From assembly GCA_019243195.1 (NCBI GenBank), contig JAFAUQ010000007.1, positions 15 to 64,014 on the forward strand: a stretch of 64,000 nt of DNA, in the 5' to 3' direction. Under the pieces are notes generated by a model. That model did not search any database. It was not told the origin of the DNA and worked only from the letters and a program-made list of their open reading frames with translations. Made by a program: the position numbers and the translations under genes. This document shows positions 1 to 64,000 of this stretch, piece after piece. Numbering within the stretch: the first letter of the stretch is position 1; every line of letters begins with the position of its first letter. This stretch comes from Hyphomicrobiales bacterium. GTDB taxonomy: Bacteria > Pseudomonadota > Alphaproteobacteria > Rhizobiales > Xanthobacteraceae.

Positions 1-19
1 GGAGTAGGGTTGCGCTAAC

Positions 20-2191
20 ATGCCCGATCTTCTCCTCGAACTCTTCTCCGAGGAAATCCCGGCCCGCATGCAGGCGAAAGCCGCGGACGACCTGAAGAAG
101 CTCGTCACCGATCGGCTGGTCGACGCCGGGCTCGTCTACGAGGGCGCCAAGGCCTTCGTGACGCCGCGGCGTCTCGCGCTCGCGGTCGAGGGCGTGCCGG
201 CGCGCCAGCCCGATCTCAAGGAGGAGAAGAAAGGTCCGCGCGTCGGTGCGCCCGAGCGCGCCATCGAGGGCTTTCTCAAAAGCGCCGGGCTTGCCTCGAT
301 CGACGAGGCGAAAATCCAGAAAGATCCGAAGCGCGGCGACTTCTACGTCGCGCTCATCGATCGCCCCGGCCGCGCCGCCATCGAGGTGATCGCCGAAATC
401 CTGCCCGCGGTGGTGCGCGCGTTTCCTTGGCCGAAGTCGATGCGCTGGGGCGCGGGGTCGCTCGCCTGGGTGCGCCCGCTCCATTCGATCGTCGCGACCT
501 TCGGGCCGCAGACCGAGGACCCCGACGTCGTGCCGTTCACCGTCGACGGCATCGCGTCTGGCAACACCACACGCGGGCACCGCTTCATGGCGCCGGCACC
601 GTTCGCGGTGCGCCGCTTCGAGGATTATCGCGACAAGCTCGAGAAGGCGAAGGTGGTCCTCGATCAGGCGCGCCGCGCCGAGATCATCCTCGCCGACGCG
701 AAGAACCTCGCCTTCGCGCAAGGCTATGAATTGGTCGAGGACGCGGGCCTGCTCGCCGAGGTCGCCGGGCTCGTCGAATGGCCGGTCGTGCTCATGGGCG
801 CGTTCGAGCCGGAGTTCCTCGCGCTGCCGCCTGAGGTCGTACGCACGACCATCCGCAACAATCAGAAATGCTTCGTGCTGCGCGACGCTTCGACCGCGCG
901 GCTCGCCAACAAATTCATCCTCGTCGCCAACATGGCGGCCGCCGACGGTGGCAAGGCGATCGTCGCCGGCAACGAGCGGGTGATCCGCGCGCGGCTTTCC
1001 GACGCCAAGTTCTTCTGGGATGGCGATCTTAAAGTTCCACTGGAAGACCGGCTGCCGAAGCTCAAGCAGATCGTGTTCCACGAAAAGCTCGGCACGCAAT
1101 ATGAACGGGCGGAGCGTATTGCGCGTCTGGCGCGCGAGCTTGCGCCCACGGTCAACGCCGATCCCGCCAAGGCGGAGCGTGCTGCGTGGCTCGCCAAGAT
1201 CGACCTCGTCAGCGAGATGGTTGGCGAGTTTCCCGAATTGCAAGGCCTCATGGGCCGCTACTACGCCGAGGCACAGGGCGAGGACGAAGCGGTCGCCCAC
1301 GCCATCGCGGATCATTACAAGCCGCAGGGGCCGAACGATCTCGTGCCGGCCGATCCGGTCTCGGTCGCGCTGGCTCTGGCGGACAAGCTCGACACCCTGG
1401 TTGGGTTCTGGGCGATCGATGAGAAGCCGACCGGGTCAAAAGACCCCTATGCGCTCAGGCGCGCGGCCCTCGGTGTGATCCGCCTCATATTAGAAAATGG
1501 GCTGCGCCTCGGCATCGTTACTCTGTCGGAGCATCACGCGGTCGCTATTGATCAGACATCCGCGCGATTGAAGCGCGACCGAGATCAGAAGTTGGGTGGC
1601 GTCATTTCCGAATCGACAGGTCTCGTATCAGTTTCAGTGTCTGGAAGACTAGTTCGTAGGAGTAGTGTTGAACTGATTGCTTTCTTTGCCGATCGCTTGA
1701 AGGTTCAACTGCGTGAACAGGGCGCACGCCACGATTTGGTCGATGCCGTCTTTGCCCTCGAAGGGCAGGATGACCTCTTGCTGATCGTGCGGCGGGTGGA
1801 GGCGCTGGCGAAATTTCTCGACAGCGACGACGGCAAGAACCTGCTCGCCGGCTACAAGCGCGCGGTCAATATCATTCGCATCGAGGAGAAGAAGGATGAC
1901 GCGAGCTACACCGGCGCGCCCGATCCGCAGCGTTATGCCCAAGCGGAGGAGCGCGCCCTTGCTCAAGGCATCGATGCCGCCAAACAGGAAGCGAGCGCCG
2001 CGACCGCCCGCGAGGATTTCGCCGGCGCCATGGGGGCGATCGCGAAGCTACGCCCGGCGGTCGATGCGTTCTTCGACAAAGTCACGGTCAATGTCGATGA
2101 ACCTGCCGTGCGTGCCAACCGCCTCAAGCTCCTCAATCAAATCCGGGAAGCAACGCTGGCCGTCGCGGATTTCTCCAAAATCGAAGGGTGA
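20..2191 (+). CDS. glyS: glycine--tRNA ligase beta subunit
   Basis: 723-aa ORF; N-terminus [18 protein letters not shown] and length are typical of bacterial GlyS (alpha2beta2-type GlyRS). Confidence 0.93.
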
Positions 2192-2197
2192 ACCATC

Positions 2198-2983
2198 TTG
2201 CCAGTTCACTCGACCAAATTATTGAGGGTACTCGCCATGTTGCTCGCCCCTGCCATTGCCGCCATCTGCGCCGCGCTGATGCTGTTCGCGGCCGCGCCGC
2301 TGCGCGCCGAACCGGCCACGGGCGCCAGGCAGAGCGAGTTCGAGCGCATGCTCAAGGATTATCTCGCCGCGCATCCCGAGGCGATCCAGGAGGCGCTCGA
2401 CACGCTCGCCGCCCGCAAGGCGGCCGCCAAAGCCGAGCAGCAGAAGGCAACGATCAAGGCAAACCAGGGCGAGCTGTTCTCCTCGCCGCGCCAGGTGACG
2501 CTCGGCGATCGCGCCGGCGACGTCACCCTGGTCGAGTTCTTCGATTACAATTGCGGTTACTGCAAGCGCGCGCTCGCCGACTTGCTCGAGCTGATGAACA
2601 GCGACCCCAAGCTCAAGGTCGTGCTCAAGGAATATCCCATTCTCGGCCCGGACTCGGTCGAAGCGGCCCGCGTCGCCGTCGCCGTGCGCATGCAGGATGC
2701 CGGTGCGCGCTATCTCGCCTTCCACCGCAAGCTGCTGGAGAACCGCGGCCATAACGACAAGGCGCGCGCGCTCGCGGCGGCCGAGGAGGCCGGCTTCGAC
2801 ATGACACGGCTCGAACGCGACATGGCGAGCGAGGAGGTCACGCAGTCCCTCGACGAATCCATCCGCCTCGGCAAGGAGCTCGCGATCAACGGCACGCCGG
2901 GCTACGTGGTCGGCGAGCGCGTGGTGATCGGCGCGCGGGGCGAGCAGGTGCTCAGGGAGAGCGTCGCTGCGGCACGGAAGTGA
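2198..2983 (+). CDS. DsbA-family periplasmic thiol:disulfide oxidoreductase
   Basis: Hydrophobic signal-like N-terminus; thioredoxin-fold CXXC motif in FFDYNCGYCKRA; start could be the internal Met (MLLAPAIAA). Confidence 0.85.
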   Translation: MPVHSTKLLRVLAMLLAPAIAAICAALMLFAAAPLRAEPATGARQSEFERMLKDYLAAHPEAIQEALDTLAARKAAAKAEQQKATIKANQGELFSSPRQVTLGDRAGDVTLVEFFDYNCGYCKRALADLLELMNSDPKLKVVLKEYPILGPDSVEAARVAVAVRMQDAGARYLAFHRKLLENRGHNDKARALAAAEEAGFDMTRLERDMASEEVTQSLDESIRLGKELAINGTPGYVVGERVVIGARGEQVLRESVAAARK

Positions 2984-2987
2984 TCTT

Positions 2988-3076
2988 TGTAGCCCGGATG
3001 AGCCGCGCAGCGGCGAAATCCGGGGACCGTCGCGCCGCATTTCCGCCCGCCATCGCGGGCGTCCTGCGGGCTACGG
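2988..3076. repeat. REP-like palindromic element, family A ('tgtagcccggatgagc...gctacgg')
   Basis: Shares termini and core with copies at 6851-6937 and 45788-45852; lies in an intergenic gap and overlaps the stop codon of the neighbouring gene. Confidence 0.55.
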
Positions 3077-3904
3077 CCTCACCGCGCTAGCCAATATCGC
3101 CGCGATCGGAATGTGCAGCTCATCGCCGTGACGGAAGCGCTCGGCTTGCGCCGCCATATGCGCTGCGATCGCCGGCAGCGCGTCCGCATCCTGCGCCTCG
3201 ATCAGTGCGGCGGTGCGGGCGGTACCGTTGCGGAACGCGGCGAGAAGGTCGTGCACGCTCTTCATCCGCCACGCGCGTTCCACCAGCCGCGCGTCGGCGT
3301 CGCGAAAGCCGGCTTCGGCGAGTGCCGCCGCGCAGTTTTCCTCGCTGTTGATGCTTCCACTCGGCGGCGGTGTCTTCGCGGCGTCGAGTGCGCCGTGCGC
3401 CCGGATCGCATCAAACAAAAGCCGCCAGGGGACGTTAGTGTCGGGGCGCGGCCAGACCGTGAAGGCGGCGCGGCCGCCCGGCGCGAGCAGCCGGTGCATT
3501 TCGGCGAGCGCCGCGGCGGGGTGCGGCACGTGATGCACGCCGAAATTCGCAACCACCGCATCGAATGAATCCTCGGCATAGGGCAGCGCTTCCGCGTCCC
3601 CTTGGGAAAATTCGACGCGCGGCAGCGCGGCGCGGGCAATCGCCAGCATGGCGGAGGAGAAATCGACGCCGCTCGCGCGTGCGCCGCGCGCGGCGGCGGC
3701 GCCGGCCACGAGCCCCGGCCCGCAACACACGTCGAGCACGCGCGTATCCGCGTTGACGCGCGCTGCATCGAGCAGCGGGTCGATAAATCCGCGCGTTGCC
3801 GCCGCGAACGTATCGCCGTAGTCGGCGGCGACGCGCTGCCAGCTCGCAAGTTCGAACGCGCGGATGCCGTGCGGGTCCGATTCCATCGCACTCAGTCGTA
3901 GCAT
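3071..3904 (-). CDS. class I SAM-dependent methyltransferase
   Basis: Motif I VLDVCCGPGLVAG and downstream FDAVVANFGVHHV; start placed at an internal Met (MLRLSAMESD); the longest ORF reaches 3970. Confidence 0.8.
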   Translation of the reverse strand: MLRLSAMESDPHGIRAFELASWQRVAADYGDTFAAATRGFIDPLLDAARVNADTRVLDVCCGPGLVAGAAAARGARASGVDFSSAMLAIARAALPRVEFSQGDAEALPYAEDSFDAVVANFGVHHVPHPAAALAEMHRLLAPGGRAAFTVWPRPDTNVPWRLLFDAIRAHGALDAAKTPPPSGSINSEENCAAALAEAGFRDADARLVERAWRMKSVHDLLAAFRNGTARTAALIEAQDADALPAIAAHMAAQAERFRHGDELHIPIAAILASAVRP

Positions 3905-4017
3905 GGTGCGTCGGAATGTCTGGAACTTGGCGCTTTGCCCGGGAGTTAAGCGCCCGTGTTTACGCGCCATCTCGGTTGCGCGTGCAAGATCGATTTGGCA
4001 GATAGGGGCCGCTTTTC

Positions 4018-6849
<2,832 letters not shown>

Positions 6850-6850
6850 C

Positions 6851-6937
6851 CTTGTAGCCCGCATGAGCCGCGCGCAGCGCGGCGACATGCGGGAGCGGGT
6901 CCCGGATTTCGCGCTGGCGCGCTCATCCAGGCTACGG
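6851..6937. repeat. REP-like palindromic element, family A (full copy)
   Basis: cttgtagcccgcatgagccgcgcgcagcgcggcgacatgcggg...gcgctcatccaggctacgg; inverted termini; immediately after the ppdK stop. Confidence 0.6.
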
Positions 6938-7022
6938 CTTTCCCCCATTAACGCCATGGCAACGTTAATCCGGCAGAAAGGACTGCAGGGCCGATGAGTG
7001 CGTTAATTCGGACGGGCGTCCA

Positions 7023-8432
7023 ATGGTTCTGTGGCGTAGCGAGTGGGGCCCGGTCGCGGCGTCGTTCGCGCTTGGCGCGCTCCTCTATGCATTCACCCCG
7101 ACGACCGCGAGCTACGACGACATCGGCGCGCTGATCGCGCGCCAGCCGCAGGTCGCCGCTCACTGGCACCAGCATCTGCTCACCTCGCCGATCGAGACGG
7201 TACGGGCGGGAATTTTCGTGCTGCCGCAGCCGATCGGCACGGCGCGGCCCGGCCCGGCCGGGCTGACACTTGCGAGCTTCGAGCGCGACGATCCCGACAT
7301 CACCGGCGCCATCCGCGCGAACCTCACGCGCGCCGCGCCGGTCGACCCGGAGCCGCTGGTTTATCCCACGGTCAACCGCGCCGGCAAAGGCGATCGGCTC
7401 TCGCCGCAGCGGGCGCCGCAGCCGACCACCACAACCCCGGCCGCGGAGGCCTCCGCCGCCGAGGATGCGCCGCGCAACTTGCAACAGGACATTCTCGACG
7501 CGATCGCGCGCGAGCGCCGACCCAAAGTCGCGGCGCCGGCGATCGACGAGATCGAGGCGGCGATGCGCTTCGTGCCGTTTCCGGAATACGACATATCGCT
7601 GTCGCTCGAACTCCATCCGCAAATCCCGCGCGACGAGCCGCCGGACGAATCCGCGACCGACCAACCGGACCTCTCGATTCTCGACGAAGCGGCCGATCCC
7701 GACCCGACCGAGCGCACCGCCCGCCTTTTCTTCGACCGCGCGCCGATCGGCGCGCTGCCGCCGCGGCTCGAGCACTGGTCGCCGGGACAGGAGCCGGTGC
7801 TGATCGTGCCGCAGGTCCCGGCCGATCTCGACATCAAACGCTCGGCGCGCGGCGGCGAGAGTAGGAGCGGGGAGGGCATCACCGTCGCCGGCAAGGGCGA
7901 AGTCACCGGCGATGGCCGGCGGCCGAAGAGTCCGGCCGAGCGGCTCGGCCTCGCCGGCAAGGCACGCGCCAAGGCCGAGCAGTGCCTCGCGAACGCTGTC
8001 TACTTCGAGGCGCGCGGCGAGCCGGTGCGCGGCCAGATCGCCGTCGCCCAGGTGGTGATGAACCGCGTGTTCTCCGGCTATTATCCCAACGATGTCTGCG
8101 GCGTCGTTTATCAGAACGCGCACCGCCATCTCGCCTGTCAGTTCACCTTCGCGTGCGACGGGATTCCCGACCGCATCACCGAGGCCGACGCGTTCGCGCG
8201 CGCCAAGCGCATTTCCGCCGCGACCCTCGATGGCGCCGTGTGGTTGCCGGAAATCGGCAAGGCCACGCATTATCACGCCTATTGGGTGCACCCGTGGTGG
8301 GTGCGCACCATGCGCAAGCTTTCCCGCATCGGCGTGCACACGTTCTACCGGCCGCGGCGGTGGGGCGACGGCGCCGACGCGCCGAGCTGGGGCAACGCGC
8401 AGGCGACCGCCGAAGCAGCGGCTAAGATGTAA
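7023..8432 (+). CDS. cell wall hydrolase, SleB-domain protein
   Basis: C-terminal [10 protein letters not shown]...AQVVMNRV...[27 protein letters not shown] is the SleB/hydrolase_2 signature; N-terminal TM segment and Pro-rich linker. Confidence 0.85.
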
Positions 8433-8453
8433 GTGTTTGGAATCGGGTCTCTG

Positions 8454-8558
8454 ACTCGTCATGCCCGCGAAAGCGGGCATCCAGTAAACACGGCTGCTGC
8501 AGCTTTAAATTTATAGGTCACCATTTACTGGATCGTCCGCTTTCGCGGACGATGACGA
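8454..8558. repeat. composite inverted repeat (two 'ctcgtcat..cgcgaaagcg..atccagtaaa' arms)
   Basis: Arms at 8454-8487 and 8521-8558 are reverse complements (about 80% identical). Each holds its own small hairpin and they are separated by an AT-rich spacer. Sits between convergent genes. Confidence 0.6.
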
Positions 8559-8569
8559 GATCGTGGAAA

Positions 8570-9487
8570 CTACATCTCAATATCGATCGCGACGTCGAGA
8601 TTGGGGGCGGAGTGGGTGAGTGCGCCGGAGGAAATGTAATCGACCCCGGTTTCGGCGATCGCCGCGACGCTCGCGCGGGTGATGCCGCCCGAGGCTTCGG
8701 TGACGAGGCGCCCGGCGACCATCGCGACCGCGCGGCGCATGGTCGCAACATCCATGTTGTCGAGCAGCACCGCGTCGGCGTCGCCCGCGGCGAGCACTTC
8801 CTCGAGCTGCGCCAGTGTGTCGACCTCGATCTCGACCTTGACCAGATGACCGGCGACGGTTTTCGCGCGCTCAAGCACCGGGGCGATGCCGCCGGCGACC
8901 GCGATGTGGTTGTCCTTGATCAGAATCGCGTCGTCGAGGCCAAAGCGATGATTGAAGCCGCCGCCGCAGCGGATCGCGTATTTCTCCAGCGCGCGCAGGC
9001 CCGGAGTGGTTTTGCGCGTGCAGCAAATGCGCGCTTTGGTATGGGCGACCGCCCGGACCAGTACCGCCGTCGCCGTGGCGATGCCCGAGAGATGGCCGAG
9101 GAAATTGAGCGCGACCCGTTCGGCCGCGAGGATCGCGCGCGCCGGCCCGGCAATGCGCAGGAGCGGCGTGCCGGCGTCGACCGCGGCGCCGTCGCCGGCC
9201 TCGGCAATGATCTCAACCTCGCGCGCGAGCCGCCGCACCGTTGCGGCGACGAGCGGCAGGCCGGCGATGGTGCCGGCGGCGCGGGCGACGACGACCGCGC
9301 GCGCTGTCGCATCGGCCGGAACGGTCGCGACCGACGTTATGTCGCCGGCGCGGCCGAGATCTTCGGCCAGCGCTCGCTCGACCGCCGCGTCGATCTCGAG
9401 CGGCGAGAGGAAGGCGTCGGGGGCGAGCCTTACCTCCCCGTCCAGGGGAGGGCGGGCGCGCTCCTGAGAGGGCGTGCGCTTCAGCAT
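8570..9487 (-). CDS. nadC: nicotinate-nucleotide diphosphorylase (carboxylating)
   Basis: QPRTase-like sequence (TRKTTPGLR...KDNHI...EVEVDTL). Start set at MLKRTPSQ, whose ATG overlaps the nadA stop; the 406-aa ORF-track version is an upstream over-extension. Confidence 0.9.
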
Positions 9488-10614
9488 TTCAAATGCACCA
9501 TGCGCTCGACCGCGCGGCGCGCGTTGGCGGCGACCACCGGATCGACCGTGACCTCTTCTTTCAGATAAACCAGGCTGTCGAGGATCTTCGGCAGCGTGAT
9601 CCGCTTCATGTGCGGACAAAGATTGCACGGCTTGACGAACTCGACCTCGGGCAACTCCGCCTGCACGTTTTCGGCCATCGAGCATTCCGTGACCATGACG
9701 ACGCGCTTGGGCTTCTGCGCGCGCACCCAGTCGATCATCTTGGCGGTCGAGCCGGTGAAGTCCGCCTCGGCCAGCACGTCGGGCGGGCATTCCGGATGGG
9801 CGATGATCATCAGGCCGGGATCGCTCTCGCGGTAGCCGCGCAATTCGTCGCCGGTGAACCGCTCGTGCACCTCGCAGTGCCCCTTCCAGGCGATGATTTT
9901 CACGTCGGTCTGCGAGGCGACATATTTGGCGAGATATTCATCGGGCAGAAAGATCACCCGCTCTGCGCCCAAGCTCTCCACCACTTCGACCGCGTTCGAC
10001 GAGGTGCAGCAGATGTCGCTTTCGGCCTTCACCTCGGCCGAGGTGTTGACGTAGGTGATGACCGGCATGCCGGGAAAGCGCGCGCGCAACAGCCGCACGT
10101 CGTCCGCCGTGATCGCCTCGGCGAGGGAGCAGCCCGCCTTCACGTCGGGGATCAGCACCACCTTGTCGGGATTAAGAATCTTCGCGGTCTCGGCCATGAA
10201 GTGAACGCCGCATTGCACGATCACATCGGCATCCGCCTTGGTGGCCTCGCGGGCGAGCTGGAGCGAGTCGCCGACCACGTCGGCGACGCAATTGTAGATT
10301 TCCGGCGTCTGATAATTATGCGCCAGGATGACGGCGTTGCGCTCGCGCTTAAGTTCGTTGATCGCCTTCACGTAGGGCGCGAAGAACGGCCACTCGACCG
10401 CGGGCACCACGGCCTTGATGCGCTCGTAGAGGTGCGCCGTCTCGCGCGCGACGCTCTCGTTCCATTCGAGCGAGGGCATCGGCAGCACGCCGAGCCGGCG
10501 CGCCGCGGCGGAACGGCCGGATGCGGGAACGGGCGGGAGGCTGCGGTGGGGCGACGGCCCCAGGGCTTCGAGGATGGGCATCGGCACCTCCTCCAATATG
10601 CTCACTTTGAGCAT
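9481..10614 (-). CDS. nadA: quinolinate synthase
   Basis: [22 protein letters not shown] and PECP motifs of NadA; the true start may be an internal Met. Confidence 0.9.
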
Positions 10615-10864
10615 ATCTCGGTACTAAAAGAACCGGCCAGAGCCGGCAGCAGTTATCCTCATTTCGAGCAAATCACATATAACACGTCTCAAGCAGCGAC
10701 GCTACCCCTGTCGAGCATGGCTTCGGCGAGCGCCATGCAGGTTGGGCCCCGTGTCCGATCGATGCGCGGCACTCATCGCAAGCATCAGTACTTTTCGTTT
10801 TCGCTCGCCGGCAAGCCTGCATATGTCAGTGAGCCTGACCCATCGTCACAGGAAAGTATCGGCC

Positions 10865-12106
10865 ATGCTTATGCCTCCGGCCCCGACGCAACGCACGACT
10901 TGGCGCACGCCCGCGGTCATCGTCGTGTGCGGCTGCCTCATCGGCATGATGACCTTCGGCCCACGCTCGACGCTCGGCTTCTTTCTCACGCCGCTCTCGC
11001 AAGCCCACGGTTGGGGCCGCGATGTGTTCGCGTTGGCGATTGCCGTGCAGAACCTGCTGTGGGGAGTAGGCCAGCCGTTTGCAGGTGCGCTTGCCGACCG
11101 TTACGGCGCCAACCGGGTGCTCAGCGTCGGCGCGCTGCTCTATGCGGCCGGGCTCGTCATGATGGCGTATGCGACCAATGCCGCCGTGCTCGAGCTTTCC
11201 GCCGGGTTTCTCATCGGCTTCGGCCTCTCGGGCTGCGCCTTCACCATCGTGCTCGGCGCGTTCGGCAAGCTCTTGCCGGAGAATTGGCGCTCGCTCGCTT
11301 TCGGTGCCGGCACCGCGGCCGGTTCGTTCGGGCAGTTCTTATACTCGCCTGTCGCGGTGATGCTCATGGGGGTCGTGGGCTGGCAGGAGACGCTCGTGAT
11401 TTTCGGGGCGAGCCTGCTCGTCGTGCTGCCGCTCTCGCTGGCGCTCGCCACCGAACGCGGCGCGGCGCCCGCGCCGACCGCCGGCCCACCCACGCAGTCG
11501 CTGCGCCAGGCGCTTGCCGAGGCCTTCGGGCACCGCAGCTACGTGCTCCTCGTCCTCGGCTTCTTCACCTGCGGGTTCCAGCTGGCCTTCATCACCGTGC
11601 ACCTGCCGTCCTACCTGATCGACCGCGGGCTCTCGAACCAGGTCGGCGGCTGGACACTCGCCATCATCGGCATTTTCAACATCATTGGCTCGCTCGCAGC
11701 CGGTTGGCTCGGCAACCGCATGCCCAAGCGCTACATCCTCTCGGCCATCTATTTCTTCCGCGCGCTCGCCGTCGTCGCTTTCATCAGCGTGCCGGCGTCG
11801 CCGATCGCGACTTATCTGTTCGGCGCAGTGACCGGGCTTTTGTGGCTTTCCACCGTGCCGCCGACCTCCGCCTTGGTTGCGCTGATGTTCGGTACCCGCT
11901 GGATGACGACGCTGTTCGGCTTTGCCTTCTTCAGCCACCAAGTCGGAGGCTTCCTCGGCGTATGGCTCGGCGGGATCGCCTTCGATCGCACCGGCTCCTA
12001 CAATTCCGTGTGGTGGCTTTCGGTGCTGTTCGGGCTGCTCTCGGCGGTGATCAACCTGCCGATCGTGGAGAAGCCAGTCGCGCGTCAGGCCGCTGTCGCG
12101 GTGTAG
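10865..12106 (+). CDS. MFS transporter
   Basis: About 12 predicted TM segments and the typical MFS loop GALADRYGANRV; start set at MLMPPAP. Confidence 0.85.
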   Translation: MLMPPAPTQRTTWRTPAVIVVCGCLIGMMTFGPRSTLGFFLTPLSQAHGWGRDVFALAIAVQNLLWGVGQPFAGALADRYGANRVLSVGALLYAAGLVMMAYATNAAVLELSAGFLIGFGLSGCAFTIVLGAFGKLLPENWRSLAFGAGTAAGSFGQFLYSPVAVMLMGVVGWQETLVIFGASLLVVLPLSLALATERGAAPAPTAGPPTQSLRQALAEAFGHRSYVLLVLGFFTCGFQLAFITVHLPSYLIDRGLSNQVGGWTLAIIGIFNIIGSLAAGWLGNRMPKRYILSAIYFFRALAVVAFISVPASPIATYLFGAVTGLLWLSTVPPTSALVALMFGTRWMTTLFGFAFFSHQVGGFLGVWLGGIAFDRTGSYNSVWWLSVLFGLLSAVINLPIVEKPVARQAAVAV

Positions 12107-12748
12107 GGACGCTTTGTCGAGATCGGCCCGTGGACCGAATTCCACCGAGGTAGCTGCGGCCGTTCGTGGACGACAGGCGCGCCGAACCCGCCGCGCTTGC
12201 CGAGCGCAGTTCTGAACAGCTCTTTCCAATCCACCTGGGATGAGGCTCTTGCTGGTATGGGCGCAGGCTGCCATACTCACTAAACTTGTATTATCTTTCG
12301 CCAATAAGCCATGGGCTGCGAAATTCCAGAAAACGGCACGCCCAAGCAAAAGAGTAGTAGCGTGAACAATTTCCGCAAGCCGCTTGAGCGCAGCCTAAAG
12401 GTAGTCGATAGGAAAACGCGTGATCGCGACGAACTCCGCGCAATTTTACTGATGCTCGACACCCTCGGCATCGTTAGTGAGCCGATTCCTTGGCTCGGGC
12501 AACTGCGCGTTTTGCTGGGCCGGAGACGCAAGATATTGAGTGTGCGCCGCAGCAAGTTTGATGAAAGTACGCGCCTTTATAGTTCGCTGATCCCAAGCGA
12601 GAAGGATGACGGGTTCCGCGCCGCCCCAATGAATCACCGTAACCCACTGCCTCGAGGCCGCAGGTCGAGGATCCTGATGGTGCTCGCACGTCGACCCCGA
12701 GCCAGGGCGGCCTCGACGGCTCAATACCGTCTTGCGCGAGTGGAGGCG

Positions 12749-13741
12749 ATGACGACAGTAGTCAACTGGACGGCGATGACCAAAGATGTGGCAGTCTGCC
12801 TATGCGGGTTACCCGATCCCGAGTTATCAACTCCAAACAACTTGCGGTTCGGCGCAAACGGATCGCTCAGTGTGAAGGTAAATTGCGCCGGGTTCTATGA
12901 TCGCGAAAACAACGTCGGTGGCAGCTTGGTCGACCTCGTCAAGCTGAAGCTGGGCGCCGACGATGCCGAAGCCATCGCATGGCTTGAACGCAAAGGATTC
13001 GTCGACGGCCAAGAACGCCCTAAGCCGCGTATCGTCAAAGCGTACGACTATCGTGACGAGCGCGGCGTCCTGCTCTACCAGGTATGCCGCCTCGAACCAA
13101 AGGCGTTCCTCGAGCGCCGACCGGATGCGCGCGGCGGCTTCGTCTCGAATATCAAGAACGTCCGGCGAGTCCTGTATCGTTTGCCTGAACTCGTTCAGGC
13201 CATTGCCGAGGACCGGACAATTTTTGTCGTCGAAGGTGAAAAGGACTGCGACACGCTTTCATCTCTCGGCCTGGCGGCGACATGTAACCTCGGAGGCGCT
13301 AATAAATGGCGCGCCAAGGACTCGGCAGCGCTACGCGGCGCTCGCGTAGTGCTGCTTCCGGACAACGATGAGGCTGGTCGTGAACACGTCGGGTCGGTGG
13401 GGCGAGCGCTCCAAGGAATTGCTGCCACCGTTCGCGTGCTCGATCGGCTTCCCATGCCGGAGCGCGGCGACATAACTGATTGGATCGCGGCGGGCGGTAC
13501 TGCGGATGCGCTTGCAAAGCTGGCTGAGCACGCAAGGGTCTGGACGCCTTCGAGTGCTGCGCGTGTCAGGCGAAAAGTGTCACGCTTGAAATGCACGACC
13601 TTCAACCCCACTGGTTCCGTAGCGGCGAAAAACCACCTTTCAAAAGAACTGGGCACGCGCGATGGCTTCGTCTTGGTCTGGGGTCCGCCAAAGCGTGCCC
13701 GAGGTTTTGTGACATTCGATGTCGTGGTGCATGCAGCCTGA
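12749..13741 (+). CDS. Toprim-domain primase-like protein (phage/plasmid type), probably a truncated remnant
   Basis: Toprim motifs IFVVEGEKDCD and LLPDNDEAGREH. The C-terminus ends shortly after Toprim with no helicase/NTPase domain. Lower-GC region; start uncertain. Confidence 0.6.
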   Translation: MTTVVNWTAMTKDVAVCLCGLPDPELSTPNNLRFGANGSLSVKVNCAGFYDRENNVGGSLVDLVKLKLGADDAEAIAWLERKGFVDGQERPKPRIVKAYDYRDERGVLLYQVCRLEPKAFLERRPDARGGFVSNIKNVRRVLYRLPELVQAIAEDRTIFVVEGEKDCDTLSSLGLAATCNLGGANKWRAKDSAALRGARVVLLPDNDEAGREHVGSVGRALQGIAATVRVLDRLPMPERGDITDWIAAGGTADALAKLAEHARVWTPSSAARVRRKVSRLKCTTFNPTGSVAAKNHLSKELGTRDGFVLVWGPPKRARGFVTFDVVVHAA

Positions 13742-13779
13742 GATCGGCCATTCGGCTGTCCAACTCGAAGGAGGATCAC

Positions 13780-14190
13780 GTGAGATTTTTTGTCGCCTTG
13801 GGCCTCATTTTCGCAATGTGCGCCATTGTTGCGCCAACCCCGCAATATTTTGGCGCCGTCCAAGCGCAAGGCGACACGCGTTCAAGCCTAACGTCATCGG
13901 CCGAACTTACTGGACTTCGCGCCGTTCTGGCTAAGCGAGTCGTCGTTGGCGGTAAGGAGGCAGTTGAGATCGTCTTTGACGAACCATCGGCCGAGCGGTT
14001 TCGTCAATTTGCCAATGGAGCTGTCGGACATCGTATTGTGTTCTTTGTGGACCAAAGGAAATTGGCGGCATTGCGTCTGGTCGAGCCCCTTGCCGGAGCG
14101 AAGGCCCAATTGACCGGGGATTTCGATCGCGTCGCATTGGAATCGATTCTCCGGTCACCTAACGCCGTTATCGACCTGAAGCTGGAGTGA
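13780..14190 (+). CDS. secreted hypothetical protein (SecDF P1-head-like pattern)
   Basis: GTG start preceded by GGAGGA; signal-like N-terminus (V)RFFVALGLIFAMCAIVA; the segment IVFFVDQRKLAALRLVEPLAGAKAQLTGDF resembles the SecD/F periplasmic head motif. Confidence 0.5.
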   Translation: MRFFVALGLIFAMCAIVAPTPQYFGAVQAQGDTRSSLTSSAELTGLRAVLAKRVVVGGKEAVEIVFDEPSAERFRQFANGAVGHRIVFFVDQRKLAALRLVEPLAGAKAQLTGDFDRVALESILRSPNAVIDLKLE

Positions 14191-14302
14191 CGTCAGGCTT
14201 TTCGGCGGTGATCTTTGACTGTCATTGCCGCCAAACTGCAACGGCTCGGTCTGCGGCTTTGCATGCCGCTCGGTACAGATTTGAGTTCGATCGTTGCCCA
14301 GA

Positions 14303-15454
14303 TTATTGGGTCGCGGCGGTACGGCGTCGGCGCACAGCCCGAAGCGCGTCCGTAAGATGACTGCGCGATCCCATCCCAACCAGAGCACACGTGATGCCCG
14401 GCGCTCGGCTGGCAAAGGCGATCGCTTTTTCCGCGTCAGTCAGCGCCTTGTCCGAGCCTCCGGACAGTACCCCGGGCATGGCGAGGCTCCCACCAGCCAA
14501 CGTGGCGGAAGTGAGCACGAGCATGTCCTCTGCATGGGCGGCCGCGAGCAACGTCGCTCGTCCGTTGCGACCGCGCTGCGATCGCAACGTGGCGATCTCG
14601 CGCCACATCACGTTGTATGGAGCCTGTACGGCGGCAAAATGGTTTTCGCGGCCGCCCACATCGGCAGCGATGCTGCGCAGTCGATGCAGACTGAGATGAG
14701 CCGGCGCATCGTTGGTACAACGAAACGCTTCCCAGGTCGAAATCCCGAATTGACCGATATGGCCGCTGGCGCAGGCCTGCTCCAGCGCGTCGAAAGCTGC
14801 ACTCATGCGGCGCTCGAATTGATATTTCGACAAGCTGGCCGTGTGAACCTCGGGGTTGTGCAGCAGATAAAGATCGATCGTCGCCAGTCCCAGGTTGCGG
14901 CGACTGCGGGCAATTTGATCCGCTATAAATGCCGGAGCTATGCAGTGACTGCCGAGCAAGATATCGCCCGGCTTCAGCCCGAGTTGCTGCTGGTCGATAC
15001 GCGGGTCGAAGCGGCGATTCGCACCGCGTCCTCGCGGAGCGCGCGGCAGGTACCCGCATTTAGAGACCACGAATATCTCGTCACGTGCGGCGCTGCCGTT
15101 GCGGATCGAGTTTCGTAACGCTGCGCCAATTGCACGTTCGCAGGTCTGCGCGCCATAGCTTATGGCCGTGTCGATGACGTTGATGCCTCCGATCAAAGCC
15201 ATCTGCGCGACCCCGCGGTAGCGCTGACCACCCGCATCGTCGGAACCAAGCGAAGTCCCGAGGCCAACTCGTGATAAGCGCAGCTCGCGAAACGTCACGA
15301 ATTCAGTCGGGTGTCGCGAAGCATAGCGCCGCGTACCGGAGACTGTCGCTCGGCCCTTGACCAATTCTTCGCGAGCGGTTGCATCTCGCACCGCGCCGGA
15401 AAATCTGCTCACCACGGCCCCCGCCAAGCGACGCACCGCTGTACGCAGCGCCAT
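14303..15454 (-). CDS. aldo/keto reductase
   Basis: AKR tetrad context (IDTAISYG, FVVSKCGY, LLHNPE); start set at MALRTAV. Confidence 0.85.
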   Translation of the reverse strand: MALRTAVRRLAGAVVSRFSGAVRDATAREELVKGRATVSGTRRYASRHPTEFVTFRELRLSRVGLGTSLGSDDAGGQRYRGVAQMALIGGINVIDTAISYGAQTCERAIGAALRNSIRNGSAARDEIFVVSKCGYLPRAPRGRGANRRFDPRIDQQQLGLKPGDILLGSHCIAPAFIADQIARSRRNLGLATIDLYLLHNPEVHTASLSKYQFERRMSAAFDALEQACASGHIGQFGISTWEAFRCTNDAPAHLSLHRLRSIAADVGGRENHFAAVQAPYNVMWREIATLRSQRGRNGRATLLAAAHAEDMLVLTSATLAGGSLAMPGVLSGGSDKALTDAEKAIAFASRAPGITCALVGMGSRSHLTDALRAVRRRRTAATQ

Positions 15455-15582
15455 TCTAGAGTAAGATGCGAGAGCGCCAAGCGTCGTCGGCGGGTAGCCG
15501 GTCCAGCCGGATGTGTTTGGCCTTCCACCGGGAGCGGTGAAGCTTGGGATGTGTCTTGCAGGGCATTCCAGCCGCAATTTGG

Positions 15583-16134
15583 ATGTTTGGCCCGAACTGG
15601 ATCAGGAGCGAGATCTCACTCTCCACGCGAGAGTGTGATCGCCTGATAGAGATTGTCTCCTCAGCCGAATCGGACAACAAGCATGGCCGCGGAGGCGGCC
15701 GGTTGCGCCGGCGACGCGCCGGAAGACGCCACAAGTTGACCCTGACTCCACAGTCCGCATGGATGTATGACGTTCTCTATCAGGTCGTGACGGACGCCAA
15801 TCGCGAACGCTTCCGCTTGCTGCTCAGCGGGATCGAGCGTGCGCCGGAATATGTCGAGCAGACGGCCGGCAGCCGGCCCCTGCGCTGGCGCCGCGATTAT
15901 CGTCACAGGGATATTCACGATTCGTGCAAGCTGACAGTCATCTGCCAGCTGAGCGATCCTTCCGCCTATCGAGGGGGCGACTTGCAGATATTCGATGACG
16001 GCATAGCAACGACGGTGCCCGCTCGCGGCGGTTTTTTTGTTCTGCTCGGGGCGCTGTTTTGGCGGGTTACGCCCGTCACTCGCGGCGTACGGCGCTCCCT
16101 GGTATCCTGGTTTGCGGGGCCGAGAATGAGGTGA
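15583..16134 (+). CDS. 2OG-Fe(II) oxygenase-fold protein (P4H/PKHD-like) lacking both His metal ligands
   Basis: Paralog of 24403-25104 (KLTVICQLSD..GGDLQIF..RVTPVTRGVRRSLVSWFAGPR). HxD is RRD and the distal His is Trp. Confidence 0.75.
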   Translation: MFGPNWIRSEISLSTRECDRLIEIVSSAESDNKHGRGGGRLRRRRAGRRHKLTLTPQSAWMYDVLYQVVTDANRERFRLLLSGIERAPEYVEQTAGSRPLRWRRDYRHRDIHDSCKLTVICQLSDPSAYRGGDLQIFDDGIATTVPARGGFFVLLGALFWRVTPVTRGVRRSLVSWFAGPRMR

Positions 16135-16139
16135 GCGCG

Positions 16140-17024
16140 ATGCGGGGTTCAGGTTTCCATTTGACCGCGGAGGAGACCCGGCTGTTCAAAGAGCAGGGCT
16201 ACATCGTCCGGCCAAACGTCCTGTCGGCCCGCGAGGTCGACCTTCTCCGACGCGCATTGACCCCGGCCGAGCTGCGGCAGGATCGCCAGCCGCTTGCACG
16301 TCACAAGATCGACGCGCTGTGGCGACAACTGGTCAGGCACGCCCGCGTAGCCGGTCCGGTCGGCGAATTGTTTGGGGGCGTTCCGTGCGTCGTGCAATCG
16401 ATGATCGCGTTCAAGCCGCGGGCCCGGCCAGGGCGGCAGGCGCGCAACGGGATCGCTCTGCATCAGGATCAGCAATACATCAAGACAAAGCCGGCCGGCG
16501 TGATCGGTTGCTGGGTTGCACTTGATCACACCGATGCCGGCAACGGCGGATTCATGGTCGTGCCCGCCAGCCATTGCAAGGGTCTGCTTACGAGCCGGAG
16601 CCGCGAGGGTCGGCACTTCCAAAGCCACTCGGTCGTGCAGCACATGCGCGACTGCGATGGCAAGGAGTGGCACGAAACCGCAGATACTTTTGAGATTCCC
16701 GGCGTCAACTGGGACAACGCGATAGCACTCAACATCCCAAAAGGCGGCGCGGTCTACTTTGACGGATTCCTCGTCCACGGATCGCGCTCGAACACGGCCG
16801 AGGACCGAGATCGGCTTGCTGTCGCGATTCACTTCGTCAAGCAAGGAACCTGGGTATACCGGGTTGACCTCAATGACGTCTTCCCGGTCCGTCGCACTGT
16901 CCGCGAATTGCGCCGCAGAGGGAACGGCGCCCCGCGGTCGGCCGGGCGTCATCGCCCCAATGATCGGGGGGAGCGGGCAAACAGGCGAAAGGCAGGGACG
17001 AGGCGCAGGTATTCGAGTTCGTAG
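16140..17024 (+). CDS. phytanoyl-CoA dioxygenase (PhyH) family Fe/2OG oxygenase
   Basis: GYIVRPNVL, LHQDQ (HxD), WVALDHTDAGNGGFMVVPASH, distal FLVHGSRSN; the 3' end overlaps the convergent gene. Confidence 0.85.
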   Translation: MRGSGFHLTAEETRLFKEQGYIVRPNVLSAREVDLLRRALTPAELRQDRQPLARHKIDALWRQLVRHARVAGPVGELFGGVPCVVQSMIAFKPRARPGRQARNGIALHQDQQYIKTKPAGVIGCWVALDHTDAGNGGFMVVPASHCKGLLTSRSREGRHFQSHSVVQHMRDCDGKEWHETADTFEIPGVNWDNAIALNIPKGGAVYFDGFLVHGSRSNTAEDRDRLAVAIHFVKQGTWVYRVDLNDVFPVRRTVRELRRRGNGAPRSAGRHRPNDRGERANRRKAGTRRRYSSS

Positions 17025-17503
17025 GGCGTATGGTTGGCATCATGGCGATGGCCCGGATCATAGTAATGACCGCTGGTGAAGCCATCGAAACCGAAAACGT
17101 CCACCTGATAGCCCAACTCTTGAAGCAGCAGAAGAAGCGCGAAGCCGGTGGAGGGGCGCGGGAAAAGATGCCGCAGCCGGCAGCGCGCAGCAAATATCAT
17201 ACGACCGCGAAAGTGAGGTTTGATATTCGTCGATTCCGGCGCGATGGACGTGAACGGGCTGAGCGGCCTCAAGCCGTTGCGGCGACGGCGCGGTAAGGGG
17301 GGATTGACCGTCGTGTCACCGAAGGTGCACCAATGGGTGACGCGTGACCCGCACCATTGTTCATAGCCGTCGATCTGAAAGGCATTGATGCGAATTACCG
17401 TAGCGTAGCGGTCGATCACTTCTCCAAAACGGAAGTGGAAGCGACCATTGCCGATGACCGCGATTGGGCGCGAGAGCCCTGCGAGAAAAAGTTCCGTGAA
17501 CAT
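16949..17503 (-). CDS. GT29 (sialyltransferase)-like / DUF115-like glycosyltransferase-fold protein, short
   Basis: IAVIGNG...IDRYATVIRINAF (L-motif-like), PSTGFALLLLLQELGYQVDVFGFDG (S-motif-like), HYYD (motif III-like). Confidence 0.55.
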   Translation of the reverse strand: MFTELFLAGLSRPIAVIGNGRFHFRFGEVIDRYATVIRINAFQIDGYEQWCGSRVTHWCTFGDTTVNPPLPRRRRNGLRPLSPFTSIAPESTNIKPHFRGRMIFAARCRLRHLFPRPSTGFALLLLLQELGYQVDVFGFDGFTSGHYYDPGHRHDANHTPYELEYLRLVPAFRLFARSPRSLGR

Positions 17504-17567
17504 TATCTCTGCGGCAATGTTTTCCAGCTGAAGACATCGTGGCCGTTTGGAGATACAGCGCGCGCGA

Positions 17568-18779
17568 TCACGGGGAACGCCGCGGTTTGGCGCACCGGGT
17601 CAGGTATCCGTAGCGCAGAAGATCGTCCACGAGCTTGAGCTTGCTAGCGTCGTCGGCCGCGACCGGTAGATCGCGCACGCAGAACTCCAATCCCCGCGCA
17701 ATGTGCCGAAATGCCGGTTCGAGAGCGCGGTCGCCCCTGATGCTCGTGCCGGGCAGGTACAGGATGACCGACGGGCCGCTCACCTCGACGGTGCTTCGCA
17801 CGCCATCCGACAGCTTCAGCCGCGATGCCGTGGTCAGAGGCGCGGCCGCGGCGATATCGTGAAGGCCGCTGTGGGGTGGAAGATCGCTTTCGCTGAGCAA
17901 ACGTCCGCCCACCTGTGCGACGGCGACCGCGGTTTTCGGGTCGTCCGGTAGCCGTCGCGCCAGGTCCCGGAGCAGCCGACGATCGCGGGCACGAAGCCGT
18001 CCGTGCGAGGCAAATCCGCGCGGCAGATTGCGCCGGAACGGAGCGCTCGCGGTGAGGATGCCGCTGAAGACGTCGCGCCAAGTCGCCGGATGTACGCTCA
18101 GCGTGAGGTGCAGCGACAGGTCTTCCGTCGTGCAGGCTTCGTGCGCGACACCGCGTGGAATATAGACGACATCGCCGGGCGACAGCACGAGTTCGTGCGC
18201 CGGCTTTCCCGTTTCCTCAGGGGTGAGCGATTGCACCGGCGGCTCCACCGGCGCCTCAACCGTGCGACGGTAGATGCGCCAATGCTTATGCCCGGCGAGC
18301 TGCAGAATAAATACGTCGTGCGCGTCGTAGTGGGCGGCAAACCCTTGCGCCGAGCGCGGCGTGAAATAGCCGTTCGCCGCTATCGGCTGAGAGAGAAGCA
18401 CGCCCCGCTGGGTAAATTCGGCTTCGAGTTCCCGGCACAACCGGCCGATTCCAGCGTGGCGTCTGTGCAGCTTGGTCAAAAGCAGACTGTGACCTTGGCC
18501 GACGGCGCCGTAGACCTCGGCGAGGTCGAGTGTCCCCTCGCTTGTCAGCGCTGATTTTGGCGGCCGTTGCGCACGGCCCTTTACCAAGCTGAACCAACCA
18601 TCCTCGGGTGCGGCGAGCGACGCCAGGAGAAAATCATAGTCGGCGACGGAGGGCAGATCGTCATAGAAGTTCGAATCATTACGCTCGACGATCAATACTC
18701 TGCGTCCCCAATATGCCTGGAAGAATCGATCGATGCTGCGCGGGGCAATGAGGCCAGCAATCCCCGCACGACGCGACAT
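17568..18779 (-). CDS. JmjC/cupin-4 family Fe/2OG oxygenase (ribosomal-oxygenase-like)
   Basis: FAAHYDAHDVFILQLAGHKHWRIY and GDVVYIPRGVAHEA; C-terminal helical/winged-helix-like extension; ATG 18779 (alternative GTG 18791 overlaps the upstream stop). Confidence 0.85.
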   Translation of the reverse strand: MSRRAGIAGLIAPRSIDRFFQAYWGRRVLIVERNDSNFYDDLPSVADYDFLLASLAAPEDGWFSLVKGRAQRPPKSALTSEGTLDLAEVYGAVGQGHSLLLTKLHRRHAGIGRLCRELEAEFTQRGVLLSQPIAANGYFTPRSAQGFAAHYDAHDVFILQLAGHKHWRIYRRTVEAPVEPPVQSLTPEETGKPAHELVLSPGDVVYIPRGVAHEACTTEDLSLHLTLSVHPATWRDVFSGILTASAPFRRNLPRGFASHGRLRARDRRLLRDLARRLPDDPKTAVAVAQVGGRLLSESDLPPHSGLHDIAAAAPLTTASRLKLSDGVRSTVEVSGPSVILYLPGTSIRGDRALEPAFRHIARGLEFCVRDLPVAADDASKLKLVDDLLRYGYLTRCAKPRRSP

Positions 18780-18783
18780 CTGC

Positions 18784-20691
18784 TTAGGCACGACGCCCCC
18801 ATTTCCGTGGTGCGCCGCCCGGCAGCCGTTCTCGAACAGGCAACGCCAAGACCTCTCCTGCCTCTTGAAACACCAGGCCCAGATTGTCGAGCTCGTCGAG
18901 GGCGTCTTGCAGCGTTAGCGCGTCGAGATCCGGGAATTGAGCAAGTAGGTGCCGCTTGCGCGTCGGCCGGTCGCAAGCGAGGAAGAGTTCGCGCGCGCGC
19001 CCGGAAAGATTGACCAATTGGGACTCGTCGCCGCGATGGTCCGCGACGATGACGCACGCACCGCCGTCCCGAAAGGTCAGCATTTGAGAAAACCCCTCTC
19101 GGCGGCGTTGTTCATGATGGGCACGCCAACACCCTATGGCCGCTTCCATCTCATCCCATGCGGCCCGGGTGTCATCGTCCATGCTGGATTCAAATGGTAC
19201 GATTTGACAGACAGGCGCCTCGCTCAGAGCTTTTGGCAGAAAGCAAAGCCGCGCGCGGTCGAGGCTCTCCGAATAGATGCCGTATCTCTCCGGCTCGGCA
19301 TACATTCGACTGCCGCGGTCGAGGTAGAACTCGGCGGATGATGGTGGTCGATAACCGTACAGAGTCGGGAGCAGCTTCGTGGATTCGCGGAGTTCGGCAG
19401 CAGCTACGCCAGGCACGCGCAGCATGACGTTATACTGGAACGGGATGCCGAACTCTTCGCACAGTTTAATGGAAGCGATGTTGTCGATCGTCCGCGTACC
19501 CTTCTCCATGCGCGACAGGATGCCGGTATGGAAAGCTTCCACGCCGAGCTGAAGCCGGCGGGTTCCGGCCGCCGCCAGCAGCGCGGCCGTTTCCTCGTCG
19601 AGATCGCATCGCGCCTCGCAAAACAAGGTCACGTCCGGCGCCTCGGTTGCCAGCCGCCGCAACAGCTCCTTGGCATAGGCCGGAGGCAGATAGGCGTCGA
19701 TGAAACTCAGCTCCAGCACCTGAGTGCGCGCGATACTGGCGCGCATTTCCTCCCAGAGGGCATCGAGGGACTTCTGGCGGGCATTCGGAGAATTGCGGTA
19801 TAGCCCGCAAAACGTGCAGCCCCGCAGGCGGCCGTCGCCACGCCGGTGCTCCCAGGCGCATCCGCGCGAGGCCTCCATGGGCAGCACCAGCCCGGAGCGG
19901 GGATAGCCCGCATTCCGCGCGGCGTCGTAAAACTCCCCCATATCCGGGGGACGAGCGGTGTCGATATTGGCCTGCACCGAGGTTGGGCTCCGGCCGATCC
20001 CACCGTTGCCGTCGCGAAAGCGCAGGTTCGGCAGATCGGCAAGAACGCCCGCGCCCCAGTGCGGCAACCGCGCCAGCTTCGCGAGCGTCGCTTCTCCCTC
20101 GCCGTCGACGATCGCGTCGACCCAAGGCACGGCCCGGAGCAAATTGGCGCCTGGCTCGCCAAGAACGCCCCCGCCGCCGAGAATGACGCGCAGGTGCGGT
20201 GCGCGCCGCTTGAACTCGCGTGCCAGATAGAGGGAAGCGCCCAGTTGCAGTGCGCCGACCGAGATGCCGGCGAGGCTGTACTTCGTCAGGTCCAGCGCCG
20301 CGATCGCCGCTTGCGTGGCCTGCTCAACCTCGCGCAACGCGCCGTTTCGGGCCCAGTGCGCAAGTTCCGTGTCGCCGGCCCGTGTCAGCACATCGGCGGT
20401 GCGGTCCAGGATCTCGTGCGCCTCGTCGGGCGAATAGAGGGCGCAATAGAGCGCTTCTCCCAGCTCCCAGCCGTTGGCGACGCGATCGTAGCGGTCAAAT
20501 CCCAGACGTACGGCGACGTCGAAATGCAAATGCACGCCGTCGGCGGGAATGCCGTTGGCAGCAAGATGCGACTTGAGCACGCCAATGGCCAGCGAGGGCC
20601 ATGTCGCTAACCGCCAGGGTGCCGAAACCAGCAGAACGGCGTCCGGGTGATGCCCTTGCTTACTGGCCGAGGTGGTCGGCAGAGCGCCCAT
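18784..20691 (-). CDS. B12-binding-domain radical SAM protein (class B type)
   Basis: N-terminal Rossmann-like B12-binding region (AVLLVSAPW...), radical SAM core SRGCAWEHRRGDGRLRGCTFCG (Cx13Cx2C), GVEAF..ILSRMEKG; ATG 20691 (alternative TTG 20706). Confidence 0.85.
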   Translation of the reverse strand: MGALPTTSASKQGHHPDAVLLVSAPWRLATWPSLAIGVLKSHLAANGIPADGVHLHFDVAVRLGFDRYDRVANGWELGEALYCALYSPDEAHEILDRTADVLTRAGDTELAHWARNGALREVEQATQAAIAALDLTKYSLAGISVGALQLGASLYLAREFKRRAPHLRVILGGGGVLGEPGANLLRAVPWVDAIVDGEGEATLAKLARLPHWGAGVLADLPNLRFRDGNGGIGRSPTSVQANIDTARPPDMGEFYDAARNAGYPRSGLVLPMEASRGCAWEHRRGDGRLRGCTFCGLYRNSPNARQKSLDALWEEMRASIARTQVLELSFIDAYLPPAYAKELLRRLATEAPDVTLFCEARCDLDEETAALLAAAGTRRLQLGVEAFHTGILSRMEKGTRTIDNIASIKLCEEFGIPFQYNVMLRVPGVAAAELRESTKLLPTLYGYRPPSSAEFYLDRGSRMYAEPERYGIYSESLDRARLCFLPKALSEAPVCQIVPFESSMDDDTRAAWDEMEAAIGCWRAHHEQRRREGFSQMLTFRDGGACVIVADHRGDESQLVNLSGRARELFLACDRPTRKRHLLAQFPDLDALTLQDALDELDNLGLVFQEAGEVLALPVRERLPGGAPRKWGRRA

Positions 20692-20718
20692 CCCCACGCA
20701 TGGCAAAGCCGCCGCGGA

Positions 20719-20985
20719 TCAGCAGCTCGGTCCGCCCGGATTGGAGATGCACCCATCGCTCGCCATCATGCGCGCGCGCTGGTCCTTCAACAGCCCGGTG
20801 CTAAGTCTCTCGACATTCACGCTGAGGCTGTTATCGCGGGCAACCTTGACCATGCTGCGCGGCAGTTTCACCTTCCTGCTCGATGCTGCCGGGTGGCGCA
20901 CATTGAGCAACACTTTGGCCTTTATGCCACCCCGACCGGCGGCCTTCTTTGCACGCTTCTTTGCAGTCTTCCTTGCGCTCTTCAC
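20719..20985 (-). CDS. candidate substrate/precursor peptide (88 aa from GTG; alternative 44 aa from ATG 20853)
   Basis: In-frame GTG preceded by AGGGAG with 6-nt spacing, 29 nt after the rSAM/SPASM stop and 13-28 nt before the B12-rSAM start. GC3 about 70-80%. Sequence (V)KSARKTAKKRAKKAAGRGGIKAKV...MVKVARDNSLSVNVERLSTGLLKDQRARMMASDGCISNPGGPSC. Confidence 0.45.
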   Translation of the reverse strand: MKSARKTAKKRAKKAAGRGGIKAKVLLNVRHPAASSRKVKLPRSMVKVARDNSLSVNVERLSTGLLKDQRARMMASDGCISNPGGPSC

Positions 20986-21013
20986 TTGTTGCTCCCTTGC
21001 TTCATGTTGTCGA

Positions 21014-22570
21014 TCATTCCCATTCTCCAGCCAACACGTTCGCTGGAACTGCACCTGCATCGCTTTCGCTGAACGTGCGGACAAGATTACGAAGGCGATG
21101 AAGCTTGTCGTCGGCGGTGCAATTCGTCACGCGTCGATTGCCCGTGGCCTTGCCGTTCTGAATTCGGCAAGTTCCGCCGCACAGATTGCGAATATCGCAT
21201 CGGTTACAGCCGAGATTATGATCGACGTCGTACTCTTGCGCCACGCCTTCGAGCATGCCGATCAGCGCCGCCATGGGTTGCTTGTCCACGTGCGTGATCG
21301 CCCCGTCCAAAAGATGGCAGGGATGAACAGATCCATCCGAGGCGACCACAATCTGCTCGGCGTAGCCGCAGCCCTTGGTCCTGCGGGCAATCCGCGGGCC
21401 CGCACTTCCCTCGATCTGCTCCATCATCTGCTCGACCACGGGGCGGGTGTCGTTGATGTCGAGGGAATCCTCGATGTCGTCGCCTCGTCCGTGGTGGGTG
21501 AGCCCGTAGCCGAGGCGGAATTCGACATTTCGCCCGTCCCAGCGCTTGGTGAAATCGATGAACCCGGCCTTCATTGCGGCCCAGTTGCGTTCCATTACGA
21601 CCATGCCGATGCGGACACGCACCCCCGCGGCGACCAGGAAGTCCACCGCCTCGACGGCCCGCCGGAAGCTGCCAGGTCCGCGGATCGGATCGTTTGTAGC
21701 AGCGTCGGGGCCGTCGATGCTTATCTGCACCTGATCGACATAGCTGCGAATGGCGTCGATGTGGCGCTGGATCAAGATGCCGTTCGAGAACAGCGTCACG
21801 TCGAGGCGGCGCGCATGGGCACGCTCAAGCAGACGGTCGCATCCCGGATAAACCAAGGCCTCCCCGCCGGTGAACAGGATTCGCTCGCCGCCAGCGTCGG
21901 CGAAATCGTCGATAACCTTCAGCCACCTCTCGACCGACATCTGTCCTTTGGTTGAAACATGCGGACTCGAATCGGCATAGCAATGCACACAACTCAGATT
22001 GCATCGTTGCGTTAGATGAAGGCGCATGAAACGCCGCGGCTGCGGCTTCCAGACATCGGTATACCCTTCGATACCGCGGACGAAACCCGCCGTCGCGAGC
22101 CGGCCGATCAACGCATGGACCTGAGCAGCAACCCGGCGTCTCGTTCTTGCGCCGCGATCGCCGGCGATTAGCGCCGCGATCGCGTCAGGGGGCGTGCCGT
22201 CGCGCAGGCGCAGGAACAGCGCGTGTTCCTGCTTCGACATCGTGATGGCTATCCCTTCCTCAACACCGATCCAAAGGTGCGCGCCGTCCACAAGCCGATG
22301 CGAAAGCGTTTCCACCAGCGGCAGCGGCGTGCCGAGCGGCACCCGATACTTTCCCTCGCCGGTCTGCACGGCTGGCGGCGCGTCGCGCATTGATTGCGGC
22401 GCGCGCCACAGTTCGTGCAGCGTCGTGCGATCCAACTCGCGCTTGCCTTCGATGATATGGGCGGCGAGGGCATCCGGGCGGGGCAGTTCATACGAACTCG
22501 CCGGCGCCAGGCGACTTGGCGGAGGGGCAATAACCGATGCTGAGGATCGCCCGCGTGCCAGTTCAGGCAT
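21014..22570 (-). CDS. radical SAM/SPASM-domain peptide-modifying enzyme with N-terminal PqqD/RRE-like domain
   Basis: CNLSCVHC (Cx3Cx2C). C-terminal SPASM pattern GSVHPC...CNRCDIRNLCGGTC...C. N-terminal SKQEHALFLRLRDGTPPDAIAALIAG...ALIGRLATAGFV resembles PqqD-type RRE. ATG 22570 has AAGGTG upstream (alternative TTG 22591). Confidence 0.9.
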   Translation of the reverse strand: MPELARGRSSASVIAPPPSRLAPASSYELPRPDALAAHIIEGKRELDRTTLHELWRAPQSMRDAPPAVQTGEGKYRVPLGTPLPLVETLSHRLVDGAHLWIGVEEGIAITMSKQEHALFLRLRDGTPPDAIAALIAGDRGARTRRRVAAQVHALIGRLATAGFVRGIEGYTDVWKPQPRRFMRLHLTQRCNLSCVHCYADSSPHVSTKGQMSVERWLKVIDDFADAGGERILFTGGEALVYPGCDRLLERAHARRLDVTLFSNGILIQRHIDAIRSYVDQVQISIDGPDAATNDPIRGPGSFRRAVEAVDFLVAAGVRVRIGMVVMERNWAAMKAGFIDFTKRWDGRNVEFRLGYGLTHHGRGDDIEDSLDINDTRPVVEQMMEQIEGSAGPRIARRTKGCGYAEQIVVASDGSVHPCHLLDGAITHVDKQPMAALIGMLEGVAQEYDVDHNLGCNRCDIRNLCGGTCRIQNGKATGNRRVTNCTADDKLHRLRNLVRTFSESDAGAVPANVLAGEWE

Positions 22571-22757
22571 GACCCGCACCTTTGAAGACAACCGTTAGTC
22601 GTCGCACCAAATATTATAAGTAGCATCCCATGGTTGAAATGGGCTGTCAATCCGAATATCGTAATCGGTGCGCGCCCGCGGCGGAGCCTCTCGGCGCTCT
22701 GGCCGGTGCCGGAAGGCCGTCGACACTTGCGTTCGGACGCGCGTGCGGAGCGGGACC
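22571..22757. promoter_or_regulatory. divergent intergenic control region of the cassette
   Basis: 187-bp gap between divergently transcribed rSAM operons, containing the only AT-rich stretch locally (caccaaatattataagtagcatcc). Confidence 0.4.
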
Positions 22758-24440
22758 ATGCTTGTTTGCGCACCATTCCATTCGGTCGCCAACCCACCCG
22801 TCGGCATGGCGTACCTCGCCTCTTATCTGGGGGAACGCGGCATCGACTGCCGGCCGCGTGACATCAACATAGAGGCGCGGGAATTTGTCCGCGCGCTTCC
22901 CGGGCCGGACGGTAAGCCGGGCGCATTTGCCGCGATCGCAGATGATCTGTTTGCCTTGGCGCGCAGGACGTATCTCGGCGAGGCCGCGGCCTGGTCGTGG
23001 TTCGATTCGGGCGGCCTCGAAGCGGTCGCTGCGCGTGCCCTGAATCATCCGGTCAAGGCGATCCGCGACTTCTGGAGGGGCGCGGAGATAGAGCGTCTGG
23101 TCTCTGACGGCGCGCTGCGCCACGTGAGCGCCGCTCTGCACGATTGGCTTCTGCGCCAAGCCGAGGCGATTGCAGGCGCTGCGGCCGGTTGGGTCGGCTT
23201 TTCGACCACCATAACGAATTTCGCGCCGACCTTGTTCCTCGCGCGACGCATGCGCGAACTCGATCCGGATTTGCTGCTCATCATCGGCGGACCGCACATC
23301 TCGGCTCGCAACGCGGCCCAGATCCTGCGCGCGTGCCGCGTATTCGACTTTGCCGTGCCGACACCGGCGTTCGCGGCGCTTGAATCTTTGCTCGCCGACA
23401 TCGGTCGCGCACGGCACGGGCCCTTGCCGCCCGGCGTCTGGCGGGCGCGACGCGAGGCCACCTCCGGCAATGGTTCGTCCGCCGCCTCCGCCGTTGACAT
23501 CGAGTGTGGCAGCGGACAGGTCCGCATGGATCTCAACGCACTGCCGCCGGCGGATTGGACCTGGGCACGCCTCTCCCGTTACGACTCCGGCTTTTTGATG
23601 AAGAACACATCCGGCGATTTCACCAAATGGTATCCTACCATCCCGGTGCAGACATCGCGCGGATGCTCTTACAGCCGGTGCAAGTTCTGCCACAACGTCG
23701 TCGACTATCCAAAGTACAGCATGCAGCGTCCCGAACGCGTCGCCCAGGAGGTCAGGCATCAGATCGCCACGGTCGGCAGCCGCGGCTTTTTCTTCACCGA
23801 CGACGAGTTCAGCGGCTCGCGCAGGCGCACGGTCGAGATTGGCCGCGAGTTGCGGGCGCTGGATGAGGAGGTTCGATACTCCTGCTGGGTCCGTCTTGAC
23901 AAAATCGATGCCGAATTACTCGACGATATGTACGCCGCGGGAGCGCGCCAGCTGTTCATCGGAGTCGAGGCCGTAGATGACGACATTCTGCTGCTCATGG
24001 ACAAGGGCTACGGCTCACGCGAAGCGCTGCGCAACCTGAAGCTTCTGTACCAGTTCGCAGACCGTCATCCGGATCTGGTCTACGTCTTCAATCTCATAGT
24101 GGATTATCCCGGCGAGACGCTCGCATCCGTCCGCAGAACCCTCGCCGTCGTGGCTGAGAACCCCGAGCTGTTCGTCGGCAAGGTCGCCGCCTGCTGCGTG
24201 TTCCATCTGTACGAGGGGACGCCGGCTTTCGAGCAACTGGGAGACGGCGCCACCGCGTGCATCGATCCGCTCCTGCCGGCCGATGTCACGGTCCCGGACC
24301 TACGCTATCTATATCCGCCGGTCGGTGTCGAAACCCGTCCCGACCGTATGGAGATTTGGTCGGCGATTGCGGAATTCGTGCGCTTCAAGGAACCCCACGA
24401 TCATGGTCACTCGCGCAACACGGTCGCGATCTACGACTGA
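22758..24440 (+). CDS. B12-binding-domain radical SAM protein (class B type), second copy
   Basis: GGAG 8 nt upstream of the ATG; N-terminal MLVCAPFHSVANPPVGMAYLASYL; core SRGCSYSRCKFCHN (Cx4Cx2C); GVEAVDDDILLLMDKG. Confidence 0.85.
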   Translation: MLVCAPFHSVANPPVGMAYLASYLGERGIDCRPRDINIEAREFVRALPGPDGKPGAFAAIADDLFALARRTYLGEAAAWSWFDSGGLEAVAARALNHPVKAIRDFWRGAEIERLVSDGALRHVSAALHDWLLRQAEAIAGAAAGWVGFSTTITNFAPTLFLARRMRELDPDLLLIIGGPHISARNAAQILRACRVFDFAVPTPAFAALESLLADIGRARHGPLPPGVWRARREATSGNGSSAASAVDIECGSGQVRMDLNALPPADWTWARLSRYDSGFLMKNTSGDFTKWYPTIPVQTSRGCSYSRCKFCHNVVDYPKYSMQRPERVAQEVRHQIATVGSRGFFFTDDEFSGSRRRTVEIGRELRALDEEVRYSCWVRLDKIDAELLDDMYAAGARQLFIGVEAVDDDILLLMDKGYGSREALRNLKLLYQFADRHPDLVYVFNLIVDYPGETLASVRRTLAVVAENPELFVGKVAACCVFHLYEGTPAFEQLGDGATACIDPLLPADVTVPDLRYLYPPVGVETRPDRMEIWSAIAEFVRFKEPHDHGHSRNTVAIYD

Positions 24441-25104
24441 AGCCGTCGCGCCGCCGGGCTCGCGCGGGCTGATCCGCTGGGTTGCGAAGGCGGGAAGCCG
24501 CGGCGGACGGTTTCGCATTCCAATCCGGACGGTTGGTGGCCCGCGCGACGGATATTTTCATCTTGACTGGGTGAAGTGTGCGACACGTCTATCGTCCAGG
24601 CAATGCGATGAGATCATCAGAACAGGGGAAGGGTTCGCGCCGGAGGCGCCGACGGTCGTTGGCGAGAACATTCTTTCTGCGCACCGGGTCGGACACGTAC
24701 GTCTGCTTCCCGACGTCGCCCAGACCGAGCCGATTTATCGTCTGCTGTGGGACGTAGCCGCCGACGCGGCAAATCGGCACTACGGGCTGGCCATCACCGG
24801 CATTACCCGCATGCCGCATTACGTCGAGTATCACGCCGGCTATGGGCACTTCCACTGGCACAACGATTACAGTCACGAGTCGCAGGAATCGCCTCGCAAG
24901 TTGACCGTCATCGTGCAACTCAGTGACGGCGACGACTACGACGGCGGCGACCTGCAAGTCTTCAATGTTGCGCCTGAAGCGATGCCGCGCGAGCGGGGCA
25001 CCATCATCTGCCTGCCGTCATTCGTCACGCACCGCGTAACGCCGGTAAGCGCCGGCGTGCGACGGATCGTGGTTGCCTGGATCGCGGGCCCGAGGCTGGT
25101 ATGA
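24403..25104 (+). CDS. 2OG-Fe(II) oxygenase (P4H/PKHD-like), ligands intact
   Basis: HWHNDY (HxD), THRVTPV distal His, GVRRIVVAW Arg. Start uncertain: ATG 24403 overlaps the upstream gene; alternative GTG 24571. Confidence 0.8.
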   Translation: MVTRATRSRSTTEAVAPPGSRGLIRWVAKAGSRGGRFRIPIRTVGGPRDGYFHLDWVKCATRLSSRQCDEIIRTGEGFAPEAPTVVGENILSAHRVGHVRLLPDVAQTEPIYRLLWDVAADAANRHYGLAITGITRMPHYVEYHAGYGHFHWHNDYSHESQESPRKLTVIVQLSDGDDYDGGDLQVFNVAPEAMPRERGTIICLPSFVTHRVTPVSAGVRRIVVAWIAGPRLV

Positions 25105-25889
25105 GCGTCGCGGCGATAGCGCGCGCGTCCGGCGAGACGAAGTCGAGCCGACCAAGGTACGATGTAGCCCGCATTATAAGCACGATCCGCGAGCGCGGCT
25201 TCTGCGTGGTTCCCAACCTGATCCCGGGTCGCCGCTGCGACGCCCTCGGTGCGGCGCTGCGGCGTCTGCTCCGGGAGGAAGAGCAGGTCAACAGGCGGCC
25301 AAACGGCCATCAGCGCGTTCTCCATCTGGCGGCGAAGCATGCTCGTTTTGTCGACCTGGTGACGCATCCGCTGGTGCTGTCGGTGTGGCGCGGTTATCTG
25401 GGCGACGACATGCTATGCTCGTCGCTGACTGCCAACGCGCTTTGGCCGGGCTGCAGCGAGCAGTACTGGCATGTCGACCACCCGTATTGGACGATGGCGC
25501 AGCCCTATCCAGTCGACCTGCCGCTCGCAACGCAGACGATCTGGATGTTGGACGATTTCACCGTCGAGAACGGGGCGACGGCTGGAATCGCGGGGAGCCA
25601 TCGTCGGCCGCATCTTCCGAGCATCGGTGCAGCATGGACCGAAGAGGGCACGATTTTTACCGGTCGCCGCGGCAGCGCTGTTCTGATGGATGGAGCGCTC
25701 TGGCATACGTCGCGCCCGAATCTTACCGAGGCGATGCGCTGCGGAGTTCTGGTTAAGTACATTCGCAGCTTCTGCGTTACACAAGAGGACATGCGCCTGC
25801 AGCTCGCAGCGATCAAGCGCCCGTCGAAAACGGTCGAGCAACTTTTCGGCGCCCATCAGTATGTGCCCACCCGCAGCTTTCCTTATTAG
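25101..25889 (+). CDS. phytanoyl-CoA dioxygenase (PhyH) family Fe/2OG oxygenase (PhnY/TmpA-like position)
   Basis: ATGA overlap with the upstream stop; GFCVVPNLI, YWHVDHP (HxD), ENGATAGIAGSH, ALWHTSRPN. Confidence 0.85.
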   Translation: MSVAAIARASGETKSSRPRYDVARIISTIRERGFCVVPNLIPGRRCDALGAALRRLLREEEQVNRRPNGHQRVLHLAAKHARFVDLVTHPLVLSVWRGYLGDDMLCSSLTANALWPGCSEQYWHVDHPYWTMAQPYPVDLPLATQTIWMLDDFTVENGATAGIAGSHRRPHLPSIGAAWTEEGTIFTGRRGSAVLMDGALWHTSRPNLTEAMRCGVLVKYIRSFCVTQEDMRLQLAAIKRPSKTVEQLFGAHQYVPTRSFPY

Positions 25890-26506
25890 TGAGAGCGACG
25901 ATGCGGACCGGTTCAAAAAATGCGGGGGTACGGACGAGACGAAAGGTGCGCCGTGCCATCATTCAAAGCACGCCCGAAATGCCGAGTCTGGTGCTCAAAT
26001 GGCTGCGCCGTCTGCGCCGCGACGTAAATGGTCGACGGGTCGACCAGCTCACACACAGTTTGCAAACCGCGACGCTCGCCTTTCAGGCCGGCGCCGCCGA
26101 CGACATCATCGTCGCGGCGCTCTGTCACGACATCGGCAAGGCCGTATCCTGGGTCGACCACGGCAGGCGCAGCGCGGATATTATCAAGCCCTATGTAACG
26201 TCCGCAGCGTACTGGGTCGTTGCTGCCCACGACGACTTCCTTGCTGTCTACAACATCAACCGGAGCGGGCTCGACCCCTACGCGTTTCGCGAGAAGCACG
26301 CTCGGAGACGCTGGTACAAGACCGCGGTCGTGTTCGCCGATGAATGGGATTCGATGGCGTACGATCCAACGATCAAACCGTTGTCATTGCGCTATTTTGA
26401 ACCCCTGATCCGCCGAGTGTTTGCGGCTACCCGCAGGCGAGCGGAACGGGATACGGGACTGGCGCTCATCCAGGAGCTGGAGAGCGTCATACCGGCAGAT
26501 CGCTGA
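25889..26506 (+). CDS. HD-domain protein, PhnZ/TmpB/MIOX-like (putative mixed-valent diiron oxygenase)
   Basis: QLTHSLQTATLAFQAGAADDIIVAALCHDIGK then DHG.., AAHDD.., ADEWD gives an H..HD..H..H..D pattern; GTG 25889 overlaps the PhyH stop (alternative ATG 25901). Confidence 0.75.
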   Translation: MRATMRTGSKNAGVRTRRKVRRAIIQSTPEMPSLVLKWLRRLRRDVNGRRVDQLTHSLQTATLAFQAGAADDIIVAALCHDIGKAVSWVDHGRRSADIIKPYVTSAAYWVVAAHDDFLAVYNINRSGLDPYAFREKHARRRWYKTAVVFADEWDSMAYDPTIKPLSLRYFEPLIRRVFAATRRRAERDTGLALIQELESVIPADR

Positions 26507-26565
26507 GTTCGGCCGATTTCTCCCTGAAGTGATCCTATCGGGTGGATACCCGCTCGAGCATGATG

Positions 26566-26612
26566 GCGAAAAGTGGGTATCGCTTTTCGTAAAACATCAT
26601 GCTCGGCGGCAG
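26566..26612. repeat. REP-like hairpin, family E ('gaaaagtgggtaYcg.ttttcg' core)
   Basis: gagcatgatggcgaaaagtgggtatcgcttttcgtaaaacatcatgctc is a perfect-ended palindrome; a related copy in opposite orientation lies at 41237-41312. Confidence 0.55.
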
Positions 26613-26722
26613 CTAAGACGTGACGACGATTCGAAGAAAGTCATTACGCTCTGACGACGGGAGCGAGTTCCATCATCCCGCCATCAACGCGACCGCCGGC
26701 CGCCTTAGGTCCCCTTGCAAAA

Positions 26723-27787
26723 TTAATTCAACCGCAGTTCAAGAATGTGCCGCTTGTCGGGCTTGAGTTCGCCCTTCTCGACGCGTTTGACGATCTCGGT
26801 GAGCGCCGCGTTCGCGGGCGTTGACATCCCGAGTTCCTTGCCCTTGCCGACGACGAGCCCGTTCAAAAACTCGATCTCGGTGCGGCGGCCCTTGACCATG
26901 TCCTGGCCCATGGAGGGGCGATGCGCCCCGCCGCCGGGCTTTTTGGCCTCGGCAAGGCGATGGTCGTCGTAGGTGCGCTTCGCCGCCACGTCGCCTTCGC
27001 CGGCGCGCGCGATGATTTCCGGGTCGATGTGATAAATCTCCTCGAGCGCGTACCCGAGCGCCTGCCCCACGCGGATTGCCTCGCTGCCGAGGCGGGCGCC
27101 GAAGTGGCGCAACCCGTCATCGAGCAGAATGTCGCGGGAGATGAGCCCGGTCGAGGCCGACATCCCGTTGCCCATGGCGTTGATGACGAGCTTCGACCAG
27201 CGCTCGCCCCACAGATTGCCGGTCACCTTGGCGGAGTCTGCATTCGCCAGCAGGCGGCAGACCTCGCGCGCGCGGTCGGTCTCGATGCCATGGACCTCGC
27301 CCACGCGGAAGACGGTGTGGGCCTCGCCATGCTTGCCGCCGGCGCGGCGCACGTGGCCCGGCTCGCACAGCTCGACGGTGATGGAGCTTGCGATCGAGCC
27401 GAGCGTCTTGCCCCAGCCGACGACGCCCGCGATCGTTTCCTCGTTCATGCAGTTCTGCAGCGACACGACGAAGCCGCCCGGCGCGAGGTACTGGCGGATC
27501 ATCGCGGTTGCCCAGCCGGTGTCGTAGGACTTGGTGCACACGAAGGCGATGTCGATCGGCTTTTCCTTGGCAAGCGCTTGCAACTCGGTCACGTGCAGCG
27601 CGCGCGCTGGCGTCGTAAACTCGGGGACATCGCGCAGGTGGCTGATCCGCAGGCCTTTGCTGCGCATCGTCTCAACGTTCTCCGGCCAGAAGTCGACGAA
27701 GATCACGTCTTCGCCGGCCTTCGCCATGTGGGCACCCGCATAGCCGCCGACCGCGCCGGTGCCGACGATCGCAATCCTCGCTCCCAT
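26723..27787 (-). CDS. 2-dehydropantoate 2-reductase family (ApbA/PanE) oxidoreductase
   Basis: N-terminal Rossmann motif [21 protein letters not shown]; length and C-terminal helical domain fit the ketopantoate reductase family. Confidence 0.8.
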
Positions 27788-27900
27788 TGCACTTCCTCCA
27801 GCTCTTCTGTCTTGAAATTGGCATAGCACGCGAAAGCGAGACTTGCAGCCAATCCATCACAACGCCACTAATCTCCTGCGCCGTTGTGCAGGAGGCGAGC

Positions 27901-28887
27901 ATGGCAACTTTCAAAGCGATCCGGATCGAGAAGGCCGAGAAAGGCCAGAGCGTCGCGCTCGTCGACTTCGACGAGAAGGACCTCATGGACGGCGACGTCA
28001 CCGTGAACGTCGCATGGTCGACCGTGAACTATAAGGACGGACTCGCGCTGACCGGCAAGGCGCCGGTGGTGCGCCGCTTTCCGATGATCCCGGGGATCGA
28101 TCTCGCCGGCACGGTCGAGGCCTCGTCCAATCCCGCCTGGAGGCCGGGCGACCAGATCATCCTCAATGGCTTCGGCTTGGGCGAAACTCATCTCGGGGGC
28201 TACGCCGAAAAGGCGCGGGTCAAGGGCGACTGGTTGGTGGCGCTGCCCTCCAGCATGAGCGGACGCGACGCCATGGCGATCGGCACGGCCGGTTACACGG
28301 CGATGCTCGCTATCCTCGCGCTCGAGCACCATGGCGTAACCCCCGACCACGGCCCCGTGGTGGTGACGGGGGCGGCCGGCGGGCTCGGCTCGGTTGCGGT
28401 CGCGGTGCTTGCCAAGCTCGGCTACCGGGTCATCGCCTCGACCGGCCGGCCGCAGGAGGCGGGCTACCTCAGGGATCTCGGAGCCAGCGACATCATCGAA
28501 CGCGCTGAACTGAGCGGGACGCCCCGGCCGCTCGGGCGGGAGCGCTGGGCCGGGGGAATCGATACGGTCGGCTCGACCACCCTCGCCAACGTTCTCTCCA
28601 TGACGAGTTATGGCGGCGCCGTGGCGGCCTGCGGCCTTGCCGGCGGAATGGATCTCCCGACGAGCGTCGCGCCCTTCATTCTGCGCGGGGTGTGTCTTTT
28701 GGGCATCGATTCCGTGATGTGTTCGCTGGAACGGCGCCGAACAGCTTGGAATCGCTTGGCTTCCGACCTCGATCGGGGCAAACTGGCGGCGATGACGAGC
28801 GAAGTCGGCCTGGGGCAGGTGCAGGACCTCGGCTCGGCCATCCTCGAGGGGCGGGTGCGCGGTCGAATCGTGGTCAAGATTGGGTAA
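27901..28887 (+). CDS. YhdH/AcuI-type NADPH:quinone/acrylyl-CoA reductase (MDR family)
   Basis: [11 protein letters not shown]...[36 protein letters not shown] is the YhdH/YhfP subfamily signature. Confidence 0.85.
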
Positions 28888-28957
28888 ACGTGTTCAGGAT
28901 TTCTCCACGATCGTCAGGCATGCTCGATCCGCGTCAGGTTAACAGGGGGTTAAAGCC

Positions 28958-29440
28958 GTGAAGCTCATGTGCTTCGCCGCGATGCTCGTCGCGTCAGCGG
29001 CCGGGGTCCTTGCTGCAGGGCAGGTCTCCGCTGGAGAAATGCGGACCGATGAAGCCAAGCGCTTCATCGCCGGTAAGCTTTACTCTTTCCGCTGTTTCGA
29101 TGGTACCGCCGGGACCGGCCGCATCCAGCACGACGGTTCGGTCATCGGCATCGTCCGCTTCGGCGGCGCGGGCAACCTTCGCTACGTCAACCTGCCGGCC
29201 GGAACGCTGCGGGTGAAGGGCGAAAACTGGTGCGCATCGCTCAAGGGGTCGTCGTTCGAGCCGTGTTTCAATCTCGAGAAGATTGACGAGTACAGCTTCC
29301 GCGGGAGTTTGACGGGGCTCGGCTTCGCCTCCTGCAATTTCACCCGGCGCGCCCGCAGCGATTTCATCCGTACTTCGGCCGCGCTGCGCGCGGCCTCAAC
29401 AGCGACCGCCGAGAAGGCGGCAACTGCGAATAGCGAATAG
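28958..29440 (+). CDS. secreted hypothetical protein
   Basis: Signal peptide MKLMCFAAMLVASAAGVLAAGQVSAGE; 4 Cys; no recognisable domain. Confidence 0.6.
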   Translation: MKLMCFAAMLVASAAGVLAAGQVSAGEMRTDEAKRFIAGKLYSFRCFDGTAGTGRIQHDGSVIGIVRFGGAGNLRYVNLPAGTLRVKGENWCASLKGSSFEPCFNLEKIDEYSFRGSLTGLGFASCNFTRRARSDFIRTSAALRAASTATAEKAATANSE

Positions 29441-29486
29441 TTGTCCGAGCCCAGCTTCACTTGCCATTCGCTATTCGCCCCTGCAG

Positions 29487-29526
29487 TTTAGAACAGTTAC
29501 ACGCAGCAGATTAGAAGCGCTGTAAA
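29487..29526. promoter_or_regulatory. two ICE-like (Irr-box-like) motifs upstream of bfd-bfr
   Basis: attagaa-gcg-ctgtaaa (29510-29526) matches TTTAGAA-N3-TTCTAAA at 11/14. tttagaa-cag-ttacacg (29487-29503) is perfect in the left half only. They lie 75-115 nt upstream of the bfd ATG. Confidence 0.4.
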
Positions 29527-29600
29527 CTGCATTTTTTCTTTGCTTTTGCGCCGCCGTTCCCGTATCGGTCGCTGGTTCTTTCGGCTTCGCGTGCAGTCCC

Positions 29601-29807
29601 ATGATCATTTGCTCGTGTAACGTTCTCAGCGACCACGCGGTGCGCACCGCGGTTTCCGGCGCTGGCGCCCCGCGCACGGCGGGTCAGGTGTACGGCTGCC
29701 TCGGCTGCAGTCCGCAATGCGGGCGTTGCGCCACCACGATCCGGCGGATCATGGACGAGGCGCTCGGCGCGTGCTCGAGGGGCTGCCCGCGCGACGGCGC
29801 CGCGTAG
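29601..29807 (+). CDS. bfd: bacterioferritin-associated ferredoxin
   Basis: MIICSCNVLSD...GCLGCSPQCGRC: BFD-like [2Fe-2S] Cys pattern; located directly upstream of bfr. Confidence 0.85.
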   Translation: MIICSCNVLSDHAVRTAVSGAGAPRTAGQVYGCLGCSPQCGRCATTIRRIMDEALGACSRGCPRDGAA

Positions 29808-29893
29808 CCTCTCCTTCCCCTGGAATCTCCGAAAGCGCCCTTGCCGCAGCGCGGGCAGGGGCCGAAAATACCTTTTAACACATGGAGCAGAGC

Positions 29894-30382
29894 ATGCGCG
29901 GCGACCCGGGCGTCATCGATTTTCTAAACAAGGCGCTGCGGCACGAGTTGACCGCGGTCAATCAGTATTGGCTCCATTACCGCCTGCTCGACAATTGGGG
30001 CTACCGCGCGCTCGCCAAACAGTGGCGCAAGGAATCGATCGAGGAAATGGAGCACGCCGACAAGCTCGTCGCGCGCATTATCTTTCTCGACGGTTTCCCC
30101 AACATGCAGGTGCTCGATCCGCTGCACATCGGCCAGACGGTGAGAGAGGTGCTCGACTGCGATCTCGCGACCGAACTCTCCGCGCGCGCCCTCTACCAGG
30201 AGGCGTCCGGCTATTGCCACGGTGTCCAGGACTACGTGACGCGTGACCTGTTCGAGAAGCTCATGGCGGATGAGGAAAGTCACATTGATTTTCTCGAGAC
30301 CCAGCTCGATCTCGTCGCCAAGCTCGGGCTCGAACTCTACGCCCAACATCACATCGGCGAGCCGGAAAAAGACGACGACTGA
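29894..30382 (+). CDS. bfr: bacterioferritin
   Basis: [37 protein letters not shown]...EEMEHADKL...[12 protein letters not shown]. Confidence 0.95.
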
Positions 30383-30398
30383 GCTACAAGTTTTTCGA

Positions 30399-33107
30399 TC
30401 ACGTCGCCGGCGCCGCCGCGGCGGCGTGCCGGGGAAACAGCAGGCGCTGGTAGAGCCAGCCGATGCCGACCAGCACCAGGCCGAGGCCGATGAAGGAGAG
30501 GGCGCGGAACGCCCCTTCGAGCACCGCGAGGTCGAACAGAAAAACCTTGCCGATCGTGATGAGCACGACCGCCGCCGAGGCGAGGCGCGCCGGCTGTGAG
30601 CGCAGGAAAACGCCCGCCAGGAGCAGCAGCACGCCGAAGGCGAGCCAGACGGCTGAATAGGTGTATTGCTCGGCGTTGCTGGTCGGGCCGCTTGTGAGCA
30701 CCGGGCCGTGATAAAGCGTCGTGACCTCGAGCGAGAGATAAGCCAGTGCGAGGCCGACCGCGACAACGGCGGCAACGACCCGATAGGCATAGGGACGCGT
30801 TTCGCGCGCGATGAGGGCGAGAATCGCCGCGAGCACGGCGGGCAGGCCGTAGCCGAGCAGGATGAGGTTCACGAACGGGCCGCCCACCGGCCGGCCGGTC
30901 ACGAGCGGATTTTCGAATCCCCACAGGCCGAACACGATGCCGCCGAGCGCCAGCGCGGCGAGGATGAGCGCGCCCGCGTCGTGAATGACGCTGCCGGTGC
31001 GCGCGCGAACGCGCTCGAGGCCGATGGCCATGGCGAGGAAGGCCGAGACCTGGAGCGCCACTTCGCTTAAGCCCCCGGTCGAACGATAAACATCGCCGTC
31101 GTTCATGATGAAACGAATTTCGAGGAAGACGAGAAGCACGGTGAACAGGATCGCACCCGACTCGACCATCCGGCACGGCATGTCGTCGGCGCGGCGGCGC
31201 AACAGATGGCCGGCGAGCCAGAACCCCGCCGCCGGCACGCCGTAACCGTAGAGCAGCCAATTGAAAATCGGTGTCGTGCCGACATCGTCGCCGACGATGC
31301 GCGGTTCCCAGGCGATGCGCGCAAGCACCAGCAGAACGCCCGCCGCCGCGGCCCACCGCAGCAAGGGGAGCGGACGCTTGAGCGAAACCCAGGCGATACC
31401 GGGCACCATCAGCGCGAGCCCGACGGTGAGCCAGCCTTTTTCCAGCGAGAACGTGAGCGCCAGCGCCAGCGCCGCGATGGTGCCGGCGGCGAAAATCGCG
31501 GCGGCTGAAGGAAGTCCCGGCCGGCGCGGGCGCCGGTCGAGGATTTCCACCGCCCACGCTCCCGCGCCGGCTATCAGCAGCGCGATGACCGCGAACGGCA
31601 CCGAGCGGTCGAACTGGGCGATGCGATAATAGAGCGCGATCAGGATCCCGAGCGGCGCAACCACGCCGGAGGCCGCCCACAGGATCGGTGGGACCGGTTG
31701 CTCCGAGCGGCCTTGCGCCAGGAAAGCGGCGCCGGCGAACAGCACCGCAAGAATGCCGCCGAACACGAGGTGCGAACCGAACGCGGCGCGCGCCGGTTCC
31801 GGCACGGCTCCGGCCATGGGCCCGGCGGGCGCAATCAGGTGTTCGATGCGCAGATCGACCGACCAGGCGGCAAGCACCAGCACGACCAGCACGGCGCCCA
31901 CCGGCACCGTTGCCACGGCCGCATCGGTGCGCCACGCGATCGCCAGCGTGCCCGCCGTGAGCAGCGCGAAGGCGATGAGCGCCACGCCGTCGTGATCGGT
32001 GGCGAACACCAGCATGGCGGCGGCAAACAAATAGGCAGCGAGCGCGCCCGAGGAAATGCCGTCGATGCGGCCGGGTGCCGCGCGCGGGCCATAGAGAAAG
32101 CCGGAGACGATCAGCACGGCGGCGAGCACGAACCCGGCGACGGCGTGAAACGCGTGCGCAAGGAGCACGGCGCTGGCCGTCTCCTCGATGCCCGGGAACA
32201 TCCATAGCGTCCCGACCCCCACCGCGGCGATGGCAAGCCAGCGCCACAGGCGCATGCGCGCGAGCGCGAAGCTCGCGGCGCTCACGACCGCGAGATAAAG
32301 GTAGAGCGCCCAGTAATTCGGCTGGTTCGTCGAAACGAGAAGCGGCGCGACGTAGGCGCCGACGAGCCCCAGCCCGGCGAGCGCCGGCCCATGCAGCAGC
32401 GCCGCCGCGAGCGTGAGCAGCGCCACGATTCCGAGCAGCACGAACGCGACGGCCGGCCCGAGGAATCCGTAGAGCGCGTAGGCGGCGTACACCGTCGCAT
32501 AGGCCACCGCGGTTCCGGCCGCGGTGAGAATGCTCGGGATATGCGCGGTGGGCAGAGGAACGAGGCTCGAAAGATTCTCTTTGCGGCGCGCCCATTCGCC
32601 GGCGACGAGCAGCCCCGCGGCCAGAAGCGCGCCGCAGAAAATGCGCATGCCGGGCCCGAACCAGCCCTGCTCGATCGAATATTGCACGAGGAAATAGCCG
32701 CCGAGCACCAGCGCCAATCCGCCGGCCCATACGGCCCATTGCGTGCCGAACCGCTCCTCGAAACTTGGGCGCGGGGCGGCGGGCGCCGGCGGCACAGGCG
32801 TCGGGGGCGGCTCGGCCGCGGGCGGCGGTTCGGTCGCGAACGGCGGTGCGGCGGACGGCGGTGCCGCGGCCGGCGGTGCCGGCTCGACTACCGGGGGCGC
32901 GGGTTCGGGCTGCGGCGGGGAGGGCGTCCGGGCTGCGGCCGGGGGCAGTGGCGCCCCGCCTCGCGCCAGGCGGTCTTCAATGTCGCGCAGGCGGCGCTCC
33001 AGCGCCTCGACGCGCGAGCGTGCGCCGGCCGCGGTCGCGAGCGCCAGGATCGCCATCAACGGAATGGCGAGCGCGATGAGAACGGCGAGCGTGATCAGCC
33101 CATCCAC
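30399..33107 (-). CDS. DUF2339-type large polytopic membrane protein
   Basis: N-terminal TM, then a coiled-coil (RVEALERRLRDIEDRLA), a Pro/Ala-rich spacer and about 25 TM segments. Confidence 0.8.
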   Translation of the reverse strand: MDGLITLAVLIALAIPLMAILALATAAGARSRVEALERRLRDIEDRLARGGAPLPPAAARTPSPPQPEPAPPVVEPAPPAAAPPSAAPPFATEPPPAAEPPPTPVPPAPAAPRPSFEERFGTQWAVWAGGLALVLGGYFLVQYSIEQGWFGPGMRIFCGALLAAGLLVAGEWARRKENLSSLVPLPTAHIPSILTAAGTAVAYATVYAAYALYGFLGPAVAFVLLGIVALLTLAAALLHGPALAGLGLVGAYVAPLLVSTNQPNYWALYLYLAVVSAASFALARMRLWRWLAIAAVGVGTLWMFPGIEETASAVLLAHAFHAVAGFVLAAVLIVSGFLYGPRAAPGRIDGISSGALAAYLFAAAMLVFATDHDGVALIAFALLTAGTLAIAWRTDAAVATVPVGAVLVVLVLAAWSVDLRIEHLIAPAGPMAGAVPEPARAAFGSHLVFGGILAVLFAGAAFLAQGRSEQPVPPILWAASGVVAPLGILIALYYRIAQFDRSVPFAVIALLIAGAGAWAVEILDRRPRRPGLPSAAAIFAAGTIAALALALTFSLEKGWLTVGLALMVPGIAWVSLKRPLPLLRWAAAAGVLLVLARIAWEPRIVGDDVGTTPIFNWLLYGYGVPAAGFWLAGHLLRRRADDMPCRMVESGAILFTVLLVFLEIRFIMNDGDVYRSTGGLSEVALQVSAFLAMAIGLERVRARTGSVIHDAGALILAALALGGIVFGLWGFENPLVTGRPVGGPFVNLILLGYGLPAVLAAILALIARETRPYAYRVVAAVVAVGLALAYLSLEVTTLYHGPVLTSGPTSNAEQYTYSAVWLAFGVLLLLAGVFLRSQPARLASAAVVLITIGKVFLFDLAVLEGAFRALSFIGLGLVLVGIGWLYQRLLFPRHAAAAAPAT

Positions 33108-33212
33108 GGATCCGGCTCCGCTGAAAACGGCAGTATCTTACCGCGCCCGGCGATTCGGGCCACGCGTCTTTGCTCGCGGCTGTGCGGAAACCGGTTCAAC
33201 TTTTCCGGAATG

Positions 33213-34220
33213 TCAGCCGCGCGCGCCGAGCCGCAGTCCGGCGGCCGGGCGTTCCTGGATCACTTCGCGGCGAAAACGAAACAGCGCCGCCGGCCGGCCG
33301 CCGGTCGCCGTCGATGTCTCGCCGGTCGGCTCGACCAGGGCGGTCGATTCCACCAGCCGCCGGAAATTCTGCTTGTGCACGAGGCGCCCGGAGATCGCCT
33401 CGACCGTGCGCTGGAGCGCGGTGAGCGTGAACTCGTCGGGCATCAACTCGAACACCACCGGCCGGTATTTGAGCTTGGCGCGCAGCCGGGCGATCGCGGT
33501 TGCGAGAATGCGGCGATGGTCGAAGCGCATGGGCTTCCCGAGCGGCGGCAGCGCGCCGCGCGCGAGCGCCGCCGGCCGGCCGTCGCGGCGCGCTTCTTCG
33601 ACCAAGCCTGCTTCGTAGAGCAATTCATAGCGGTCGAGCGTCTTCTCTTCGTCCCATGGGCTGCCCTCGATGCCGAAGCACAGGCGAAGCCGTTCGCGCC
33701 GGGAGAGCGCGCGGCGTGGCTCCGGCCCGGTCGAGCGCCGCGCCCATTCGGTGAGCAGCGGCAGGATGGTTTCGTCGAGAATCGCCGGGCGCGCGGTGCG
33801 CCAATCTTCCCATGGAAAGAACCGGTACCACGGCTCGAAGCCGGCGCCGGCCGCGATGAGCGGGTCAACGTTCTCCGGCATGCGGATGAGCGCGAGATAA
33901 CCGACCGACACCACGTGCGGGCCGGTGTCGCGCGGCAGCGCATGGCGGCCGCGATCGCCGAAAGTGTAGAGCTGCTCGACGTAGCCCACGCGCAGGCCGG
34001 TTTGCGCCTCGACCCAGGCGCGTAACCCGATTTCGAACGTGTGATGGGCAAGCGGATCGAATGGGCCGAACGGCAAACCCTTCGACCGGTCCGGATTCGC
34101 GCCAGTGTCGCCTGCGTCCAGGATCGCCGGCGCATCCGCCTCCATGGTGACGATCGCCGCGGTCAGTCCGATCTCGATCGGCGTGAGGACCGTGTCGGTC
34201 ATTTTATCAAATGAGGTCAA
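33213..34220 (-). CDS. Nudix-like / NrtR-like 'NAD regulator' family protein
   Basis: N-terminal degenerate Nudix-like domain (GLRVGYVEQLYTFGD) and a C-terminal winged-helix-like region; family assignment from memory, moderate confidence. Confidence 0.55.
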   Translation of the reverse strand: MTSFDKMTDTVLTPIEIGLTAAIVTMEADAPAILDAGDTGANPDRSKGLPFGPFDPLAHHTFEIGLRAWVEAQTGLRVGYVEQLYTFGDRGRHALPRDTGPHVVSVGYLALIRMPENVDPLIAAGAGFEPWYRFFPWEDWRTARPAILDETILPLLTEWARRSTGPEPRRALSRRERLRLCFGIEGSPWDEEKTLDRYELLYEAGLVEEARRDGRPAALARGALPPLGKPMRFDHRRILATAIARLRAKLKYRPVVFELMPDEFTLTALQRTVEAISGRLVHKQNFRRLVESTALVEPTGETSTATGGRPAALFRFRREVIQERPAAGLRLGARG

Positions 34221-34713
34221 GGCGGAACGGGTGGCCTTCGTAGCATGCGATGCCGCGCCCGATCGCCTCGACGGCTGCCACCATGCGGCCGTCGCGCCCG
34301 AGGATCTTATCCGCCAGGGTGACGATGCGGATGTTGGGTGTCGCGGTCGGCGAAAGACGGCGGATGTCCTTTGCGATCTCGAGTTCGGCGCGCCGCGGGT
34401 TGAGCGCGCAGGCGGACACGAAGGCGCCCGCGGTCGAGCGGCTCACACCGGCGTAGCAATGGATCACCAGCGGGGCGGCGCGATCCCACGCGCGGACGAA
34501 CGTCAGCAGTTCGGCGACGTGCGCTTCGCCCGGCATCGTGTAGCCGTCGATATGCTCGCTGATGTCGTCGAGCCGCAGCAGCAGGTGATCGGCGTGTTCG
34601 ATGGTGGGCGGGCGCCGCACCAGTTCGACGTCGCGCATCAGCGTGATGACGCGGCGTGCGCGGGTCTCTTCGACCGTCGCATGGAGCCGCGCGAGGGAAC
34701 ACACATGAATCAT
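34207..34713 (-). CDS. tyrosine/dual-specificity phosphatase family protein
   Basis: HCYAGVSRST = CX5R(S/T) P-loop; about 168 aa. Confidence 0.8.
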   Translation of the reverse strand: MIHVCSLARLHATVEETRARRVITLMRDVELVRRPPTIEHADHLLLRLDDISEHIDGYTMPGEAHVAELLTFVRAWDRAAPLVIHCYAGVSRSTAGAFVSACALNPRRAELEIAKDIRRLSPTATPNIRIVTLADKILGRDGRMVAAVEAIGRGIACYEGHPFRLDLI

Positions 34714-34796
34714 TGCGGAATCATCCAGAGTGGGGACGCATCATACAGGCGTTTGGTCTTGGCTCGAAGACGTGCCGAAAATATCGCGCGGCCCCA

Positions 34797-35366
34797 TCAC
34801 TTCGGCGCGACTTCGGCGAAGCGCTTGAGATAGCGCGATTGCGCCTGCGCGGCGGTCCACGGCGTCAAATAGTCGCGTTCGATCGGCGCCGGCAGCGCAG
34901 GCGGGCGGCCGAAGAAGCGGCCCGCCTCGGCCGGCTTGAACCCGGCAAGCCGCGTCGCCTCGAGGTAAGCGGCCGCGCGGTCGGCGCTCTTGATCAGCCG
35001 CGTGATTTCGGCGGGGAGTGCAGCCGGCAGGCCGAAGCGTACGTGGATCGCGGCGAGCAGGCGCTGTTCGACCACGCGGTAGGCGTCGCCGATCACCGCC
35101 TTGAATGGCGTGATCATGTCGCCGATCACGTACTCGGGGGCATCGTGCAGCAGCACGGCAAGACGCAAGCGGCGGTCGGGCGAATTCGCAACGCGATGGC
35201 GCAGGATCGCGTCGACCAGCAGCGTGTGTTGCGCGACCGAAAAAATATGCGCGCCGCCGGTCTGGCCGTTCCAGCGCGCCACCCGCGCCAGCCCGTGGGC
35301 GATGTCATCGATCTCGATGTCCAGCGGCGAGGGGTCGAGCAGGTCGAGCCTGCGGCCCGAGCGCAT
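34797..35366 (-). CDS. HD-domain metal-dependent phosphohydrolase (YfbR-like)
   Basis: IAHGLARVARWNGQT...SVAQHTL...LLHDAPEYVIGDMITP; ATG 35366 (alternative GTG 35390 in GTGA overlap with the tag stop). Confidence 0.75.
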   Translation of the reverse strand: MRSGRRLDLLDPSPLDIEIDDIAHGLARVARWNGQTGGAHIFSVAQHTLLVDAILRHRVANSPDRRLRLAVLLHDAPEYVIGDMITPFKAVIGDAYRVVEQRLLAAIHVRFGLPAALPAEITRLIKSADRAAAYLEATRLAGFKPAEAGRFFGRPPALPAPIERDYLTPWTAAQAQSRYLKRFAEVAPK

Positions 35367-35386
35367 GCGCTGCCAGGCGCGCGCCG

Positions 35387-35989
35387 TCACCCGCGCTTCG
35401 GATCGGCCAGTTCGCCGTGGCGATAACATGTGACGAGATGATCGTTGACCATGCCGACCGCCTGCATGAAGGCATAGACGATGGTCGGGCCGCAGAATTT
35501 GAATCCGCGCGCGGCAAGCTCTTTCGATATTTGTTTTGACAGCGGCGTCTCCGCCGGCACTTGCGAGCGGCGACGGAAGCGGTTGACCTTCGGCTTGCCG
35601 TCGAGAAATCCCCACAGCAGCGCCGAGAAGCCCGGCCCTTTCTCCATCAGCTCGAGATAGGCGCGTGCGGAAAGGATCGCGCCTTCGATCTTGAGGCGAT
35701 TGCGCACGATGCCTTCATCGGCCATCAGCGCCGCGACTTTGCGCTTGTCATACCGCGCGATGATCTCCGGCCGGAAGCCGTCGAACGCCCGGCGGAAGTT
35801 TTCCCGCTTGCGCAGGATGGTGATCCACGAGAGACCCGCCTGAAAACCGTCGAGCACGAGCTTCTCATAAAGCGCGCGGTCGCCGTAGTCGGGCACGCCC
35901 CATTCGTCGTCGTGATAGGAGACATAGAACGGGTCGAGGCCGGGCCACGGGCAACGCTTGCGGCCGTCGGGATGGGCGAGATCAGGCAT
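35387..35989 (-). CDS. tag: DNA-3-methyladenine glycosylase I
   Basis: RCPWPGLDPFYVSYHDDEWGVP...LVLDGFQAGLSWITIL. Confidence 0.9.
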   Translation of the reverse strand: MPDLAHPDGRKRCPWPGLDPFYVSYHDDEWGVPDYGDRALYEKLVLDGFQAGLSWITILRKRENFRRAFDGFRPEIIARYDKRKVAALMADEGIVRNRLKIEGAILSARAYLELMEKGPGFSALLWGFLDGKPKVNRFRRRSQVPAETPLSKQISKELAARGFKFCGPTIVYAFMQAVGMVNDHLVTCYRHGELADPKRG

Positions 35990-36036
35990 GCGAGCGGTCT
36001 CTACACATCGCGAGCGCGGCGCTCAAGCCTGACTCT

Positions 36037-36092
36037 CACCGTCATGCCCGGCCTTGTGCTGCCTTGTGCCGGCCATCCACGTCTAAAAATCG
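36037..36092. repeat. REP-like element ('gtcatgcccggccttgtgc..ggccatccacgtc')
   Basis: Hairpin-forming gccggcc core with an internal tandem gccttgtgc duplication; intergenic. Confidence 0.45.
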
Positions 36093-36118
36093 TGAGAAAC
36101 AAACGCGGCTGCAGCCGC

Positions 36119-37009
36119 TCACTCTGCCGCCGTCGCCTCGCCCGGAAACGCGAAGCGCGCCCATTCTGGCTTGACCAGGCGGAGCGTTACGCCGCCGGCC
36201 GAAAGCGCGGCGCCGGCCGCCAGCGCCTCGGCGGTGCGATCGAGCCGCAGCATGGCAAGGCCGCGGCCGCGCGCGGCCGTGCCCATGGTGCCGACCGCAC
36301 GCTCGCCGGCCATCACCGGAACTCCGTCCGCCGGGGCGAACTCGTCGTAGGCGACGGGCACGATGCGGCTGCGCGCGCGGGCGCGGTGCTCGATGCGCGA
36401 GACCACTTCCTGCCCGACGTAGCAGCCCTTCTCGAAATCGACGCCGTTGAGCTGATCCATGTCGGCCTCGTGCGGGAAGGCATCGCCATAGCCGAAGTCG
36501 GCGCCGCCGCGCGGGATGCCCAGCGCAATGCGGTGCGCCTCGTAGGCTTCCGGCTCGACGAGGGTCGCGCCAAGGTCGCGCGCCGCCGCCTCGGCGAGGT
36601 GCGGCGGGAGCATCACGCGCAACCCGAGCGCCGGCAGGCGCGGGTCCGGATAGACGAGCCCGTATTCCGAGGTGCCGGTGCCGTCCCACGCGGCGAGCAC
36701 GCCGAGCGCCTCCGACAAATCCTCGATGACGACCTTGGCGCGCAGCTTGTAGAAATTGAGCCGGCGGACGAGATCGGAAACGAGCGCGCGGGGGCAGTCG
36801 ATGAACAGCGCGGTGCCGTCCTCTGGCGGCACCGCCGCCACGATGCCGTCGAACAGGATTTTGCCTTGCGGGGTGAGCAGCGCGGCGAAACGCGGCGAGT
36901 CCGGCGTGAGCGCCTCGATGTCCGACGTGAGAAGCCCGTTGAGAAAACGCCGCGCGTCGGCGCCGTCAACCTTGACGACACCGCGATCGGTAAGAAGGGC
37001 TGCCTGCAT
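36119..37009 (-). CDS. ygfZ: folate-binding YgfZ-family protein (Fe-S cluster repair/tRNA modification)
   Basis: MQAALLTDRGVVKVDGADARRFLNGLLTSDI...KGCYVGQEVVSR (YgfZ signature). Confidence 0.85.
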   Translation of the reverse strand: MQAALLTDRGVVKVDGADARRFLNGLLTSDIEALTPDSPRFAALLTPQGKILFDGIVAAVPPEDGTALFIDCPRALVSDLVRRLNFYKLRAKVVIEDLSEALGVLAAWDGTGTSEYGLVYPDPRLPALGLRVMLPPHLAEAAARDLGATLVEPEAYEAHRIALGIPRGGADFGYGDAFPHEADMDQLNGVDFEKGCYVGQEVVSRIEHRARARSRIVPVAYDEFAPADGVPVMAGERAVGTMGTAARGRGLAMLRLDRTAEALAAGAALSAGGVTLRLVKPEWARFAFPGEATAAE

Positions 37010-37117
37010 GCCGCGATCCGTTCGGTTGCGATACGTAGGGCGCGCGCACAAGGGACTCAAGGGCGGATGCGATGGATCTGCGGGAGCCACCTCTCCATCG
37101 ATGGTGTGACAAGCTCG

Positions 37118-38818
37118 CTACGCGCCGCCAAGCTTGGACGCTATGGCGTCCAACGCCGCATCACATCCAGCCGCAAGATCGGCGTAATGGACTCGAAACG
37201 ATCCAAATGCCTTGAGGGCTTGTTTCTCCAAGGTTCGCTTCCTTTCAATGGCCGCGTGACCTTTCAAGACGGTTCGAAGCTCGTGCAGCGTTCTTAGAGG
37301 CTCGAGACTGTTGCGAGCGTCCTCTTGATCGACGCCTGCCCCGATCAAGGATTCTTCAACTAGCTTGAGGGATGCCCAGTTAGGATCAACCGAGCGCCCG
37401 AGGTGCCTCGCCAAATCGCGCAGCGCCCTAACTTTGAAGCCCTCGACGAGCAGTTGGTCGAGCGCGAGAATTTCGTTCGCCCACTCGGCCGGCGCCGTAG
37501 TCACCGGATAGTGCACTGCCTTGAACAATTCCTCACCACGCCGCGTCCACCACGCAGGAGGCGCTTTATCCAGCGCGTGGAGCTTGCGCTTGAGCGAATT
37601 TAGCGGATCGTATTCCGTATAGAACTCGCCCTTAAAGTCGGTCGCAACTGCGCGCTGTGAGAGGGGCGCTTTTGGCCACTCATTGAACGACTGCCAGTAC
37701 ACCTGTTCTCTATAGGGCAGCTGAGCAAGATATCGCAGATACGTATGGACCTGTCCGGCCTCGTTAACATCGTAGGTCTGGAGGCCCCAAGTTCCCCGGC
37801 AACGGATCGAGCGGTCCTGAAGATCGTACTTTTCGCTATCGGCTTTATACTTGTGAAGAACGTCCGCCTTGAAGAAGGCAAATGACATCTCGCGTGGTAG
37901 AAGTGAATCGGCCTGAAAGTAATTAGACAGCCCCTTCGGATCGCAAGAGATTTCAATTTTCTGACCGGTAACCAAGTCAATCGCCTTGAACGTTGCGTAT
38001 TGGCGTGACGCGGGGTCCAGCGCCTTTTTGCGAGCTTTGACGATCTGCTTCATCGTGATTGCCGGCCGGGCAATCATCCGACCGTTGACATAGCTGGCAC
38101 GCCCCGGCACTACCTCGCCATCGTAAAATAAGTCGGGTGCTTTACGGCTGAACGTGCCTCGGTTAGACCACCCGTTAAAGGAACGGCGATCCAATCGTGT
38201 GAAATCAAAAAAGATAACCATTCCCATTTTGTCCAATCGCATGTATTCCACGAAATCCTTCATCGAGATTGTAATGAGCGTCAGGTGCTCGAACAGACTC
38301 TTGTCGTCCTTTTCCGTAATGCAGATGACATCCTCCAAGTCCCCGTCATCGTCGAGGCGGCAATACGCATTCCGCTCCTCAATGAAATGCAAATTGAGAG
38401 CGTGAACGAGCCTCTGGCTGATTTCGAGGGAACGGCGGCGAGACCCGGCGAACGACCGGCTGAAATAAAGCTTTTCCCCGCCCTTAAGCGTTTTGTACCG
38501 GGATAACGGCGGGGCCAAATACACCCTATCGGCCCTTCCGCCGCCGGACTCGTGTTCGATTCCCCAAGCGTCATCCAGAGCCACGAAATCGTGGCTAAGA
38601 TCGTCCTGATCCGGGGGATTGAGATTCCTTAGAGGCGCGAGCACCACGTGAATGAGCACGCAGGGCATCGAAACGAACAGCACCAATCTGTCCGATTGAA
38701 CGTTCTCCTTCAGGAATTCAATCGACTTTTCTGCGGATGAAAGCCACTCGCCGGCATTCGCCTCGGGAATCTGGGAAATGCCTGTGAGCTTTCGCAATGT
38801 TCTATCATTGGTCGTCAT
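37118..38818 (-). CDS. hypothetical protein, 566 aa, low-GC orphan
   Basis: Long uninterrupted ORF in a visibly AT-richer stretch; few shadow ORFs in the track, unlike the flanks; no domain recognised. Confidence 0.7.
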   Translation of the reverse strand: MTTNDRTLRKLTGISQIPEANAGEWLSSAEKSIEFLKENVQSDRLVLFVSMPCVLIHVVLAPLRNLNPPDQDDLSHDFVALDDAWGIEHESGGGRADRVYLAPPLSRYKTLKGGEKLYFSRSFAGSRRRSLEISQRLVHALNLHFIEERNAYCRLDDDGDLEDVICITEKDDKSLFEHLTLITISMKDFVEYMRLDKMGMVIFFDFTRLDRRSFNGWSNRGTFSRKAPDLFYDGEVVPGRASYVNGRMIARPAITMKQIVKARKKALDPASRQYATFKAIDLVTGQKIEISCDPKGLSNYFQADSLLPREMSFAFFKADVLHKYKADSEKYDLQDRSIRCRGTWGLQTYDVNEAGQVHTYLRYLAQLPYREQVYWQSFNEWPKAPLSQRAVATDFKGEFYTEYDPLNSLKRKLHALDKAPPAWWTRRGEELFKAVHYPVTTAPAEWANEILALDQLLVEGFKVRALRDLARHLGRSVDPNWASLKLVEESLIGAGVDQEDARNSLEPLRTLHELRTVLKGHAAIERKRTLEKQALKAFGSFRVHYADLAAGCDAALDAIASKLGGA

Positions 38819-39020
38819 ACCTGAGCCGAATCGCGGATAGCACTGTCTCGAATGTGTACCTGCAAACGCTGATCCGCAATGTGGGCAGGAAGAAGTCTAC
38901 CAAGATGCGGGCGCGTTCGGCTGCGCCGGCCGGGCTTGTTGCACGCCGAGCCCGTAGAGGTCTCGGCCCTTCGGGCTTCCATCCCTCAGCCCCGCTCATG
39001 CGTCCGCTGGCATGAGCGTG

Positions 39021-40124
39021 TTACGCCGATTGCTCCGCCAACCGCCTCCGTCGCTGATAAAAGCGCACGGCGAGATGCGCGTTCTCCGCGCCGAGCTGCT
39101 CGTAGCTCACGAGCGCCGCCTCGAGCTCGTGCGCGGACACGCTGTGGCCGCCGGCGCGCAGCAGCAGCACGAACTTGACCGTGGTCCAGGAAAGGCCGGA
39201 TGCCTTGGCGAGAATGAGCAGCATGTCGGGCTGGTCGTCGAGCATGGCGGTCTCGGCCACGTCGATCGGCACGCCGGACATGAGCGCCAGCGCGGTCACG
39301 GTCTCTTCGAACCGGCGGGCCTTGGCATATTCATAGACATTGGCCTCGGTGAGCGCGCCGGCGCGGTGCAGCGCTTCGACCTTTTCGCGCGCGGCGACGT
39401 AGTCGCCCGATTGGCTCACGGCCTCGGCACGGATTTTTCCCACCACTTCGGCGACGACGAAGCCGATCTCCTCGGCCGCGGTGGGATTGGCGGCAGCAAG
39501 CTTGGCGCGGACCGTGTCGGACGCGCAGGCGATCAGCCGCATGAAGTGGTGGCGCGGGAGGTCGGCGCGCAGCCCCAGCCGCTCGGCCAGCACGTCGTCG
39601 CCGGCCGATCGCTTGACCAGCATCTCGAAGCCGGCGTCGGAAAACCGCGCGCCGGCGTTGCGGCTCACCGCGCGCGCCACGCGCGAATCGCCGCGCTCAA
39701 CCAGCACGTCCGTGACGGCTTCGCTGAGGATGCGGCGCTTGGAGATGGCGAGCAGGTGCAGCTGGCTTCGGCTGGCGGCGCTCGTGCGCAAGGTCGCTTC
39801 GTCGAGCCGTTCGGAACGCGCCAGCACCGGGCCGGCGACCTCGATGTCTTCGTCGCCAGCGAGGGCCTTGATGGTGTTGATCGGCGCATTGGCAACGGGG
39901 GCCAGCATGCGCGCAAGCTTGGCCCGGGCCGTGACCTCGATCTGCGCGGCGAGCCGCGTGATCACGTCATCGAACAGCGAAACCTGCTCGTCGGAATACT
40001 GCGTCGCGCCGGTGATAAACAGATCGGTGACATGCCAGAGCGACGCGACGCGCCGCTCGATCGTGCCCGACGCGATCGCACGTTCGAGGTCGCCGATCAG
40101 CGATCCGCGGGCATCCATCGTCAT
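39021..40124 (-). CDS. DUF2336 domain protein
   Basis: LIGDLERAIASGTIERRVASLWHVTDLFITGATQYSDEQVSLFDDVI...: DUF2336-like helical repeat protein; paralog of the upstream gene. Confidence 0.8.
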   Translation of the reverse strand: MTMDARGSLIGDLERAIASGTIERRVASLWHVTDLFITGATQYSDEQVSLFDDVITRLAAQIEVTARAKLARMLAPVANAPINTIKALAGDEDIEVAGPVLARSERLDEATLRTSAASRSQLHLLAISKRRILSEAVTDVLVERGDSRVARAVSRNAGARFSDAGFEMLVKRSAGDDVLAERLGLRADLPRHHFMRLIACASDTVRAKLAAANPTAAEEIGFVVAEVVGKIRAEAVSQSGDYVAAREKVEALHRAGALTEANVYEYAKARRFEETVTALALMSGVPIDVAETAMLDDQPDMLLILAKASGLSWTTVKFVLLLRAGGHSVSAHELEAALVSYEQLGAENAHLAVRFYQRRRRLAEQSA

Positions 40125-41212
40125 CCCGCGGCGGCGTGAGAGACGCCCTGGCGGCTCTGATAAAACCGGACGGCGCGTTGCGCGGTCGAGACCTGGAGCC
40201 GATCGAAGCTCTGCAGCGCGAGTTCGAGATCATGCTGCGAGGCGCCGCGCCCGGCCGTGCGCAGCAGCAAAATGAGTTTCGCGGTCGCCCAGGAATAGCC
40301 CATGGCCTTGGCGAGGATCAGCACCATGTCGGGGCGCTCGTCGAGCAGCGCCTGCTCGACCGCCTCGATCGGCAGGCCGCACAAGAGCGAGAGCGCGACC
40401 GCGGTCTCCTCGAATTTTTCCGACTTGGCAAAGCTGTGGAGTTCGCTCTCGCCGAGCTTGCCGGCCCGATGCAGCGCCTCCACGCGACTGCGCGATGCGC
40501 TGTAGTCGCGCGCCTGGGCGTCATTGAGCTTGCCTTCGATGTGAGCGACCACGTAGCGGATGTGGTCGGCCGCGTGTGGATTGGCGGCGACGAGCTTCTT
40601 CTGGACCGAAGCGGAAGCCTTAGCCAGCAGGTTCACGAAATGCCGCCGCGGAATGTCGGCGCGGATACCGACCCGGTGGGCGAGCGCGTCATCGTTCGCG
40701 GAGCGCTCGACCAGCACGCCGAAGGCGGCATCGGAAAAGCGCGCGCCGCCGTTCTGCGCGACCGAATGCACGACCTCGCGGTCGCCGCGGGTCACCAGAA
40801 CGTCGGTCACCGCTTCGCTCAACGACGCGCGCTGAGAAATGGCGAGGAGGTGCTGTTGGCCCTTGCCGCGCGCCGTTCCGATCAGGTCTTCGTCGTCGAG
40901 GCGGGCGCATTGCGCGAGCACCGGCCCCGCGACCTCGATGAGGTGGTCGGCGGCGAGATTCTTGACCACGTTAAAGGGCGCATTGGCGATCGGCGCCAGC
41001 CGATTGGAAAGCTCCACCCGCGCCTTGGCTTCGATCGAGTCGGCGAGCCGGCCGATCACGTCGTCGAACAGCTCGACCTGCTCGTCGGAATACATGCTGG
41101 CGCCGGTCTCGAACAGATCGCACACCCGGCGCAGCGTATCGAGGCGCCGGTCGGCCGAGCCACAGCTGATCGCGTCTTCGAGTTCGGTGATCAGGGACTG
41201 CTGGGCTATCAT
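40121..41212 (-). CDS. DUF2336 domain protein (tandem paralog)
   Basis: LITELEDAISCGSADRRLDTLRRVCDLFETGASMYSDEQVELFDDVI...; ATGA overlap with the downstream paralog. Confidence 0.8.
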   Translation of the reverse strand: MIAQQSLITELEDAISCGSADRRLDTLRRVCDLFETGASMYSDEQVELFDDVIGRLADSIEAKARVELSNRLAPIANAPFNVVKNLAADHLIEVAGPVLAQCARLDDEDLIGTARGKGQQHLLAISQRASLSEAVTDVLVTRGDREVVHSVAQNGGARFSDAAFGVLVERSANDDALAHRVGIRADIPRRHFVNLLAKASASVQKKLVAANPHAADHIRYVVAHIEGKLNDAQARDYSASRSRVEALHRAGKLGESELHSFAKSEKFEETAVALSLLCGLPIEAVEQALLDERPDMVLILAKAMGYSWATAKLILLLRTAGRGASQHDLELALQSFDRLQVSTAQRAVRFYQSRQGVSHAAAG

Positions 41213-41236
41213 TCCAGTCTCGCGCGCTTATTGCTG

Positions 41237-41312
41237 GGGCATGATCCCCGCTTTCGCGGGGGCAGGTCTTTTCCGAAAACCGGTACCCACTTTTCGGGAT
41301 CATGCTCGGGGG
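41237..41312. repeat. REP-like hairpin, family E (second copy, opposite orientation)
   Basis: gcatgatcccc...ccgaaaaccggtacccacttttcgggatcatgc; shares the gaaaagtgggtaccg core with 26566-26612. Confidence 0.55.
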
Positions 41313-41369
41313 CGTTAAACTCGGCCGCACTGTGAGCGAAACTCGTAACCAAATACGTAATTCCGCCCT

Positions 41370-41455
41370 GTCATTGCGAGGAGCCGAAGGCGACGAAGCA
41401 ATCCAGTGAAGCGTGCACCAGCCCCTGGATTGCTTCGCTCCGCTCGCAATGACGA
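41370..41455. repeat. large palindromic REP ('gtcattgcgaggagccgaaggcgacgaagcaatcc...')
   Basis: Arms tcattgcgaggagccgaaggcgacgaagcaatccag / ctggattgcttcgctccgctcgcaatga are near-perfect reverse complements. Confidence 0.65.
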
Positions 41456-41507
41456 CGGAGCGCAGCCGCTCACGAAATGTTAACTACGCCGCAACTGCAC
41501 GACCGCG

Positions 41508-42299
41508 TCACTCGCCGCTGACGAAAAAGTGCCAGGTGCCATCGGGCGCAATCCCCACGCGATAGAAAATGTACGCGCCGAAGTCCTGCATGGCGCGGTA
41601 ATCGGAGCCGGTGACGACCTTGAACAGCTCGACCTTCTGCGCCGCCGTGAGGTCCTTGAGCGGCAGGTAGGCGAAGTAGGGCCACACGTACATGTCCTGC
41701 GGCGTTCCCGCGTCGACGTGCACGAAGCCCATGTCGAGAATCTCGAGCAGGATCGACAGCACCTCGAGCCCGCCGGACTCCGGATAATTGGTTCGCCAAT
41801 AGGCAACGGGGTCGCGCTCGTTCGCGAACGAGAAGATCGGCATCGTCTCGTTTGTCTGCATCACGGTGACGAGCTTATCGAGGTCGCCGGTACGGGCCGC
41901 CTCGATGATGCGCGCGCGCATGCGCGCGACCGGCGCCGGCAGGAGCTTGAGATCGGTGATGACGTCGGAGATCTTCTGCCCGGGCCGCGCGCCGGCGCGG
42001 CCGTACGGCTTCCCGGCGGAAGTGATCGGCGGCAAGCGAACCGGCGGCAACGGTTTCGGCGCCGCGATTGGAGGAGGGGCCGGAGGCGGCGTAATGCCGG
42101 GCGGTCCGATCTGCAGCGGCGTGGCCGGGGTGGCGGGGGTCAGTCCCGGAACAGCGGGTGAGGAAGGTGACGGAGCGGCGGGGACTGGGACATCGGCCGG
42201 CGGGATGATGGTCTCGGTGCGCACGCGGTTCTGGGCGCCGGGCTCGCTCGCAACGAGCAGCGTCAGCACGACCGCCAACAGGATGCGGCGCGAATCCAT
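41508..42299 (-). CDS. secreted proline-rich hypothetical protein
   Basis: Signal peptide MDSRRILLAVVLTLLVAS, a Pro-rich region of about 90 aa, then a conserved-looking C-terminal domain. Confidence 0.7.
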   Translation of the reverse strand: MDSRRILLAVVLTLLVASEPGAQNRVRTETIIPPADVPVPAAPSPSSPAVPGLTPATPATPLQIGPPGITPPPAPPPIAAPKPLPPVRLPPITSAGKPYGRAGARPGQKISDVITDLKLLPAPVARMRARIIEAARTGDLDKLVTVMQTNETMPIFSFANERDPVAYWRTNYPESGGLEVLSILLEILDMGFVHVDAGTPQDMYVWPYFAYLPLKDLTAAQKVELFKVVTGSDYRAMQDFGAYIFYRVGIAPDGTWHFFVSGE

Positions 42300-42358
42300 C
42301 TAGCCGCATTCAAGCCCGCTCGAAGGCGAAGCCGCAAGGCTTCTTGTCGGCAAAAACC

Positions 42359-42625
42359 CTACTGGCGGGCCAGCTCGATCGAGAACTCGCCGTTGCGGAT
42401 GCGTGCGCTTAAGCCTTCCGCGAAGGTGGCGGCGGCGTCTTCGCCGTAGGTCGAAACCAGCTCGGCGATCGCCGTGAACAGGCACGCCTGGGCGAGACAA
42501 TCGTCCTCGACGCCGTCGAGACGCGCTTCCGCCCATGCTTCGCGCAGGTACGCGAGCGCGACCTGTTTCTGTTCGTGCTCCGGCACCGGCTTCTCGACCG
42601 GAATCGGAGGCATCAGGCTGTTCAT
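42359..42625 (-). CDS. hypothetical small protein
   Basis: 88-aa ORF from MNSLMPPIPV with a good GC3 frame; no domain recognised. Confidence 0.5.
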   Translation of the reverse strand: MNSLMPPIPVEKPVPEHEQKQVALAYLREAWAEARLDGVEDDCLAQACLFTAIAELVSTYGEDAAATFAEGLSARIRNGEFSIELARQ

Positions 42626-42747
42626 TGTGAGTTCACCCCGCGGGCGCGGCCGCGCCCCTCCCGGAAGTCGCGACGTTAGCACGGCGCGCGGCGCCTCCTA
42701 GGGGACACCTTTAGGAAAGGTTAATGCCGCATACGAAACCGACGAGA

Positions 42748-43170
42748 TCAGTTGGCGTAGCGCGCGGTGATGTCGCGGGCGATCTTCGCGCCCTCGTCGA
42801 GATAGCGGCGGATCGCGATGTTGGCGGCGGGCGTGCAGGTCCGATAGGTCTGCTGGAATCCGCGGTAACCGCGGTTGAAGCTGCCGATCAGGCGCTCGCG
42901 CCGGTCGCCGCCGGGTGCGTCGGCGTCGATCAGCGCTTGCATCTCGTTGCGCCAGGTCTGGCCTTCGTTGGCGCCGCAAATCGCGCGCAAATAATGCAGC
43001 GCGCCGAGGATCTCGGCGAGCCGCTGCATGTCGGCCTCGTAAGGCGCGCGCGCGCCTTGCGCCGCGCATTGGGACGCTGTGCTAAAGGCGATCGCGATAG
43101 CGACGAAAACCGCAATATGTGGCGCCGGCCGCATCGGCTGCGTTATGCGACACGCACCTCGCGCCCGCAA
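42748..43170 (-). CDS. TIGR02301/DUF2385-like secreted protein
   Basis: Signal peptide; LAEILGALHYLRAICG...WRNEMQALI...RRERLIGSFNRGYRGF..TYRTCTPAA pattern (family recalled from memory). Confidence 0.65.
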   Translation of the reverse strand: MRARGACRITQPMRPAPHIAVFVAIAIAFSTASQCAAQGARAPYEADMQRLAEILGALHYLRAICGANEGQTWRNEMQALIDADAPGGDRRERLIGSFNRGYRGFQQTYRTCTPAANIAIRRYLDEGAKIARDITARYAN

Positions 43171-43179
43171 GGACGCGCG

Positions 43180-43623
43180 TCAACTCGCCAGGTGGACCAT
43201 GGCCGCCGCGATGATTTCCGGGAGCCCGCTGGTGGTCTTGAGATTGGCGATTTCATCGGGCGCGACCCAGATCGCTTCCGCGACCTCATCGCTCGGTGTG
43301 GGCTCGCCGGCGCGCCAGCGGCAAGCGAAGGGAAGAATGACGAAGTGCCGTTCGACCCGGCCGTCGGCGTCGCGCACGATGACCTCGCGATGTCCGGCGA
43401 GCTCGACCGGTTCGACCGTGAGCCCGGTTTCTTCGAACACCTCGCGCGTCACCGCTTCGGCGAGCGTCTCGCCGGCTTCGACGACGCCGCCCGGCAGGCT
43501 GAACAGGTCGCGTCCGGGCGCGCGGGCGCGCCGCACCAACAGGATTCGGCCATCGCGATGGATCACCGCGCTCGCCGCCAGGAACGGGCGCGTCGGATAG
43601 GCGCGTGGGTCATCCGCGGTCAT
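43180..43623 (-). CDS. NUDIX hydrolase
   Basis: Nudix box GGVVEAGETLAEAVTREVFEETGL. Confidence 0.85.
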   Translation of the reverse strand: MTADDPRAYPTRPFLAASAVIHRDGRILLVRRARAPGRDLFSLPGGVVEAGETLAEAVTREVFEETGLTVEPVELAGHREVIVRDADGRVERHFVILPFACRWRAGEPTPSDEVAEAIWVAPDEIANLKTTSGLPEIIAAAMVHLAS

Positions 43624-43650
43624 CGCATTGATCCTGGGCAGCGCGCGGGC

Positions 43651-44160
43651 TCAGCGCGTGAACAGCGCATCTACCGCGGCCTGATCGGCTTGTGCCTCGG
43701 TCGCCTCGGCGGCCGCGGTTTCGGCGCCGTGGATCACCGCCCCCGCGCGGGCAACGAGCAGCCGCAGCCGCATGAGCGCGTCGTCAGCGAGGGCGCCCAG
43801 CGCCTGCGGCTCGGCGCGCAGGGCCGCGGCGGTGGCGAGCAGGATGCCATTCATGCCGTCGGCGAGTTCGTCAAGCCGCCGGCGCAGCGCCGGATCGGCC
43901 TGGCCATAGACGGCGATCGCCAGGTCGCGCTCGCGAAAGCGAGAGGCGGCGAAATGCTCGCAATAGCTCAGCGGCCGCCAAGCGCAGAAATCGTCGATGC
44001 ATTCGGGCGCCTGCGCCGCCAACTCGAGCATCATGATCGCTTCGTTGAAATGATTGAGGTAGTCGGTGGCAAGCCCGGTGACCGGATTGATGTTGGCTTC
44101 GATCAGGCGCGCCCGATCGACACCGAGGCCCAAGGCCGGCTTTATCGCGGGAACGGTCAT
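43651..44160 (-). CDS. hypothetical protein
   Basis: 169-aa ORF from MTVPAIKPAL; helical; no domain recognised. Confidence 0.55.
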   Translation of the reverse strand: MTVPAIKPALGLGVDRARLIEANINPVTGLATDYLNHFNEAIMMLELAAQAPECIDDFCAWRPLSYCEHFAASRFRERDLAIAVYGQADPALRRRLDELADGMNGILLATAAALRAEPQALGALADDALMRLRLLVARAGAVIHGAETAAAEATEAQADQAAVDALFTR

Positions 44161-44251
44161 GGGCGGGTTGGGTACATCGGCTCCAATTGAGGCAGTTTTC
44201 CCGCGCGTGGTTAAATTGCGATTAACCCTGACGTAGCGGCAGGTAAAACGC

Positions 44252-44998
44252 ATGTGCGGACGATACGCCATCACCTCGGCGCCGGAAGCGATCCGGCGGC
44301 TGTTCGGCTACGACGAGCAGCCGAATTTTCCGCCGCGCTACAACGTGGCGCCGACCCAGCCGGTGCCGATCGTGCGCATATTCGAAGGCAGGCGCCAGTT
44401 CGCGTTGGTGCGCTGGGGCCTGATCCCCGCATGGGTGAAGGATCCGCGCGGCTTCTCACTCCTGATCAACGCGCGTGGCGAGTCGCTCGGCGACAAGCCG
44501 GCGTTCCGCGCCGCGCTTCGCTACCGCCGGTGTTTGTTTCCGGCCGACGGGTTCTACGAATGGCGGCGCGAGGGCGAGCGCGCGCGGCCGTATTTCGTCC
44601 GCCCCAAGACGGGCGGTCCGATGGCCTTTGCCGGGCTGTGGGAAAACTGGATGGGACCGAATGGCGAGGAGATGGAGACAGCGGCCATCGTGACCACGCG
44701 GGCCAACCGGATGCTCGCGGCGATCCACCCGCGCATGCCGGTGATCGTGCCGCCCGAGGGCTTCAACCTGTGGCTCGACAGCGGCAGGGTCGATGCGGCG
44801 ACGGCCGCCGTGATGATCGCGCCGGCGCCCGAAGACATGCTCGAGGAGCACGAAGTTTCGGCGGCCGTGAACAGCGCCGCCAACGACACGCCGGATTTGA
44901 TCGCGCCTGTGACGAGCGATGGTCTCGGTGCTCACGCGGATGCTCCCGCGCCGAAGCGCAACGCCAAACAAGATACCCGCCAAGGTTCGCTGTTCTAG
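44252..44998 (+). CDS. SOS response-associated peptidase (SRAP/YedK family)
   Basis: N-terminal MCGRYA with catalytic Cys2; WGLIPAWVKD; FYEW motifs. Confidence 0.9.
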   Translation: MCGRYAITSAPEAIRRLFGYDEQPNFPPRYNVAPTQPVPIVRIFEGRRQFALVRWGLIPAWVKDPRGFSLLINARGESLGDKPAFRAALRYRRCLFPADGFYEWRREGERARPYFVRPKTGGPMAFAGLWENWMGPNGEEMETAAIVTTRANRMLAAIHPRMPVIVPPEGFNLWLDSGRVDAATAAVMIAPAPEDMLEEHEVSAAVNSAANDTPDLIAPVTSDGLGAHADAPAPKRNAKQDTRQGSLF

Positions 44999-45087
44999 GC
45001 ACTGGGCGCGCCGGGTCCTGTGTTAGTCTGCCGTCGTCGCGGGAAATATCCTCCCAACAAAATCTCCCGCGCGAACGGAGATGTGCG

Positions 45088-45597
45088 ATGAAAAATCCCT
45101 ATTTGTTCGATCTCGCGAAATCGAAGCCCCTGGTGAAGAAGCCGGGCGGGACGGTGCGAGGCGCCTATGAGAAGGTGTTCCCGGTCGTGAAGCACCAGAA
45201 GGGCGCGATGTTTCTCGTCGTGCTCAAGCCGGGTGGGATTCGCGAGCCGCACTGGCATCCGAACGCGTGGGAGTTCGATTATTGCATCAGCGGCCGCGCG
45301 CGCATGTCCGTCGTCGCGCCGGAGAACGAGTGGAAGGAATTCGACGTGGAACCGGGGCAGGCCGTGTTCGTGCCCATGGGTTTCTTTCATTATTTCGAGA
45401 ATATCGGCAAGGAAGACCTGCATTTCCTGGTAGTGTTCAACAACAGCGCCGCGGAAAGCGGCGACGACATCGGCCTTTCCGTCTCGCGCGGCGGCATACC
45501 CGATCACGTCCTGGCGGCCACCTTCGGCGTGCACGCGCGCGACTTCCACAAGATACCCAAGCTGCACAAGGAGGTCGTCATCGCCTCGCGGCGCTAG
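45088..45597 (+). CDS. cupin-domain protein (oxalate decarboxylase/germin-like monocupin)
   Basis: GGAG 7 nt upstream; GGIREPHWHPNAWEFDYCISGRARM...GFFHYFEN cupin motifs 1 and 2. Confidence 0.8.
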   Translation: MKNPYLFDLAKSKPLVKKPGGTVRGAYEKVFPVVKHQKGAMFLVVLKPGGIREPHWHPNAWEFDYCISGRARMSVVAPENEWKEFDVEPGQAVFVPMGFFHYFENIGKEDLHFLVVFNNSAAESGDDIGLSVSRGGIPDHVLAATFGVHARDFHKIPKLHKEVVIASRR

Positions 45598-45630
45598 TCG
45601 ACCATGTGACGAGAGCGTTTGTTGTAATGC

Positions 45631-45666
45631 CTGAATTCGGGTCACTGTTTGTTGACCCGAATTCGG
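45631..45666 (+). terminator. stem-loop downstream of the cupin gene (no U-tract)
   Basis: ctgaattcgggtca-ctgtttgt-tgacccgaattcgg: 14-bp stem beginning 34 nt after the stop codon. Confidence 0.3.
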
Positions 45667-45737
45667 CGGATAGTTCTCGACGGACGCACGGGCGTCTGCT
45701 TATATTTGTCCACTAAAGGAACTACGCCCCTTCACTG

Positions 45738-45772
45738 ATTACTATTGGTTGCTTGCAGATCGTTGCTGAATC
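45738..45772 (+). repeat. 35-bp direct repeat, copy 1
   Basis: attactattggttgcttgcagatcgttgctgaatc; 33/35 identical to 45885-45919. Confidence 0.7.
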
Positions 45773-45787
45773 CCGGTTGCGAGCCAT

Positions 45788-45852
45788 CCGTAGCCCGGAT
45801 GAGCGCAGCGAAATCCGGGACAGCGTCGCCATCGAGTCGCTCATGCGGCCAC
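45788..45852. repeat. REP-like element, family A (third copy)
   Basis: ccgtagcccggatgagcgcagcgaaatccggga...gctcatgcggccac. Confidence 0.55.
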
Positions 45853-45884
45853 CACTGAGTAGGGGAAGTGCGGACTGGGCCGTT

Positions 45885-45919
45885 ATTACTATCGGTTGCT
45901 TGCAGATCGTTGCAGAATC
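45885..45919 (+). repeat. 35-bp direct repeat, copy 2
   Basis: attactatcggttgcttgcagatcgttgcagaatc. Confidence 0.7.
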
Positions 45920-46208
45920 GGCGGTGCGCGACGGACAGGCGGCTCGAGAGCAAGACGAAAGAGAAGAACCGATTTTTCTGCACCGCACCACGGCATTGTA
46001 AAGAACAATGAAAATACAATAGCGGCGACCCTTGCGGAGCGACGGTTAACTAGGCGGATGGGGCGCTAAGTCCCTGAGCTCCTGGAGGAAAAATAGATGC
46101 GCCGAATGGATGCACTGCAGCAGGAACAATGAACGAACAACAATGGAAACAACGCGATCAACAATCCGGAACAAAGGTGGCGGGAACTTTTGTTTGGTTA
46201 ATCGCGGG

Positions 46209-46658
46209 TCACGGCGTGAGCGGACGCCCGTCGAGCCATTTGGCAAAGAGAGTGCGCTTCTGTTCGCCGTAACCGAGCGCCTCGTAGAACGCGCGCACGC
46301 GGTCGTTATCGGCCCGCACCATCAGCTGCGCCTTGGCGATGCCGCGCGCTGTGAGCCACGCTTCGGCAGCCTGCGTCATCACGCGTCCGAAGCCCTTGCC
46401 TTGCAAAGCGGGATCAACGGCGAGGTAGTAGAACCAGCCGCGATGGCCGTCGTGGCCGACCATCACGGTCGCGACAATCGCGCCATCGAGCCGGCCGACG
46501 AGCACGGCGGAGTTCGGGCCGCGCCGGGCAAACGCAATATCGCCGGAGGGATCGTTCCACGGACGGGTGAGGCCGCAGCGTTGCCACAAGTCGGCGACCG
46601 ATGCGACGTCGGCGTCCGCGATCGGTGCGATGGCGAGGTCTTGCGTCGGCGCAGTCAT
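46209..46658 (-). CDS. GNAT family N-acetyltransferase
   Basis: YLAVDPALQGKGFGRVMTQAAEAW (acetyl-CoA binding motif A). Confidence 0.85.
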   Translation of the reverse strand: MTAPTQDLAIAPIADADVASVADLWQRCGLTRPWNDPSGDIAFARRGPNSAVLVGRLDGAIVATVMVGHDGHRGWFYYLAVDPALQGKGFGRVMTQAAEAWLTARGIAKAQLMVRADNDRVRAFYEALGYGEQKRTLFAKWLDGRPLTP

Positions 46659-48103
46659 AATACTTTTCCCGGGTTGAGAATGCCGTTGGGGTCGAGCGTG
46701 CGCTTGACCGCGCGCATCAGCTCGAGCGCGACCGTGTCCTTCACCTCCGGCAGCAGGTCGCGCTTGAGCTGGCCGATGCCGTGCTCGGCGGAGATCGAGC
46801 CGTGAAGCTGCGTTACGATGCGGTTCACCGCCGCGCCCATGTCGTCCCAGCGCGCGAGGTAAGGGGCTGTGTCGGCGCCGATCGGCTGGCTGACATTGAA
46901 GTGAACATTGCCGTCGCCGAGATGGCCGAAAGCAGCCGGCCGGCAGCCAGGGATCAGCGTTTCGACCGCGGCGCTCGCCTGCGCAATGAAATCCGGCACC
47001 GCCGCAACCGGCACCGACACGTCGTGTTTGATCGAGCCGCCCTCGAATCGCTGGACGTCCGAGAGCATGTCGCGCACGTGCCAGAAAGCTTTTCTCTGGT
47101 CGAGACTAGCCGCGATGGTCGCGTCGGCCACGCGGCCCTGCTCGACGGCGGCGGTGAGCAAATCTTCAAGCGCGCCGCGCAAGCCCGCCGCCTGCGAGGA
47201 AAGTTCGATCAGCACGTACCACGGATGCGGCGCGCCGAGCGGGTCACGGCAGCCGGGGCCATGGCGCAAGGCAAACGCGACCGAGGTGCGCGACATCAGC
47301 TCGAAGCTCGTTACCGTGCCGCCCGCGCGTTCGCCTGCGAGACTGAAGAGCGCCAGTGCATCGGCCGGAGACGCAAGCCCGACGAAGGCGGTCTCGACCG
47401 CGCGCGGACGCGGATAGAGCTTGAGCACGGCGGCGGTGATCACGCCCAGCGTTCCCTCGGCGCCAATGAACAAATTCTTCAGGTCGTAGCCGGTGTTGTC
47501 TTTCTTCAATTTGCTCAGGCCGTTCCACACGCGCCCGTCGGCGAGCACGACCTCGAGACCGAGCACAAGGTCGCGCGCGTTGCCGTAAGCAAGGACGGCG
47601 GTTCCCCCGGCATTGGTCGCGAGATTTCCGCCGATGGTGCAGCTGCCTTCCGCCGCGAGCGACAAGGGAAACAGGCGCTCGGCCGCGGCGGCGGCCTCCT
47701 GTGCCTTGGCGAGAATGACACCGGCATCGCAGGTCATCGTGTTGGAGGTCGCATCCACCTCGCGGATGCGGTCGAGGCGGTTGAGCGAGAGCACGAGGTC
47801 GCCCGCGTGCGGGATTTGTCCGGCGACGAGGCCGGTGTTGCCGCCCTGCGGGACGACGGGCGTGCGTGTCTCGTTCGCGAGTTTGAGGATCGCCGCGACT
47901 TCGGTGACGGTGCCGGGGCGCAATACCGCGGGCGTCTGTCCGTGATAGAGCCCACGTGGCTCGATGAGATAAGGCTCCTGTTCCGCCGGGTCCGTGATCA
48001 GATATTTGTTGCCGACGATGGCCGCGAAGCGATCGAGCAGGGACGCGTCGACTTCGCGTCCCTGTTTGTTTGTGACGGACGGCGAGGACATTGTTCTAAT
48101 CAC
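46655..48103 (-). CDS. FAD-linked oxidase (GlcD / D-2-hydroxyacid dehydrogenase family)
   Basis: PVVPQGGNTGLVAGQ..., C-terminal GSISAEHGIGQLKR...DPNGILNPGKV. Confidence 0.9.
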   Translation of the reverse strand: MIRTMSSPSVTNKQGREVDASLLDRFAAIVGNKYLITDPAEQEPYLIEPRGLYHGQTPAVLRPGTVTEVAAILKLANETRTPVVPQGGNTGLVAGQIPHAGDLVLSLNRLDRIREVDATSNTMTCDAGVILAKAQEAAAAAERLFPLSLAAEGSCTIGGNLATNAGGTAVLAYGNARDLVLGLEVVLADGRVWNGLSKLKKDNTGYDLKNLFIGAEGTLGVITAAVLKLYPRPRAVETAFVGLASPADALALFSLAGERAGGTVTSFELMSRTSVAFALRHGPGCRDPLGAPHPWYVLIELSSQAAGLRGALEDLLTAAVEQGRVADATIAASLDQRKAFWHVRDMLSDVQRFEGGSIKHDVSVPVAAVPDFIAQASAAVETLIPGCRPAAFGHLGDGNVHFNVSQPIGADTAPYLARWDDMGAAVNRIVTQLHGSISAEHGIGQLKRDLLPEVKDTVALELMRAVKRTLDPNGILNPGKVL

Positions 48104-49086
48104 CGCGGCGTGGCGGCGCGGGCGAGCCGGTCGTTGATCGCCTCGCCCAAGCCGTCGCGCGGTACCGGCATGGCGGCGATTGCGCGCGCGCCGGCGCGGT
48201 CGAGTGCGCGCAGATGGGCGAACAGGTTCGCGGCGGCTTCGACCAGGTCGGCGCTCGGCGAGAGGTTGAGCACGGCCACCGCCTGCGCGGCACCGGGCGG
48301 CACGGTTGGCCCAAAGGCGAGCAGGGCCTCGTGCGGTTCGACTCTGGTCGCTCCAAGCCGCAGCCGCGTGATTGGCGCGTAATGGGAAGGAAGCATGCCG
48401 GGCGCTTGCGGCCCGTTGGCTTGTGCGGACGCGGGTTCGCCGAGCGGCGCTGGCAAGACATCCTCGATCGCGGCGCGCGCGACCCCGCCCGGCCGCAGCA
48501 GCACCGGATCATCGGAGAGGCACGACACGATGGTCGATTCAACACCCACCCGCGTCGGCCCGGCATCGAGGATGAGATCGATACGCCTGCCGAGGTCGGC
48601 CGCCACGTGGGCGGCGGCGGTGGGCGACACATGGCCCGAGCGGTTCGCGGAAGGCGCCACCAGCGGCCGGCCGGCGGCTTCGATCAGAGCATGAGCGACC
48701 GGATGATCCGGAACGCGCACCGCGATCGTGTCGAGCCCCGCGGTCGCAATCTCGGCCACGGGGCAGTCGTCCGTCTTCGGCAGGACCAAGGTGAGGGGCC
48801 CGGGCCAGAACGCCGCGGCGAGCGTCGAGGCGGCCGCGTCGAATTTGGCCAAACCCTGCGCCATCGCCGGATCGGCCACGTGGACGATGAGCGGGTTGAA
48901 TTTCGGCCGGCCCTTGGCGGCGTAAAGCCGTGCCACCGCCGCGGCATTCGTACCGTCGGCGCCGAGGCCGTAGACCGTCTCGGTCGGAAACGCCACCAGC
49001 CCGCCCGCGCGGAGGATGCGCGCCGCCTCCGCGATCGCCTTCGCATCCGCGTGCATCGTGCGCGTTGCAATTTCGACAGTCATCAC
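48100..49086 (-). CDS. L-threonylcarbamoyladenylate synthase (Sua5/YwlC type)
   Basis: VAFPTETVYGLGADGTNAAAVARLYAAKGRPKFNPLIVHV...APSANRSGHVSPT plus a C-terminal Sua5 domain. Confidence 0.9.
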   Translation of the reverse strand: MMTVEIATRTMHADAKAIAEAARILRAGGLVAFPTETVYGLGADGTNAAAVARLYAAKGRPKFNPLIVHVADPAMAQGLAKFDAAASTLAAAFWPGPLTLVLPKTDDCPVAEIATAGLDTIAVRVPDHPVAHALIEAAGRPLVAPSANRSGHVSPTAAAHVAADLGRRIDLILDAGPTRVGVESTIVSCLSDDPVLLRPGGVARAAIEDVLPAPLGEPASAQANGPQAPGMLPSHYAPITRLRLGATRVEPHEALLAFGPTVPPGAAQAVAVLNLSPSADLVEAAANLFAHLRALDRAGARAIAAMPVPRDGLGEAINDRLARAATPR

Positions 49087-49205
49087 GCAACGCTCGTTGA
49101 CCCTGGGGGTGCGGGCACTAGATTGGGTGCTGCCGATCTGTGCGGCACTCGGTTCGGGCCGTAGCGCCGTAAATTGCCGGCCGTCAAGGCAATCGCGAGG
49201 ACCTC

Positions 49206-50984
49206 ATGACCTACCTGGCGCCCGTCGCCGACATCGCCTTCACGCTCAAGCACGCGGGCGGCTTCAAGCGTGCGCTCGAGGAGGGGCTGTACGGCGACCT
49301 TACGGAAGACCTTGTCGACGCAGTGCTCGAAGAGGCCGGCAAGTTCGCGACCGACGTGATCGCGCCGCTCAATCGGGTGGGCGATGTCCACGGCACGCCG
49401 TTCAAGGACGGCGCGGTGATCATGCCGCCCGGATGGAAGGAGGCTTACACGGCCTGGGCGGGGGCTGGCTGGAATGGGCTTGCCGCGCCGGCCGAGGCCG
49501 GCGGGCAGGGGCTGCCCCACGCGCTCAACGCCGCCTGCATCGAAATGTGGAACCAGGCGGCGATGGCTTTCGGTCTTGGCCCGTTTCTAACGATGGGCGC
49601 GGCCGAGGCGCTGGCGGCGCATGGCGCCGACGAAGTCAAGCGCACGTATCTCGCCAAGCTCGTCTCCGGCGAATGGATGGGCACCATGGAATTGACCGAG
49701 CCGCAAGCCGGCTCGGACGTGGGGGCGTTGCGCACGAAGGCGCAGCGTGCGGGCGACGGCAGCTATCGCATCGCCGGTCAGAAGATCTTCATCACATATG
49801 GCGAGCACGACCTCACCGACAACATCGTGCATTTCGTGTTGGCGCGGCTGCCCGACGCGCCGCCCGGCACGCGCGGCATTTCTTTGTTCCTGGTGCCGAA
49901 GTTCCTGGTCAACGCGGACGGCTCGCTCGGCGCGCGCAACGACCTGCGCTGCCACTCGATCGAACACAAGCTCGGCATCCACGGCTCGCCGACCTGCACC
50001 ATGGTGTACGGCGATCACGGGGGCGCCACCGGCTATCTGGTCGGCGAAGAGAACCGCGGCCTCGCTTGCATGTTCACGATGATGAACAATGCGCGTCTGG
50101 CGGTCGGCTTGCAGGGTGTCGCCATCGCCGAGCGCGCCACCCAGCAGGCGCTCGCCTACGCGCATGAGCGCCGGCAAGGCCGCGCGCTCGGCGCATCGGA
50201 GTCGTCCAGCTTGATCATCGCCCATGCCGACGTTCGGCGCATGCTGCTCACCATGCGCGCGCTCACGTGTGCGGCGCGCGCGATCTGCTACGCCACCGCG
50301 GCGGCGATCGACCGCTCGCATCGCGCGGCGGATACCGCCGCACGGCAGACCGCGCACGAGCGTGCGTCGCTGCTGACGCCCATCGCCAAGGCGTTCTCGA
50401 CCGACATCGGCGTCGAGGTTGCCTCGCTCGGCGTTCAGGTGCATGGCGGGATGGGCTACGTGGAGGAAACCGGCGCGGCCCAGCATCTGCGCGACGCGCG
50501 CATTGCCATGATCTACGAAGGCACCAACGGCATCCAATCGATCGATCTCGTCACCCGGAAAGTGCCGCTCGCGGGCGGCGCGACGGTGAGAGCCTATCTC
50601 GATGAGCTGCGCGAAACGGTCGCGGCGGTGCAGGCGGTCAATGATCCCGCGATGGGAGCGACCGGTGTGCGGCTCCAAGAAGCGGTCGAGAGTCTCGATC
50701 GCACGACCGGGTGGATTGCCGAGCAGCTCGACGCCGCGCCCGAGGCGGCGCTCGCCGGCGCGACGCCTTATCTGCGGCTGTTTGCACTTGCCGCCGGCGG
50801 ATGCGCGCTCGCGAGCGACGCGTTGGCGGCACGCGCGAGCGGGAACGGCGCCGGCAACGGCGCCCATGTTTCGCTGGCGCGGTTTTTTGCCGAGAATATC
50901 GCCGTGTCGGCGCCTGCCCTCGAACGCACGGTGGTTGAAGGCGCCGCCAGCGTGAACGAGGCCCACGCGGCGCTAGCGAGCTGA
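49206..50984 (+). CDS. acyl-CoA dehydrogenase (long, about 590-aa type)
   Basis: MELTEPQAGSD, QKIFITYGEHD, VHGGMGYVEETGAAQHLRDARIAMIYEGTNGIQ. Confidence 0.9.
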   Translation: MTYLAPVADIAFTLKHAGGFKRALEEGLYGDLTEDLVDAVLEEAGKFATDVIAPLNRVGDVHGTPFKDGAVIMPPGWKEAYTAWAGAGWNGLAAPAEAGGQGLPHALNAACIEMWNQAAMAFGLGPFLTMGAAEALAAHGADEVKRTYLAKLVSGEWMGTMELTEPQAGSDVGALRTKAQRAGDGSYRIAGQKIFITYGEHDLTDNIVHFVLARLPDAPPGTRGISLFLVPKFLVNADGSLGARNDLRCHSIEHKLGIHGSPTCTMVYGDHGGATGYLVGEENRGLACMFTMMNNARLAVGLQGVAIAERATQQALAYAHERRQGRALGASESSSLIIAHADVRRMLLTMRALTCAARAICYATAAAIDRSHRAADTAARQTAHERASLLTPIAKAFSTDIGVEVASLGVQVHGGMGYVEETGAAQHLRDARIAMIYEGTNGIQSIDLVTRKVPLAGGATVRAYLDELRETVAAVQAVNDPAMGATGVRLQEAVESLDRTTGWIAEQLDAAPEAALAGATPYLRLFALAAGGCALASDALAARASGNGAGNGAHVSLARFFAENIAVSAPALERTVVEGAASVNEAHAALAS

Positions 50985-50999
50985 GACGCGCCGGGAGCT

Positions 51000-51872
51000 T
51001 TGATGGCGGGCCTTCAGGGAAAGACGCTGTTCATCACCGGTGCTTCGCGCGGTATCGGCCTCGCAATCGCGCTCGCCGCCGCGCGCGACGGTGCCAACAT
51101 CGCTGTCGCGGCGAAGACCGAGGCGCCGCACCCGAAGTTGCCCGGGACGATTCACACGGCTGCGGCTGAAATCGAGAAAGCCGGCGGGCGGGCGCTCCCG
51201 CTCGTTGTCGACGTCCGCGACGAAGCTTCGGTGGGGGACGCGATCGAGCGCACCGTCGCCGCCTTTGGCACCCTCGACATCGTGGTCAACAACGCGAGCG
51301 CGATCCAGCTTACCGGAACCCTCGAGACCGACATGCGCCGTTTCGATCTGATGCATCAGGTCAACGCGCGCGGCACCTTCATGGTCTCGAAATATGCGAT
51401 CCGGCATCTGGAGAAGGCGACGAACCCGCATATCCTGATGCTCTCGCCGCCGCTCGACCTGAAGGAAAAATGGTTCGCCGGCCATACCGCTTATTCCATG
51501 GCGAAATATGGGATGAGCCTCGTGACCCTGGGGCTGGCGGGCGAATTGCGGCCGAAGGGCATCGCGGTGAATGCGCTGTGGCCGCGCACTACGATCGCCA
51601 CCTCGGCGATCAAGAATCTGCTCGGCGGCGACGCGATCATCCGCCGCTCGCGCACCCCTGAGATTCTCGCCGATGCCGCCTGCCGCATCTTCGCAAAGCC
51701 GGCGAAGAGCTTCACCGGACATTTCCTCATCGACGACACCTTCCTGGCGGCGGAAGGCGTGACCGACTTCGATCGCTACCGGGTCGATCCGCGCGAGCCG
51801 CTGGCGCCTGACTTCTTCGTGCCCGACGACGACCAGCCGCCGCCCGGCGTCAGCCTCGCCGCGAAATCTTGA
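51000..51872 (+). CDS. SDR family oxidoreductase (HSDL2-like)
   Basis: TLFITGASRGIGLAIA, NNASAI, YSMAKYG catalytic YxxxK. Confidence 0.85.
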   Translation: MMAGLQGKTLFITGASRGIGLAIALAAARDGANIAVAAKTEAPHPKLPGTIHTAAAEIEKAGGRALPLVVDVRDEASVGDAIERTVAAFGTLDIVVNNASAIQLTGTLETDMRRFDLMHQVNARGTFMVSKYAIRHLEKATNPHILMLSPPLDLKEKWFAGHTAYSMAKYGMSLVTLGLAGELRPKGIAVNALWPRTTIATSAIKNLLGGDAIIRRSRTPEILADAACRIFAKPAKSFTGHFLIDDTFLAAEGVTDFDRYRVDPREPLAPDFFVPDDDQPPPGVSLAAKS

Positions 51873-51894
51873 TCCGCATCGAACGACGGACGTC

Positions 51895-52824
51895 ATGCCA
51901 ACGCTGCTGCTCACCCATCCCGCCTGCCTCGATCACGTCACGCCGATGGGGCATCCGGAGCGGCCGGACCGACTGCGCGCGATCGAGCGCATCCTCGAGC
52001 ATGAGCGCTTTGCGACCCTGGCGCGGGTACAGGCCCCGGCCGCCGCGCTCGAGACCATCGCGTTGTGTCATCCGGTGGATTACATCGAGCGCATTCGCGA
52101 GGCGACGCCGCGCGATGGCTTGGCGCATCTCGATGCGGACACCTCGATGTCGCCCGGCAGTTTCGAGGCGGCGCTGCGCGCGGCAGGCGGCGCCGTGCAG
52201 GCCGTCGACGACGTAATGGCGAAAGCCGCCGACAACGCCTTCGTGGCGACGCGGCCGCCCGGCCATCACGCGGAGACCGCGCGGCCGATGGGTTTTTGCC
52301 TGTTCAACAATGCGGCGATTGCCGCCCGTTATGCGCAGAAGCGATACGGGATGGAGCGCGCCGCGATCGTCGATTTCGACGTGCACCACGGCAATGGGTC
52401 GCAGGAAATTTTCTGGGACGACCCGACCGTGATGTACTGCTCGACGCACCAAATGCCGCTTTATCCCGGCACCGGCTCCGCGCGCGAGCGCGGCGAGCAC
52501 GGCACCATCGTCAACGCGCCGCTCGATCCCGGCGACGGAGGCGCTGAGTTCCGCGAGGCATTCGAAACCGCGATCCTGCCGCGGCTCAAGGAGTTCCACC
52601 CGGACATCATCGTGATCTCCGCCGGGTTCGACGCGCACGCGCGCGATCCGCTCGCCAACCTCAACCTGCTGGAGCCGGACTTCGCCTGGGCGACCCAGAA
52701 GCTCATGGAGATCGCCGATACGCACGCCGCGGGGCGGGTGGTATCGGTGCTCGAAGGGGGCTACGACCTCGAGGGGCTCGCGCGTTCGGTGGCCGCGCAC
52801 GTGATGGTGCTGATGCGCGGTTGA
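51895..52824 (+). CDS. histone deacetylase-family (acetylpolyamine/acetoin-utilisation type) amidohydrolase
   Basis: RPPGHHAE, DFDVHHGNGSQ, GFDAH..DPLA, LEGGYD. Confidence 0.9.
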   Translation: MPTLLLTHPACLDHVTPMGHPERPDRLRAIERILEHERFATLARVQAPAAALETIALCHPVDYIERIREATPRDGLAHLDADTSMSPGSFEAALRAAGGAVQAVDDVMAKAADNAFVATRPPGHHAETARPMGFCLFNNAAIAARYAQKRYGMERAAIVDFDVHHGNGSQEIFWDDPTVMYCSTHQMPLYPGTGSARERGEHGTIVNAPLDPGDGGAEFREAFETAILPRLKEFHPDIIVISAGFDAHARDPLANLNLLEPDFAWATQKLMEIADTHAAGRVVSVLEGGYDLEGLARSVAAHVMVLMRG

Positions 52825-52914
52825 GGGCGGTGTCGCAGGCGAGAGTCGCGCCTCGCTTCCCTGGCGGCGAACCCGCTACAATACTGCAAAACGAGTCGCA
52901 CCCGGGATGAGGTT

Positions 52915-53166
52915 ATGGCCGAGACCGCCAATGCCGACGTGAAGGCGCTGCCGTTCGAAAAGGCGCTCGCCGAGCTGGAAACGATCGTGCAGAAGCTCGA
53001 GCGCGGCGACGTGCCGCTCGAGGAGTCGGTGGCGATCTACGAGCGCGGCGAAGCGCTCAAGCGCCGGTGCGAGGAGTTGCTGCGGCAAGCCGAAGCGCGC
53101 GTCGACAAGATCACCCTCGATGCGTCCGGCAAGCCGGCCGGCACCGAGCCGCTCGACGTTGGCTGA
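52915..53166 (+). CDS. xseB: exodeoxyribonuclease VII small subunit
   Basis: 83 aa; [43 protein letters not shown]. Confidence 0.9.
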
Positions 53167-53205
53167 GCGTTGGCCGCGCGGCCGCACTGGCCGGCGAGGT
53201 GAAGA

Positions 53206-54432
53206 GTGATCCGGCGGCGGCATGTTTTCTATGTCGAGGGCTGGGACCCGCGGGGCGCGGAAGGCTATCACCGTCTGTTCGCCCGCGAGCTTTCCCGTTT
53301 CAGCAAGACCTGGGAAATCGAGGCGAGCGTGAGCGAGCTTGTCGTCGACAGCGACGACATGGCTCATTGGACGGTCGCAACGAAGGCGCCGGACTGGCAG
53401 ACATCCACGCGCTACGAGTTCGTGCGCTTCGAACACGTGGTCACGGCCGCGGCGCGGCGGCCGATGCTGCGGCAGATTCCGCGCACGCTGCACTGGATGT
53501 TCGACGATGTGGCGAGCGGCGCGTTGTGGCGCACAGTACGTGCCGCATGGCGCTTCGCTCTGCACCTCATGGTGCTGCAAGCCCCGCTGTTGGGTTGGCT
53601 CGCACTGACGATTGTCGCGGGATGCGCCGCCGGGTTTGCGGTTGCGCGCGCGACGGCATCTGTACCGACCGGGCTCTTGACCGCGGGCGTCATCTGGGCC
53701 GCTTTGTTTGCTCTGCTGCGGCCGCTGACAGATCGTTCGGTGTTGATGCAAGTAGCGAACGGCTGGCCGATCATGCGCGACTTCGCGCGCGGCCGGCCGA
53801 GCGGCTACGATCGGCCGGTCGAAGCTTTTGCCGAGCGGCTGGTGGCGGCCGCGCGCGGCGGCGAGGCCGATGAAATCCTCGTCATCGGCCACAGCGCGGG
53901 CGGCCTGACGGCACCCATCGTCACTACCCGCGCGCTCCAAATCGATCCTGACCTCGGCCGTCACGGCCCGCGCGTCACCCTTGTGACGGTCGGCTCGCTG
54001 CTGCCGGCCTTTGCGCTCCACCCGGCAGCCGAACGCATGCGGGTGGCGGTCCGGCGGCTTGCGATCGACCCCGCGGTGCGCTGGGTCGATTGCCAGGCAC
54101 GCAAGGACATCATGAACTTCTGGGACTTCGATCCGGTGGGCGGCGTCGGAGTCGAAATCTCCGGTGCGCGCACGAACCCGATCGTGTGGCCGGTGCGGCT
54201 ACGCGACATGCTCACCGACGCCGCCTACGACCGCGTGCGCGGCAGCCAGTTCCGCATGCATTATCAGTACGTCATGGCGAACGACCGGCGCGCGCCCTAC
54301 GACTATTTCATGCTGGTGTGCGGGCCGGTGCCGGCAACCGAGTGGGCCGCCGAGCCCGATGCCGTCGTCAAGCGCTTCGGCGAGCGCGCGGTCTATCCGG
54401 CCGTGGACATGCACACGGCGCAAGCGCTCTAA
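53206..54432 (+). CDS. hypothetical membrane-associated protein with lipase-like GHSAGG motif
   Basis: GTG start; central TM segments; ILVIGHSAGG resembles a GxSxG nucleophile elbow. Confidence 0.6.
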   Translation: MIRRRHVFYVEGWDPRGAEGYHRLFARELSRFSKTWEIEASVSELVVDSDDMAHWTVATKAPDWQTSTRYEFVRFEHVVTAAARRPMLRQIPRTLHWMFDDVASGALWRTVRAAWRFALHLMVLQAPLLGWLALTIVAGCAAGFAVARATASVPTGLLTAGVIWAALFALLRPLTDRSVLMQVANGWPIMRDFARGRPSGYDRPVEAFAERLVAAARGGEADEILVIGHSAGGLTAPIVTTRALQIDPDLGRHGPRVTLVTVGSLLPAFALHPAAERMRVAVRRLAIDPAVRWVDCQARKDIMNFWDFDPVGGVGVEISGARTNPIVWPVRLRDMLTDAAYDRVRGSQFRMHYQYVMANDRRAPYDYFMLVCGPVPATEWAAEPDAVVKRFGERAVYPAVDMHTAQAL

Positions 54433-55259
54433 CTCGTGCCCTCCGGCCGGCGGCGCGGCCAGCCTTCCGGCCGCGTCTTCGCTCGCTGCGATTGGTTGGC
54501 CGCAACGAGCCTCAGCATCAAGCCGCGCGGCAGCACCCGCGGGATGAACGTGACAAATTTGTTGGCAAGGCCTGGAACCACGAGACGCTTGCCGCCCATC
54601 AAGCCTTTGTAGCCGGCACGCGCGACCTGTTCGGCCGAGCACGCGAGAATCAGGGGCAGGTTACGGCCCAGGCCCGCGCGTGCCTGAAACTCGGTCGGGA
54701 CCGGACCGGGCGCCAGCACCGTGACGCGGACACCGCGTCGCTTGAGTTCGTGGTACAGCGCTTCGCTGAACGATAGCACGTACGATTTAGTGGCGTAATA
54801 AACGGCCATATTCGGCCCCGACATGAAGCCCGCGACCGAGGCGACGTTGAGGATGCCGCCGCGATGGCGTGTGAGACTGTCGATCCAGCGCAGCGACATG
54901 TCGGTCAGCGTGCGCACGTTGAGATCGATCATGGCGAGCTGTTCGGCGCGGTCGAGCGTAGCCGCCGCTCCGACGAGGCCGAAGCCCGCATTGTTGATGA
55001 CGACGGCGGCCTCGAGACCGCGCGCGATCAGCTCGTGGGAGATGCGGGCGGGGGCGTCGCTGCGGGCAAGGTCGATCGAAAGCACCAGCGGGCGTTTACG
55101 GTTGGCGGCGGCGATCTCGTCGGCAAGCGCCGTAAGTTCCGGCTCGCGCCGCGCCACGAGCGCGAGTTCATGCCCGTGCTCGGCAAAGACGTGCGCAAGC
55201 GCCCTGCCGATACCGGAGGACGCTCCGGTGAGCACGGTGACGGGTCGGTAAAGCGCCAT
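54429..55259 (-). CDS. SDR family oxidoreductase
   Basis: VLTGASSGIGRALA, NNAGFG, YYATKSY (YxxxK). Confidence 0.85.
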   Translation of the reverse strand: MALYRPVTVLTGASSGIGRALAHVFAEHGHELALVARREPELTALADEIAAANRKRPLVLSIDLARSDAPARISHELIARGLEAAVVINNAGFGLVGAAATLDRAEQLAMIDLNVRTLTDMSLRWIDSLTRHRGGILNVASVAGFMSGPNMAVYYATKSYVLSFSEALYHELKRRGVRVTVLAPGPVPTEFQARAGLGRNLPLILACSAEQVARAGYKGLMGGKRLVVPGLANKFVTFIPRVLPRGLMLRLVAANQSQRAKTRPEGWPRRRPEGTS

Positions 55260-55466
55260 GCGTCTCCTCGAGGCGAAGTCTGGTAGGGCGCCGGCAGCCC
55301 GGACTTTTTGCGTCAAACCGTCGCGACGGCATACGGCGGCGGCTTAAGAAACGCCAGCGCCGGGGCTGTTTGATGCACTGCGAGGTGAAAAACGCATGCG
55401 CCCGCTTTTCTTTTCCGGCATTTAGCGCTTTATTGCGCGCCGGGAGCGCTGTGCCACGAGGGGACC

Positions 55467-55652
55467 ATGCTGAGTAGGCCGATCATCCAGAAGCTTATGT
55501 GCGTCGCATTGGTTACGAGCGTGGTTTTCCCGCTCGGACGCATGGCTTATCCATATGTCGCGCATGACATTGGCGACCTGTCGTTCGGGGCAATCCAGGC
55601 GATCTTCACCGCCACCTTGGGCATGGGCATCTACGCGGTTTTCTTCGTGTAG
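55467..55652 (+). CDS. possible small membrane protein
   Basis: 61-aa ORF with two hydrophobic segments; weak support only. Confidence 0.3.
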   Translation: MLSRPIIQKLMCVALVTSVVFPLGRMAYPYVAHDIGDLSFGAIQAIFTATLGMGIYAVFFV

Positions 55653-55659
55653 ACCTGTT

Positions 55660-56127
55660 TTACCGCCGCAGGCACGCCTTCTCGAAATCTGCCACATGGG
55701 GCGCCGCGTCCTTTAGTGGAATTGCCGTCGGCTTGCCCGCGACATCGATCGTGAGCGAGGAGCCGGCTTTCAATAACGCGATCAGCTTCGGGTCGGCCGC
55801 GACCGAGACTTCGATGTTCACGGTCCCATCCATCTCATTGGCGACCGTCTGGCCGGGGTAGTCGAGAACCGCGGTCCCGTTGCTGAGTTTGAGATGGGCG
55901 GTCCGGCCGGGGACGAGACCGGCCGAACCGATGAACTCATTGATGTGCATGCTCTTCTTGCCGGGCTCACAGGTGATCACCAGGACCGCGTCGTCGGAAT
56001 CCGGTGTGCCGTATTGCAGGACGGCGGTGTCGGAATCGAAGTTGAACATCCAGGTGCGTGCCTCCTGCGCCCCGCCCGGCGCAGCAAGGACGAGAGCGAG
56101 CGAGGAGATGACTGCGGTTCGTTTCAT
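55660..56127 (-). CDS. secreted hypothetical protein
   Basis: GGAGGGAG SD before the ATG; signal peptide MKRTAVISSLALVLAAPGGAQE. Confidence 0.65.
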   Translation of the reverse strand: MKRTAVISSLALVLAAPGGAQEARTWMFNFDSDTAVLQYGTPDSDDAVLVITCEPGKKSMHINEFIGSAGLVPGRTAHLKLSNGTAVLDYPGQTVANEMDGTVNIEVSVAADPKLIALLKAGSSLTIDVAGKPTAIPLKDAAPHVADFEKACLRR

Positions 56128-56185
56128 GCCACTCCCTCCGCGGGTCGCGTGTAGCCCGGCAAAATGATCGAGTTGTGGCGGCGGG

Positions 56186-56509
56186 TAGTGTGGCGATTCA
56201 GAAGTCCGCATCATTCTTGCGGGCCGAGTCCGAGATGCGGACTTCTGAACCAAAGCCACACTAGAATCAATAAGTTGCGAGTGCCCTTCGATTCCGAAGT
56301 TCGCAATAGTGCCGCGAACCCGAAGCTCGCCCGGAAGTGAGGGAAGCGCGTTGCGAGCTTCGGGTTCAAAGCGGCACTAGAATCATAGCGTTTGCTGGTG
56401 TTCTTCGATTCCAAAGTTCGCATCGAACGTGCCGCGAGGTTGGGCGAACTTCGGAATCGGAACACCAGCCGTGTGCCGCAAAATGATGGGAACTTCGGAA
56501 TCGGGGCAC
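56186..56509. repeat. block of four nested/tandem palindromic units (two families)
   Basis: Hairpins 56186-56212/56234-56263, 56307-56330/56353-56379 and 56397-56421/56444-56466. Outer pair 56281-56304/56488-56509 encloses the last two. Confidence 0.7.
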
Positions 56510-56581
56510 TAGTCCGATCGGACCTTGCGCCGCCCGTGGTCAATGCGCTTTGATCCCCCTAATTACATTGGAAAGATCGCA

Positions 56582-57739
56582 ATGGACGTCGCGCGTACGG
56601 TTTCCGTTCTCGAAGGCCTCGTCGGCTTCGACACGACAAGCCGCAACTCGAACCTCGCGCTAGTCGACTGGGTCGAGTCCTACCTGGATCGCCTCGGGGT
56701 CGGCCACGCCCGTGTGCCGGACGAGACCGGCACCAAGTCGAACCTGATCGCGACGATCGGGAATCCTGATGTGCCAGGCTACATCCTGTCGGGCCACACC
56801 GATGTCGTTCCGGTCGACGGGCAGAACTGGTCGAGCGATCCGTTCCGGCTCGCCAAACGGGACGGACGCCTCTACGGCCGGGGCACTTCCGACATGAAGG
56901 GCTTCGTGGCGTGCTGCCTCGCCGCCGTGCCCGACATGCTCACCCGCGAGCTCAAGCAGCCGATTCATCTGGCGTTCTCGTATGACGAAGAAGTCGGCTG
57001 CATCGGCGTGCGGGGCATCATCGCGCGCCTGCACGATTGGCCAGTCAGGCCTGCCGCCTGCTTCGTCGGCGAGCCGACCTGCATGCAAGTCGTGATCGGA
57101 CATAAGGCCAAGCGCTCGGTGGCCGCGACCGTGCGCGGCCGGACAGTGCATTCCTCGCTCGCGCCGCTCGGCGTCAACGCGGTCGAGTATGCGGCACGGG
57201 TGATCAGCAAGATCCGCGACATTGCCGAGCGTCTGGCGCGCGAGGGCGCGCGCGATCCGCTCTATGACGTGCCCCATTCCACGGCCCATACCGGCTTGGT
57301 GCACGGCGGCTCGGCGCTCAACATCGTTCCCGATCAATGCACCTTCGAATACGAGTTTCGCACCATCGCGGCGGACGATCCGAACGTGCTGGCCGAGGAG
57401 GTTGCAAGCTACGCGCGCGACGTGCTCGAATCACAGATGAAGGCGGTCGCGCCGGAAGCCGGCATTACGTTCCGCGACCGCTCGAGCTTCCCGGGTCTCG
57501 ATACGGCGCCGAACTCAGACATCGTTGGGCTGAGCATGGCCTTCTCTGGTCGCAACGATCTCGCCAAGGTCGCCTTCGGCACCGAGGCGGGCGGCTACTC
57601 GGCCGACGGGATTCCGTCGGTCGTCGTTGGTCCCGGTTCGATCGACCAGGCGCACAAGGCCGATGAGTTCATCGCCGTTTCCGAACTCGAGAAATGCGGC
57701 GTATTCATCGATCGGCTGATCGAGCATTGCAGCGCATGA
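56582..57739 (+). CDS. argE: acetylornithine deacetylase (M20 family, ArgE-type)
   Basis: LVGFDTTSRNSNL, SGHTDVVPV, GRGTSDMKG, SYDEEVG. Confidence 0.8.
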   Translation: MDVARTVSVLEGLVGFDTTSRNSNLALVDWVESYLDRLGVGHARVPDETGTKSNLIATIGNPDVPGYILSGHTDVVPVDGQNWSSDPFRLAKRDGRLYGRGTSDMKGFVACCLAAVPDMLTRELKQPIHLAFSYDEEVGCIGVRGIIARLHDWPVRPAACFVGEPTCMQVVIGHKAKRSVAATVRGRTVHSSLAPLGVNAVEYAARVISKIRDIAERLAREGARDPLYDVPHSTAHTGLVHGGSALNIVPDQCTFEYEFRTIAADDPNVLAEEVASYARDVLESQMKAVAPEAGITFRDRSSFPGLDTAPNSDIVGLSMAFSGRNDLAKVAFGTEAGGYSADGIPSVVVGPGSIDQAHKADEFIAVSELEKCGVFIDRLIEHCSA

Positions 57740-57788
57740 TTCTTGAAAAAGATCATGCGCCAAACAAAAGCAGTCTAGGCGAAACTTT

Positions 57789-58520
57789 ATGAGTTTACGA
57801 CGGCGCGCCGACCGGCTTCTGGTCGAGCGCGGCCTGTTCGACAGCCGCGCCAAGGCGCAAGCAGCGATCGCGGCGGGTCTGGTCACGGCGAATGACGTGC
57901 CGGTGCGCAAACCCTCCGATGAATTACCGCTCGACGCGGCGCTGAGCGCGGAGCCGGCGCATCCCTGGGTATCGCGCGGTGGCGTCAAACTTGCGGCGGC
58001 GCTCGATCACTTCGGCTTCGATCCCGCCGGCCATATATGCCTTGACGTCGGCGCCTCGACCGGTGGCTTTACCCAGGTCCTGCTCGCGCGCGGCGCGGGC
58101 CACGTCTACGCGGTCGACGTGGGCCGGCATCAGTTCCATGCAAGCTTGCGGACCGAAGCGAACGTGGTGCTGTTCGAGGAAACCGACATCCGCAGCCTCG
58201 ACCCCGGCCGTCTGCCGGAGCCGCCGGATTTCCTGGTGGTCGACGTGAGTTTCATCTCGCTTAAGCTGGTGCTCCCGCCGGCAGTCGCGGTGCTGCGAAC
58301 GCCAGCCCGGTTGGTGGCGCTGATCAAGCCACAGTTCGAGGCCGGCCGTTCTCACCTCAAGAAGGGGATCGTACGCGACCCGCAAGTGCAGGCGGCGGTG
58401 TGCGAGGACATCGCGAGCTTTGTAGCGACGCTGGACTGGACCGTCGTCGGCGTCATCCCGTCGCCGATCACGGGCGGCGACGGCAATCGCGAGTTCCTGC
58501 TCGGAGCGACGCGTGGTTGA
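57789..58520 (+). CDS. tlyA: TlyA-family rRNA (cytidine-2'-O)-methyltransferase
   Basis: [22 protein letters not shown] (S4 domain), [31 protein letters not shown]. Confidence 0.9.
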
Positions 58521-59745
58521 ACGCCTTGTGATCGATCGGCTCGGTCACCGCGGCGATGGCATCGCCGACACGCCCGATGGACCGCTCTACGTGCCCTATG
58601 TGCTTCCGGGCGAGACCGTCGAAGTCGAGCGGGTCCCGGGCCATGCGGACCGCCGCCATGCGCTGCGGGTCGAGGTTGAAAGTGCGGAACGCATTGCGCC
58701 GATTTGTCCGCATTTTGGCGTGTGCGGTGGTTGCGCGCTTCAGCACTGGGACACGGTGCATTACCGCGCCTGGAAACGTGGTCTCGTGGTTGCGGCGCTG
58801 GCGCAGGCCGGCCTCGACGCGCATGTGGAACAGCTTATCGATGCTCATGGCGCCGGCCGCAGGCGCGCGGTGTTCCACGCCCGGCGCAGCCACGACGTTT
58901 TGCAGGTCGGCTTCGCCGCTTACCGCGCGCATCACATCGTGCCGATCGACCGCTGCCCGGTCTTGGCGCCTGAGCTTTTGGGCGCGATCAAGGCCGCGTG
59001 GGCACTCGCCGAGGCGCTGCGGCCGCAACGCAAGCCGCTCGACATTCACGTCACCGCGAGCGAGCCCGGTCTCGACGTCGACATACGCGGCTCGGGGCCG
59101 CTGACCCCGGACGTCGGGGCGCGGCTTGCACAGCTTGCGCGACCTCATCGGCTGGCGCGGCTCACGCGTCACGGCGAACTGATCGCGCAACACGCACAAC
59201 CAACCCTGCGTATCGGACGGGCCCGCGTGGCGCTCCCGCCCGGCGCGTTCCTGCAGGCGACCGCCGAAGGCGAGGCCGTGCTGGCGCGACTTGTTGCCGG
59301 TCATGTTGGCCATGCCAACACGGTCGCCGACCTGTTCGCCGGCGTCGGCCCGTTTGCGCTGCGTCTTGCCGAACGCTCACGCGTTCACGCCGTGGACAAC
59401 GACGCGGCGGCGATTGCGGGGCTGCGCCAAGCCGCGGGGGTGCCGGGGATCAAGCCGATCGAGACGCAGGTACGCGATCTCTTCCGTCGGCCGCTGATAG
59501 CGGCGGAACTCGCGCCATTCGATGCGGTGGTGTTCGATCCGCCGCGTCAGGGCGCGCAAGCACAGGCGCGGGCGCTCGCCGAATCAAAGGTGCCGGTGGT
59601 GGTCGCAGTCTCCTGCAATCCCGCGACATTCGCGCGCGATGCCCGCCTCCTCGTCGACGGCGGCTATCGTCTGGTCGCCGCCACGCCGGTCGACCAGTTC
59701 CGCTACTCCGCCCACGTGGAAATCGTCGCGCATTTTGCGCGGTGA
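58513..59745 (+). CDS. class I SAM-dependent RNA (uracil-5)-methyltransferase family (RumA/TrmA-like)
   Basis: [14 protein letters not shown] Fe-S motif, [29 protein letters not shown]; GTG start overlaps the tlyA stop. Confidence 0.85.
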
Positions 59746-59761
59746 TTTGTCAGATTCGGGT

Positions 59762-60628
59762 TCACCGCATATCGAGCCCGTTGCCCCAGCGCTGCTGCCA
59801 CATCCGCTCGCCGATGGTGCAGGAGATGCGCGGCGTCTGCGAAGCCGCCGGCACAATGCGCACGGCTGGTGTCCGGCCCGCGACCTCGAGCACCAGCTTG
59901 GTGCGCACCGCGTCCTTGAATTTTTCGCGCTCCTTGATCGGCACCACGAAGGCGCCGGGGCCGCCGATGACGCAGTCCTCGTAATAGATGTCGAGGTCCT
60001 CGATATCGATCGAGCCCGGTTGGGGTTTCTTGAGCATGATCGGCAACCCGTTGACAGTGATGCCGTTGGCGACGACATCCTCCCGCGTGGGGACGATGAG
60101 CGGCCCCTCGTTGTTGGTGCCGTCGCCGGAGACGTCGATCACGCGCCGGATGCCGCGGTGTCCGCTGCTCTCGAACAAGCGCGACCCAAACAAAAGGGCG
60201 CCCGCAATCGAAGTTCGATAGGCGCGGCGGTAAGGGGCACGCTCGATTTCCTCTGCGACCGCCCGCGCGGCGGTGGGCCCATCGATCAGCCGCCACGGCA
60301 GCACGATTTTCTGATCATTGGCGTTCGCCCATTCGAAATAGGTCAGGGCGATCCGGCCATAGATGCCGGCTTTGAGCGCCGTGAGAAATTCCGGCGAGGT
60401 CAGCGCTGTGACGTATCCCTCGCGCTGCAGTGCCTGTTCGTCGGGGTCCATGGAATAGGACACGTCGACGGCAAGAACGAGCTCCACGTCGACGTCGTCG
60501 GCCGCAGCCGAGGGCAGCGCTCGTTCGGCCGCCACTGCCGGGAACGCCGGCGCGTCATGCAGGCGCGGGGCGAAAGCCATCAGCGCCCCAGACAGAGCCA
60601 CGATCGCCACGCCGATCCGCCGGGACAT
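59762..60628 (-). CDS. DUF1194 (vWA-like) secreted protein
   Basis: Signal peptide; ELVLAVDVSYSMDPDEQALQREGY...YFEWAN...VIDVSGDGTNN. Confidence 0.8.
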   Translation of the reverse strand: MSRRIGVAIVALSGALMAFAPRLHDAPAFPAVAAERALPSAAADDVDVELVLAVDVSYSMDPDEQALQREGYVTALTSPEFLTALKAGIYGRIALTYFEWANANDQKIVLPWRLIDGPTAARAVAEEIERAPYRRAYRTSIAGALLFGSRLFESSGHRGIRRVIDVSGDGTNNEGPLIVPTREDVVANGITVNGLPIMLKKPQPGSIDIEDLDIYYEDCVIGGPGAFVVPIKEREKFKDAVRTKLVLEVAGRTPAVRIVPAASQTPRISCTIGERMWQQRWGNGLDMR

Positions 60629-60831
60629 TCGATCCTCCGCCAGCCGACCAAAGGTGGGCTGTAGAGCCAACGCGAACAAGCCCGGACTTTTGGCGATGCC
60701 GCGCTTGCCCCCGTGCCGCCCCAATCAGGACCTAAGGCTCCTTTAACCAGAAATAGTCTGAGTGGGGGCTATGCTGGTCTGCGCTGCGCGTGGGGACGCG
60801 CGGCGCTCGGGGCGGGAATGGGGGATGGATC

Positions 60832-61449
60832 GTGGGGGATTTTTCCGCGCGCGAGGTCATTGATCGCCGCATGATGGCCCGTTGCATCGAGCTGTCCCGC
60901 AAGGGGGCAGCGGCGGGCGAGCGTCCTTTCGGCAGCGTGGTTGCCCGCGGGCCGGAAATTCTCGCCGAATCGGCAAACTGCACCGAGCGCGACGGCGACG
61001 TCTCGCGTCACGCAGAAATCGTCGCCATCGCCCAGGCACAGAAGATGCTCGGCGGCGCCAAGCTCGCGGAGTGCACCCTTTATACGAACGTCGAGCCTTG
61101 CCCGATGTGCGCCTTCTGCATTCGGGAGGCGGGTATCGGGCGGGTCGTATTCGCGCTCGGGTCTCCGGTTATGGGCGGATTGTCGCGCTGGAACGTGCTG
61201 CGCGACGACACACTCTCGGACGGGATCCCGTTCGTATTTGGTGCGGTTCCCGAAGTGGTAAGCGGCGTCCTCGCCGAAGAGGCGGGCGAAGCCTGGCGCG
61301 AATGGAATGCGCTTGCCTGGCATGTGATCAGGTTGCGCGGCTTCATGGTCGCGCCGGATACGGCCGAGGCGCGGGTCCTTCGCGGCCACCGCCCGCGACC
61401 TCTGCGCCACCTCATGCGCAGCCTGTTCCGGCCGGTCCAATCGGCCTGA
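60832..61449 (+). CDS. CMP/dCMP-type zinc deaminase (nucleoside/tRNA-adenosine deaminase-like)
   Basis: HAEIVAI and PCPMCAFC zinc motifs; start uncertain (60790 GTG, 60832 GTG or 60871 ATG). Confidence 0.75.
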   Translation: MGDFSAREVIDRRMMARCIELSRKGAAAGERPFGSVVARGPEILAESANCTERDGDVSRHAEIVAIAQAQKMLGGAKLAECTLYTNVEPCPMCAFCIREAGIGRVVFALGSPVMGGLSRWNVLRDDTLSDGIPFVFGAVPEVVSGVLAEEAGEAWREWNALAWHVIRLRGFMVAPDTAEARVLRGHRPRPLRHLMRSLFRPVQSA

Positions 61450-61758
61450 AGTCCGGCCGCGGCGGATCGCCTCGGTAAATCCGACAACTTATCCCGAATA
61501 GCGCCGGTTCAGGGCTCCGGTCCCGCGTCGATTAACCACTGCCCATCAAGCACTTACACCTTGGTATAGCCACCCCTGGACGGGGTGGTTCCGGCCGCCG
61601 ATGTGTGCTCAAATGGGATTCCGACCGTGTGGCCCGGCAGGCACACCTGCGCCAATTCTTCTGCTGCGGAACCCCGCTCGCAAATGGGACGTTGCGGCTT
61701 GGGGCGTTTCTAAGACATATAACGGAACGAACGGTCCGAAAACGCGACGGTAAAGCTC

Positions 61759-63693
61759 ATGTTGTTGCAAAATCGGCTTATCGACGAAGTTAACACGCCC
61801 GACGAACTGCGCCGGCTTCCGGAAAGCGATCTGCGTCAGTTTGCGGACGAACTGCGCGAAGAGACCATCAGCGCGGTGTCGGTGACCGGCGGCCACCTTG
61901 GCGCGGGCTTGGGCGTGGTCGAGCTGACGGTGGCGCTCCATTATGTCTTCGACACGCCGCACGACCGGCTCATCTGGGACGTCGGGCATCAAGCCTATCC
62001 GCACAAAATCATCACGGGGCGACGCGACCGCATTCGCACCATACGCCAGGGCGGCGGCCTCTCCGGTTTCACCAAGCGCGCGGAAAGCGAATACGACCCC
62101 TTCGGCGCCGCGCACGCCTCCACCTCCATTTCGGCCGGACTGGGGATGGCGGTCGCGCGCGATCTCGCCGGCAAGACCAACAATGTCATTTGCGTGATCG
62201 GCGACGGCGCCATGTCAGCCGGCATGGCGTACGAGGCGCTGAACAACGCCGGTGCGCGCCGCGAGCGCCTGATCGTCATCCTAAACGATAACGACATGTC
62301 GATCGCACCGCCGGTGGGCGCCATGTCGGCCTACTTGGCGCGGCTCACGTCAGGTGACACTTATCGGTCGCTGCGCGAAATGGGCAGGCAATTGGCGCGC
62401 TACCTTCCGCCGTCGATTTACGAGAAGGCGCATCGGGCGGAGGAATACGCGCGGGGGCTGCTGACCGGCGGCACTTTGTTTGAAGAATTGGGCTTCTTTT
62501 ACGTGGGCCCGATCGACGGCCACAACCTCGATCACCTGCTGCCGGTGCTCAAGAACGTTCGCGACACGCAGAACGGCCCCATCCTGGTGCACGTCATCAC
62601 GCAGAAGGGCAAAGGGTATCCGCCAGCGGAAGGCTCCGCCGACAAATATCACGGCGTGGTGCCGTTCGACCTGGTCACGGGCAAGCAGGCCAAGGGTAAG
62701 AGTAACGCGCCGGCCTACACCAAGGTATTCGCGGAAAGCTTGGTGAAGGAGGCCCATAAGGACGACCGTATCGTTGCCATCAATGCCGCCATGCCGTCGG
62801 GCACCGGCCTCGACATTTTCGAGCGCGCGTTCCCCGACCGGACATTCGACGTCGGCATTGCCGAACAGCACGCAGTTACATTCGCGGCGGGGCTTGCGAC
62901 CGAGGGCTACAAGCCGTTCGCGGCGATCTACTCGACCTTCCTCCAGCGTGCGTACGACCAAGTGGTGCACGACGTTGCAATCCAGAAGCTGCCGGTTCGC
63001 TTTGCCATGGATCGTGCCGGGCTTGTCGGTGCCGACGGTCCGACCCACGCCGGTTCTTTCGACATCAACTATCTCGGCTGTCTGCCCGGGTTCGTCATCA
63101 TGGCGGCCGGCGATGAGGCTGAATTGGTGCACATGGTGGCGACGGCGGCGGCCTACGACGAGGGGCCGATCGCATTCCGCTATCCCCGTGGCGAGGGCAT
63201 GGGCGTCGATATGCCCGAGATTGGCGTGCCGCTCGAGATCGGCAAAGGCCGCATCGTGCGCGAGGGCACCAAGGTTGCGCTGCTCTCGCTCGGCACGCGG
63301 CTTGCGGAATGCCTCAAGGCGGCCGAGACGCTCAATGCGGCCGGGCTCTCGACGACGGTCGCGGATGCCCGCTTTGCGAAGCCGCTCGACGAAGATCTCA
63401 TCGTTCGTCTGGCGCGCGAGCATGAAGTGCTCGTCACCGTCGAGGAGGGCTCGGTCGGCGGGTTCGGGGCGTTCGTCCTGCATCTCCTGGCCGAGCGAGG
63501 AATGCTCGATGCCGGACTGAAGGTCCGCACGATGACTTTGCCCGACCTGTTCCTCGATCAGGACAAGCCCGACCGCATGTATGCGCAGGCCGGCCTGCAG
63601 GCGGCCGACATCGCGGTGAAAGCCATGGCGGCGCTCGGGATCACCGGCACCGAAGCCATCGGCTGGCTCGCCAGCGGCGCCCGGAGCCGGTGA
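61759..63693 (+). CDS. dxs: 1-deoxy-D-xylulose-5-phosphate synthase
   Basis: [63 protein letters not shown]. Confidence 0.95.
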
Positions 63694-63701
63694 ACAGCCG
63701 C

Positions 63702-64000
63702 ATGCGCGTCATTCTCGCCCAGCCTCGCGGCTTCTGCGCCGGCGTCGTGCGCGCGATCGAAATCGTCGAGCGCGCGCTCGAGAAGAACGGCGCGCCGGTC
63801 TATGTGCGCCATGAGATCGTTCACAACAAATACGTGGTCGAGAGCCTCAAGGCCAAGGGCGCGCGCTTCGTCGAGAACATCGACGACGTTCCGCCCGGAG
63901 CCATCACCGTGTTCAGCGCCCACGACGTATCGAAGGCGGTCGAGCAGGAGGCGGCGGCGCGCAGGCTGCCGGTGCTCGATGCGACCTGTCCGCTGGTCAC
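63702..64000 (+). CDS. ispH: 4-hydroxy-3-methylbut-2-enyl diphosphate reductase (5' part, runs off window)
   Basis: My translation from ATG 63702: [46 protein letters not shown]...DATCPLV (IspH/LytB N-terminus). Absent from the ORF track because it is open-ended. Confidence 0.85.

Follow-up and report, generated by a model that had tools for sequence, protein, structure and literature searches.

Does the compact group of radical SAM (rSAM) and oxygenase genes carried by a Hyphomicrobiales contig (JAFAUQ010000007.1) act on a small ribosomal peptide, and is the 88-aa ORF among them its substrate? The question was raised by an earlier note on the 64,000-nt stretch of DNA analyzed here (the window), which proposed an uncharacterised RiPP-like cassette with the 88-aa ORF as the modified substrate. 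That proposal is supported by a conserved precursor family encoded beside the rSAM/SPASM gene, and we consider it likely that the cluster produces a small, extensively modified ribosomal peptide, with the 88-aa ORF as the substrate of its rSAM enzymes and oxygenases.

Results

Twelve ORFs had been assigned to the cassette, and both their coordinates and their domains hold in Pfam and NCBIfam searches. The features of the locus are as follows.

13780..14190, plus strand: SecDF-P1-head-like gene with a small secreted product (SecDF_P1_head, 24 bits, below cutoff)
14303-15577 (feature entry 14303..15454), minus strand: AKR gene (Pfam Aldo_ket_red, 76.8 bits)
15544-16134, plus strand: 2OG-like ORF, ligand-less paralog (2OG-FeII_Oxy_3, 23 bits, under the gathering score)
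16059-17024 (feature entry 16140..17024), plus strand: PhyH copy a (Pfam PhyH, 80 bits)
16949-17503, minus strand: GT29-like gene (Pfam Glyco_transf_29, 42 bits)
17568-18791, minus strand: JmjC_2 gene (Pfam JmjC_2, 103.6 bits)
18784-20706 (feature entry 18784..20691), minus strand: first B12-rSAM gene (TIGR03975, 299.7 bits against a cutoff of 281.85)
20719-20985, minus strand: precursor gene, 88 aa (GTG start after an AAGGGAG RBS)
20722..20754, minus strand: codons of the 11-residue core GCISNPGGPSC (from column counts)
21014-22570, minus strand: rSAM/SPASM gene (Pfam Radical_SAM, 90 bits, and Fer4_12)
22571..22757, no strand: divergent intergenic region between two operons (gene layout; presumed site of the promoters)
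22758-24440, plus strand: second B12-rSAM gene, class B (Pfam B12-binding and Radical_SAM)
24403..25104, within ORF 24283-25104, plus strand: intact 2OG-FeII_Oxy_3 gene, P4H/YbiX-like (Pfam, 50 bits)
25101-25889, plus strand: PhyH copy b (Pfam PhyH, 83 bits)
25889-26506, plus strand: HD gene (Pfam HD, 28.7 bits)

The gene junctions are also as first read, with 28 nt between the rSAM/SPASM and peptide genes, an 8-nt overlap of the first B12-rSAM and JmjC genes, 64 nt between the JmjC and GT29-like genes, and plus-strand genes that overlap each other. The divergent intergenic region contains no Rfam element, and its one weak sigma-70-like match (22634-22662) does not rise above chance expectation. 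Genes for a leader protease, an exporter or immunity are absent from the window.

Judged from its sequence and relatives, the 88-aa ORF is a genuine precursor peptide. Its N-terminus is variable and rich in Lys and Ala, its leader is conserved, and the protein ends in a C-terminal core that is near-invariant. The leader reads LPxxxV...L.V...L...DQRxRM in the window and follows the pattern LPxxxV...L.I...KL...DQ across the family. The window peptide terminates in ...ASDGCISNPGGPSC-stop, where the core GCISNPGGPSC contains its sole two Cys and immediately precedes the stop codon. The family comprises 33 representative clusters (245 at 90% identity), and a C-x5-GP-x-C-stop terminus is present in 125/125 retrieved members, usually as GC(I/V)SNPGGP(G/S)C. 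Selection on the core acts at the protein level: pairwise comparison of core codons between loci gives 1067 synonymous versus 327 non-synonymous differences, and each of the three stop codons occurs. The family has no name and appears undescribed; no description of it was found in the searchable literature, a scope that most subscription journals fall outside, and a 2021 survey lists the Burkholderia thailandensis cluster as unassigned.

The earlier note had proposed to check its reading by co-localisation of homologs in other genomes, and such co-localisation is seen at 21 independent loci in four phyla (Alpha-, Beta- and Gammaproteobacteria, Myxococcota, Acidobacteriota and Actinomycetota), far beyond chance. 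Hosts include B. thailandensis, Pseudomonas sessilinigenes, Rhizobium leguminosarum and Streptomyces cattleya (pSCAT). The precursor gene adjoins the rSAM/SPASM gene in 21/21 loci, almost always directly after it. The universal core of the family consists of the rSAM/SPASM enzyme (with its modelled RRE), the precursor and a JmjC hydroxylase of ribosomal-oxygenase type, usually accompanied by a P4H-like 2OG oxygenase, a PhyH protein and a TIGR03975 B12-rSAM. Twelve stands as the ORF count of this cassette, but not as the conserved unit, for which the core is three to six genes. Beyond these lie two accessory sets, one of TfuA-YcaO with a carbamoyltransferase and one that combines a second B12-rSAM with a second PhyH and a GT29-like protein. 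It is the latter set that the window has, together with the HD and AKR genes. YcaO is indeed missing from the window, as had been observed; TfuA-YcaO and carbamoyltransferase genes are present in relatives, and the family is therefore broader than the window suggests. In raw locus counts that ignore kinship, position -12 of the precursor covaries with the accessory enzymes: M or T coincides with TfuA-YcaO in 9/9 loci, and D, N or Q with the second B12-rSAM in 7.

The rSAM/SPASM enzyme has a CX3CX2C cluster motif (C190/C194/C197) and seven conserved SPASM cysteines, and the alignment shows invariant Cys columns. Its best NCBIfam matches are StsB (112 bits, cutoff 625), AlbA, SkfB, PapB and MftC, all under cutoff. 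The N-terminal RRE-type leader-binding domain read earlier from the sequence is borne out as a prediction by a structure model (pLDDT 86.5) with beta3-alpha3 topology at residues 88-161, by Foldseek matches to SkfB, CteB, SuiB, TigE and PqqE (full-length for CteB, SuiB and TigE), and by a profile alignment over CteB residues 11-237, which takes in the CteB N-terminal region. In searches for RRE-like domains at the C-termini of the B12-rSAM and JmjC proteins, Pfam returned no PqqD domain and hhalign gave nothing significant.

Mycofactocin and PQQ maturases are among these matches, which raises the alternative that the peptide gives rise to a cofactor, metallophore or signal and not to a secreted RiPP of the antibiotic type. 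Biosynthesis would follow the same logic, but the small invariant core would be cut out or would function where it stands, as in the case of PQQ or mycofactocin. Such constancy of a core between phyla is not typical of antibiotic RiPPs and counts against our main reading; extreme invariance over Proteobacteria, Myxococcota, Acidobacteriota and Actinomycetota, two fixed Cys, a fixed C-terminus, an adjacent AKR oxidoreductase and a window without immunity or export genes would all suit this alternative. However, the family is rare and patchy (the strict motif occurs in only 11/185,579 species genomes), and in Mycetohabitans it is flanked by IS elements on a conjugative plasmid, while in S. cattleya it is carried by the pSCAT megaplasmid. 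No conserved partner dehydrogenase accompanies it, its modular accessory tailoring resembles natural-product diversification, and in a Kofleriaceae relative the precursor has a double-glycine motif and the cluster encodes a C39-ABC exporter, as would fit a peptide that is processed and secreted. On balance, a cofactor, metallophore or signal is rather unlikely.

The first B12-rSAM, by its score, belongs to TIGR03975 (RiPP maturation radical SAM C-methyltransferase); it covers model positions 1-606 and is the sole protein to pass an NCBIfam cutoff. Its cluster-binding cysteines are unusually spaced (CX13CX2C), and orthologs occur in 10 other loci. TIGR03975 presumably includes the polytheonamide methyltransferases PoyB and PoyC, which, with the twelve ORFs, the B12-rSAM and the Hyphomicrobiales host, would favor either a polytheonamide-type proteusin cluster or the 'rhizo-twelve' system that the earlier note had named. 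Rhizo-twelve membership fails, as TIGR04295 gives 25.2 bits where the cutoff is 400. The precursor received zero NCBIfam matches, NHLP and Nif11 models included, so its leader is not NHLP/Nif11-type, in agreement with the first reading, and for this reason a proteusin identity was rejected. The cassette is also without a PoyD-type epimerase and the N-methyltransferase whose absence had already been remarked, and LanM is absent. Either identity is scarcely credible.

The second B12-rSAM (CX4CX2C) appears from its scores to be distinct from TIGR03975 (104 bits) and likewise falls below cutoff for PhpK (93 bits). Orthologs (41-78%) occur in loci L010, L012, L019, L023, L026 and L027. It opens the plus-strand operon with the 2OG, PhyH and HD genes. 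That operon could be a separate small-molecule pathway merely neighboring a smaller RiPP operon, one candidate being phosphonate tailoring or catabolism of the PhpK/PhnY/PhnZ type. The weak PhpK-type P-methyltransferase match fits this idea, as do weak matches of the PhyH proteins to PhnY-type hydroxylases and of the HD protein to PhnZ/TmpB, but every phosphonate-type score is far below its family cutoff, and neither PEP mutase nor a phosphonate transporter was found nearby. Moreover, the 2OG/PhyH pair accompanies the SPASM-precursor-JmjC core in 13-17/21 loci, in varying orientations and without the HD gene, and in L010, L026 and L027 the second B12-rSAM gene is part of the precursor operon. 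A separate pathway is thus very improbable.

The HD protein scores 35 bits against TIGR03276 (cutoff 215) and aligns with PhnZ 4mlm over residues 29-80 only (E 3e-5); its similarity to the diiron oxygenases PhnZ/TmpB is weak. An ortholog is found only in the Xanthobacteraceae MAG (L012), and the same is true of the AKR (58%), which is absent from all other loci; both genes are peripheral to the cluster. The SecDF-like gene, convergent with the AKR gene, has the same arrangement in L012 (41% identity), where the outer flanks differ, and is a possible thirteenth member. These three genes are cluster-linked in only two related genomes, and their linkage could be simple synteny.

Among the oxygenases, the JmjC protein (HYD...H triad read from sequence) is encoded in 20/21 loci, the one exception being a truncated contig, and its nearest solved proteins are the protein hydroxylases NO66, MINA53 and YcfD. 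The intact 2OG-FeII_Oxy_3 protein conserves its HWHND and HRVTPV ligands (17/21 loci); the start codon of its gene is uncertain. PhyH copy b has HVD...H ligands and occurs in 14/21 loci, usually beside the 2OG gene. PhyH copy a has HQD...H ligands and converges on the GT29-like gene with a 76-bp overlap, a pairing kept in L012, L026 and L027. The 2OG paralog is ligand-less, as had been noticed, with both His replaced (HWHND to RWRRD, HRVTPV to WRVTPV); its L012 ortholog has the same substitutions and an in-frame stop, and it is probably a decaying duplicate.

Ribosomal-oxygenase-type JmjC and TfuA-YcaO enzymes modify Arg81 and Met82 of Escherichia coli uL16 (PMC13063428), and these are the same two families as the cluster JmjC and the TfuA-YcaO of relatives. 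By analogy with the hydroxylation and thioamidation of this ribosomal protein, the 88-aa protein might stay uncleaved and be decorated as an intact small basic protein, a reading that the Lys/Ala-rich N-termini of many precursors and the lack of a protease in the window would also suit. Against it, the length of the N-terminal region varies greatly and many members of 47-70 aa lack it, conservation sits in a leader-like motif and a C-terminal tail (the classic RiPP layout), and the double-glycine motif and C39 exporter of one relative argue for cleavage. We regard decoration of an intact protein as improbable.

The GT29-like protein is minimal (184 aa), and its alignment shows that sialylmotifs L, S, III and VS are kept. 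Its PDB profile match is ST3Gal-I (E 5e-9), and its model (pLDDT 72) has ST3Gal-I, ST6GalNAc2 and ST8SiaIII as top fold matches. This family forms only 15 clusters in a 5.8-billion-protein database, and all four genomic contexts examined (4/4) are of the precursor/SPASM cluster type.

Discussion

Under the preferred reading, a modified ribosomal peptide, a pathway can be proposed in which all reaction assignments are inferred from homology well below family cutoffs. The rSAM/SPASM enzyme would bind the leader, and its 5'-deoxyadenosyl radical would introduce a cross-link into the core at one of the invariant Cys or at both, most likely a thioether of the sacti- or ranthipeptide type. The JmjC protein, the P4H-like 2OG oxygenase and PhyH copy b would hydroxylate core side chains, with Pro, Asn, Ser and Ile as candidates, and the TIGR03975 B12-rSAM would C-methylate an unactivated carbon. 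The second B12-rSAM may act at or near the Asp/Asn/Gln two residues ahead of the first Cys, a residue with which its occurrence correlates. PhyH copy a may make a hydroxyl for glycosylation by the GT29-like transferase, with a CMP-activated ulosonic acid as a plausible donor, and the PhnZ-like HD protein and the AKR would perform further oxidation and reduction in the window sublineage only. As no protease or exporter is encoded at the cluster, leader removal and export would proceed through unlinked functions.

Conclusions

The cluster includes enzyme types that are unusual for RiPP pathways, among them a sialyltransferase-like (GT29-like) protein.

Results

The cassette at 14303-26506 is well supported as a RiPP system, as the earlier note had proposed. 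It encodes a precursor with leader and core, an rSAM/SPASM maturase that carries an RRE, and a set of enzymes that is conserved between loci. ORF listing, translation and Pfam/NCBIfam scans recovered all twelve of the ORFs first described, at the coordinates first given and with gene spacings that agree with the original reading.

Genes of the cassette (coordinates, strand, description)
14303-15577, minus, AKR (Aldo_ket_red)
15544-16134, plus, weak 2OG-like ORF, under the Pfam cutoff
16059-17024, plus, PhyH copy a (PhyH), beside the GT29-like gene
16949-17503, minus, GT29-like protein (Glyco_transf_29)
17568-18791, minus, JmjC protein (JmjC_2)
18784-20706, minus, first B12-rSAM (TIGR03975, 299.7 bits vs a cutoff of 281.85)
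20719-20985, minus, precursor, 88-aa ORF with a GTG start downstream of AAGGGAG
21014-22570, minus, rSAM/SPASM (Radical_SAM, Fer4_12)
22758-24440, plus, second B12-rSAM (B12-binding, Radical_SAM)
end at 25104, plus, 2OG oxygenase (2OG-FeII_Oxy_3, 50 bits)
25101-25889, plus, PhyH copy b (PhyH)
25889-26506, plus, HD protein (HD)

Conserved unit and accessory sets

Related loci were gathered from the neighborhoods of rSAM/SPASM homologues, from a peptide-motif scan of 185,579 species genomes and from a plasmid collection, and every locus was scored by tblastn with the window proteins (loci are designated by L numbers, such as L005). The precursor gene adjoins the SPASM gene in 21 of 21 independent loci. 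JmjC is present in all of these save a 5.7-kb contig (20/21), and three loci (L007, L008 and L014) matched only SPASM, precursor and JmjC. Additional enzymes are a P4H-like 2OG oxygenase (17/21), PhyH (14/21) and the TIGR03975 B12-rSAM (11/21). Two accessory sets complete the picture. In set A, a fused TfuA-YcaO is joined by a carbamoyltransferase and by an uncharacterized protein of 400 aa, with ThiS added in Burkholderia thailandensis (L005) and a C39-ABC exporter in Kofleriaceae (L009); in set B, to which the window belongs, the GT29-like protein occurs with the second B12-rSAM and a further PhyH. Counterparts of all twelve window genes were found only in a Xanthobacteraceae MAG (L012; 41-79% identity), and the HD, AKR and SecDF-P1-like genes are otherwise confined to the window genome and this MAG. 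The cluster is conserved beyond the window, but as a unit of fewer than twelve genes.

Among Beta-, Gamma- and Alphaproteobacteria, the hosts are B. thailandensis, a Mycetohabitans endofungorum plasmid, Pseudomonas sessilinigenes, Rhizobium leguminosarum, Allosphingosinicella and Xanthobacteraceae. Actinobacterial loci occur in Egibacteraceae, Ilumatobacteraceae, a further Actinomycetota MAG, Actinomadura terrae and Streptomyces cattleya (pSCAT), and the remainder include Kofleriaceae, three Acidobacteriota and several unbinned contigs. The family is rare, with the strict core motif in 11 of 185,579 species genomes. The pSCAT locus (L029; NC_016113.1 165044-184360) holds two JmjC genes, 2OG, SPASM, TfuA-YcaO and PhyH in a region left unannotated in the PLSDB record.

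The precursor peptide

Precursor relatives were collected by an exhaustive phmmer search of 1.8 billion representative proteins followed by a profile search. The former returned 33 related clusters, with each alignment reaching the C-terminal residue, and the latter expanded the family to 245 clusters at 90% identity, none of which carries a Pfam domain and all of whose displayed source names read 'hypothetical protein'. The window precursor ends in GCISNPGGPSC, and C-x5-GP-x-C ends the protein in 125 of 125 retrieved sequences. Counting back from the C-terminal residue (-1), 102 distinct tails are invariant at G(-11), C(-10), G(-4), P(-3) and C(-1) and at least 95% conserved at D(-21), Q(-20), S(-8), N(-7) and P(-6). 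C(-10) and C(-1) are the sole cysteines of the window precursor. Pairwise core codon differences between loci are mostly synonymous (1067 vs 327 non-synonymous), and between them the loci use all four Gly codons and each of the three stop codons. What is conserved is therefore the protein sequence, including the point at which it stops.

A subfamily (L009, L020, L024 and L029) has NQS(Y/F)GM in place of DQRxRM, as well as two JmjC genes, and the pSCAT copy within it has the variant core GCFSNIGGPSC, in which Pro-6 is replaced by Ile. The Kofleriaceae precursor ORF (L009, 11518-11766) had been missed by the gene finder. It contains a double-glycine motif, EDELTQANGG, after which some 41 residues remain to the C-terminus, and the end of its cluster (20957-21521) encodes a C39-peptidase ABC exporter; together, these suggest that in this lineage, at least, the peptide is processed and secreted. 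No leader protease or exporter genes were found in the window.

Position -12, two residues ahead of the first core Cys (Asp in the window, codon 20755-20757), varies with the accessory enzymes. In raw counts over the 21 loci, with kinship ignored, it is M or T in nine of nine loci with TfuA-YcaO, D, N or Q in seven of seven with the second B12-rSAM, and I in the three minimal loci. This partition points to modification reaching upstream beyond the 11-residue tail, with YcaO and the second B12-rSAM predicted to act at or beside position -12, which provides concrete site predictions for both reactions. A comparable link between the third core residue (Ile or Tyr) and presence of the TIGR03975 enzyme was rejected, as Ile also occurs in loci without that enzyme.

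The rSAM/SPASM maturase and the B12-rSAM enzymes

The CX3CX2C motif of the rSAM/SPASM protein (C190/C194/C197) and its seven SPASM cysteines (C401, C418, C455, C458, C464, C468 and C484) are invariant in 48 homologues. In its AlphaFold model (pLDDT 86.5), residues 88-161 adopt the beta3-alpha3 topology of an RRE, with strands at 88-94, 97-102 and 107-111 and helices at 113-123, 128-136 and 141-161 (block-mean pLDDT ~95). Foldseek matched SkfB, CteB, SuiB, TigE and PqqE, with alignments of ~450 columns to RRE-containing enzymes, and a profile search aligned residues 88-299 to CteB 11-237. Sacti- and ranthipeptide maturases, together with MftC, lead the NCBIfam matches, each far short of its cutoff. 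Pfam PqqD matched neither the SPASM N-terminus nor the C-termini of both B12-rSAM enzymes and JmjC, and hhalign against the SPASM RRE alignment gave non-significant probabilities for the C-termini of the first B12-rSAM (2.6%) and JmjC (0.5%).

Both B12-rSAM enzymes have non-canonical cluster motifs, CX13CX2C in the first (SRGCAWEHRxxDGxLRGCTFCG; CX12 in two orthologs) and CX4CX2C in the second, and both spacings are kept in orthologs (L005-L027). No solved-structure relative of the first enzyme was found by sequence; the second weakly matches AprD4 and OxsB.

Oxygenases, the HD protein and the GT29-like protein

The JmjC protein scores 103.6 bits against Pfam JmjC_2 and matches NO66 at E 4e-30. 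Among solved structures it comes nearest to NO66, MINA53 and YcfD, ribosomal oxygenases that hydroxylate His or Arg in proteins, and its HxD...H iron triad is legible in the translation as AHYD and GVAHE. The ORF at 15544-16134 had been called a ligand-less paralog, and alignment with six active homologues confirmed that Arg and Trp replace both iron-binding His residues. Its L012 ortholog (16400-17020, minus strand) has the same His-to-Arg and His-to-Trp changes plus an in-frame stop (SYLE*LPG), which together mark the paralog as a decaying duplicate. The HD protein is weakly similar to PhnZ and TmpB (TIGR03276, 35 bits vs a cutoff of 215); residues 29-80 alone align to PhnZ, and candidates for the later ligands of the six-ligand H...HD...H...H...D site of PhnZ-type mixed-valent diiron oxygenases are visible by eye outside the alignment.

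The GT29-like family comprises only 15 clusters in a database of 5.8 billion proteins. All of them have sialylmotifs L, S, III and VS (IAVVGNG...ID.HD.VIRFN, PSTG...DVFGFDG, HYYD and H....E; alignment A3 of GT29-like homologues). The window protein scores 42 bits against Pfam GT29 (cutoff 23), and its profile finds ST3Gal-I at E 5e-9. The structural model is moderate (pLDDT 72), and its best Foldseek matches are the mammalian sialyltransferases 2wnb, 6apj and 5bo7. Each context in which the gene was seen is the present cluster type, always convergent with a PhyH gene. In the window, the GT29-like gene converges on that for PhyH copy a and overlaps it by 76 bp (16949-17024). The recurrence of a convergent overlap in L026 and L027 suggests that the two form a functionally coupled pair. 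No genes for synthesis of a CMP-sugar donor were found in the window.

Genomic surroundings

Identical contigs covering the cassette region occur in the Hyphomicrobiales MAG GCA_019237825.1 and several metagenome assemblies. The gene at 13780-14190 (plus strand), convergent with the AKR gene, encodes a small protein whose N-terminus is hydrophobic and which weakly resembles SecDF_P1_head. This layout is common to the window and the Xanthobacteraceae MAG (L012, 18388-18795), the outer flanks being unlike, and the SecDF-like gene may be a thirteenth member of the cluster. A Toprim/primase-like gene (12311-13741, plus strand; NF005477, 90 bits, under cutoff) borders the cassette, whose GC content (0.59-0.64) is below that of its flanks (0.65-0.69; composition over 12-27 kb); together, these features suggest horizontal acquisition. 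The Mycetohabitans copy (L028) resides on a conjugative plasmid, flanked by IS5, IS481 and IS21 elements.

Elsewhere in the window, 30000-34000 has a very high GC content (0.71) with a strong AT skew (+0.27 to +0.30) and is probably a gene for a DUF2339 membrane protein, going by the gene map of locus L001. A separate GC dip (0.56) lies at 37000-39000. Searches for riboswitches, tRNAs, promoters and terminators gave none, or no excess over chance.

Discussion

The cluster is most like RRE-dependent rSAM/SPASM RiPP pathways, to which proteusin-type B12-rSAM and protein-hydroxylase-type oxygenases have been added. It has the CX3CX2C motif and seven-Cys SPASM domain, the RRE, and an adjoining precursor with conserved leader and core. 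The nearest sequence and fold matches are the sactipeptide and ranthipeptide maturases (SkfB, CteB, AlbA, StsB, PapB), which share an RRE at the maturase N-terminus, an adjoining precursor gene and core cysteines as likely cross-link donors. However, the similarity is remote (112 bits vs cutoffs of at least 625), the core has only two cysteines in a fixed C-x8-C-stop arrangement, and a JmjC hydroxylase is the universal partner. We know of no JmjC hydroxylase in a sacti- or ranthipeptide pathway.

Proteusins such as polytheonamide, in which PoyB/C are B12-rSAM C-methyltransferases and PoyI is a hydroxylase, likewise direct a TIGR03975-type B12-rSAM and Fe/2OG hydroxylases to a ribosomal peptide, and the first B12-rSAM of the window exceeds the TIGR03975 cutoff. 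The assignment was rejected on the leader. The precursor gave zero matches to NCBIfam and Pfam models and its leader is not of the NHLP/Nif11 type, a type that the earlier note had likewise not seen. Moreover, the window has no PoyD-type epimerase or N-methyltransferase, and its core is short and invariant, whereas proteusin cores are long and variable.

A relation to the 'rhizo-twelve' system had also been raised, as the cassette counts twelve ORFs, encodes a B12-rSAM and comes from a Rhizobiales-type host. This lead did not hold. The TIGR04295 B12-rSAM model, which by its TIGRFAMs name we take to be the marker of that cassette, scores 25.2 bits on the first B12-rSAM against a cutoff of 400 and is unlisted for the second, and NCBIfam scans of all twelve proteins matched no other member models. 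Nothing was found under 'rhizo-twelve' in the searchable literature.

A thioamitide was rejected as well, the window being without YcaO and TfuA; tblastn with the B. thailandensis query found no TfuA-YcaO in the 64 kb, while nine related loci have one. A 2021 genome-mining survey of thioamides noted a fused tfuA-ycaO cluster with two rSAM genes in B. thailandensis, left it unassigned, and gave neither the precursor family nor the JmjC core (PMC8120280). This cluster (L005) appears to belong to the same family as that of the window. Its SPASM and B12-rSAM proteins are 64% and 55% identical to those of the window, it has JmjC, 2OG and PhyH, and its precursor ends in GCISNPGGPGC. It differs in having TfuA-YcaO, ThiS, the carbamoyltransferase and the unknown 400-aa protein, where the window has the second B12-rSAM, GT29-like, second PhyH, HD and AKR genes. 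The apy (aminopyruvatide) cluster of B. thailandensis, whose ApyD makes beta-methyl-Tyr, is a different BGC.

The nearest kin of the JmjC protein are the ribosomal oxygenases YcfD/RoxA, NO66 and MINA53, and relatives of the window cluster pair JmjC with a YcaO thioamidation system. In E. coli, uL16 is hydroxylated at Arg81 and thioamidated at Met82 (Met82-Gly83) (PMC13063428), and the M-G dipeptide that accompanies YcaO in precursors of set A (L005, L011, L013 and L018) matches that site. In contrast to uL16, the substrate here is a dedicated small peptide rather than a ribosomal protein, no Arg is conserved at a fixed position, and the window has no YcaO. The likeness of the ROX-type JmjC and YcaO to the uL16 pair is a resemblance only, which may reflect coincidence or mimicry. 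A 2025 RRE survey reported bacterial JmjC (PF08007) homologues in RiPP-like contexts (PMC12710340).

Two further comparisons concern single enzymes. The GT29-like protein shares sialylmotifs L, S, III and VS and a GT-A-variant fold with ST3Gal-I, ST6GalNAc2 and ST8SiaIII but is bacterial, 184-230 aa long, without a stem/transmembrane region and encoded inside a RiPP cluster; its transferase function is predicted. In the manner of PhnY/PhnZ, a PhyH-type hydroxylase gene is immediately followed by one for an HD protein that best matches PhnZ and TmpB; however, the scores are far under cutoffs, the first H...HD segment alone aligns, there is no phosphonate context, and the HD gene occurs in just two loci.

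In the pathway that we propose, the rSAM/SPASM enzyme would bind the leader and then cross-link the core through its invariant cysteines. A thioether is our best guess, given the nearest maturase relatives and the lack of aromatic residues in the core; a bond from Cys to an alpha, beta or gamma carbon is the form suggested by two invariant cysteines and remote sactisynthase homology. The JmjC, P4H-like and PhyH oxygenases would hydroxylate core side chains and the TIGR03975 enzyme would C-methylate. PhyH copy a could hydroxylate a position that the GT29-like protein then glycosylates, and HD and AKR may add an oxidation and a reduction specific to the sublineage, in a gene order like that of PhnY then PhnZ.

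A bolder reading, which we regard as rather improbable, is that the GCISNPGGPxC tail becomes a new conformationally locked peptide through the radical SAM cross-linker and the ROX-type hydroxylase, its near-universal core being kept for a physical role or target, with bacterial GT29-type CMP-ulosonic acid glycosylation in the window sublineage. Such a peptide would have a conserved role, for instance in metal/redox chemistry, as a cofactor or by mimicking a ribosomal loop, unlike an arms-race antibiotic. To our knowledge, GT29-type CMP-ulosonic acid glycosylation has no earlier RiPP case, and this would be the first.

Neither Pfam/NCBIfam nor the openly searchable literature, outside which most subscription journals lie, yielded a description of the precursor or the cluster family. 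Within that literature, the core motif ISNPGGP/SNPGGP returned nothing relevant, and the enzyme combinations returned only the survey remark on B. thailandensis and unrelated pathways.

Conclusions

We know of no characterized pathway in which rSAM/SPASM and a ROX-type JmjC form the universal maturase pair. Several hosts of the family are culturable and genetically tractable (B. thailandensis, P. sessilinigenes, R. leguminosarum, S. cattleya and Actinomadura terrae), which, with the minimal three-gene versions, makes the chemistry directly testable. The system should interest natural-product and radical-SAM specialists. If our reading is correct, this is a new RiPP family with an unnamed precursor whose core is conserved over four phyla, served by modular tailoring sets, one of which may include an enzyme of sialyltransferase fold, the first in the biosynthesis of peptide natural products.

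Follow-up and report, generated by a model that had tools for sequence, protein, structure and literature searches.

A radical SAM/SPASM enzyme with a fused RiPP recognition element and a conserved adjoining precursor peptide in a Hyphomicrobiales bacterium

The radical SAM/SPASM gene and its catalytic domains

The window, the whole stretch of 64,000 nucleotides that was analysed, carries a radical SAM/SPASM maturase gene at 21014..22570 (-), which was taken from the ORF list and encodes 518 aa from an ATG codon. This start is that of the database copy, P0001 (518 aa), and AAGGTG lies 6 nt upstream of it; an alternative TTG start at 22591 gives a longer ORF of 525 aa (21014..22591, -), and residue numbers are those of the 525-aa form throughout, with 7 to be subtracted for the 518-aa form. 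A protein search with the enzyme returned 209 homologs at E ≤ 1e-5, and the best 120 of these 209 each scored at least 427 bits. The ORF is real, and the fusion of a radical SAM/SPASM enzyme to a PqqD-like RiPP recognition element (RRE), which a first-pass annotation had read from the letters of the DNA, is borne out by the CX3CX2C motif, the seven-Cys SPASM pattern and the profile matches of the RRE.

The radical SAM core spans residues 193-334 (21590..22015, -) and is matched by Pfam PF04055 with an E value of 2.6e-25 and 90 bits, above the cut-off of 29.5. Its CNLSCVHC motif, noticed in the first reading, provides the CX3CX2C triad C197/C201/C204 (21980..22003, -), which is invariant in all 117 full-length homologs; the approximately 190 residues that had been counted in front of the core are 196 before C197 in the 525-aa form and 189 from the ATG. 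An extra Cys in the core domain, C251, is near-invariant (114 of 117 homologs).

The C-terminal SPASM domain was placed at 21107..21379 (-) from its motif and from the homologs. Its seven Cys, C408, C425, C462, C465, C471, C475 and C491, are arranged as C408-x11-G420-x4-C425, C462-x2-C465-x5-C471-x3-C475 and C491, which fits the pattern CX9-15GX4C...CX2CX5CX3C...C, and the full seven-Cys pattern that had been recognised at the C-terminus is found without exception in the 117 homologs. Together with the triad this makes ten Cys, all invariant in 117/117. A family profile of the C-terminal domain searched against the PDB matched the SPASM domains of anSME (1.7e-8), CteB (1.6e-7) and PqqE (0.018), and PF13186 is precomputed for three homologs (P0056, P0060 and P0067), although it was unmatched in the window protein at E ≤ 10. 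No eighth SPASM Cys is conserved, and a single Cys precedes the SPASM hairpin (CG...PCH), as in CteB. Among the same 117 homologs Y410 and H426 are invariant and Y362/H367 are conserved; these residues could be Aux I ligands by analogy with TigE, a cyclopropyl synthase that also has seven SPASM Cys and no eighth and in which a Tyr fills the Aux I site (PMC10878394).

Searched alone against Pfam, the enzyme matched only Radical_SAM and Fer4_12, and neither PF13186 (SPASM) nor PF05402 (PqqD); the N-terminal 188 aa and the C-terminal 172 aa, each searched on its own and again as a single sequence, gave no Pfam match at E ≤ 10. Both PqqD and SPASM are thus missed by single-sequence Pfam searches, and family profiles and structure prediction were needed. 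The full-length AF2 model of the enzyme is of moderate confidence (pLDDT 70), with low values around the cluster-binding loops; by Foldseek, the whole-protein model matches the RiPP maturases SkfB, CteB, SuiB and TigE over 376-471 alignment columns.

The N-terminal recognition element and extension

As judged from profiles and from the predicted fold, the N-terminal domain is a PqqD-type RRE. It covers residues ~91-173 (22073..22321, -), a span that was set by the family profile, the AF2 model, Foldseek and a library search. A profile of residues 83-190 matched, over nearly the whole length, TfuB1 (6jx3_B, E 6.4e-5) and TbiB1 (5v1u_A, E 7.6e-5) in the PDB, and when the same profile was run against 1.84 billion representative proteins it gave weak matches of 90-100 aa, with PF05402 PqqD present in 10/10 of those tested; the RRE or PqqD match that the first-pass annotation had asked profile methods to look for is therefore present. 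The AF2 model of the 108-residue piece, at a pLDDT of 91.6, has three beta strands (14-19, 22-27 and 32-36 in the numbering of the piece) followed by three helices (38-48, 53-61 and 66-86). The six best Foldseek matches of this model are TbiB1/TfuB1 chains at a target-normalised TM score of 0.72-0.76, five of them superposing with an rmsd of ~3.1-3.3 Å, at an identity to TfuB1/TbiB1 of 14-18%. Helix 3 is long and is followed by a conserved GF(I/V)RGI(x)GY linker. The earlier placing of the RRE at residues ~118-175 was right as to the kind of domain, on profile, library and fold evidence, but its start was set about 28 residues too late: PLPLVETLSHRLVDGAHLWIGVEEGIAITM, which had been counted with the unexplained part, makes up the RRE's three beta strands.

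In front of the RRE lies an N-terminal extension of residues 8-90 (22322..22570, -), which was delimited from alignments and belongs to no known family. Since the RRE begins earlier than first placed, the unexplained extension is ~83 aa from the ATG and not ~100; the statement that the first ~100 aa resemble nothing recognisable holds for this shorter part, the remainder being RRE. A profile of the first ~90 residues found nothing meaningful in the PDB (best TFB2, E 0.66) or in Pfam. The extension carries a clade-specific motif, LAPxxSYxxPxxxxLxxxIxEGKxxLDxxT, and in the AF2 model residues 41-90 have pLDDT values of 63-86 with a helix at 44-56. It is missing in the shorter relatives and is variable among the long homologs, with 36 of 109 having the EGK..LD type and 18 of 109 a CxxC motif.

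A conserved precursor peptide beside the enzyme gene

A previously unnoticed precursor peptide gene lies 29 bp downstream of the enzyme gene, at 20719..20985 (-). It encodes 88 aa from a GTG start with AGGGAG 6 nt upstream, is conserved across loci, and consists of a Lys/Arg/Ala-rich N-terminus, a leader and a C-terminal core. The leader has the conserved motif hydrophobic-x-hydrophobic-x-hydrophobic ... L ... DQ ... M, and the core, which together with its stop codon occupies 20719..20754 (-), reads G-C-I-S-N-P-G-G-P-S-C. An 88-aa database protein, P0134, is 99% identical to the ORF. No family was matched in Pfam and NCBIfam, and neither an NHLP nor a Nif11 leader was found there. A word-indexed protein search that started from the precursor gave no more than six close relatives, and the distant precursors were found by reading the DNA beside enzyme homologs. 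In this way a homologous small ORF was seen to adjoin the enzyme homolog in 25/29 other related loci, ending in G-C-x-x-x-P-x-G-P-x-C-stop or a close variant.

The alignment of precursors from 26 loci gives the core consensus G-C-[IVYFA]-[STN]-x-[PV]-x-G-P-x-C-stop. Both Cys, Cys2 and Cys11, are invariant in 26/26 aligned cores, position 4 is a conserved Ser, Thr or Asn, and position 3 varies between I, V, Y, F and A. A distant clade (L026/L027) has variant cores with four Cys; all 26 aligned precursors, like both variant cores, have a Cys immediately in front of the stop codon. The fusion of the RRE had been regarded as the strongest sign of a ribosomal peptide substrate; action on such a peptide is supported, but the strongest evidence for it comes from the conserved adjoining precursor, unseen at that stage.

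The gene cluster and its occurrence in related loci

The RiPP cluster spans about 14.3-26.5 kb of the window, and its neighbouring genes were counted in 31 other related loci. Its probable left edge is an aldo/keto reductase gene (14303..15577, -; PF00248, E 2e-21), which has an ortholog in the same place in L003. This is followed by copy a of a 2OG-FeII_Oxy_3 oxygenase (15544..16134, +), matched by Pfam at E 1.3e-4, below the gathering score, and with an ortholog in L003, by copy a of a PhyH-family oxygenase (16059..17024, +; PF05721, E 3.7e-22; orthologs in L003, L005 and L008), and by a small protein with a motif of glycosyltransferase family 29 (sialyltransferase) at 16949..17503 (-), where PF00777 matches residues 15-64 only (E 9.4e-11) and orthologs occur in L003 and L008. 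Between these genes and the precursor are an Fe/2OG oxygenase of the JmjC_2 (ribosomal-oxygenase) type (17568..18791, -; PF08007, E 7.3e-30), found in 24/31 other loci, and a B12-binding radical SAM enzyme of the RiPP C-methyltransferase family TIGR03975 (18784..20706, -; NCBIfam 299.7 bits against a cut-off of 281.85), with orthologs in 11/31.

On the other side of the enzyme gene, a second B12-binding radical SAM gene is divergently transcribed (22668..24440, +); it was identified by the Pfam domains B12-binding and Radical_SAM, all its NCBIfam matches are below cut-off, and it has orthologs in L003, L007, L008, L016, L023 and L029. Downstream of it are copy b of a 2OG-FeII_Oxy_3 oxygenase of the prolyl-hydroxylase type (24283..25104, +; PF13640, E 6.1e-13), with a 2OG-oxygenase gene best matching this copy in 23/31 other related loci, copy b of the PhyH-family oxygenase (25101..25889, +; PF05721, E 3.6e-23), and an HD-domain protein (25889..26506, +; Pfam HD, E 1.8e-6) with weak similarity to HD oxygenases of the PhnZ/TmpB type, matched by TIGR03276 at 1e-8, far below cut-off, and with an ortholog only in L003 among the 31 other loci. 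PhyH copy b tracks Asn at core position 5, being present in 11/15 loci with Asn5 and in 0/11 without it, and it probably acts on Asn5.

YcaO-TfuA co-occurs in 13 loci. Enzyme and precursor are the only genes common to all precursor-bearing loci; the JmjC, 2OG, PhyH, B12-radical-SAM and YcaO-TfuA genes are variable. No clear domain of a leader peptidase or exporter was seen in the window cluster or in the four neighbourhoods with precomputed Pfam annotation, and a classical secreted peptide may not be what the cluster makes.

The enzyme as probable maturase of the adjoining precursor

The enzyme is best explained as the maturase that defines the class of this RiPP cluster. That it is an RRE-guided radical SAM/SPASM maturase of the adjacent precursor we put at about 80%, a figure that excludes the specific chemistry; the domain architecture, the conserved pairing of enzyme and precursor and the invariant set of Cys are all present in the data presented here. 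Leader binding by the RRE and the reaction itself we infer as follows. The RRE (~91-173) would bind the leader of the 88-aa precursor, probably by adding the hydrophobic-x-hydrophobic-x-hydrophobic stretch as a strand to its sheet, and would thereby present the C-terminal undecapeptide to the radical SAM active site. There SAM would be cleaved reductively at the CX3CX2C cluster, yielding a 5'-deoxyadenosyl radical that abstracts an H atom from the core, with the two predicted SPASM clusters binding or oxidising the intermediate.

A very different account would make the protein a SPASM enzyme outside RiPP biosynthesis, either an anaerobic sulfatase maturase or an enzyme of the AhbC/AhbD/NirJ heme/heme d1 type, beside a small ORF that is there by chance. 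anSME is the best PDB match of the SPASM profile, the models of AhbD, NirJ2 and AhbC rank high among the NCBIfam matches, and at the ~63% G+C of the window spurious ORFs are common. However, those NCBIfam scores are 4-7 times below their cut-offs, there are no sulfatase or heme genes nearby in the window, the RRE is a feature that such enzymes lack, and the core reads C-I-S-N-P where a C/S-x-P-x-R sulfatase motif would be needed; the small ORF is also kept in position and in C-terminal sequence across several phyla and has its 99%-identical database protein. An anSME or heme-type identity, which we consider hardly credible, is effectively refuted by the conserved precursor, the RRE, the context and the low scores, only the SPASM domain being similar to anSME. 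The first-pass annotation had wondered whether the enzyme might fall among such non-RiPP enzymes; its fold matches to RiPP maturases and the conserved precursor 29 bp downstream set it apart from them.

Which reaction the maturase catalyses on the core is a more tentative matter. The formation of one or two intramolecular Cys thioether crosslinks of the sacti-/ranthipeptide type, via Cys2 and/or Cys11, is the reading we favour, at somewhat short of even odds; hydroxylation and methylation of the loop by the JmjC, 2OG, PhyH and B12-radical-SAM enzymes would follow. The two invariant core Cys, and the four in the L026/L027 cores, are consistent with it; the closest of the NCBIfam models is that of the sactisynthase StsB, with AlbA, SkfB and PapB also among the matches, and the best PDB match in both sequence and fold is the sactisynthase SkfB. 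The single Cys before the SPASM hairpin, with no conserved eighth Cys, points the same way, as in CteB this pattern keeps one site of Aux I open for a Cys of the substrate to bind (PMC6231123), although a Tyr or His ligand may occupy that site here, on the model of TigE (PMC10878394). None of the NCBIfam cut-offs is reached (StsB 111.6 vs 625, AlbA 75.9 vs 850, SkfB 76 vs 300, PapB 70.6 vs 340, and the MftC model TIGR03962 93.1 vs 265 at E 1.8e-26), and homology to characterised maturases thus does not assign the chemistry. A strictly terminal Cys in every precursor is, furthermore, not obviously required by a plain thioether synthase.

This terminal Cys would be accounted for by a reaction like that of MftC, in which the C-terminal Cys is oxidatively decarboxylated and possibly then cyclised through a radical or enethiol, giving an aminovinyl-cysteine-like or related C-terminal ring. 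The mycofactocin precursor MftA has a strictly C-terminal Tyr on which MftC acts, a parallel to the Cys that stands last in 26/26 precursors and both variant cores, and in NCBIfam the model of the mycofactocin maturase ranks with the best matches. Core position 4 holds a conserved Ser, Thr or Asn, neither an HFCD-type flavoprotein decarboxylase nor a LanB/LanM dehydratase domain was found in the annotated neighbourhoods, and YcaO-TfuA is present in 13 loci, as it is in thioamitides, which carry AviCys. Nevertheless, the TIGR03962 score (93 vs 265) is no better than those of several unrelated SPASM families, we know of no precedent for a radical SAM Cys decarboxylase, and the second invariant Cys, Cys2, is left without explanation; we hold such a reaction to be quite improbable. 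A radical SAM reaction without a sulfur crosslink, such as epimerisation at C-alpha, crosslinking through a C-C or C-O bond or cyclisation of the side chain at hydrophobic position 3, with the Cys pair serving as a disulfide or as metal ligands, appears unlikely to a slightly lesser degree. In its favour, proteusin clusters combine the TIGR03975 C-methyltransferase with an epimerase. RRE-radical SAM-SPASM enzymes perform many reactions, and SuiB, which makes a Lys-Trp C-C link, and TigE, which makes methyl-cyclopropylglycine (PMC10878394), are among the fold matches; C251 is a candidate for the H-atom donor on which radical SAM epimerases depend (PMC8326336). But in epimerases of the PoyD type only a single Cys besides those of the SAM triad is strictly conserved (PMC8326336), whereas this family has seven more, and the precursor is without an NHLP or Nif11 leader in Pfam and NCBIfam; a proteusin epimerase of this type was rejected on both counts, the Cys pattern (seven invariant extra Cys against one) and the leader type. 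Position 3, moreover, varies and offers no invariant aromatic residue for a cyclophane-type link, and among the invariant side chains only those of the two Cys and the Pro are chemically useful.

To return to the maturase and its adjoining precursor, the invariant terminal Cys hints at chemistry that is possibly unlike that of known thioether synthases. It is conceivable, if unlikely, that the enzyme is the founding member of an uncharacterised, multi-phylum RiPP class with new radical SAM chemistry on a strictly C-terminal Cys and possibly an intracellular product. If so, ring closure, for example decarboxylative or S-C, might take place between Cys11, Cys2 and the Pro-Gly-Gly-Pro loop, and the outcome would be a small macrocycle that is hydroxylated, C-methylated and elsewhere thioamidated or carbamoylated by up to nine more enzymes. 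As no peptidase or exporter gene was seen, the product might be intracellular in its action, a peptide that resembles a cofactor or binds metal, or else a modified small basic protein, and not a secreted antibiotic.

Distribution and significance

Loci with the enzyme-precursor pair occur in Proteobacteria, Actinobacteria, Acidobacteriota, Planctomycetota and Myxococcota; Burkholderia thailandensis, Pseudomonas, Streptomyces and uncultured Acidobacteriota are among the bearers. In Pseudomonas sessilinigenes the cluster is minimal, consisting of no more than the radical SAM enzyme, its precursor and two oxygenases, one of the PhyH family and one JmjC. Literature searches found no paper characterising the enzyme-precursor family: a text search for the core motif strings returned 0 papers, and searches on JmjC, RiPP, SPASM, thioether, TfuA and Burkholderia returned only work on biphenomycin, reviews and a 2021 thioamide mining paper. 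The only mention of the family that these searches brought up is in that 2021 genome mining of the B. thailandensis tfuA-ycaO cluster, where the radical SAM proteins were given no function (PMC8120280). The enzyme appears to belong to a widespread and seemingly uncharacterised natural-product family.

An RRE followed by a radical SAM core and a SPASM domain is the standard build of CteB, SuiB and TigE, and the fusion itself is thus unsurprising; what it points to is a compact and well-delimited cluster with a nameable substrate. The 11-residue core and up to ten candidate tailoring genes in the window (two B12 radical SAM, one JmjC, two prolyl-hydroxylase-type, two PhyH-type, one HD, one GT29-like and one aldo/keto reductase) imply an unusually dense modification of a very small scaffold. 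Since B. thailandensis is genetically tractable and the P. sessilinigenes cluster is minimal, the question is directly testable.

Comparison with known systems

The closest known maturases are CteB (the thermocellin/SCIFF thioether synthase, 5wgg), SkfB (6efn), AlbA, StsB and PapB, which are alike in having an RRE, then a radical SAM barrel and then an auxiliary-cluster domain. The sacti- and ranthisynthases, CteB included, are fold matches at a Foldseek probability of 1.00, but at an identity of only 13-24% and with no curated cut-off reached. With CteB the window enzyme shares the single-Cys 'CG...YPCH' before the hairpin and the lack of an eighth Cys (SPASM profile E 1.6e-7), and a Cys-containing substrate is encoded nearby in both cases; SkfB, in contrast, has a Twitch domain and not a SPASM domain (PMC6231123). 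The window enzyme differs from this group in its ~83 extra N-terminal residues, in an unrelated precursor with only two Cys, one of them strictly C-terminal, and in being accompanied by O2-dependent Fe/2OG oxygenases in aerobic soil bacteria, unlike the clusters of the Firmicutes type. Its RRE aligns end to end, by profile, with the lasso-peptide B1 proteins TfuB1 and TbiB1 and with PqqD (PF05402), all of which are stand-alone RREs whereas that of the window is fused to the enzyme.

The MftC/MftB/MftA and PqqE/PqqD/PqqA systems also pair a radical SAM enzyme of the SPASM type with an RRE of the PqqD type; their substrate is likewise a short peptide that reacts at C-terminal residues, and they too have no dedicated exporter in the cluster, a likeness with which an intracellular product could agree. 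In the window, however, the RRE is fused and not a separate protein, the accompanying genes differ, the scores are far apart from the cut-offs (TIGR03962 93 vs 265; TIGR02109 67.5 vs 381), and the precursor ends in Pro-x-Cys and not Gly-Val-Tyr and has no Glu/Tyr pair.

A member of the same family, P0015, which is 64% identical, is found in B. thailandensis, where genome mining had noted a cluster that has two radical SAM genes and a fused tfuA-ycaO (PMC8120280). From the radical SAM/SPASM gene through the precursor and the B12 radical SAM gene to JmjC, the two clusters share one gene order, with the 2OG and PhyH genes divergent on the other side. The window cluster is without the YcaO-TfuA, ThiS, carbamoyltransferase and 401-aa ORF of B. 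thailandensis, but adds a second B12 radical SAM gene, a second 2OG/PhyH pair and the GT29-like, HD and aldo/keto reductase genes.

Cysteine motifs and the C-terminal domain

The only long open reading frame (ORF) at the locus of the radical SAM/SPASM enzyme lies on the minus strand with its stop at 21014, and the ORF listing offers two starts, a TTG at 22591 (525 aa) and an ATG at 22570 (518 aa); residue numbers refer to the 525-aa form, those of the 518-aa form being lower by 7. The ATG is the more likely start, since P0001, the database copy of the enzyme, begins there and the codon is preceded by AAGGTG 6 nt upstream and by TATAAT ~45 nt upstream (minus strand, 22613..22618), the latter a consensus match only. 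The enzyme gene and the divergently transcribed second B12 radical SAM gene are separated by 76 bp of AT-rich DNA (22592..22667).

The first-pass annotation had described a CNLSCVHC radical SAM core and a full seven-Cys SPASM pattern, and both are borne out: the triad reads C197-x3-C201-x2-C204, and the C-terminus carries C408-x11-G420-x4-C425, C462-x2-C465-x5-C471-x3-C475 and C491, which is the canonical SPASM motif. The enzyme is matched by 209 database proteins at E ≤ 1e-5 (every score at least 427 bits among the 120 matches listed), and all ten Cys, three SAM and seven SPASM, are invariant in the alignment of the 117 full-length homologs (117/117) drawn from those 120; the pattern is not due to chance. 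With the single sequence, Pfam reported Radical_SAM (E 2.6e-25) and Fer4_12 only, and its SPASM model gave no match at E ≤ 10 even when the C-terminal piece was scanned by itself. When the last 170 residues of 14 family members were built into a profile and searched against solved structures, the SPASM domains of anSME (E 1.7e-8), CteB (1.6e-7) and PqqE (0.018) were matched. By its seven-Cys motif the C-terminal domain is a SPASM domain, and these profile matches point the same way.

The recognition element and the N-terminal extension

Single-sequence Pfam gave no match to a PqqD-type RiPP recognition element (RRE) in the N-terminal piece of the enzyme. Profile methods were applied to residues 83-190 of 26 family members, and the top two PDB matches were the lasso-peptide RREs TfuB1 (6jx3_B, E 6.4e-5) and TbiB1 (5v1u_A, E 7.6e-5), aligned over nearly their whole length to profile positions 9-91, corresponding to enzyme residues ~91-173. 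Against 1.84 billion representative proteins the profile returned 52 matches only, ~25 of them fused to radical SAM enzymes, and the tail consisted of proteins of 83-108 aa, of which all ten scanned are PF05402 PqqD (E 1e-10 to 1e-18). AlphaFold folds the domain (pLDDT 91.6) into three strands, with 'LVETLSHRLVDGAHLWIGVEEGIAITM' making the beta sheet, and then three helices; the six best PDB matches of this model are TbiB1/TfuB1 chains (TM 0.72-0.76 normalised by target, rmsd ~3.1-3.3 Å in five of the six), followed by the RREs of ThcOx, CteB, PbtF and TigE and by PqqD itself. Three independent lines, the PDB profile, the library profile and the structure prediction, find a PqqD-like RRE, which spans residues ~91-173. 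The element had been proposed at residues ~118-175; its identity stands, but it begins ~28 residues earlier.

The preceding region, described earlier as ~100 aa matching nothing, is ~83 aa from the ATG and indeed has no Pfam or PDB match, as sequence or as profile. In the full-length model it is predicted with moderate confidence as a helix and short strands. The alignment shows the motif LAPxxSYxxPxxxxLxxxIxEGKxxLDxxT to be common to the clade of the window enzyme; the extensions of other clades differ, some carrying CxxC, and the most distant relatives, of ~438 aa, have no extension. In 18 of 109 long homologs a GGCxxC-type motif replaces EGK..LD (carriers include P0049, P0051-P0054, P0056, P0057 and P0066), and this could be an extra metal site.

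The precursor peptide

The precursor is an 88-aa ORF on the minus strand (20719..20985), 29 bp downstream of the enzyme stop, with a GTG start preceded by AGGGAG; an 88-aa database copy, P0134, is 99% identical, and neither Pfam nor NCBIfam has a family for it. Burkholderia thailandensis has, after its ortholog of the enzyme gene (64% identity), a 105-aa ORF that shares the C-terminus of the precursor, ...MGCISNPGGPGC-stop compared with ...DGCISNPGGPSC-stop in the window. We inspected the DNA flanking the enzyme gene in 28 further related loci from the genome collection and in three reached via individual homologs. Among the 29 related loci searched besides that of the window, 25 have an ORF ending G-C-[IVYFA]-[STN]-x-[PV]-x-G-P-x-C-stop, as a rule directly downstream of the enzyme gene but now and then 2-3 kb upstream of it. 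Alpha-, Beta- and Gammaproteobacteria, Myxococcota, Acidobacteriota, Planctomycetota and numerous Actinobacteria are among the hosts. In two loci that are more distant the core reads GC[WY]CP..PPGCRC-stop. Their precursors (L026:9326-9544 and L027:9314-9520) end DGC[WY]CP..PPGCRC-stop, with four Cys, their enzymes (34-35% identity, ~438 aa) lack the N-terminal extension, and L027 has a YcaO gene immediately upstream (L027:5991-7862).

The leaders are diverse, being basic and Lys/Ala-rich in the window and Burkholderia and acidic in Streptomyces, and all of them share a hydrophobic-x-hydrophobic-x-hydrophobic strand motif, Leu, (D/N)Q and Met shortly before the core. A short conserved strand such as this is the kind that RREs bind. 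The N-terminal third of the window precursor is strongly basic and Ala-rich (KSARKTAKKRAKKAAGRGGIKAK), and this histone-H1-like composition recurs in the B. thailandensis, Kofleriaceae, Acidobacteriota and Phycisphaerales precursors, actinobacterial leaders being acidic; the basic region could be a plain leader or a nucleic-acid binder.

Gene company across related loci

Pfam/NCBIfam annotation outlines a cluster at 14303..26506 on both strands, flanked by housekeeping genes (nadA, nadC and an MFS gene on the left; panE-like, ADH and bacterioferritin-like genes on the right). Next to the precursor on the enzyme strand is a B12 radical SAM gene of the RiPP C-methyltransferase family TIGR03975 (18784..20706; score 299.7, curated cut-off 281.85), followed by a JmjC_2 oxygenase gene. 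Divergent from the enzyme, on the plus strand, are a second B12 radical SAM gene (22668..24440), a 2OG-FeII_Oxy_3 and PhyH oxygenase pair (24283..25889) and an HD-domain protein (25889..26506) with an ortholog in locus L003 only; the best NCBIfam matches of the latter are PhnZ/TmpB-type HD-domain oxygenases, far below cut-off, and it may be a further oxidative tailoring enzyme. The oxygenase pair occurs twice, its other copy lying on the left side (15544..17024, plus strand), where Pfam also annotates an aldo/keto reductase. A small 184-aa ORF (16949..17503, minus strand) has a match to glycosyltransferase family 29 (GT29) that is confined to the N-terminal sialyl-motif region (residues 15-64, E 9.4e-11), and the ORF is conserved in the L003 and L008 clusters; GT29 is a mainly eukaryotic family, and such a gene is odd for a bacterial RiPP cluster. 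Neither the window cluster nor the four Pfam-annotated neighbourhoods (L001, L037, L038 and L039) showed a gene with a clear peptidase or exporter domain. The nearest transporter gene is the MFS gene (10742..12106), beyond the conserved block.

The gene set recurs in a Xanthobacteraceae MAG (79% identity). Across the related loci, JmjC and 2OG oxygenases are each found in most, PhyH and B12 radical SAM proteins each in many, a YcaO-TfuA fusion in 13, and a carbamoyltransferase with a 401-aa ORF in 10, and the smallest version, in Pseudomonas sessilinigenes, comprises a PhyH-family oxygenase, the enzyme, a 67-aa precursor and JmjC. Only enzyme and precursor are constant, which makes the radical SAM/SPASM enzyme the one that defines the class; it should act on the invariant core residues, Gly1, Cys2, Gly8, Pro9 and Cys11. 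Where core position 5 is Asn, 11 of 15 loci have an ortholog of PhyHb, the PhyH copy at 25101..25889 (plus strand); where that position holds another residue, none of 11 loci does. These counts ignore kinship, and the co-occurrence suggests that PhyHb hydroxylates Asn5. A 592-aa Streptomyces protein (L038:8178-9956) is JmjC_2 fused to 2OG-FeII_Oxy_3, which supports a shared substrate for these two oxygenases.

Proposed chemistry

The fusion of an RRE with a radical SAM core and a full SPASM domain, the conserved adjacent precursor and the RiPP-type C-methyltransferase next door support the earlier interpretation of an enzyme acting on a ribosomal peptide, and the RRE, precursor and gene context effectively exclude a non-RiPP role of the anSME or heme type. 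The RRE would bind the precursor leader and so deliver the C-terminal undecapeptide to the active site, where the 5'-deoxyadenosyl radical would take a hydrogen from the core and the auxiliary clusters may bind or oxidise the intermediate. Homology leaves the reaction unassigned, because each characterised NCBIfam family scores far below its cut-off (StsB 111.6/625, MftC 93/265, AlbA 75.9/850, SkfB 76/300, PapB 70.6/340, PqqE 67.5/381).

Our preferred reading, with a probability of roughly 0.35-0.4, is that the enzyme forms a Cys-derived thioether. The two Cys are the sole chemically notable invariant side chains of the core, sactisynthases are the nearest relatives in sequence and fold, and the distant clade has four-Cys cores. 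As in CteB, moreover, a single Cys precedes the SPASM hairpin of the family and an eighth Cys is not conserved; in CteB this arrangement leaves an open site on Aux I, an auxiliary [4Fe-4S] cluster of the SPASM domain, which takes the substrate Cys (PMC6231123). Against a thioether, Y410 and H426 are invariant in the family and Y362/H367 are conserved, and in TigE, with the same seven Cys, a Tyr fills the Aux I site and the product is a cyclopropane (PMC10878394). The terminal Cys is moreover always the last residue, for which a plain thioether synthase has no obvious need; that position fits better with a C-terminal residue that is oxidatively decarboxylated, as by MftC, a reading which we consider distinctly improbable. 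Epimerisation or a carbon-carbon link is a further, rather unlikely, alternative. PoyD-type epimerases have one conserved extra Cys only (PMC8326336), unlike the family described here, and Pfam and NCBIfam detect no NHLP or Nif11 leader in the precursor.

Comparison with known systems

The B. thailandensis locus, with its fused tfuA-ycaO and two radical SAM genes, appears in a survey of thioamide clusters from 2021, which could assign no function (PMC8120280). We found no other mention of the family in a search that covered subscription literature thinly, so that a characterisation could exist; the core motif strings were not found in literature text, and the enzyme combination returned only unrelated systems and reviews. 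The analysis defines both the substrate and the extent of a RiPP family that is widely distributed and apparently unstudied, and whose chemistry is resolvable by straightforward experiments. The B. thailandensis cluster has YcaO-TfuA, ThiS, a carbamoyltransferase and the 401-aa ORF, whereas the window cluster has none of the four. The architecture of the enzyme belongs to a well-known kind. Its full-length model (pLDDT 70) aligns over 376-471 columns with SkfB, CteB, SuiB and TigE, all of them RiPP maturases, in each of which an RRE is followed by the barrel and then by the auxiliary-cluster domain, as in the enzyme (PMC6231123, PMC10878394).

Follow-up and report, generated by a model that had tools for sequence, protein, structure and literature searches.

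The DNA analysed here (the window, 64,000 nucleotides of a Hyphomicrobiales contig) contains a RiPP cluster of uncharacterised kind that is closed by a pair of adjacent genes, encoding a PhyH-family oxygenase (PhyH-1) and a PhnZ/TmpB-like HD-domain protein (hereafter HD). We propose, with a probability of about 0.5, that HD tailors the precursor peptide oxidatively, at a residue that has been hydroxylated. That HD takes part in the RiPP pathway is very likely, and it is likely to be an oxygenase and not a hydrolase, probably with a two-metal site that holds a diiron cofactor. A peptide is its candidate substrate, and β-hydroxy-Asp at the SDG site of the precursor is put forward tentatively as the residue concerned.

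The PhyH–HD gene pair and its RiPP cluster

A PhyH and HD gene pair had been recognised at this locus in a sequence-only reading, and both assignments stand on their Pfam matches (Table 1). The two genes are found side by side again in independent contigs (L001, L002/L003, L004, L012/L013 and L015), so theirs is no chance juxtaposition. In the window and in all of these loci HD lies 3′ of PhyH-1, with a gap of 0–83 nt, and wherever found in the sampled loci it is the final gene of the RiPP operon. An apparent absence of HD from L012/L013 was rejected, the gene being present but uncalled (L012, 9858–10385). The stop codon of PhyH-1 (TAG, 25887–25889) shares a base with a GTG at 25889, and at the resulting TAGTG the two genes had been taken to overlap. 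The TAGTG exists, but this GTG is one among several candidate HD starts, and the ATG downstream at 25901 is more likely to be the true one, because the N-terminus that it predicts (MRTGSKNA...) is kept in the homologue P0005; the start chosen by the gene caller is GTG 25946, which gives a 186-aa protein (P0001). PhyH-1 and HD are thus spaced by −1 to +12 nt, or by 57 nt with the gene caller's start, and are tightly linked whichever start is used. The PhyH-1 start in turn overlaps the end of the upstream 2OG gene in a 4-nt ATGA. Long ORFs classed as antisense (among them 20672–21955 and 25690–26343, both +) were treated as high-GC artefacts because they overlap genes that have homologues, and a scan of the operon for promoters and terminators returned sites no commoner than in shuffled sequence.

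Table 1. Genes of the RiPP cluster in the window, in order of position.
Feature	Position	Strand	Basis
PhyH-2, second PhyH-family oxygenase	16059..17024	+	Pfam PhyH 3.7e-22
Small protein, glycosyltransferase family 29 (GT29)-like	16949..17503	-	Pfam PF00777 9e-11, model covered in part
JmjC_2 (cupin) Fe/2OG-type oxygenase, core gene	17568..18791	-	Pfam PF08007 7e-30; homologues in all related clusters
B12-binding radical SAM enzyme 'a', RiPP-maturation C-methyltransferase family	18784..20706	-	NCBIfam TIGR03975 299.7 bits, above cut-off 281.85
Precursor peptide, ~88 aa, end ...DQRARMMASDGCISNPGGPSC	20719..20985	-	ORF translation; homologous small genes in L001, L002, L012, L081
Radical SAM/SPASM-type peptide maturase, core gene	21014..22591	-	Pfam Radical_SAM + Fer4_12
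B12-binding radical SAM enzyme 'b', putative C-methyltransferase	22758..24440	+	Pfam Radical_SAM + B12-binding
2OG-FeII_Oxy_3 (PKHD/prolyl-hydroxylase-like) oxygenase	24403..25104	+	Pfam PF13640 6e-13
PhyH-1, PhyH-family Fe(II)/2OG oxygenase	25101..25889	+	262 aa; Pfam PhyH E 3.6e-23
HD-domain protein, PhnZ/TmpB-like	25889..26506	+	205-aa ORF; Pfam HD PF01966 E 1.8e-6, above gathering score

The pair had been described as embedded in a peptide-modification operon, which is borne out by the conservation of the surrounding genes as a RiPP cluster with an identifiable precursor, seen again in metagenomes, Burkholderia thailandensis and Actinomadura. Besides the precursor, the cluster encodes three radical-SAM enzymes and four or five Fe/2OG-type oxygenases. 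Copies of the SPASM-type maturase, for which the top NCBIfam matches are sactipeptide, ranthipeptide and PqqE-type maturases (all under cut-off), occur in all related clusters at 42–79% identity, and the 2OG-FeII_Oxy_3 gene lies directly upstream of PhyH-1 in all of them (its ORF opens at 24283, with ATG 24403 the likely start, judging from its counterparts in L001 and L013, which encode 233 aa). Radical SAM enzyme 'b', whose gene opens the plus-strand operon, yields TIGR03975 and PhpK-like NCBIfam matches under cut-off; it is found in the clade with Asp in the precursor core (Asp-core clade) and, by tblastn, in L079 at 48% identity. Specific to the Asp-core clade are the GT29-like gene and PhyH-2, which have homologues only in L012/L013 and L081 (54–56% identity for PhyH-2); PhyH-2 is only 22% identical to PhyH-1.

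PhyH-1 is a core oxygenase of the cluster family

In the PhyH-1 family the HxD...H triad and the 2OG-binding Arg are invariant (H124, D126, H202 and R213). The nearest solved structures are SptF, KanJ, DhiD, FtmOx1 and EctD, TmpA is absent among its 58 PDB matches, and the sole NCBIfam match is to ectoine hydroxylase, at 34 bits against a cut-off of 336. The NCBIfam TmpA model itself covers the region matched by Pfam TauD and is TauD/GBBH-like, so that by these models the hydroxylase of the known systems, which had been described as PhyH-type, is in the case of TmpA TauD-like. PhyH-1 homologues (45–72% identity) are found in clusters that lack HD, those of B. thailandensis and Actinomadura among them. 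Like the upstream 2OG-FeII_Oxy_3, PhyH-1 belongs to the core genes of the cluster family and is present in each of nine HD-less lineages. The idea of PhyH-1 and HD as a dedicated couple was therefore abandoned: PhyH-1 has a role independent of HD, and the HD gene is an addition to the 3′ end of a pre-existing operon. As a candidate hydroxylase for HD, PhyH-2 is equally good.

Metal ligands and fold of HD

The strings on which the original description of HD was based (QLTHSLQTATLAFQAGAADDIIVAALCHDIGK, DHG, AAHDD and ADEWD) were all found exactly, and so was the arrangement H...HD...H...H...D drawn from them, which is the six-ligand pattern of HD oxygenases (PMC8177086). The predicted metal ligands H56, H80, D81, H91, H114 and D154 (numbering of the 205-aa ORF) are invariant, as is D151, in an alignment of 44 homologues. 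H56, H80, D81, H91 and H114 align to PhnZ H34, H58, D59, H80 and H104 in an HMM profile alignment, and D154 corresponds in hhalign to the sixth ligand, the W-D of PhnZ-type proteins (PhnZ D161), having been chosen over D151 on one profile alignment. All six are thus in register with PhnZ and the second-site His residues, whose lack would have marked an ordinary phosphohydrolase, are present.

Profile and structure comparisons agree with this. In hhalign, HD matched two PhnZ-type proteins (PGAP-annotated plasmid genes, both above the TIGR03276 cut-off) with a probability of 97% and E 3.7e-11, and in a PDB profile search it retrieved PhnZ (E 1.5e-13) and TmpB (E 1.3e-8), the next match being at 0.036; its C-terminal half searched alone against the PDB gave no meaningful match, to PhnZ or otherwise. 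The AF2 model of HD is all helical (pLDDT 88), and its ten best Foldseek matches in the PDB are all PhnZ/TmpB (TM-score 0.57–0.71). The proposed likeness to PhnZ and TmpB holds in that these are the sole good structural matches of the model.

A candidate target residue in the precursor core

The precursor ends in ...ASDGCISNPGGPSC, with the core ..A-S-D-G-C-I-S-N-P-G-G-P-S-C. Across the family (13 precursors compared) the tail GC[IV]SNPGGP[SG]C is kept, and the residue preceding it is in the window an Asp, followed by Gly, that is the sole side-chain acid of the core. HD is present in three of five Asp-core (SDG) lineages and in none of seven Met/Thr-core lineages among the loci sampled (one-sided Fisher p = 0.045, phylogeny ignored). 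This association may reflect shared descent, because all HD-positive clusters are closely related. Moreover, two Asp-core clusters, L081 (whose PhyH-1 is the nearest relative, 72%) and L079, are without HD, so the HD step is dispensable and the Asp is not there for HD alone.

A precedent exists in RiPPs for the conversion of such a residue. SmaO, an Fe/2OG Asp β-hydroxylase that requires Gly after the Asp of its substrate, and SmaX, an HD-type enzyme yielding aminomalonate, together take Asp through Hya to aminomalonate (Kim et al., JACS 2025, PMC12186529). As in those systems, the RiPP cluster of the window places an Fe/2OG oxygenase gene beside one of the HD superfamily, its precursor carries Asp before Gly, and hydroxylation next to a carboxylate with subsequent oxidative cleavage can be proposed. 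The two-step oxidative cleavage of a possibly peptide-borne substrate first suggested for the pair gains plausibility from SmaO/SmaX, which also means that hydroxylation followed by cleavage on a peptide is no longer new in principle; the part of that suggestion in which PhyH-1 serves HD exclusively does not survive. In the scheme that we favour, a PhnZ/TmpB-like HD oxygenase would have been recruited as the terminal gene of a RiPP tailoring operon. An Fe(II)/2OG oxygenase of the cluster, for which the adjacent PhyH-1 and the clade-specific PhyH-2 are the candidates, would hydroxylate a precursor side-chain carbon next to an acid group, the resulting α-hydroxy-acid motif would bind at the HD metal site, and O2 would bring about a four-electron oxidative C–C cleavage. 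The single Asp of the core could in this way become β-hydroxy-Asp and finally an aminomalonyl residue, in parallel with the SmaO/SmaX cascade.

HD could instead be a RiPP-pathway oxygenase that acts on a residue other than Asp, such as β-hydroxy-Asn or hydroxy-Pro of the invariant SNPGGP, a Ser or the C-terminal Cys, with a different C–C or backbone cleavage. PhyH-1, 2OG-FeII_Oxy_3 and JmjC are kept in all clusters and must therefore act on the invariant GCISNPGGPxC, HD lies directly 3′ of PhyH-1, and the two Asp-core clusters without HD fit such a target as well. We consider this unlikely, since the known hydroxylase-paired HD oxygenases need a hydroxyl by a metal-chelating acid group (PMC8177086, PMC12186529), which only the Asp or the C-terminus can offer, and since, with a target in the invariant part, HD would be confined to Asp-core clusters only by coincidence.

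Relatives outside the cassette and other possible activities

The six ligands alone are no proof of oxygenase chemistry, because dinuclear HD hydrolases, e.g. YqeK, also carry the set, the extra two His ligands included (PMC8177086). HD-domain proteins are mostly phosphohydrolases, and HD might accordingly be a metal-dependent hydrolase (a phosphatase, phosphodiesterase or similar) that would strip a pathway intermediate or cofactor of a phosphate or nucleotidyl group, or would serve in regulation or immunity. Its true sequence family could be read in the same sense: this consists of solitary proteins of COG4341 type (mostly from actinobacterial MAGs) and their TauD/GBBH–HD fusions, together at 36–51% identity, for which the only functional annotation in the sources is 'predicted HD phosphohydrolase', and whose members score far under the NCBIfam family cut-offs. 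Nonetheless, the only significant sequence and structure matches of HD are PhnZ and TmpB, with HD hydrolases first appearing in Foldseek at E > 0.1. Three positions ahead of its first His, HD has a Gln, as does PhnZ, in place of the Arg that is said to be conserved among HD phosphohydrolases (PMC8177086), and no kinase or nucleotidyltransferase gene was recognised in the cluster by Pfam and NCBIfam searches. Furthermore, domain fusions tie the HD family to hydroxylases, with members at 36–38% identity joined to TauD/GBBH-type Fe/2OG dioxygenases and to a fatty-acid-hydroxylase domain. A hydrolase is on these grounds somewhat less probable still than an oxygenase with a target other than Asp.

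The wider HD family comprises ~400 clusters at 50% identity (E ≤ 1e-10). The cassette HDs form one clade apart from the solitary relatives. The window HD and the COG4341-type family have every invariant residue in common, HDIGK and F-x-[DE]-x-[WY]-D among them; the COG4341-type members, however, are solitary or fused and lie outside RiPP clusters, and they have an N-terminal FTRMD..STAE.W segment that is lacking or replaced in the cassette clade, which also differs from them at positions 49, 118–122, 155 and 158. At the position matching PhnZ E27, a contact to the substrate amine (PMC8177086), the cassette clade has Arg and the solitary relatives have Phe. A scan of a genome collection with HD returned a single distant locus (32% identity), and the cassette was absent from the species representatives searched.

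The HD dyad lies in the motif HDIGK, which resembles HDLGK of MIOX and not HDLGH of PhnZ, and some HD relatives give weak Pfam MIOX matches. Together with the nearest relatives being solitary, and presumably small-molecule enzymes, and with a GT29-like gene specific to the same clade, this would fit HD as an oxygenase that turns over a small molecule or a sugar-like appendage, much as MIOX does a polyol, the appendage perhaps being attached by the GT29-like protein. The MIOX structural match (E 0.27, TM-score 0.42–0.52) is, however, much poorer than those to PhnZ/TmpB, the GT29 match is partial, and L081 has the GT29-like gene and no HD, all of which make this reading improbable.

Comparison with phosphonate catabolic modules

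HD shares with PhnZ and TmpB, which are mixed-valent diiron HD oxygenases that cleave C–P bonds oxidatively, the fold, the six ligands in register, and the QLxHxLQ and HD motifs, and like them (PhnY*/PhnZ, TmpA/TmpB) it is paired with an Fe/2OG enzyme. At ~20% identity, however, it is 11 residues shorter between the HD dyad and the third His, and its matches to the NCBIfam models for PhnZ (TIGR03276), TmpB and PhnZ1 span only residues 45–87 and reach 34.9, 32.9 and 26.9 bits against cut-offs of 214.6, 300 and 300; control PhnZ-type proteins scored 218 and 227 bits over their full length, and a control gene adjoins phnCDE. The YxxE substrate loop of PhnZ/TmpB (Y24/E27 in PhnZ; PMC8177086) is absent, V46 and R49 being aligned there and the family consensus being x-D-G-F. 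Also missing from HD are the PhnZ-type motifs AKRYL, LSPASQ and R-x-W-D, the Arg of the last being replaced by an invariant Asp (D-E-W-D). Judged by its sequence, HD is not a PhnZ/TmpB orthologue. In PhnZ itself, R158 and K108 probably have roles in phosphonate binding.

As had been stated for the operon, no pepM, phn or phosphonate transport or metabolism genes were present among the ORFs scanned within the window. Nor is the pair a 2-AEP module that also occurs outside the cassette, an outcome that the sequence-only reading had named as counting against its proposal: the non-cassette relatives are solitary, with no PhyH or phosphonate genes among their neighbours. A genuine PhnY/PhnZ-type catabolic module to which the RiPP cluster is merely adjacent, suggested by the weak N-terminal model matches and the similar two-gene logic, was therefore rejected as very improbable in the face of the sub-cut-off scores, the missing motifs, the lack of phosphonate genes, the status of PhyH-1 as a core RiPP gene and the invariable position of HD at the end of the RiPP operon.

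Relation to other RiPP systems and significance

By analogy, the neighbouring PhyH-1 and the Asp-Gly precursor support the view that HD works like SmaX, not that it belongs to the same family. SmaX is a DUF6817 protein (PF20680) with a His/His/Asn site for one iron and without the Asp of the HD dyad (PMC12186529), whereas the window HD is a canonical PF01966 protein with six ligands, in which the HD dyad and the second-site His are present. SmaX/DUF6817 membership was rejected, as HD gave no PF20680 match and, in hhalign against a DUF6817 protein of L004, a probability of 1%. The RiPPs of SmaO/SmaX are, moreover, of graspetide or GG-leader types, unlike the window cluster with its radical SAM/B12 enzymes and GCISNPGGPxC core.

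The 2025 SmaX paper lists as characterised HD oxygenases only the diiron enzymes MIOX, PhnZ and TmpB and the atypical mono-iron SmaX (PMC12186529), and no others were found in the literature searched. No less tentatively than its assignment to β-hydroxy-Asp, HD might be a canonical six-ligand HD oxygenase (mixed-valent diiron type) with a ribosomal peptide as its substrate, the first of its kind, that carries out C–C cleavage (β-hydroxy-Asp to aminomalonate, or at another residue) in an uncharacterised RiPP class, with the wider family, including the TauD/GBBH–HD fusions, as a fourth, non-phosphonate branch of HD oxygenases in which an acidic residue replaces the PhnZ-type Arg. If HD is active on the peptide, peptide tailoring would have acquired the diiron HD scaffold in an event separate from that of SmaX, and the 14-residue core and ~200-aa enzyme would offer a tractable entry to a large 'HD phosphohydrolase' family.

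Literature searches on the window RiPP family, and on six-ligand HD enzymes of RiPPs, returned only a 2021 note of an uncharacterised cluster with a fused TfuA-YcaO and radical SAM enzymes in B. thailandensis (PMC8120280). That cluster has a homologous precursor (..SSMGCISNPGGPGC) and shares with the window the SPASM and B12 radical SAM enzymes, JmjC, 2OG-FeII_Oxy_3 and PhyH-1, at 54–64% identity. It differs in having YcaO-TfuA, ThiS and a carbamoyltransferase, in having Met in place of the Asp, and in lacking HD, PhyH-2, the GT29-like gene and the second B12 radical SAM enzyme. This unstudied RiPP family thus extends to B. thailandensis and actinomycetes, and its oxygenases and radical SAM enzymes are unusually many.

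The PhyH–HD gene pair closes a RiPP cluster

The sequence-only reading described a PhyH-family gene overlapping an HD gene at a TAGTG junction within a peptide-modification operon, and this observation is confirmed as a whole: the PhyH TAG stop shares bases with a GTG, and all the HD-protein strings then quoted are found in the translated ORF 25889–26506. An ATG at 25901 is more likely to be the HD start than the GTG in TAGTG, judging by an N-terminus kept in the homologue P0005, and the collection's gene caller took GTG 25946 (protein P0001); whichever start holds, the Fe/2OG oxygenase gene (PhyH-1) and the HD gene are tightly linked. PhyH-1, in whose family H124, D126, H202 and R213 are invariant, is itself joined by an ATGA overlap to an upstream 2OG-FeII_Oxy_3 gene. 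The operon is a RiPP cluster with a precursor and radical SAM maturases, and the HD gene is the closing gene of this divergent cluster, following the second B12 radical SAM, 2OG-FeII_Oxy_3 and PhyH-1 genes on the plus strand.

Features of the window (overall G+C, 65%)
Feature	Coordinates	Strand	Remarks
Toprim-like ORF	12311–13741		within low-G+C stretch 12000–17500
Aldo-keto reductase	14303–15577	−	within low-G+C stretch 12000–17500
PhyH-2 (second PhyH)	16059–17024	+	farther out
GT29-like gene	16949–17503		farther out
JmjC_2 oxygenase	17568–18791	−	
B12-radical-SAM C-methyltransferase	18784–20706	−	TIGR03975, over cut-off
Precursor	20719–20985	−	about 88 aa, ends ...DQRARMMASDGCISNPGGPSC
SPASM-type radical SAM maturase	21014–22591	−	
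Second B12 radical SAM	22758–24440	+	
PhyH-1	25101–25889	+	262 aa; Pfam PhyH E 3.6e-23
HD protein	25889–26506	+	Pfam HD, score over gathering threshold
DUF2339	30399–33107		
Two tandem DUF2336 genes	39021–41212	−	
DUF1194	59762–60724		

Third-position G+C is lower in cluster genes (0.72–0.77) than in flanking genes (0.79–0.88), the adjacent stretch 12000–17500 has a G+C of 0.58–0.62 against 0.65 overall, and in the related contig L002 a phage-type integrase lies 3′ of the HD gene; taken together, these suggest that the cluster region is a horizontally acquired island. The paired DUF2336 genes, along with DUF2339 and DUF1194, point to a host among the alphaproteobacteria.

The HD protein carries the six ligands of HD oxygenases

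The HD protein has 751 relatives among 5.8 billion proteins searched, and in a 50%-identity library its family comprises 1064 clusters at E ≤ 1e-3, of which 407 reach E ≤ 1e-10. Alignment of 44 relatives showed H56, H80, D81, H91, H114, D151 and D154 to be invariant, likewise Q53, Q59 and K84. Among solved structures the family profile matched only PhnZ (E 1.5e-13) and TmpB (1.3e-8), with H56/H80/D81/H91/H114 corresponding to PhnZ H34/H58/D59/H80/H104; the stretch that links the HD dyad to the third His is 11 residues shorter than that of PhnZ. The C-terminal half alone found no match in the PDB, and the sixth ligand was placed using the products of two plasmid genes carrying the PGAP name ‘phosphonate degradation HD-domain oxygenase’, both exceeding the TIGR03276 cut-off. 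In the profile–profile alignment to these (probability 97%, E 3.7e-11, 142 columns), D154 pairs with the W-D ligand of these proteins, and D151 with an Arg that is invariant in them. With the residues so placed, the defining motif of HD oxygenases, H...HD...H...H...D (PMC8177086), has each of its six ligands here, as had been proposed from sequence. The ten best PDB matches of an AlphaFold2 model (pLDDT 88) are PhnZ and TmpB (TM-score 0.57–0.71).

The protein nevertheless differs from PhnZ and TmpB. It scores 27–35 bits, over residues 45–87 only, on the NCBIfam PhnZ, TmpB and PhnZ1 models (cut-offs 214–300), has V46 and R49 at positions of the YxxE loop that is a feature of PhnZ/TmpB (PMC8177086), and lacks the AKRYL, LSPASQ and R-x-W-D motifs of PhnZ-type proteins. 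A SmaX-type enzyme was likewise rejected (no PF20680 match; hhalign probability of 1% against a DUF6817 protein).

The closest homologues (56–72% identity) lie in the same cassette on metagenome contigs L001, L002/L003, L004, L012/L013 and L015, and the cassette HDs group as one clade. Gene calls under-report the cassette in the long-read contigs L012/L013 because of frame disruptions (L012, 8047–10520), the 2OG gene being split and the HD gene uncalled. Homologues at 45–51% stand alone: their neighbourhoods are unrelated to the cluster and contain neither PhyH nor phosphonate genes. The solitary proteins (L005–L008, P0007–P0120) form a large family of ~180–190 aa, annotated ‘predicted HD phosphohydrolase’ and mainly from actinobacterial-type MAGs, with the same six invariant ligands, HDIGK and FADEWDQ motifs, and unconserved neighbourhoods. 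The position aligned with PhnZ E27 is Arg in the cassette clade and Phe in solitary relatives.

In other family members (36–38% identity, 83–90 bits) the HD domain is joined to a TauD/GBBH-type Fe/2OG dioxygenase or, alternatively, a fatty-acid-hydroxylase domain. In these natural fusions (P0316, P0361 and P0363, 625–701 aa; P0388, 508 aa) the TauD/gamma-butyrobetaine-hydroxylase-like Fe/2OG domains reach 200–221 bits with the TmpA model, whose cut-off is 400, and some of the N-termini resemble organelle-targeting sequences; the HD domains, at 28–38 bits, do not belong to the PhnZ/TmpB family. These fusions and the Arg at the E27 position fit a hydroxylase-coupled, non-phosphonate oxygenase.

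HD is a late addition to a wider RiPP family

PhyH-1 homologues (45–72%) mark a wider RiPP family in Burkholderia thailandensis (whose cluster has been called uncharacterised; PMC8120280), Actinomadura terrae, an Allosphingosinicella MAG and many metagenomes. Every cluster has the precursor tail GC[IV]SNPGGP[SG]C, and most also have a SPASM enzyme, a TIGR03975-type B12 rSAM, JmjC and 2OG-FeII_Oxy_3 beside PhyH-1. The clusters of B. thailandensis, A. terrae and others outside the HD sub-clade contain no HD; several have YcaO–TfuA instead, in some of them together with ThiS and a carbamoyltransferase. Since PhyH-1 is kept in HD-less clusters, it has a role independent of HD and is not a dedicated partner of the HD gene; the HD gene joined the 3′ end of a pre-existing operon in one sub-clade. 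Many PhyH-1 homologues at 41–48% on marine and other metagenome contigs (L022–L073), with no other cluster genes there, are a separate subfamily in other contexts.

Two architectures recur (window 15500–26506; L010, L014, L020, L021, L030, L079, L081–L084): one with YcaO–TfuA, at some loci ThiS and carbamoyltransferase, and Met or Thr in the core; the other with a second B12 rSAM, PhyH-2, a GT29-like gene, sometimes HD, and an Asp core.

The HD-containing lineages (window, L001/12/13, L002) have Asp just ahead of the invariant Gly-Cys. Seven lineages without HD carry Met or Thr there (L010/11, L082, L083/84, L014, L020, L021/62, L030), and two more without HD carry Asp (L081, L079). Across the loci sampled, HD is thus confined to Asp cores (3/5 Asp versus 0/7 Met/Thr lineages; one-sided Fisher p = 0.045, uncorrected for phylogeny), an association that is suggestive rather than proof because the HD-positive clusters are close relatives. 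L081 (3496–3771, 8908–9892) has an Asp-core precursor, PhyH-2, GT29, the second B12 rSAM and, at 72%, the PhyH-1 nearest to that of the window, but neither HD nor the TIGR03975-type B12 rSAM; both steps are therefore optional inside the clade.

Proposed chemistry

PhnZ and TmpB act once an Fe/2OG enzyme has hydroxylated a carbon next to an acid group, and break the bond joining the two (PMC8177086, PMC10574752). In 2025 conversion of peptide Asp via beta-hydroxy-Asp to aminomalonate was shown for the Fe/2OG enzyme SmaO working with SmaX (DUF6817; HD-like but atypical, with one iron), SmaO requiring Gly after Asp (PMC12186529). In our core Asp is the sole side-chain acid and Gly comes next. We infer the oxygenase activity, metal content and substrate of the HD protein: by analogy, one of the cluster's hydroxylases would make beta-hydroxy-Asp at the SDG site, and C-beta/C-gamma cleavage by the HD enzyme would leave an aminomalonyl residue. 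The two-step oxidative cleavage first envisaged for a possibly peptide-borne substrate gains a published precedent and a candidate site, PhyH-1 and PhyH-2 both being candidates for the hydroxylase.

Action of the HD oxygenase on a hydroxylated residue other than Asp is improbable, if the least so of the alternatives. That the protein is a hydrolase is somewhat less likely again: YqeK-type dinuclear hydrolases have the same ligand set (PMC8177086), so ligands alone cannot tell the two activities apart, and in the PDB search with the model HD hydrolases first appear at E > 0.1. A small-molecule or sugar substrate, in the manner of MIOX (which appears there at E 0.27), is less likely still. A genuine phosphonate module is very improbable: as the sequence-only reading held, no phosphonate genes lie near the pair, Pfam scans of 46 window ORFs finding no PEP mutase, phnCDE, phnWX or similar and, among others, the housekeeping genes glyS, PPDK, nadA and dxs.

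For a RiPP, the logic of Fe/2OG hydroxylation followed by oxidative cleavage of the HD type has already been published; the enzyme here is of another type than SmaX, a canonical six-ligand PhnZ-like HD of a large uncharacterised family. A literature search found no report of a PhnZ-like HD enzyme of this family, nor of a GC[IV]SNPGGP[SG]C RiPP product. In L004 (1950–7153), downstream of the 2OG–PhyH–HD cassette and on its strand, come DUF6065, an ORF of 123 aa, and radical SAM, DUF6817 and methyltransferase genes; the DUF6817 (SmaX-family) gene being 3′ of the cassette, both HD-type enzymes lie within 4 kb.
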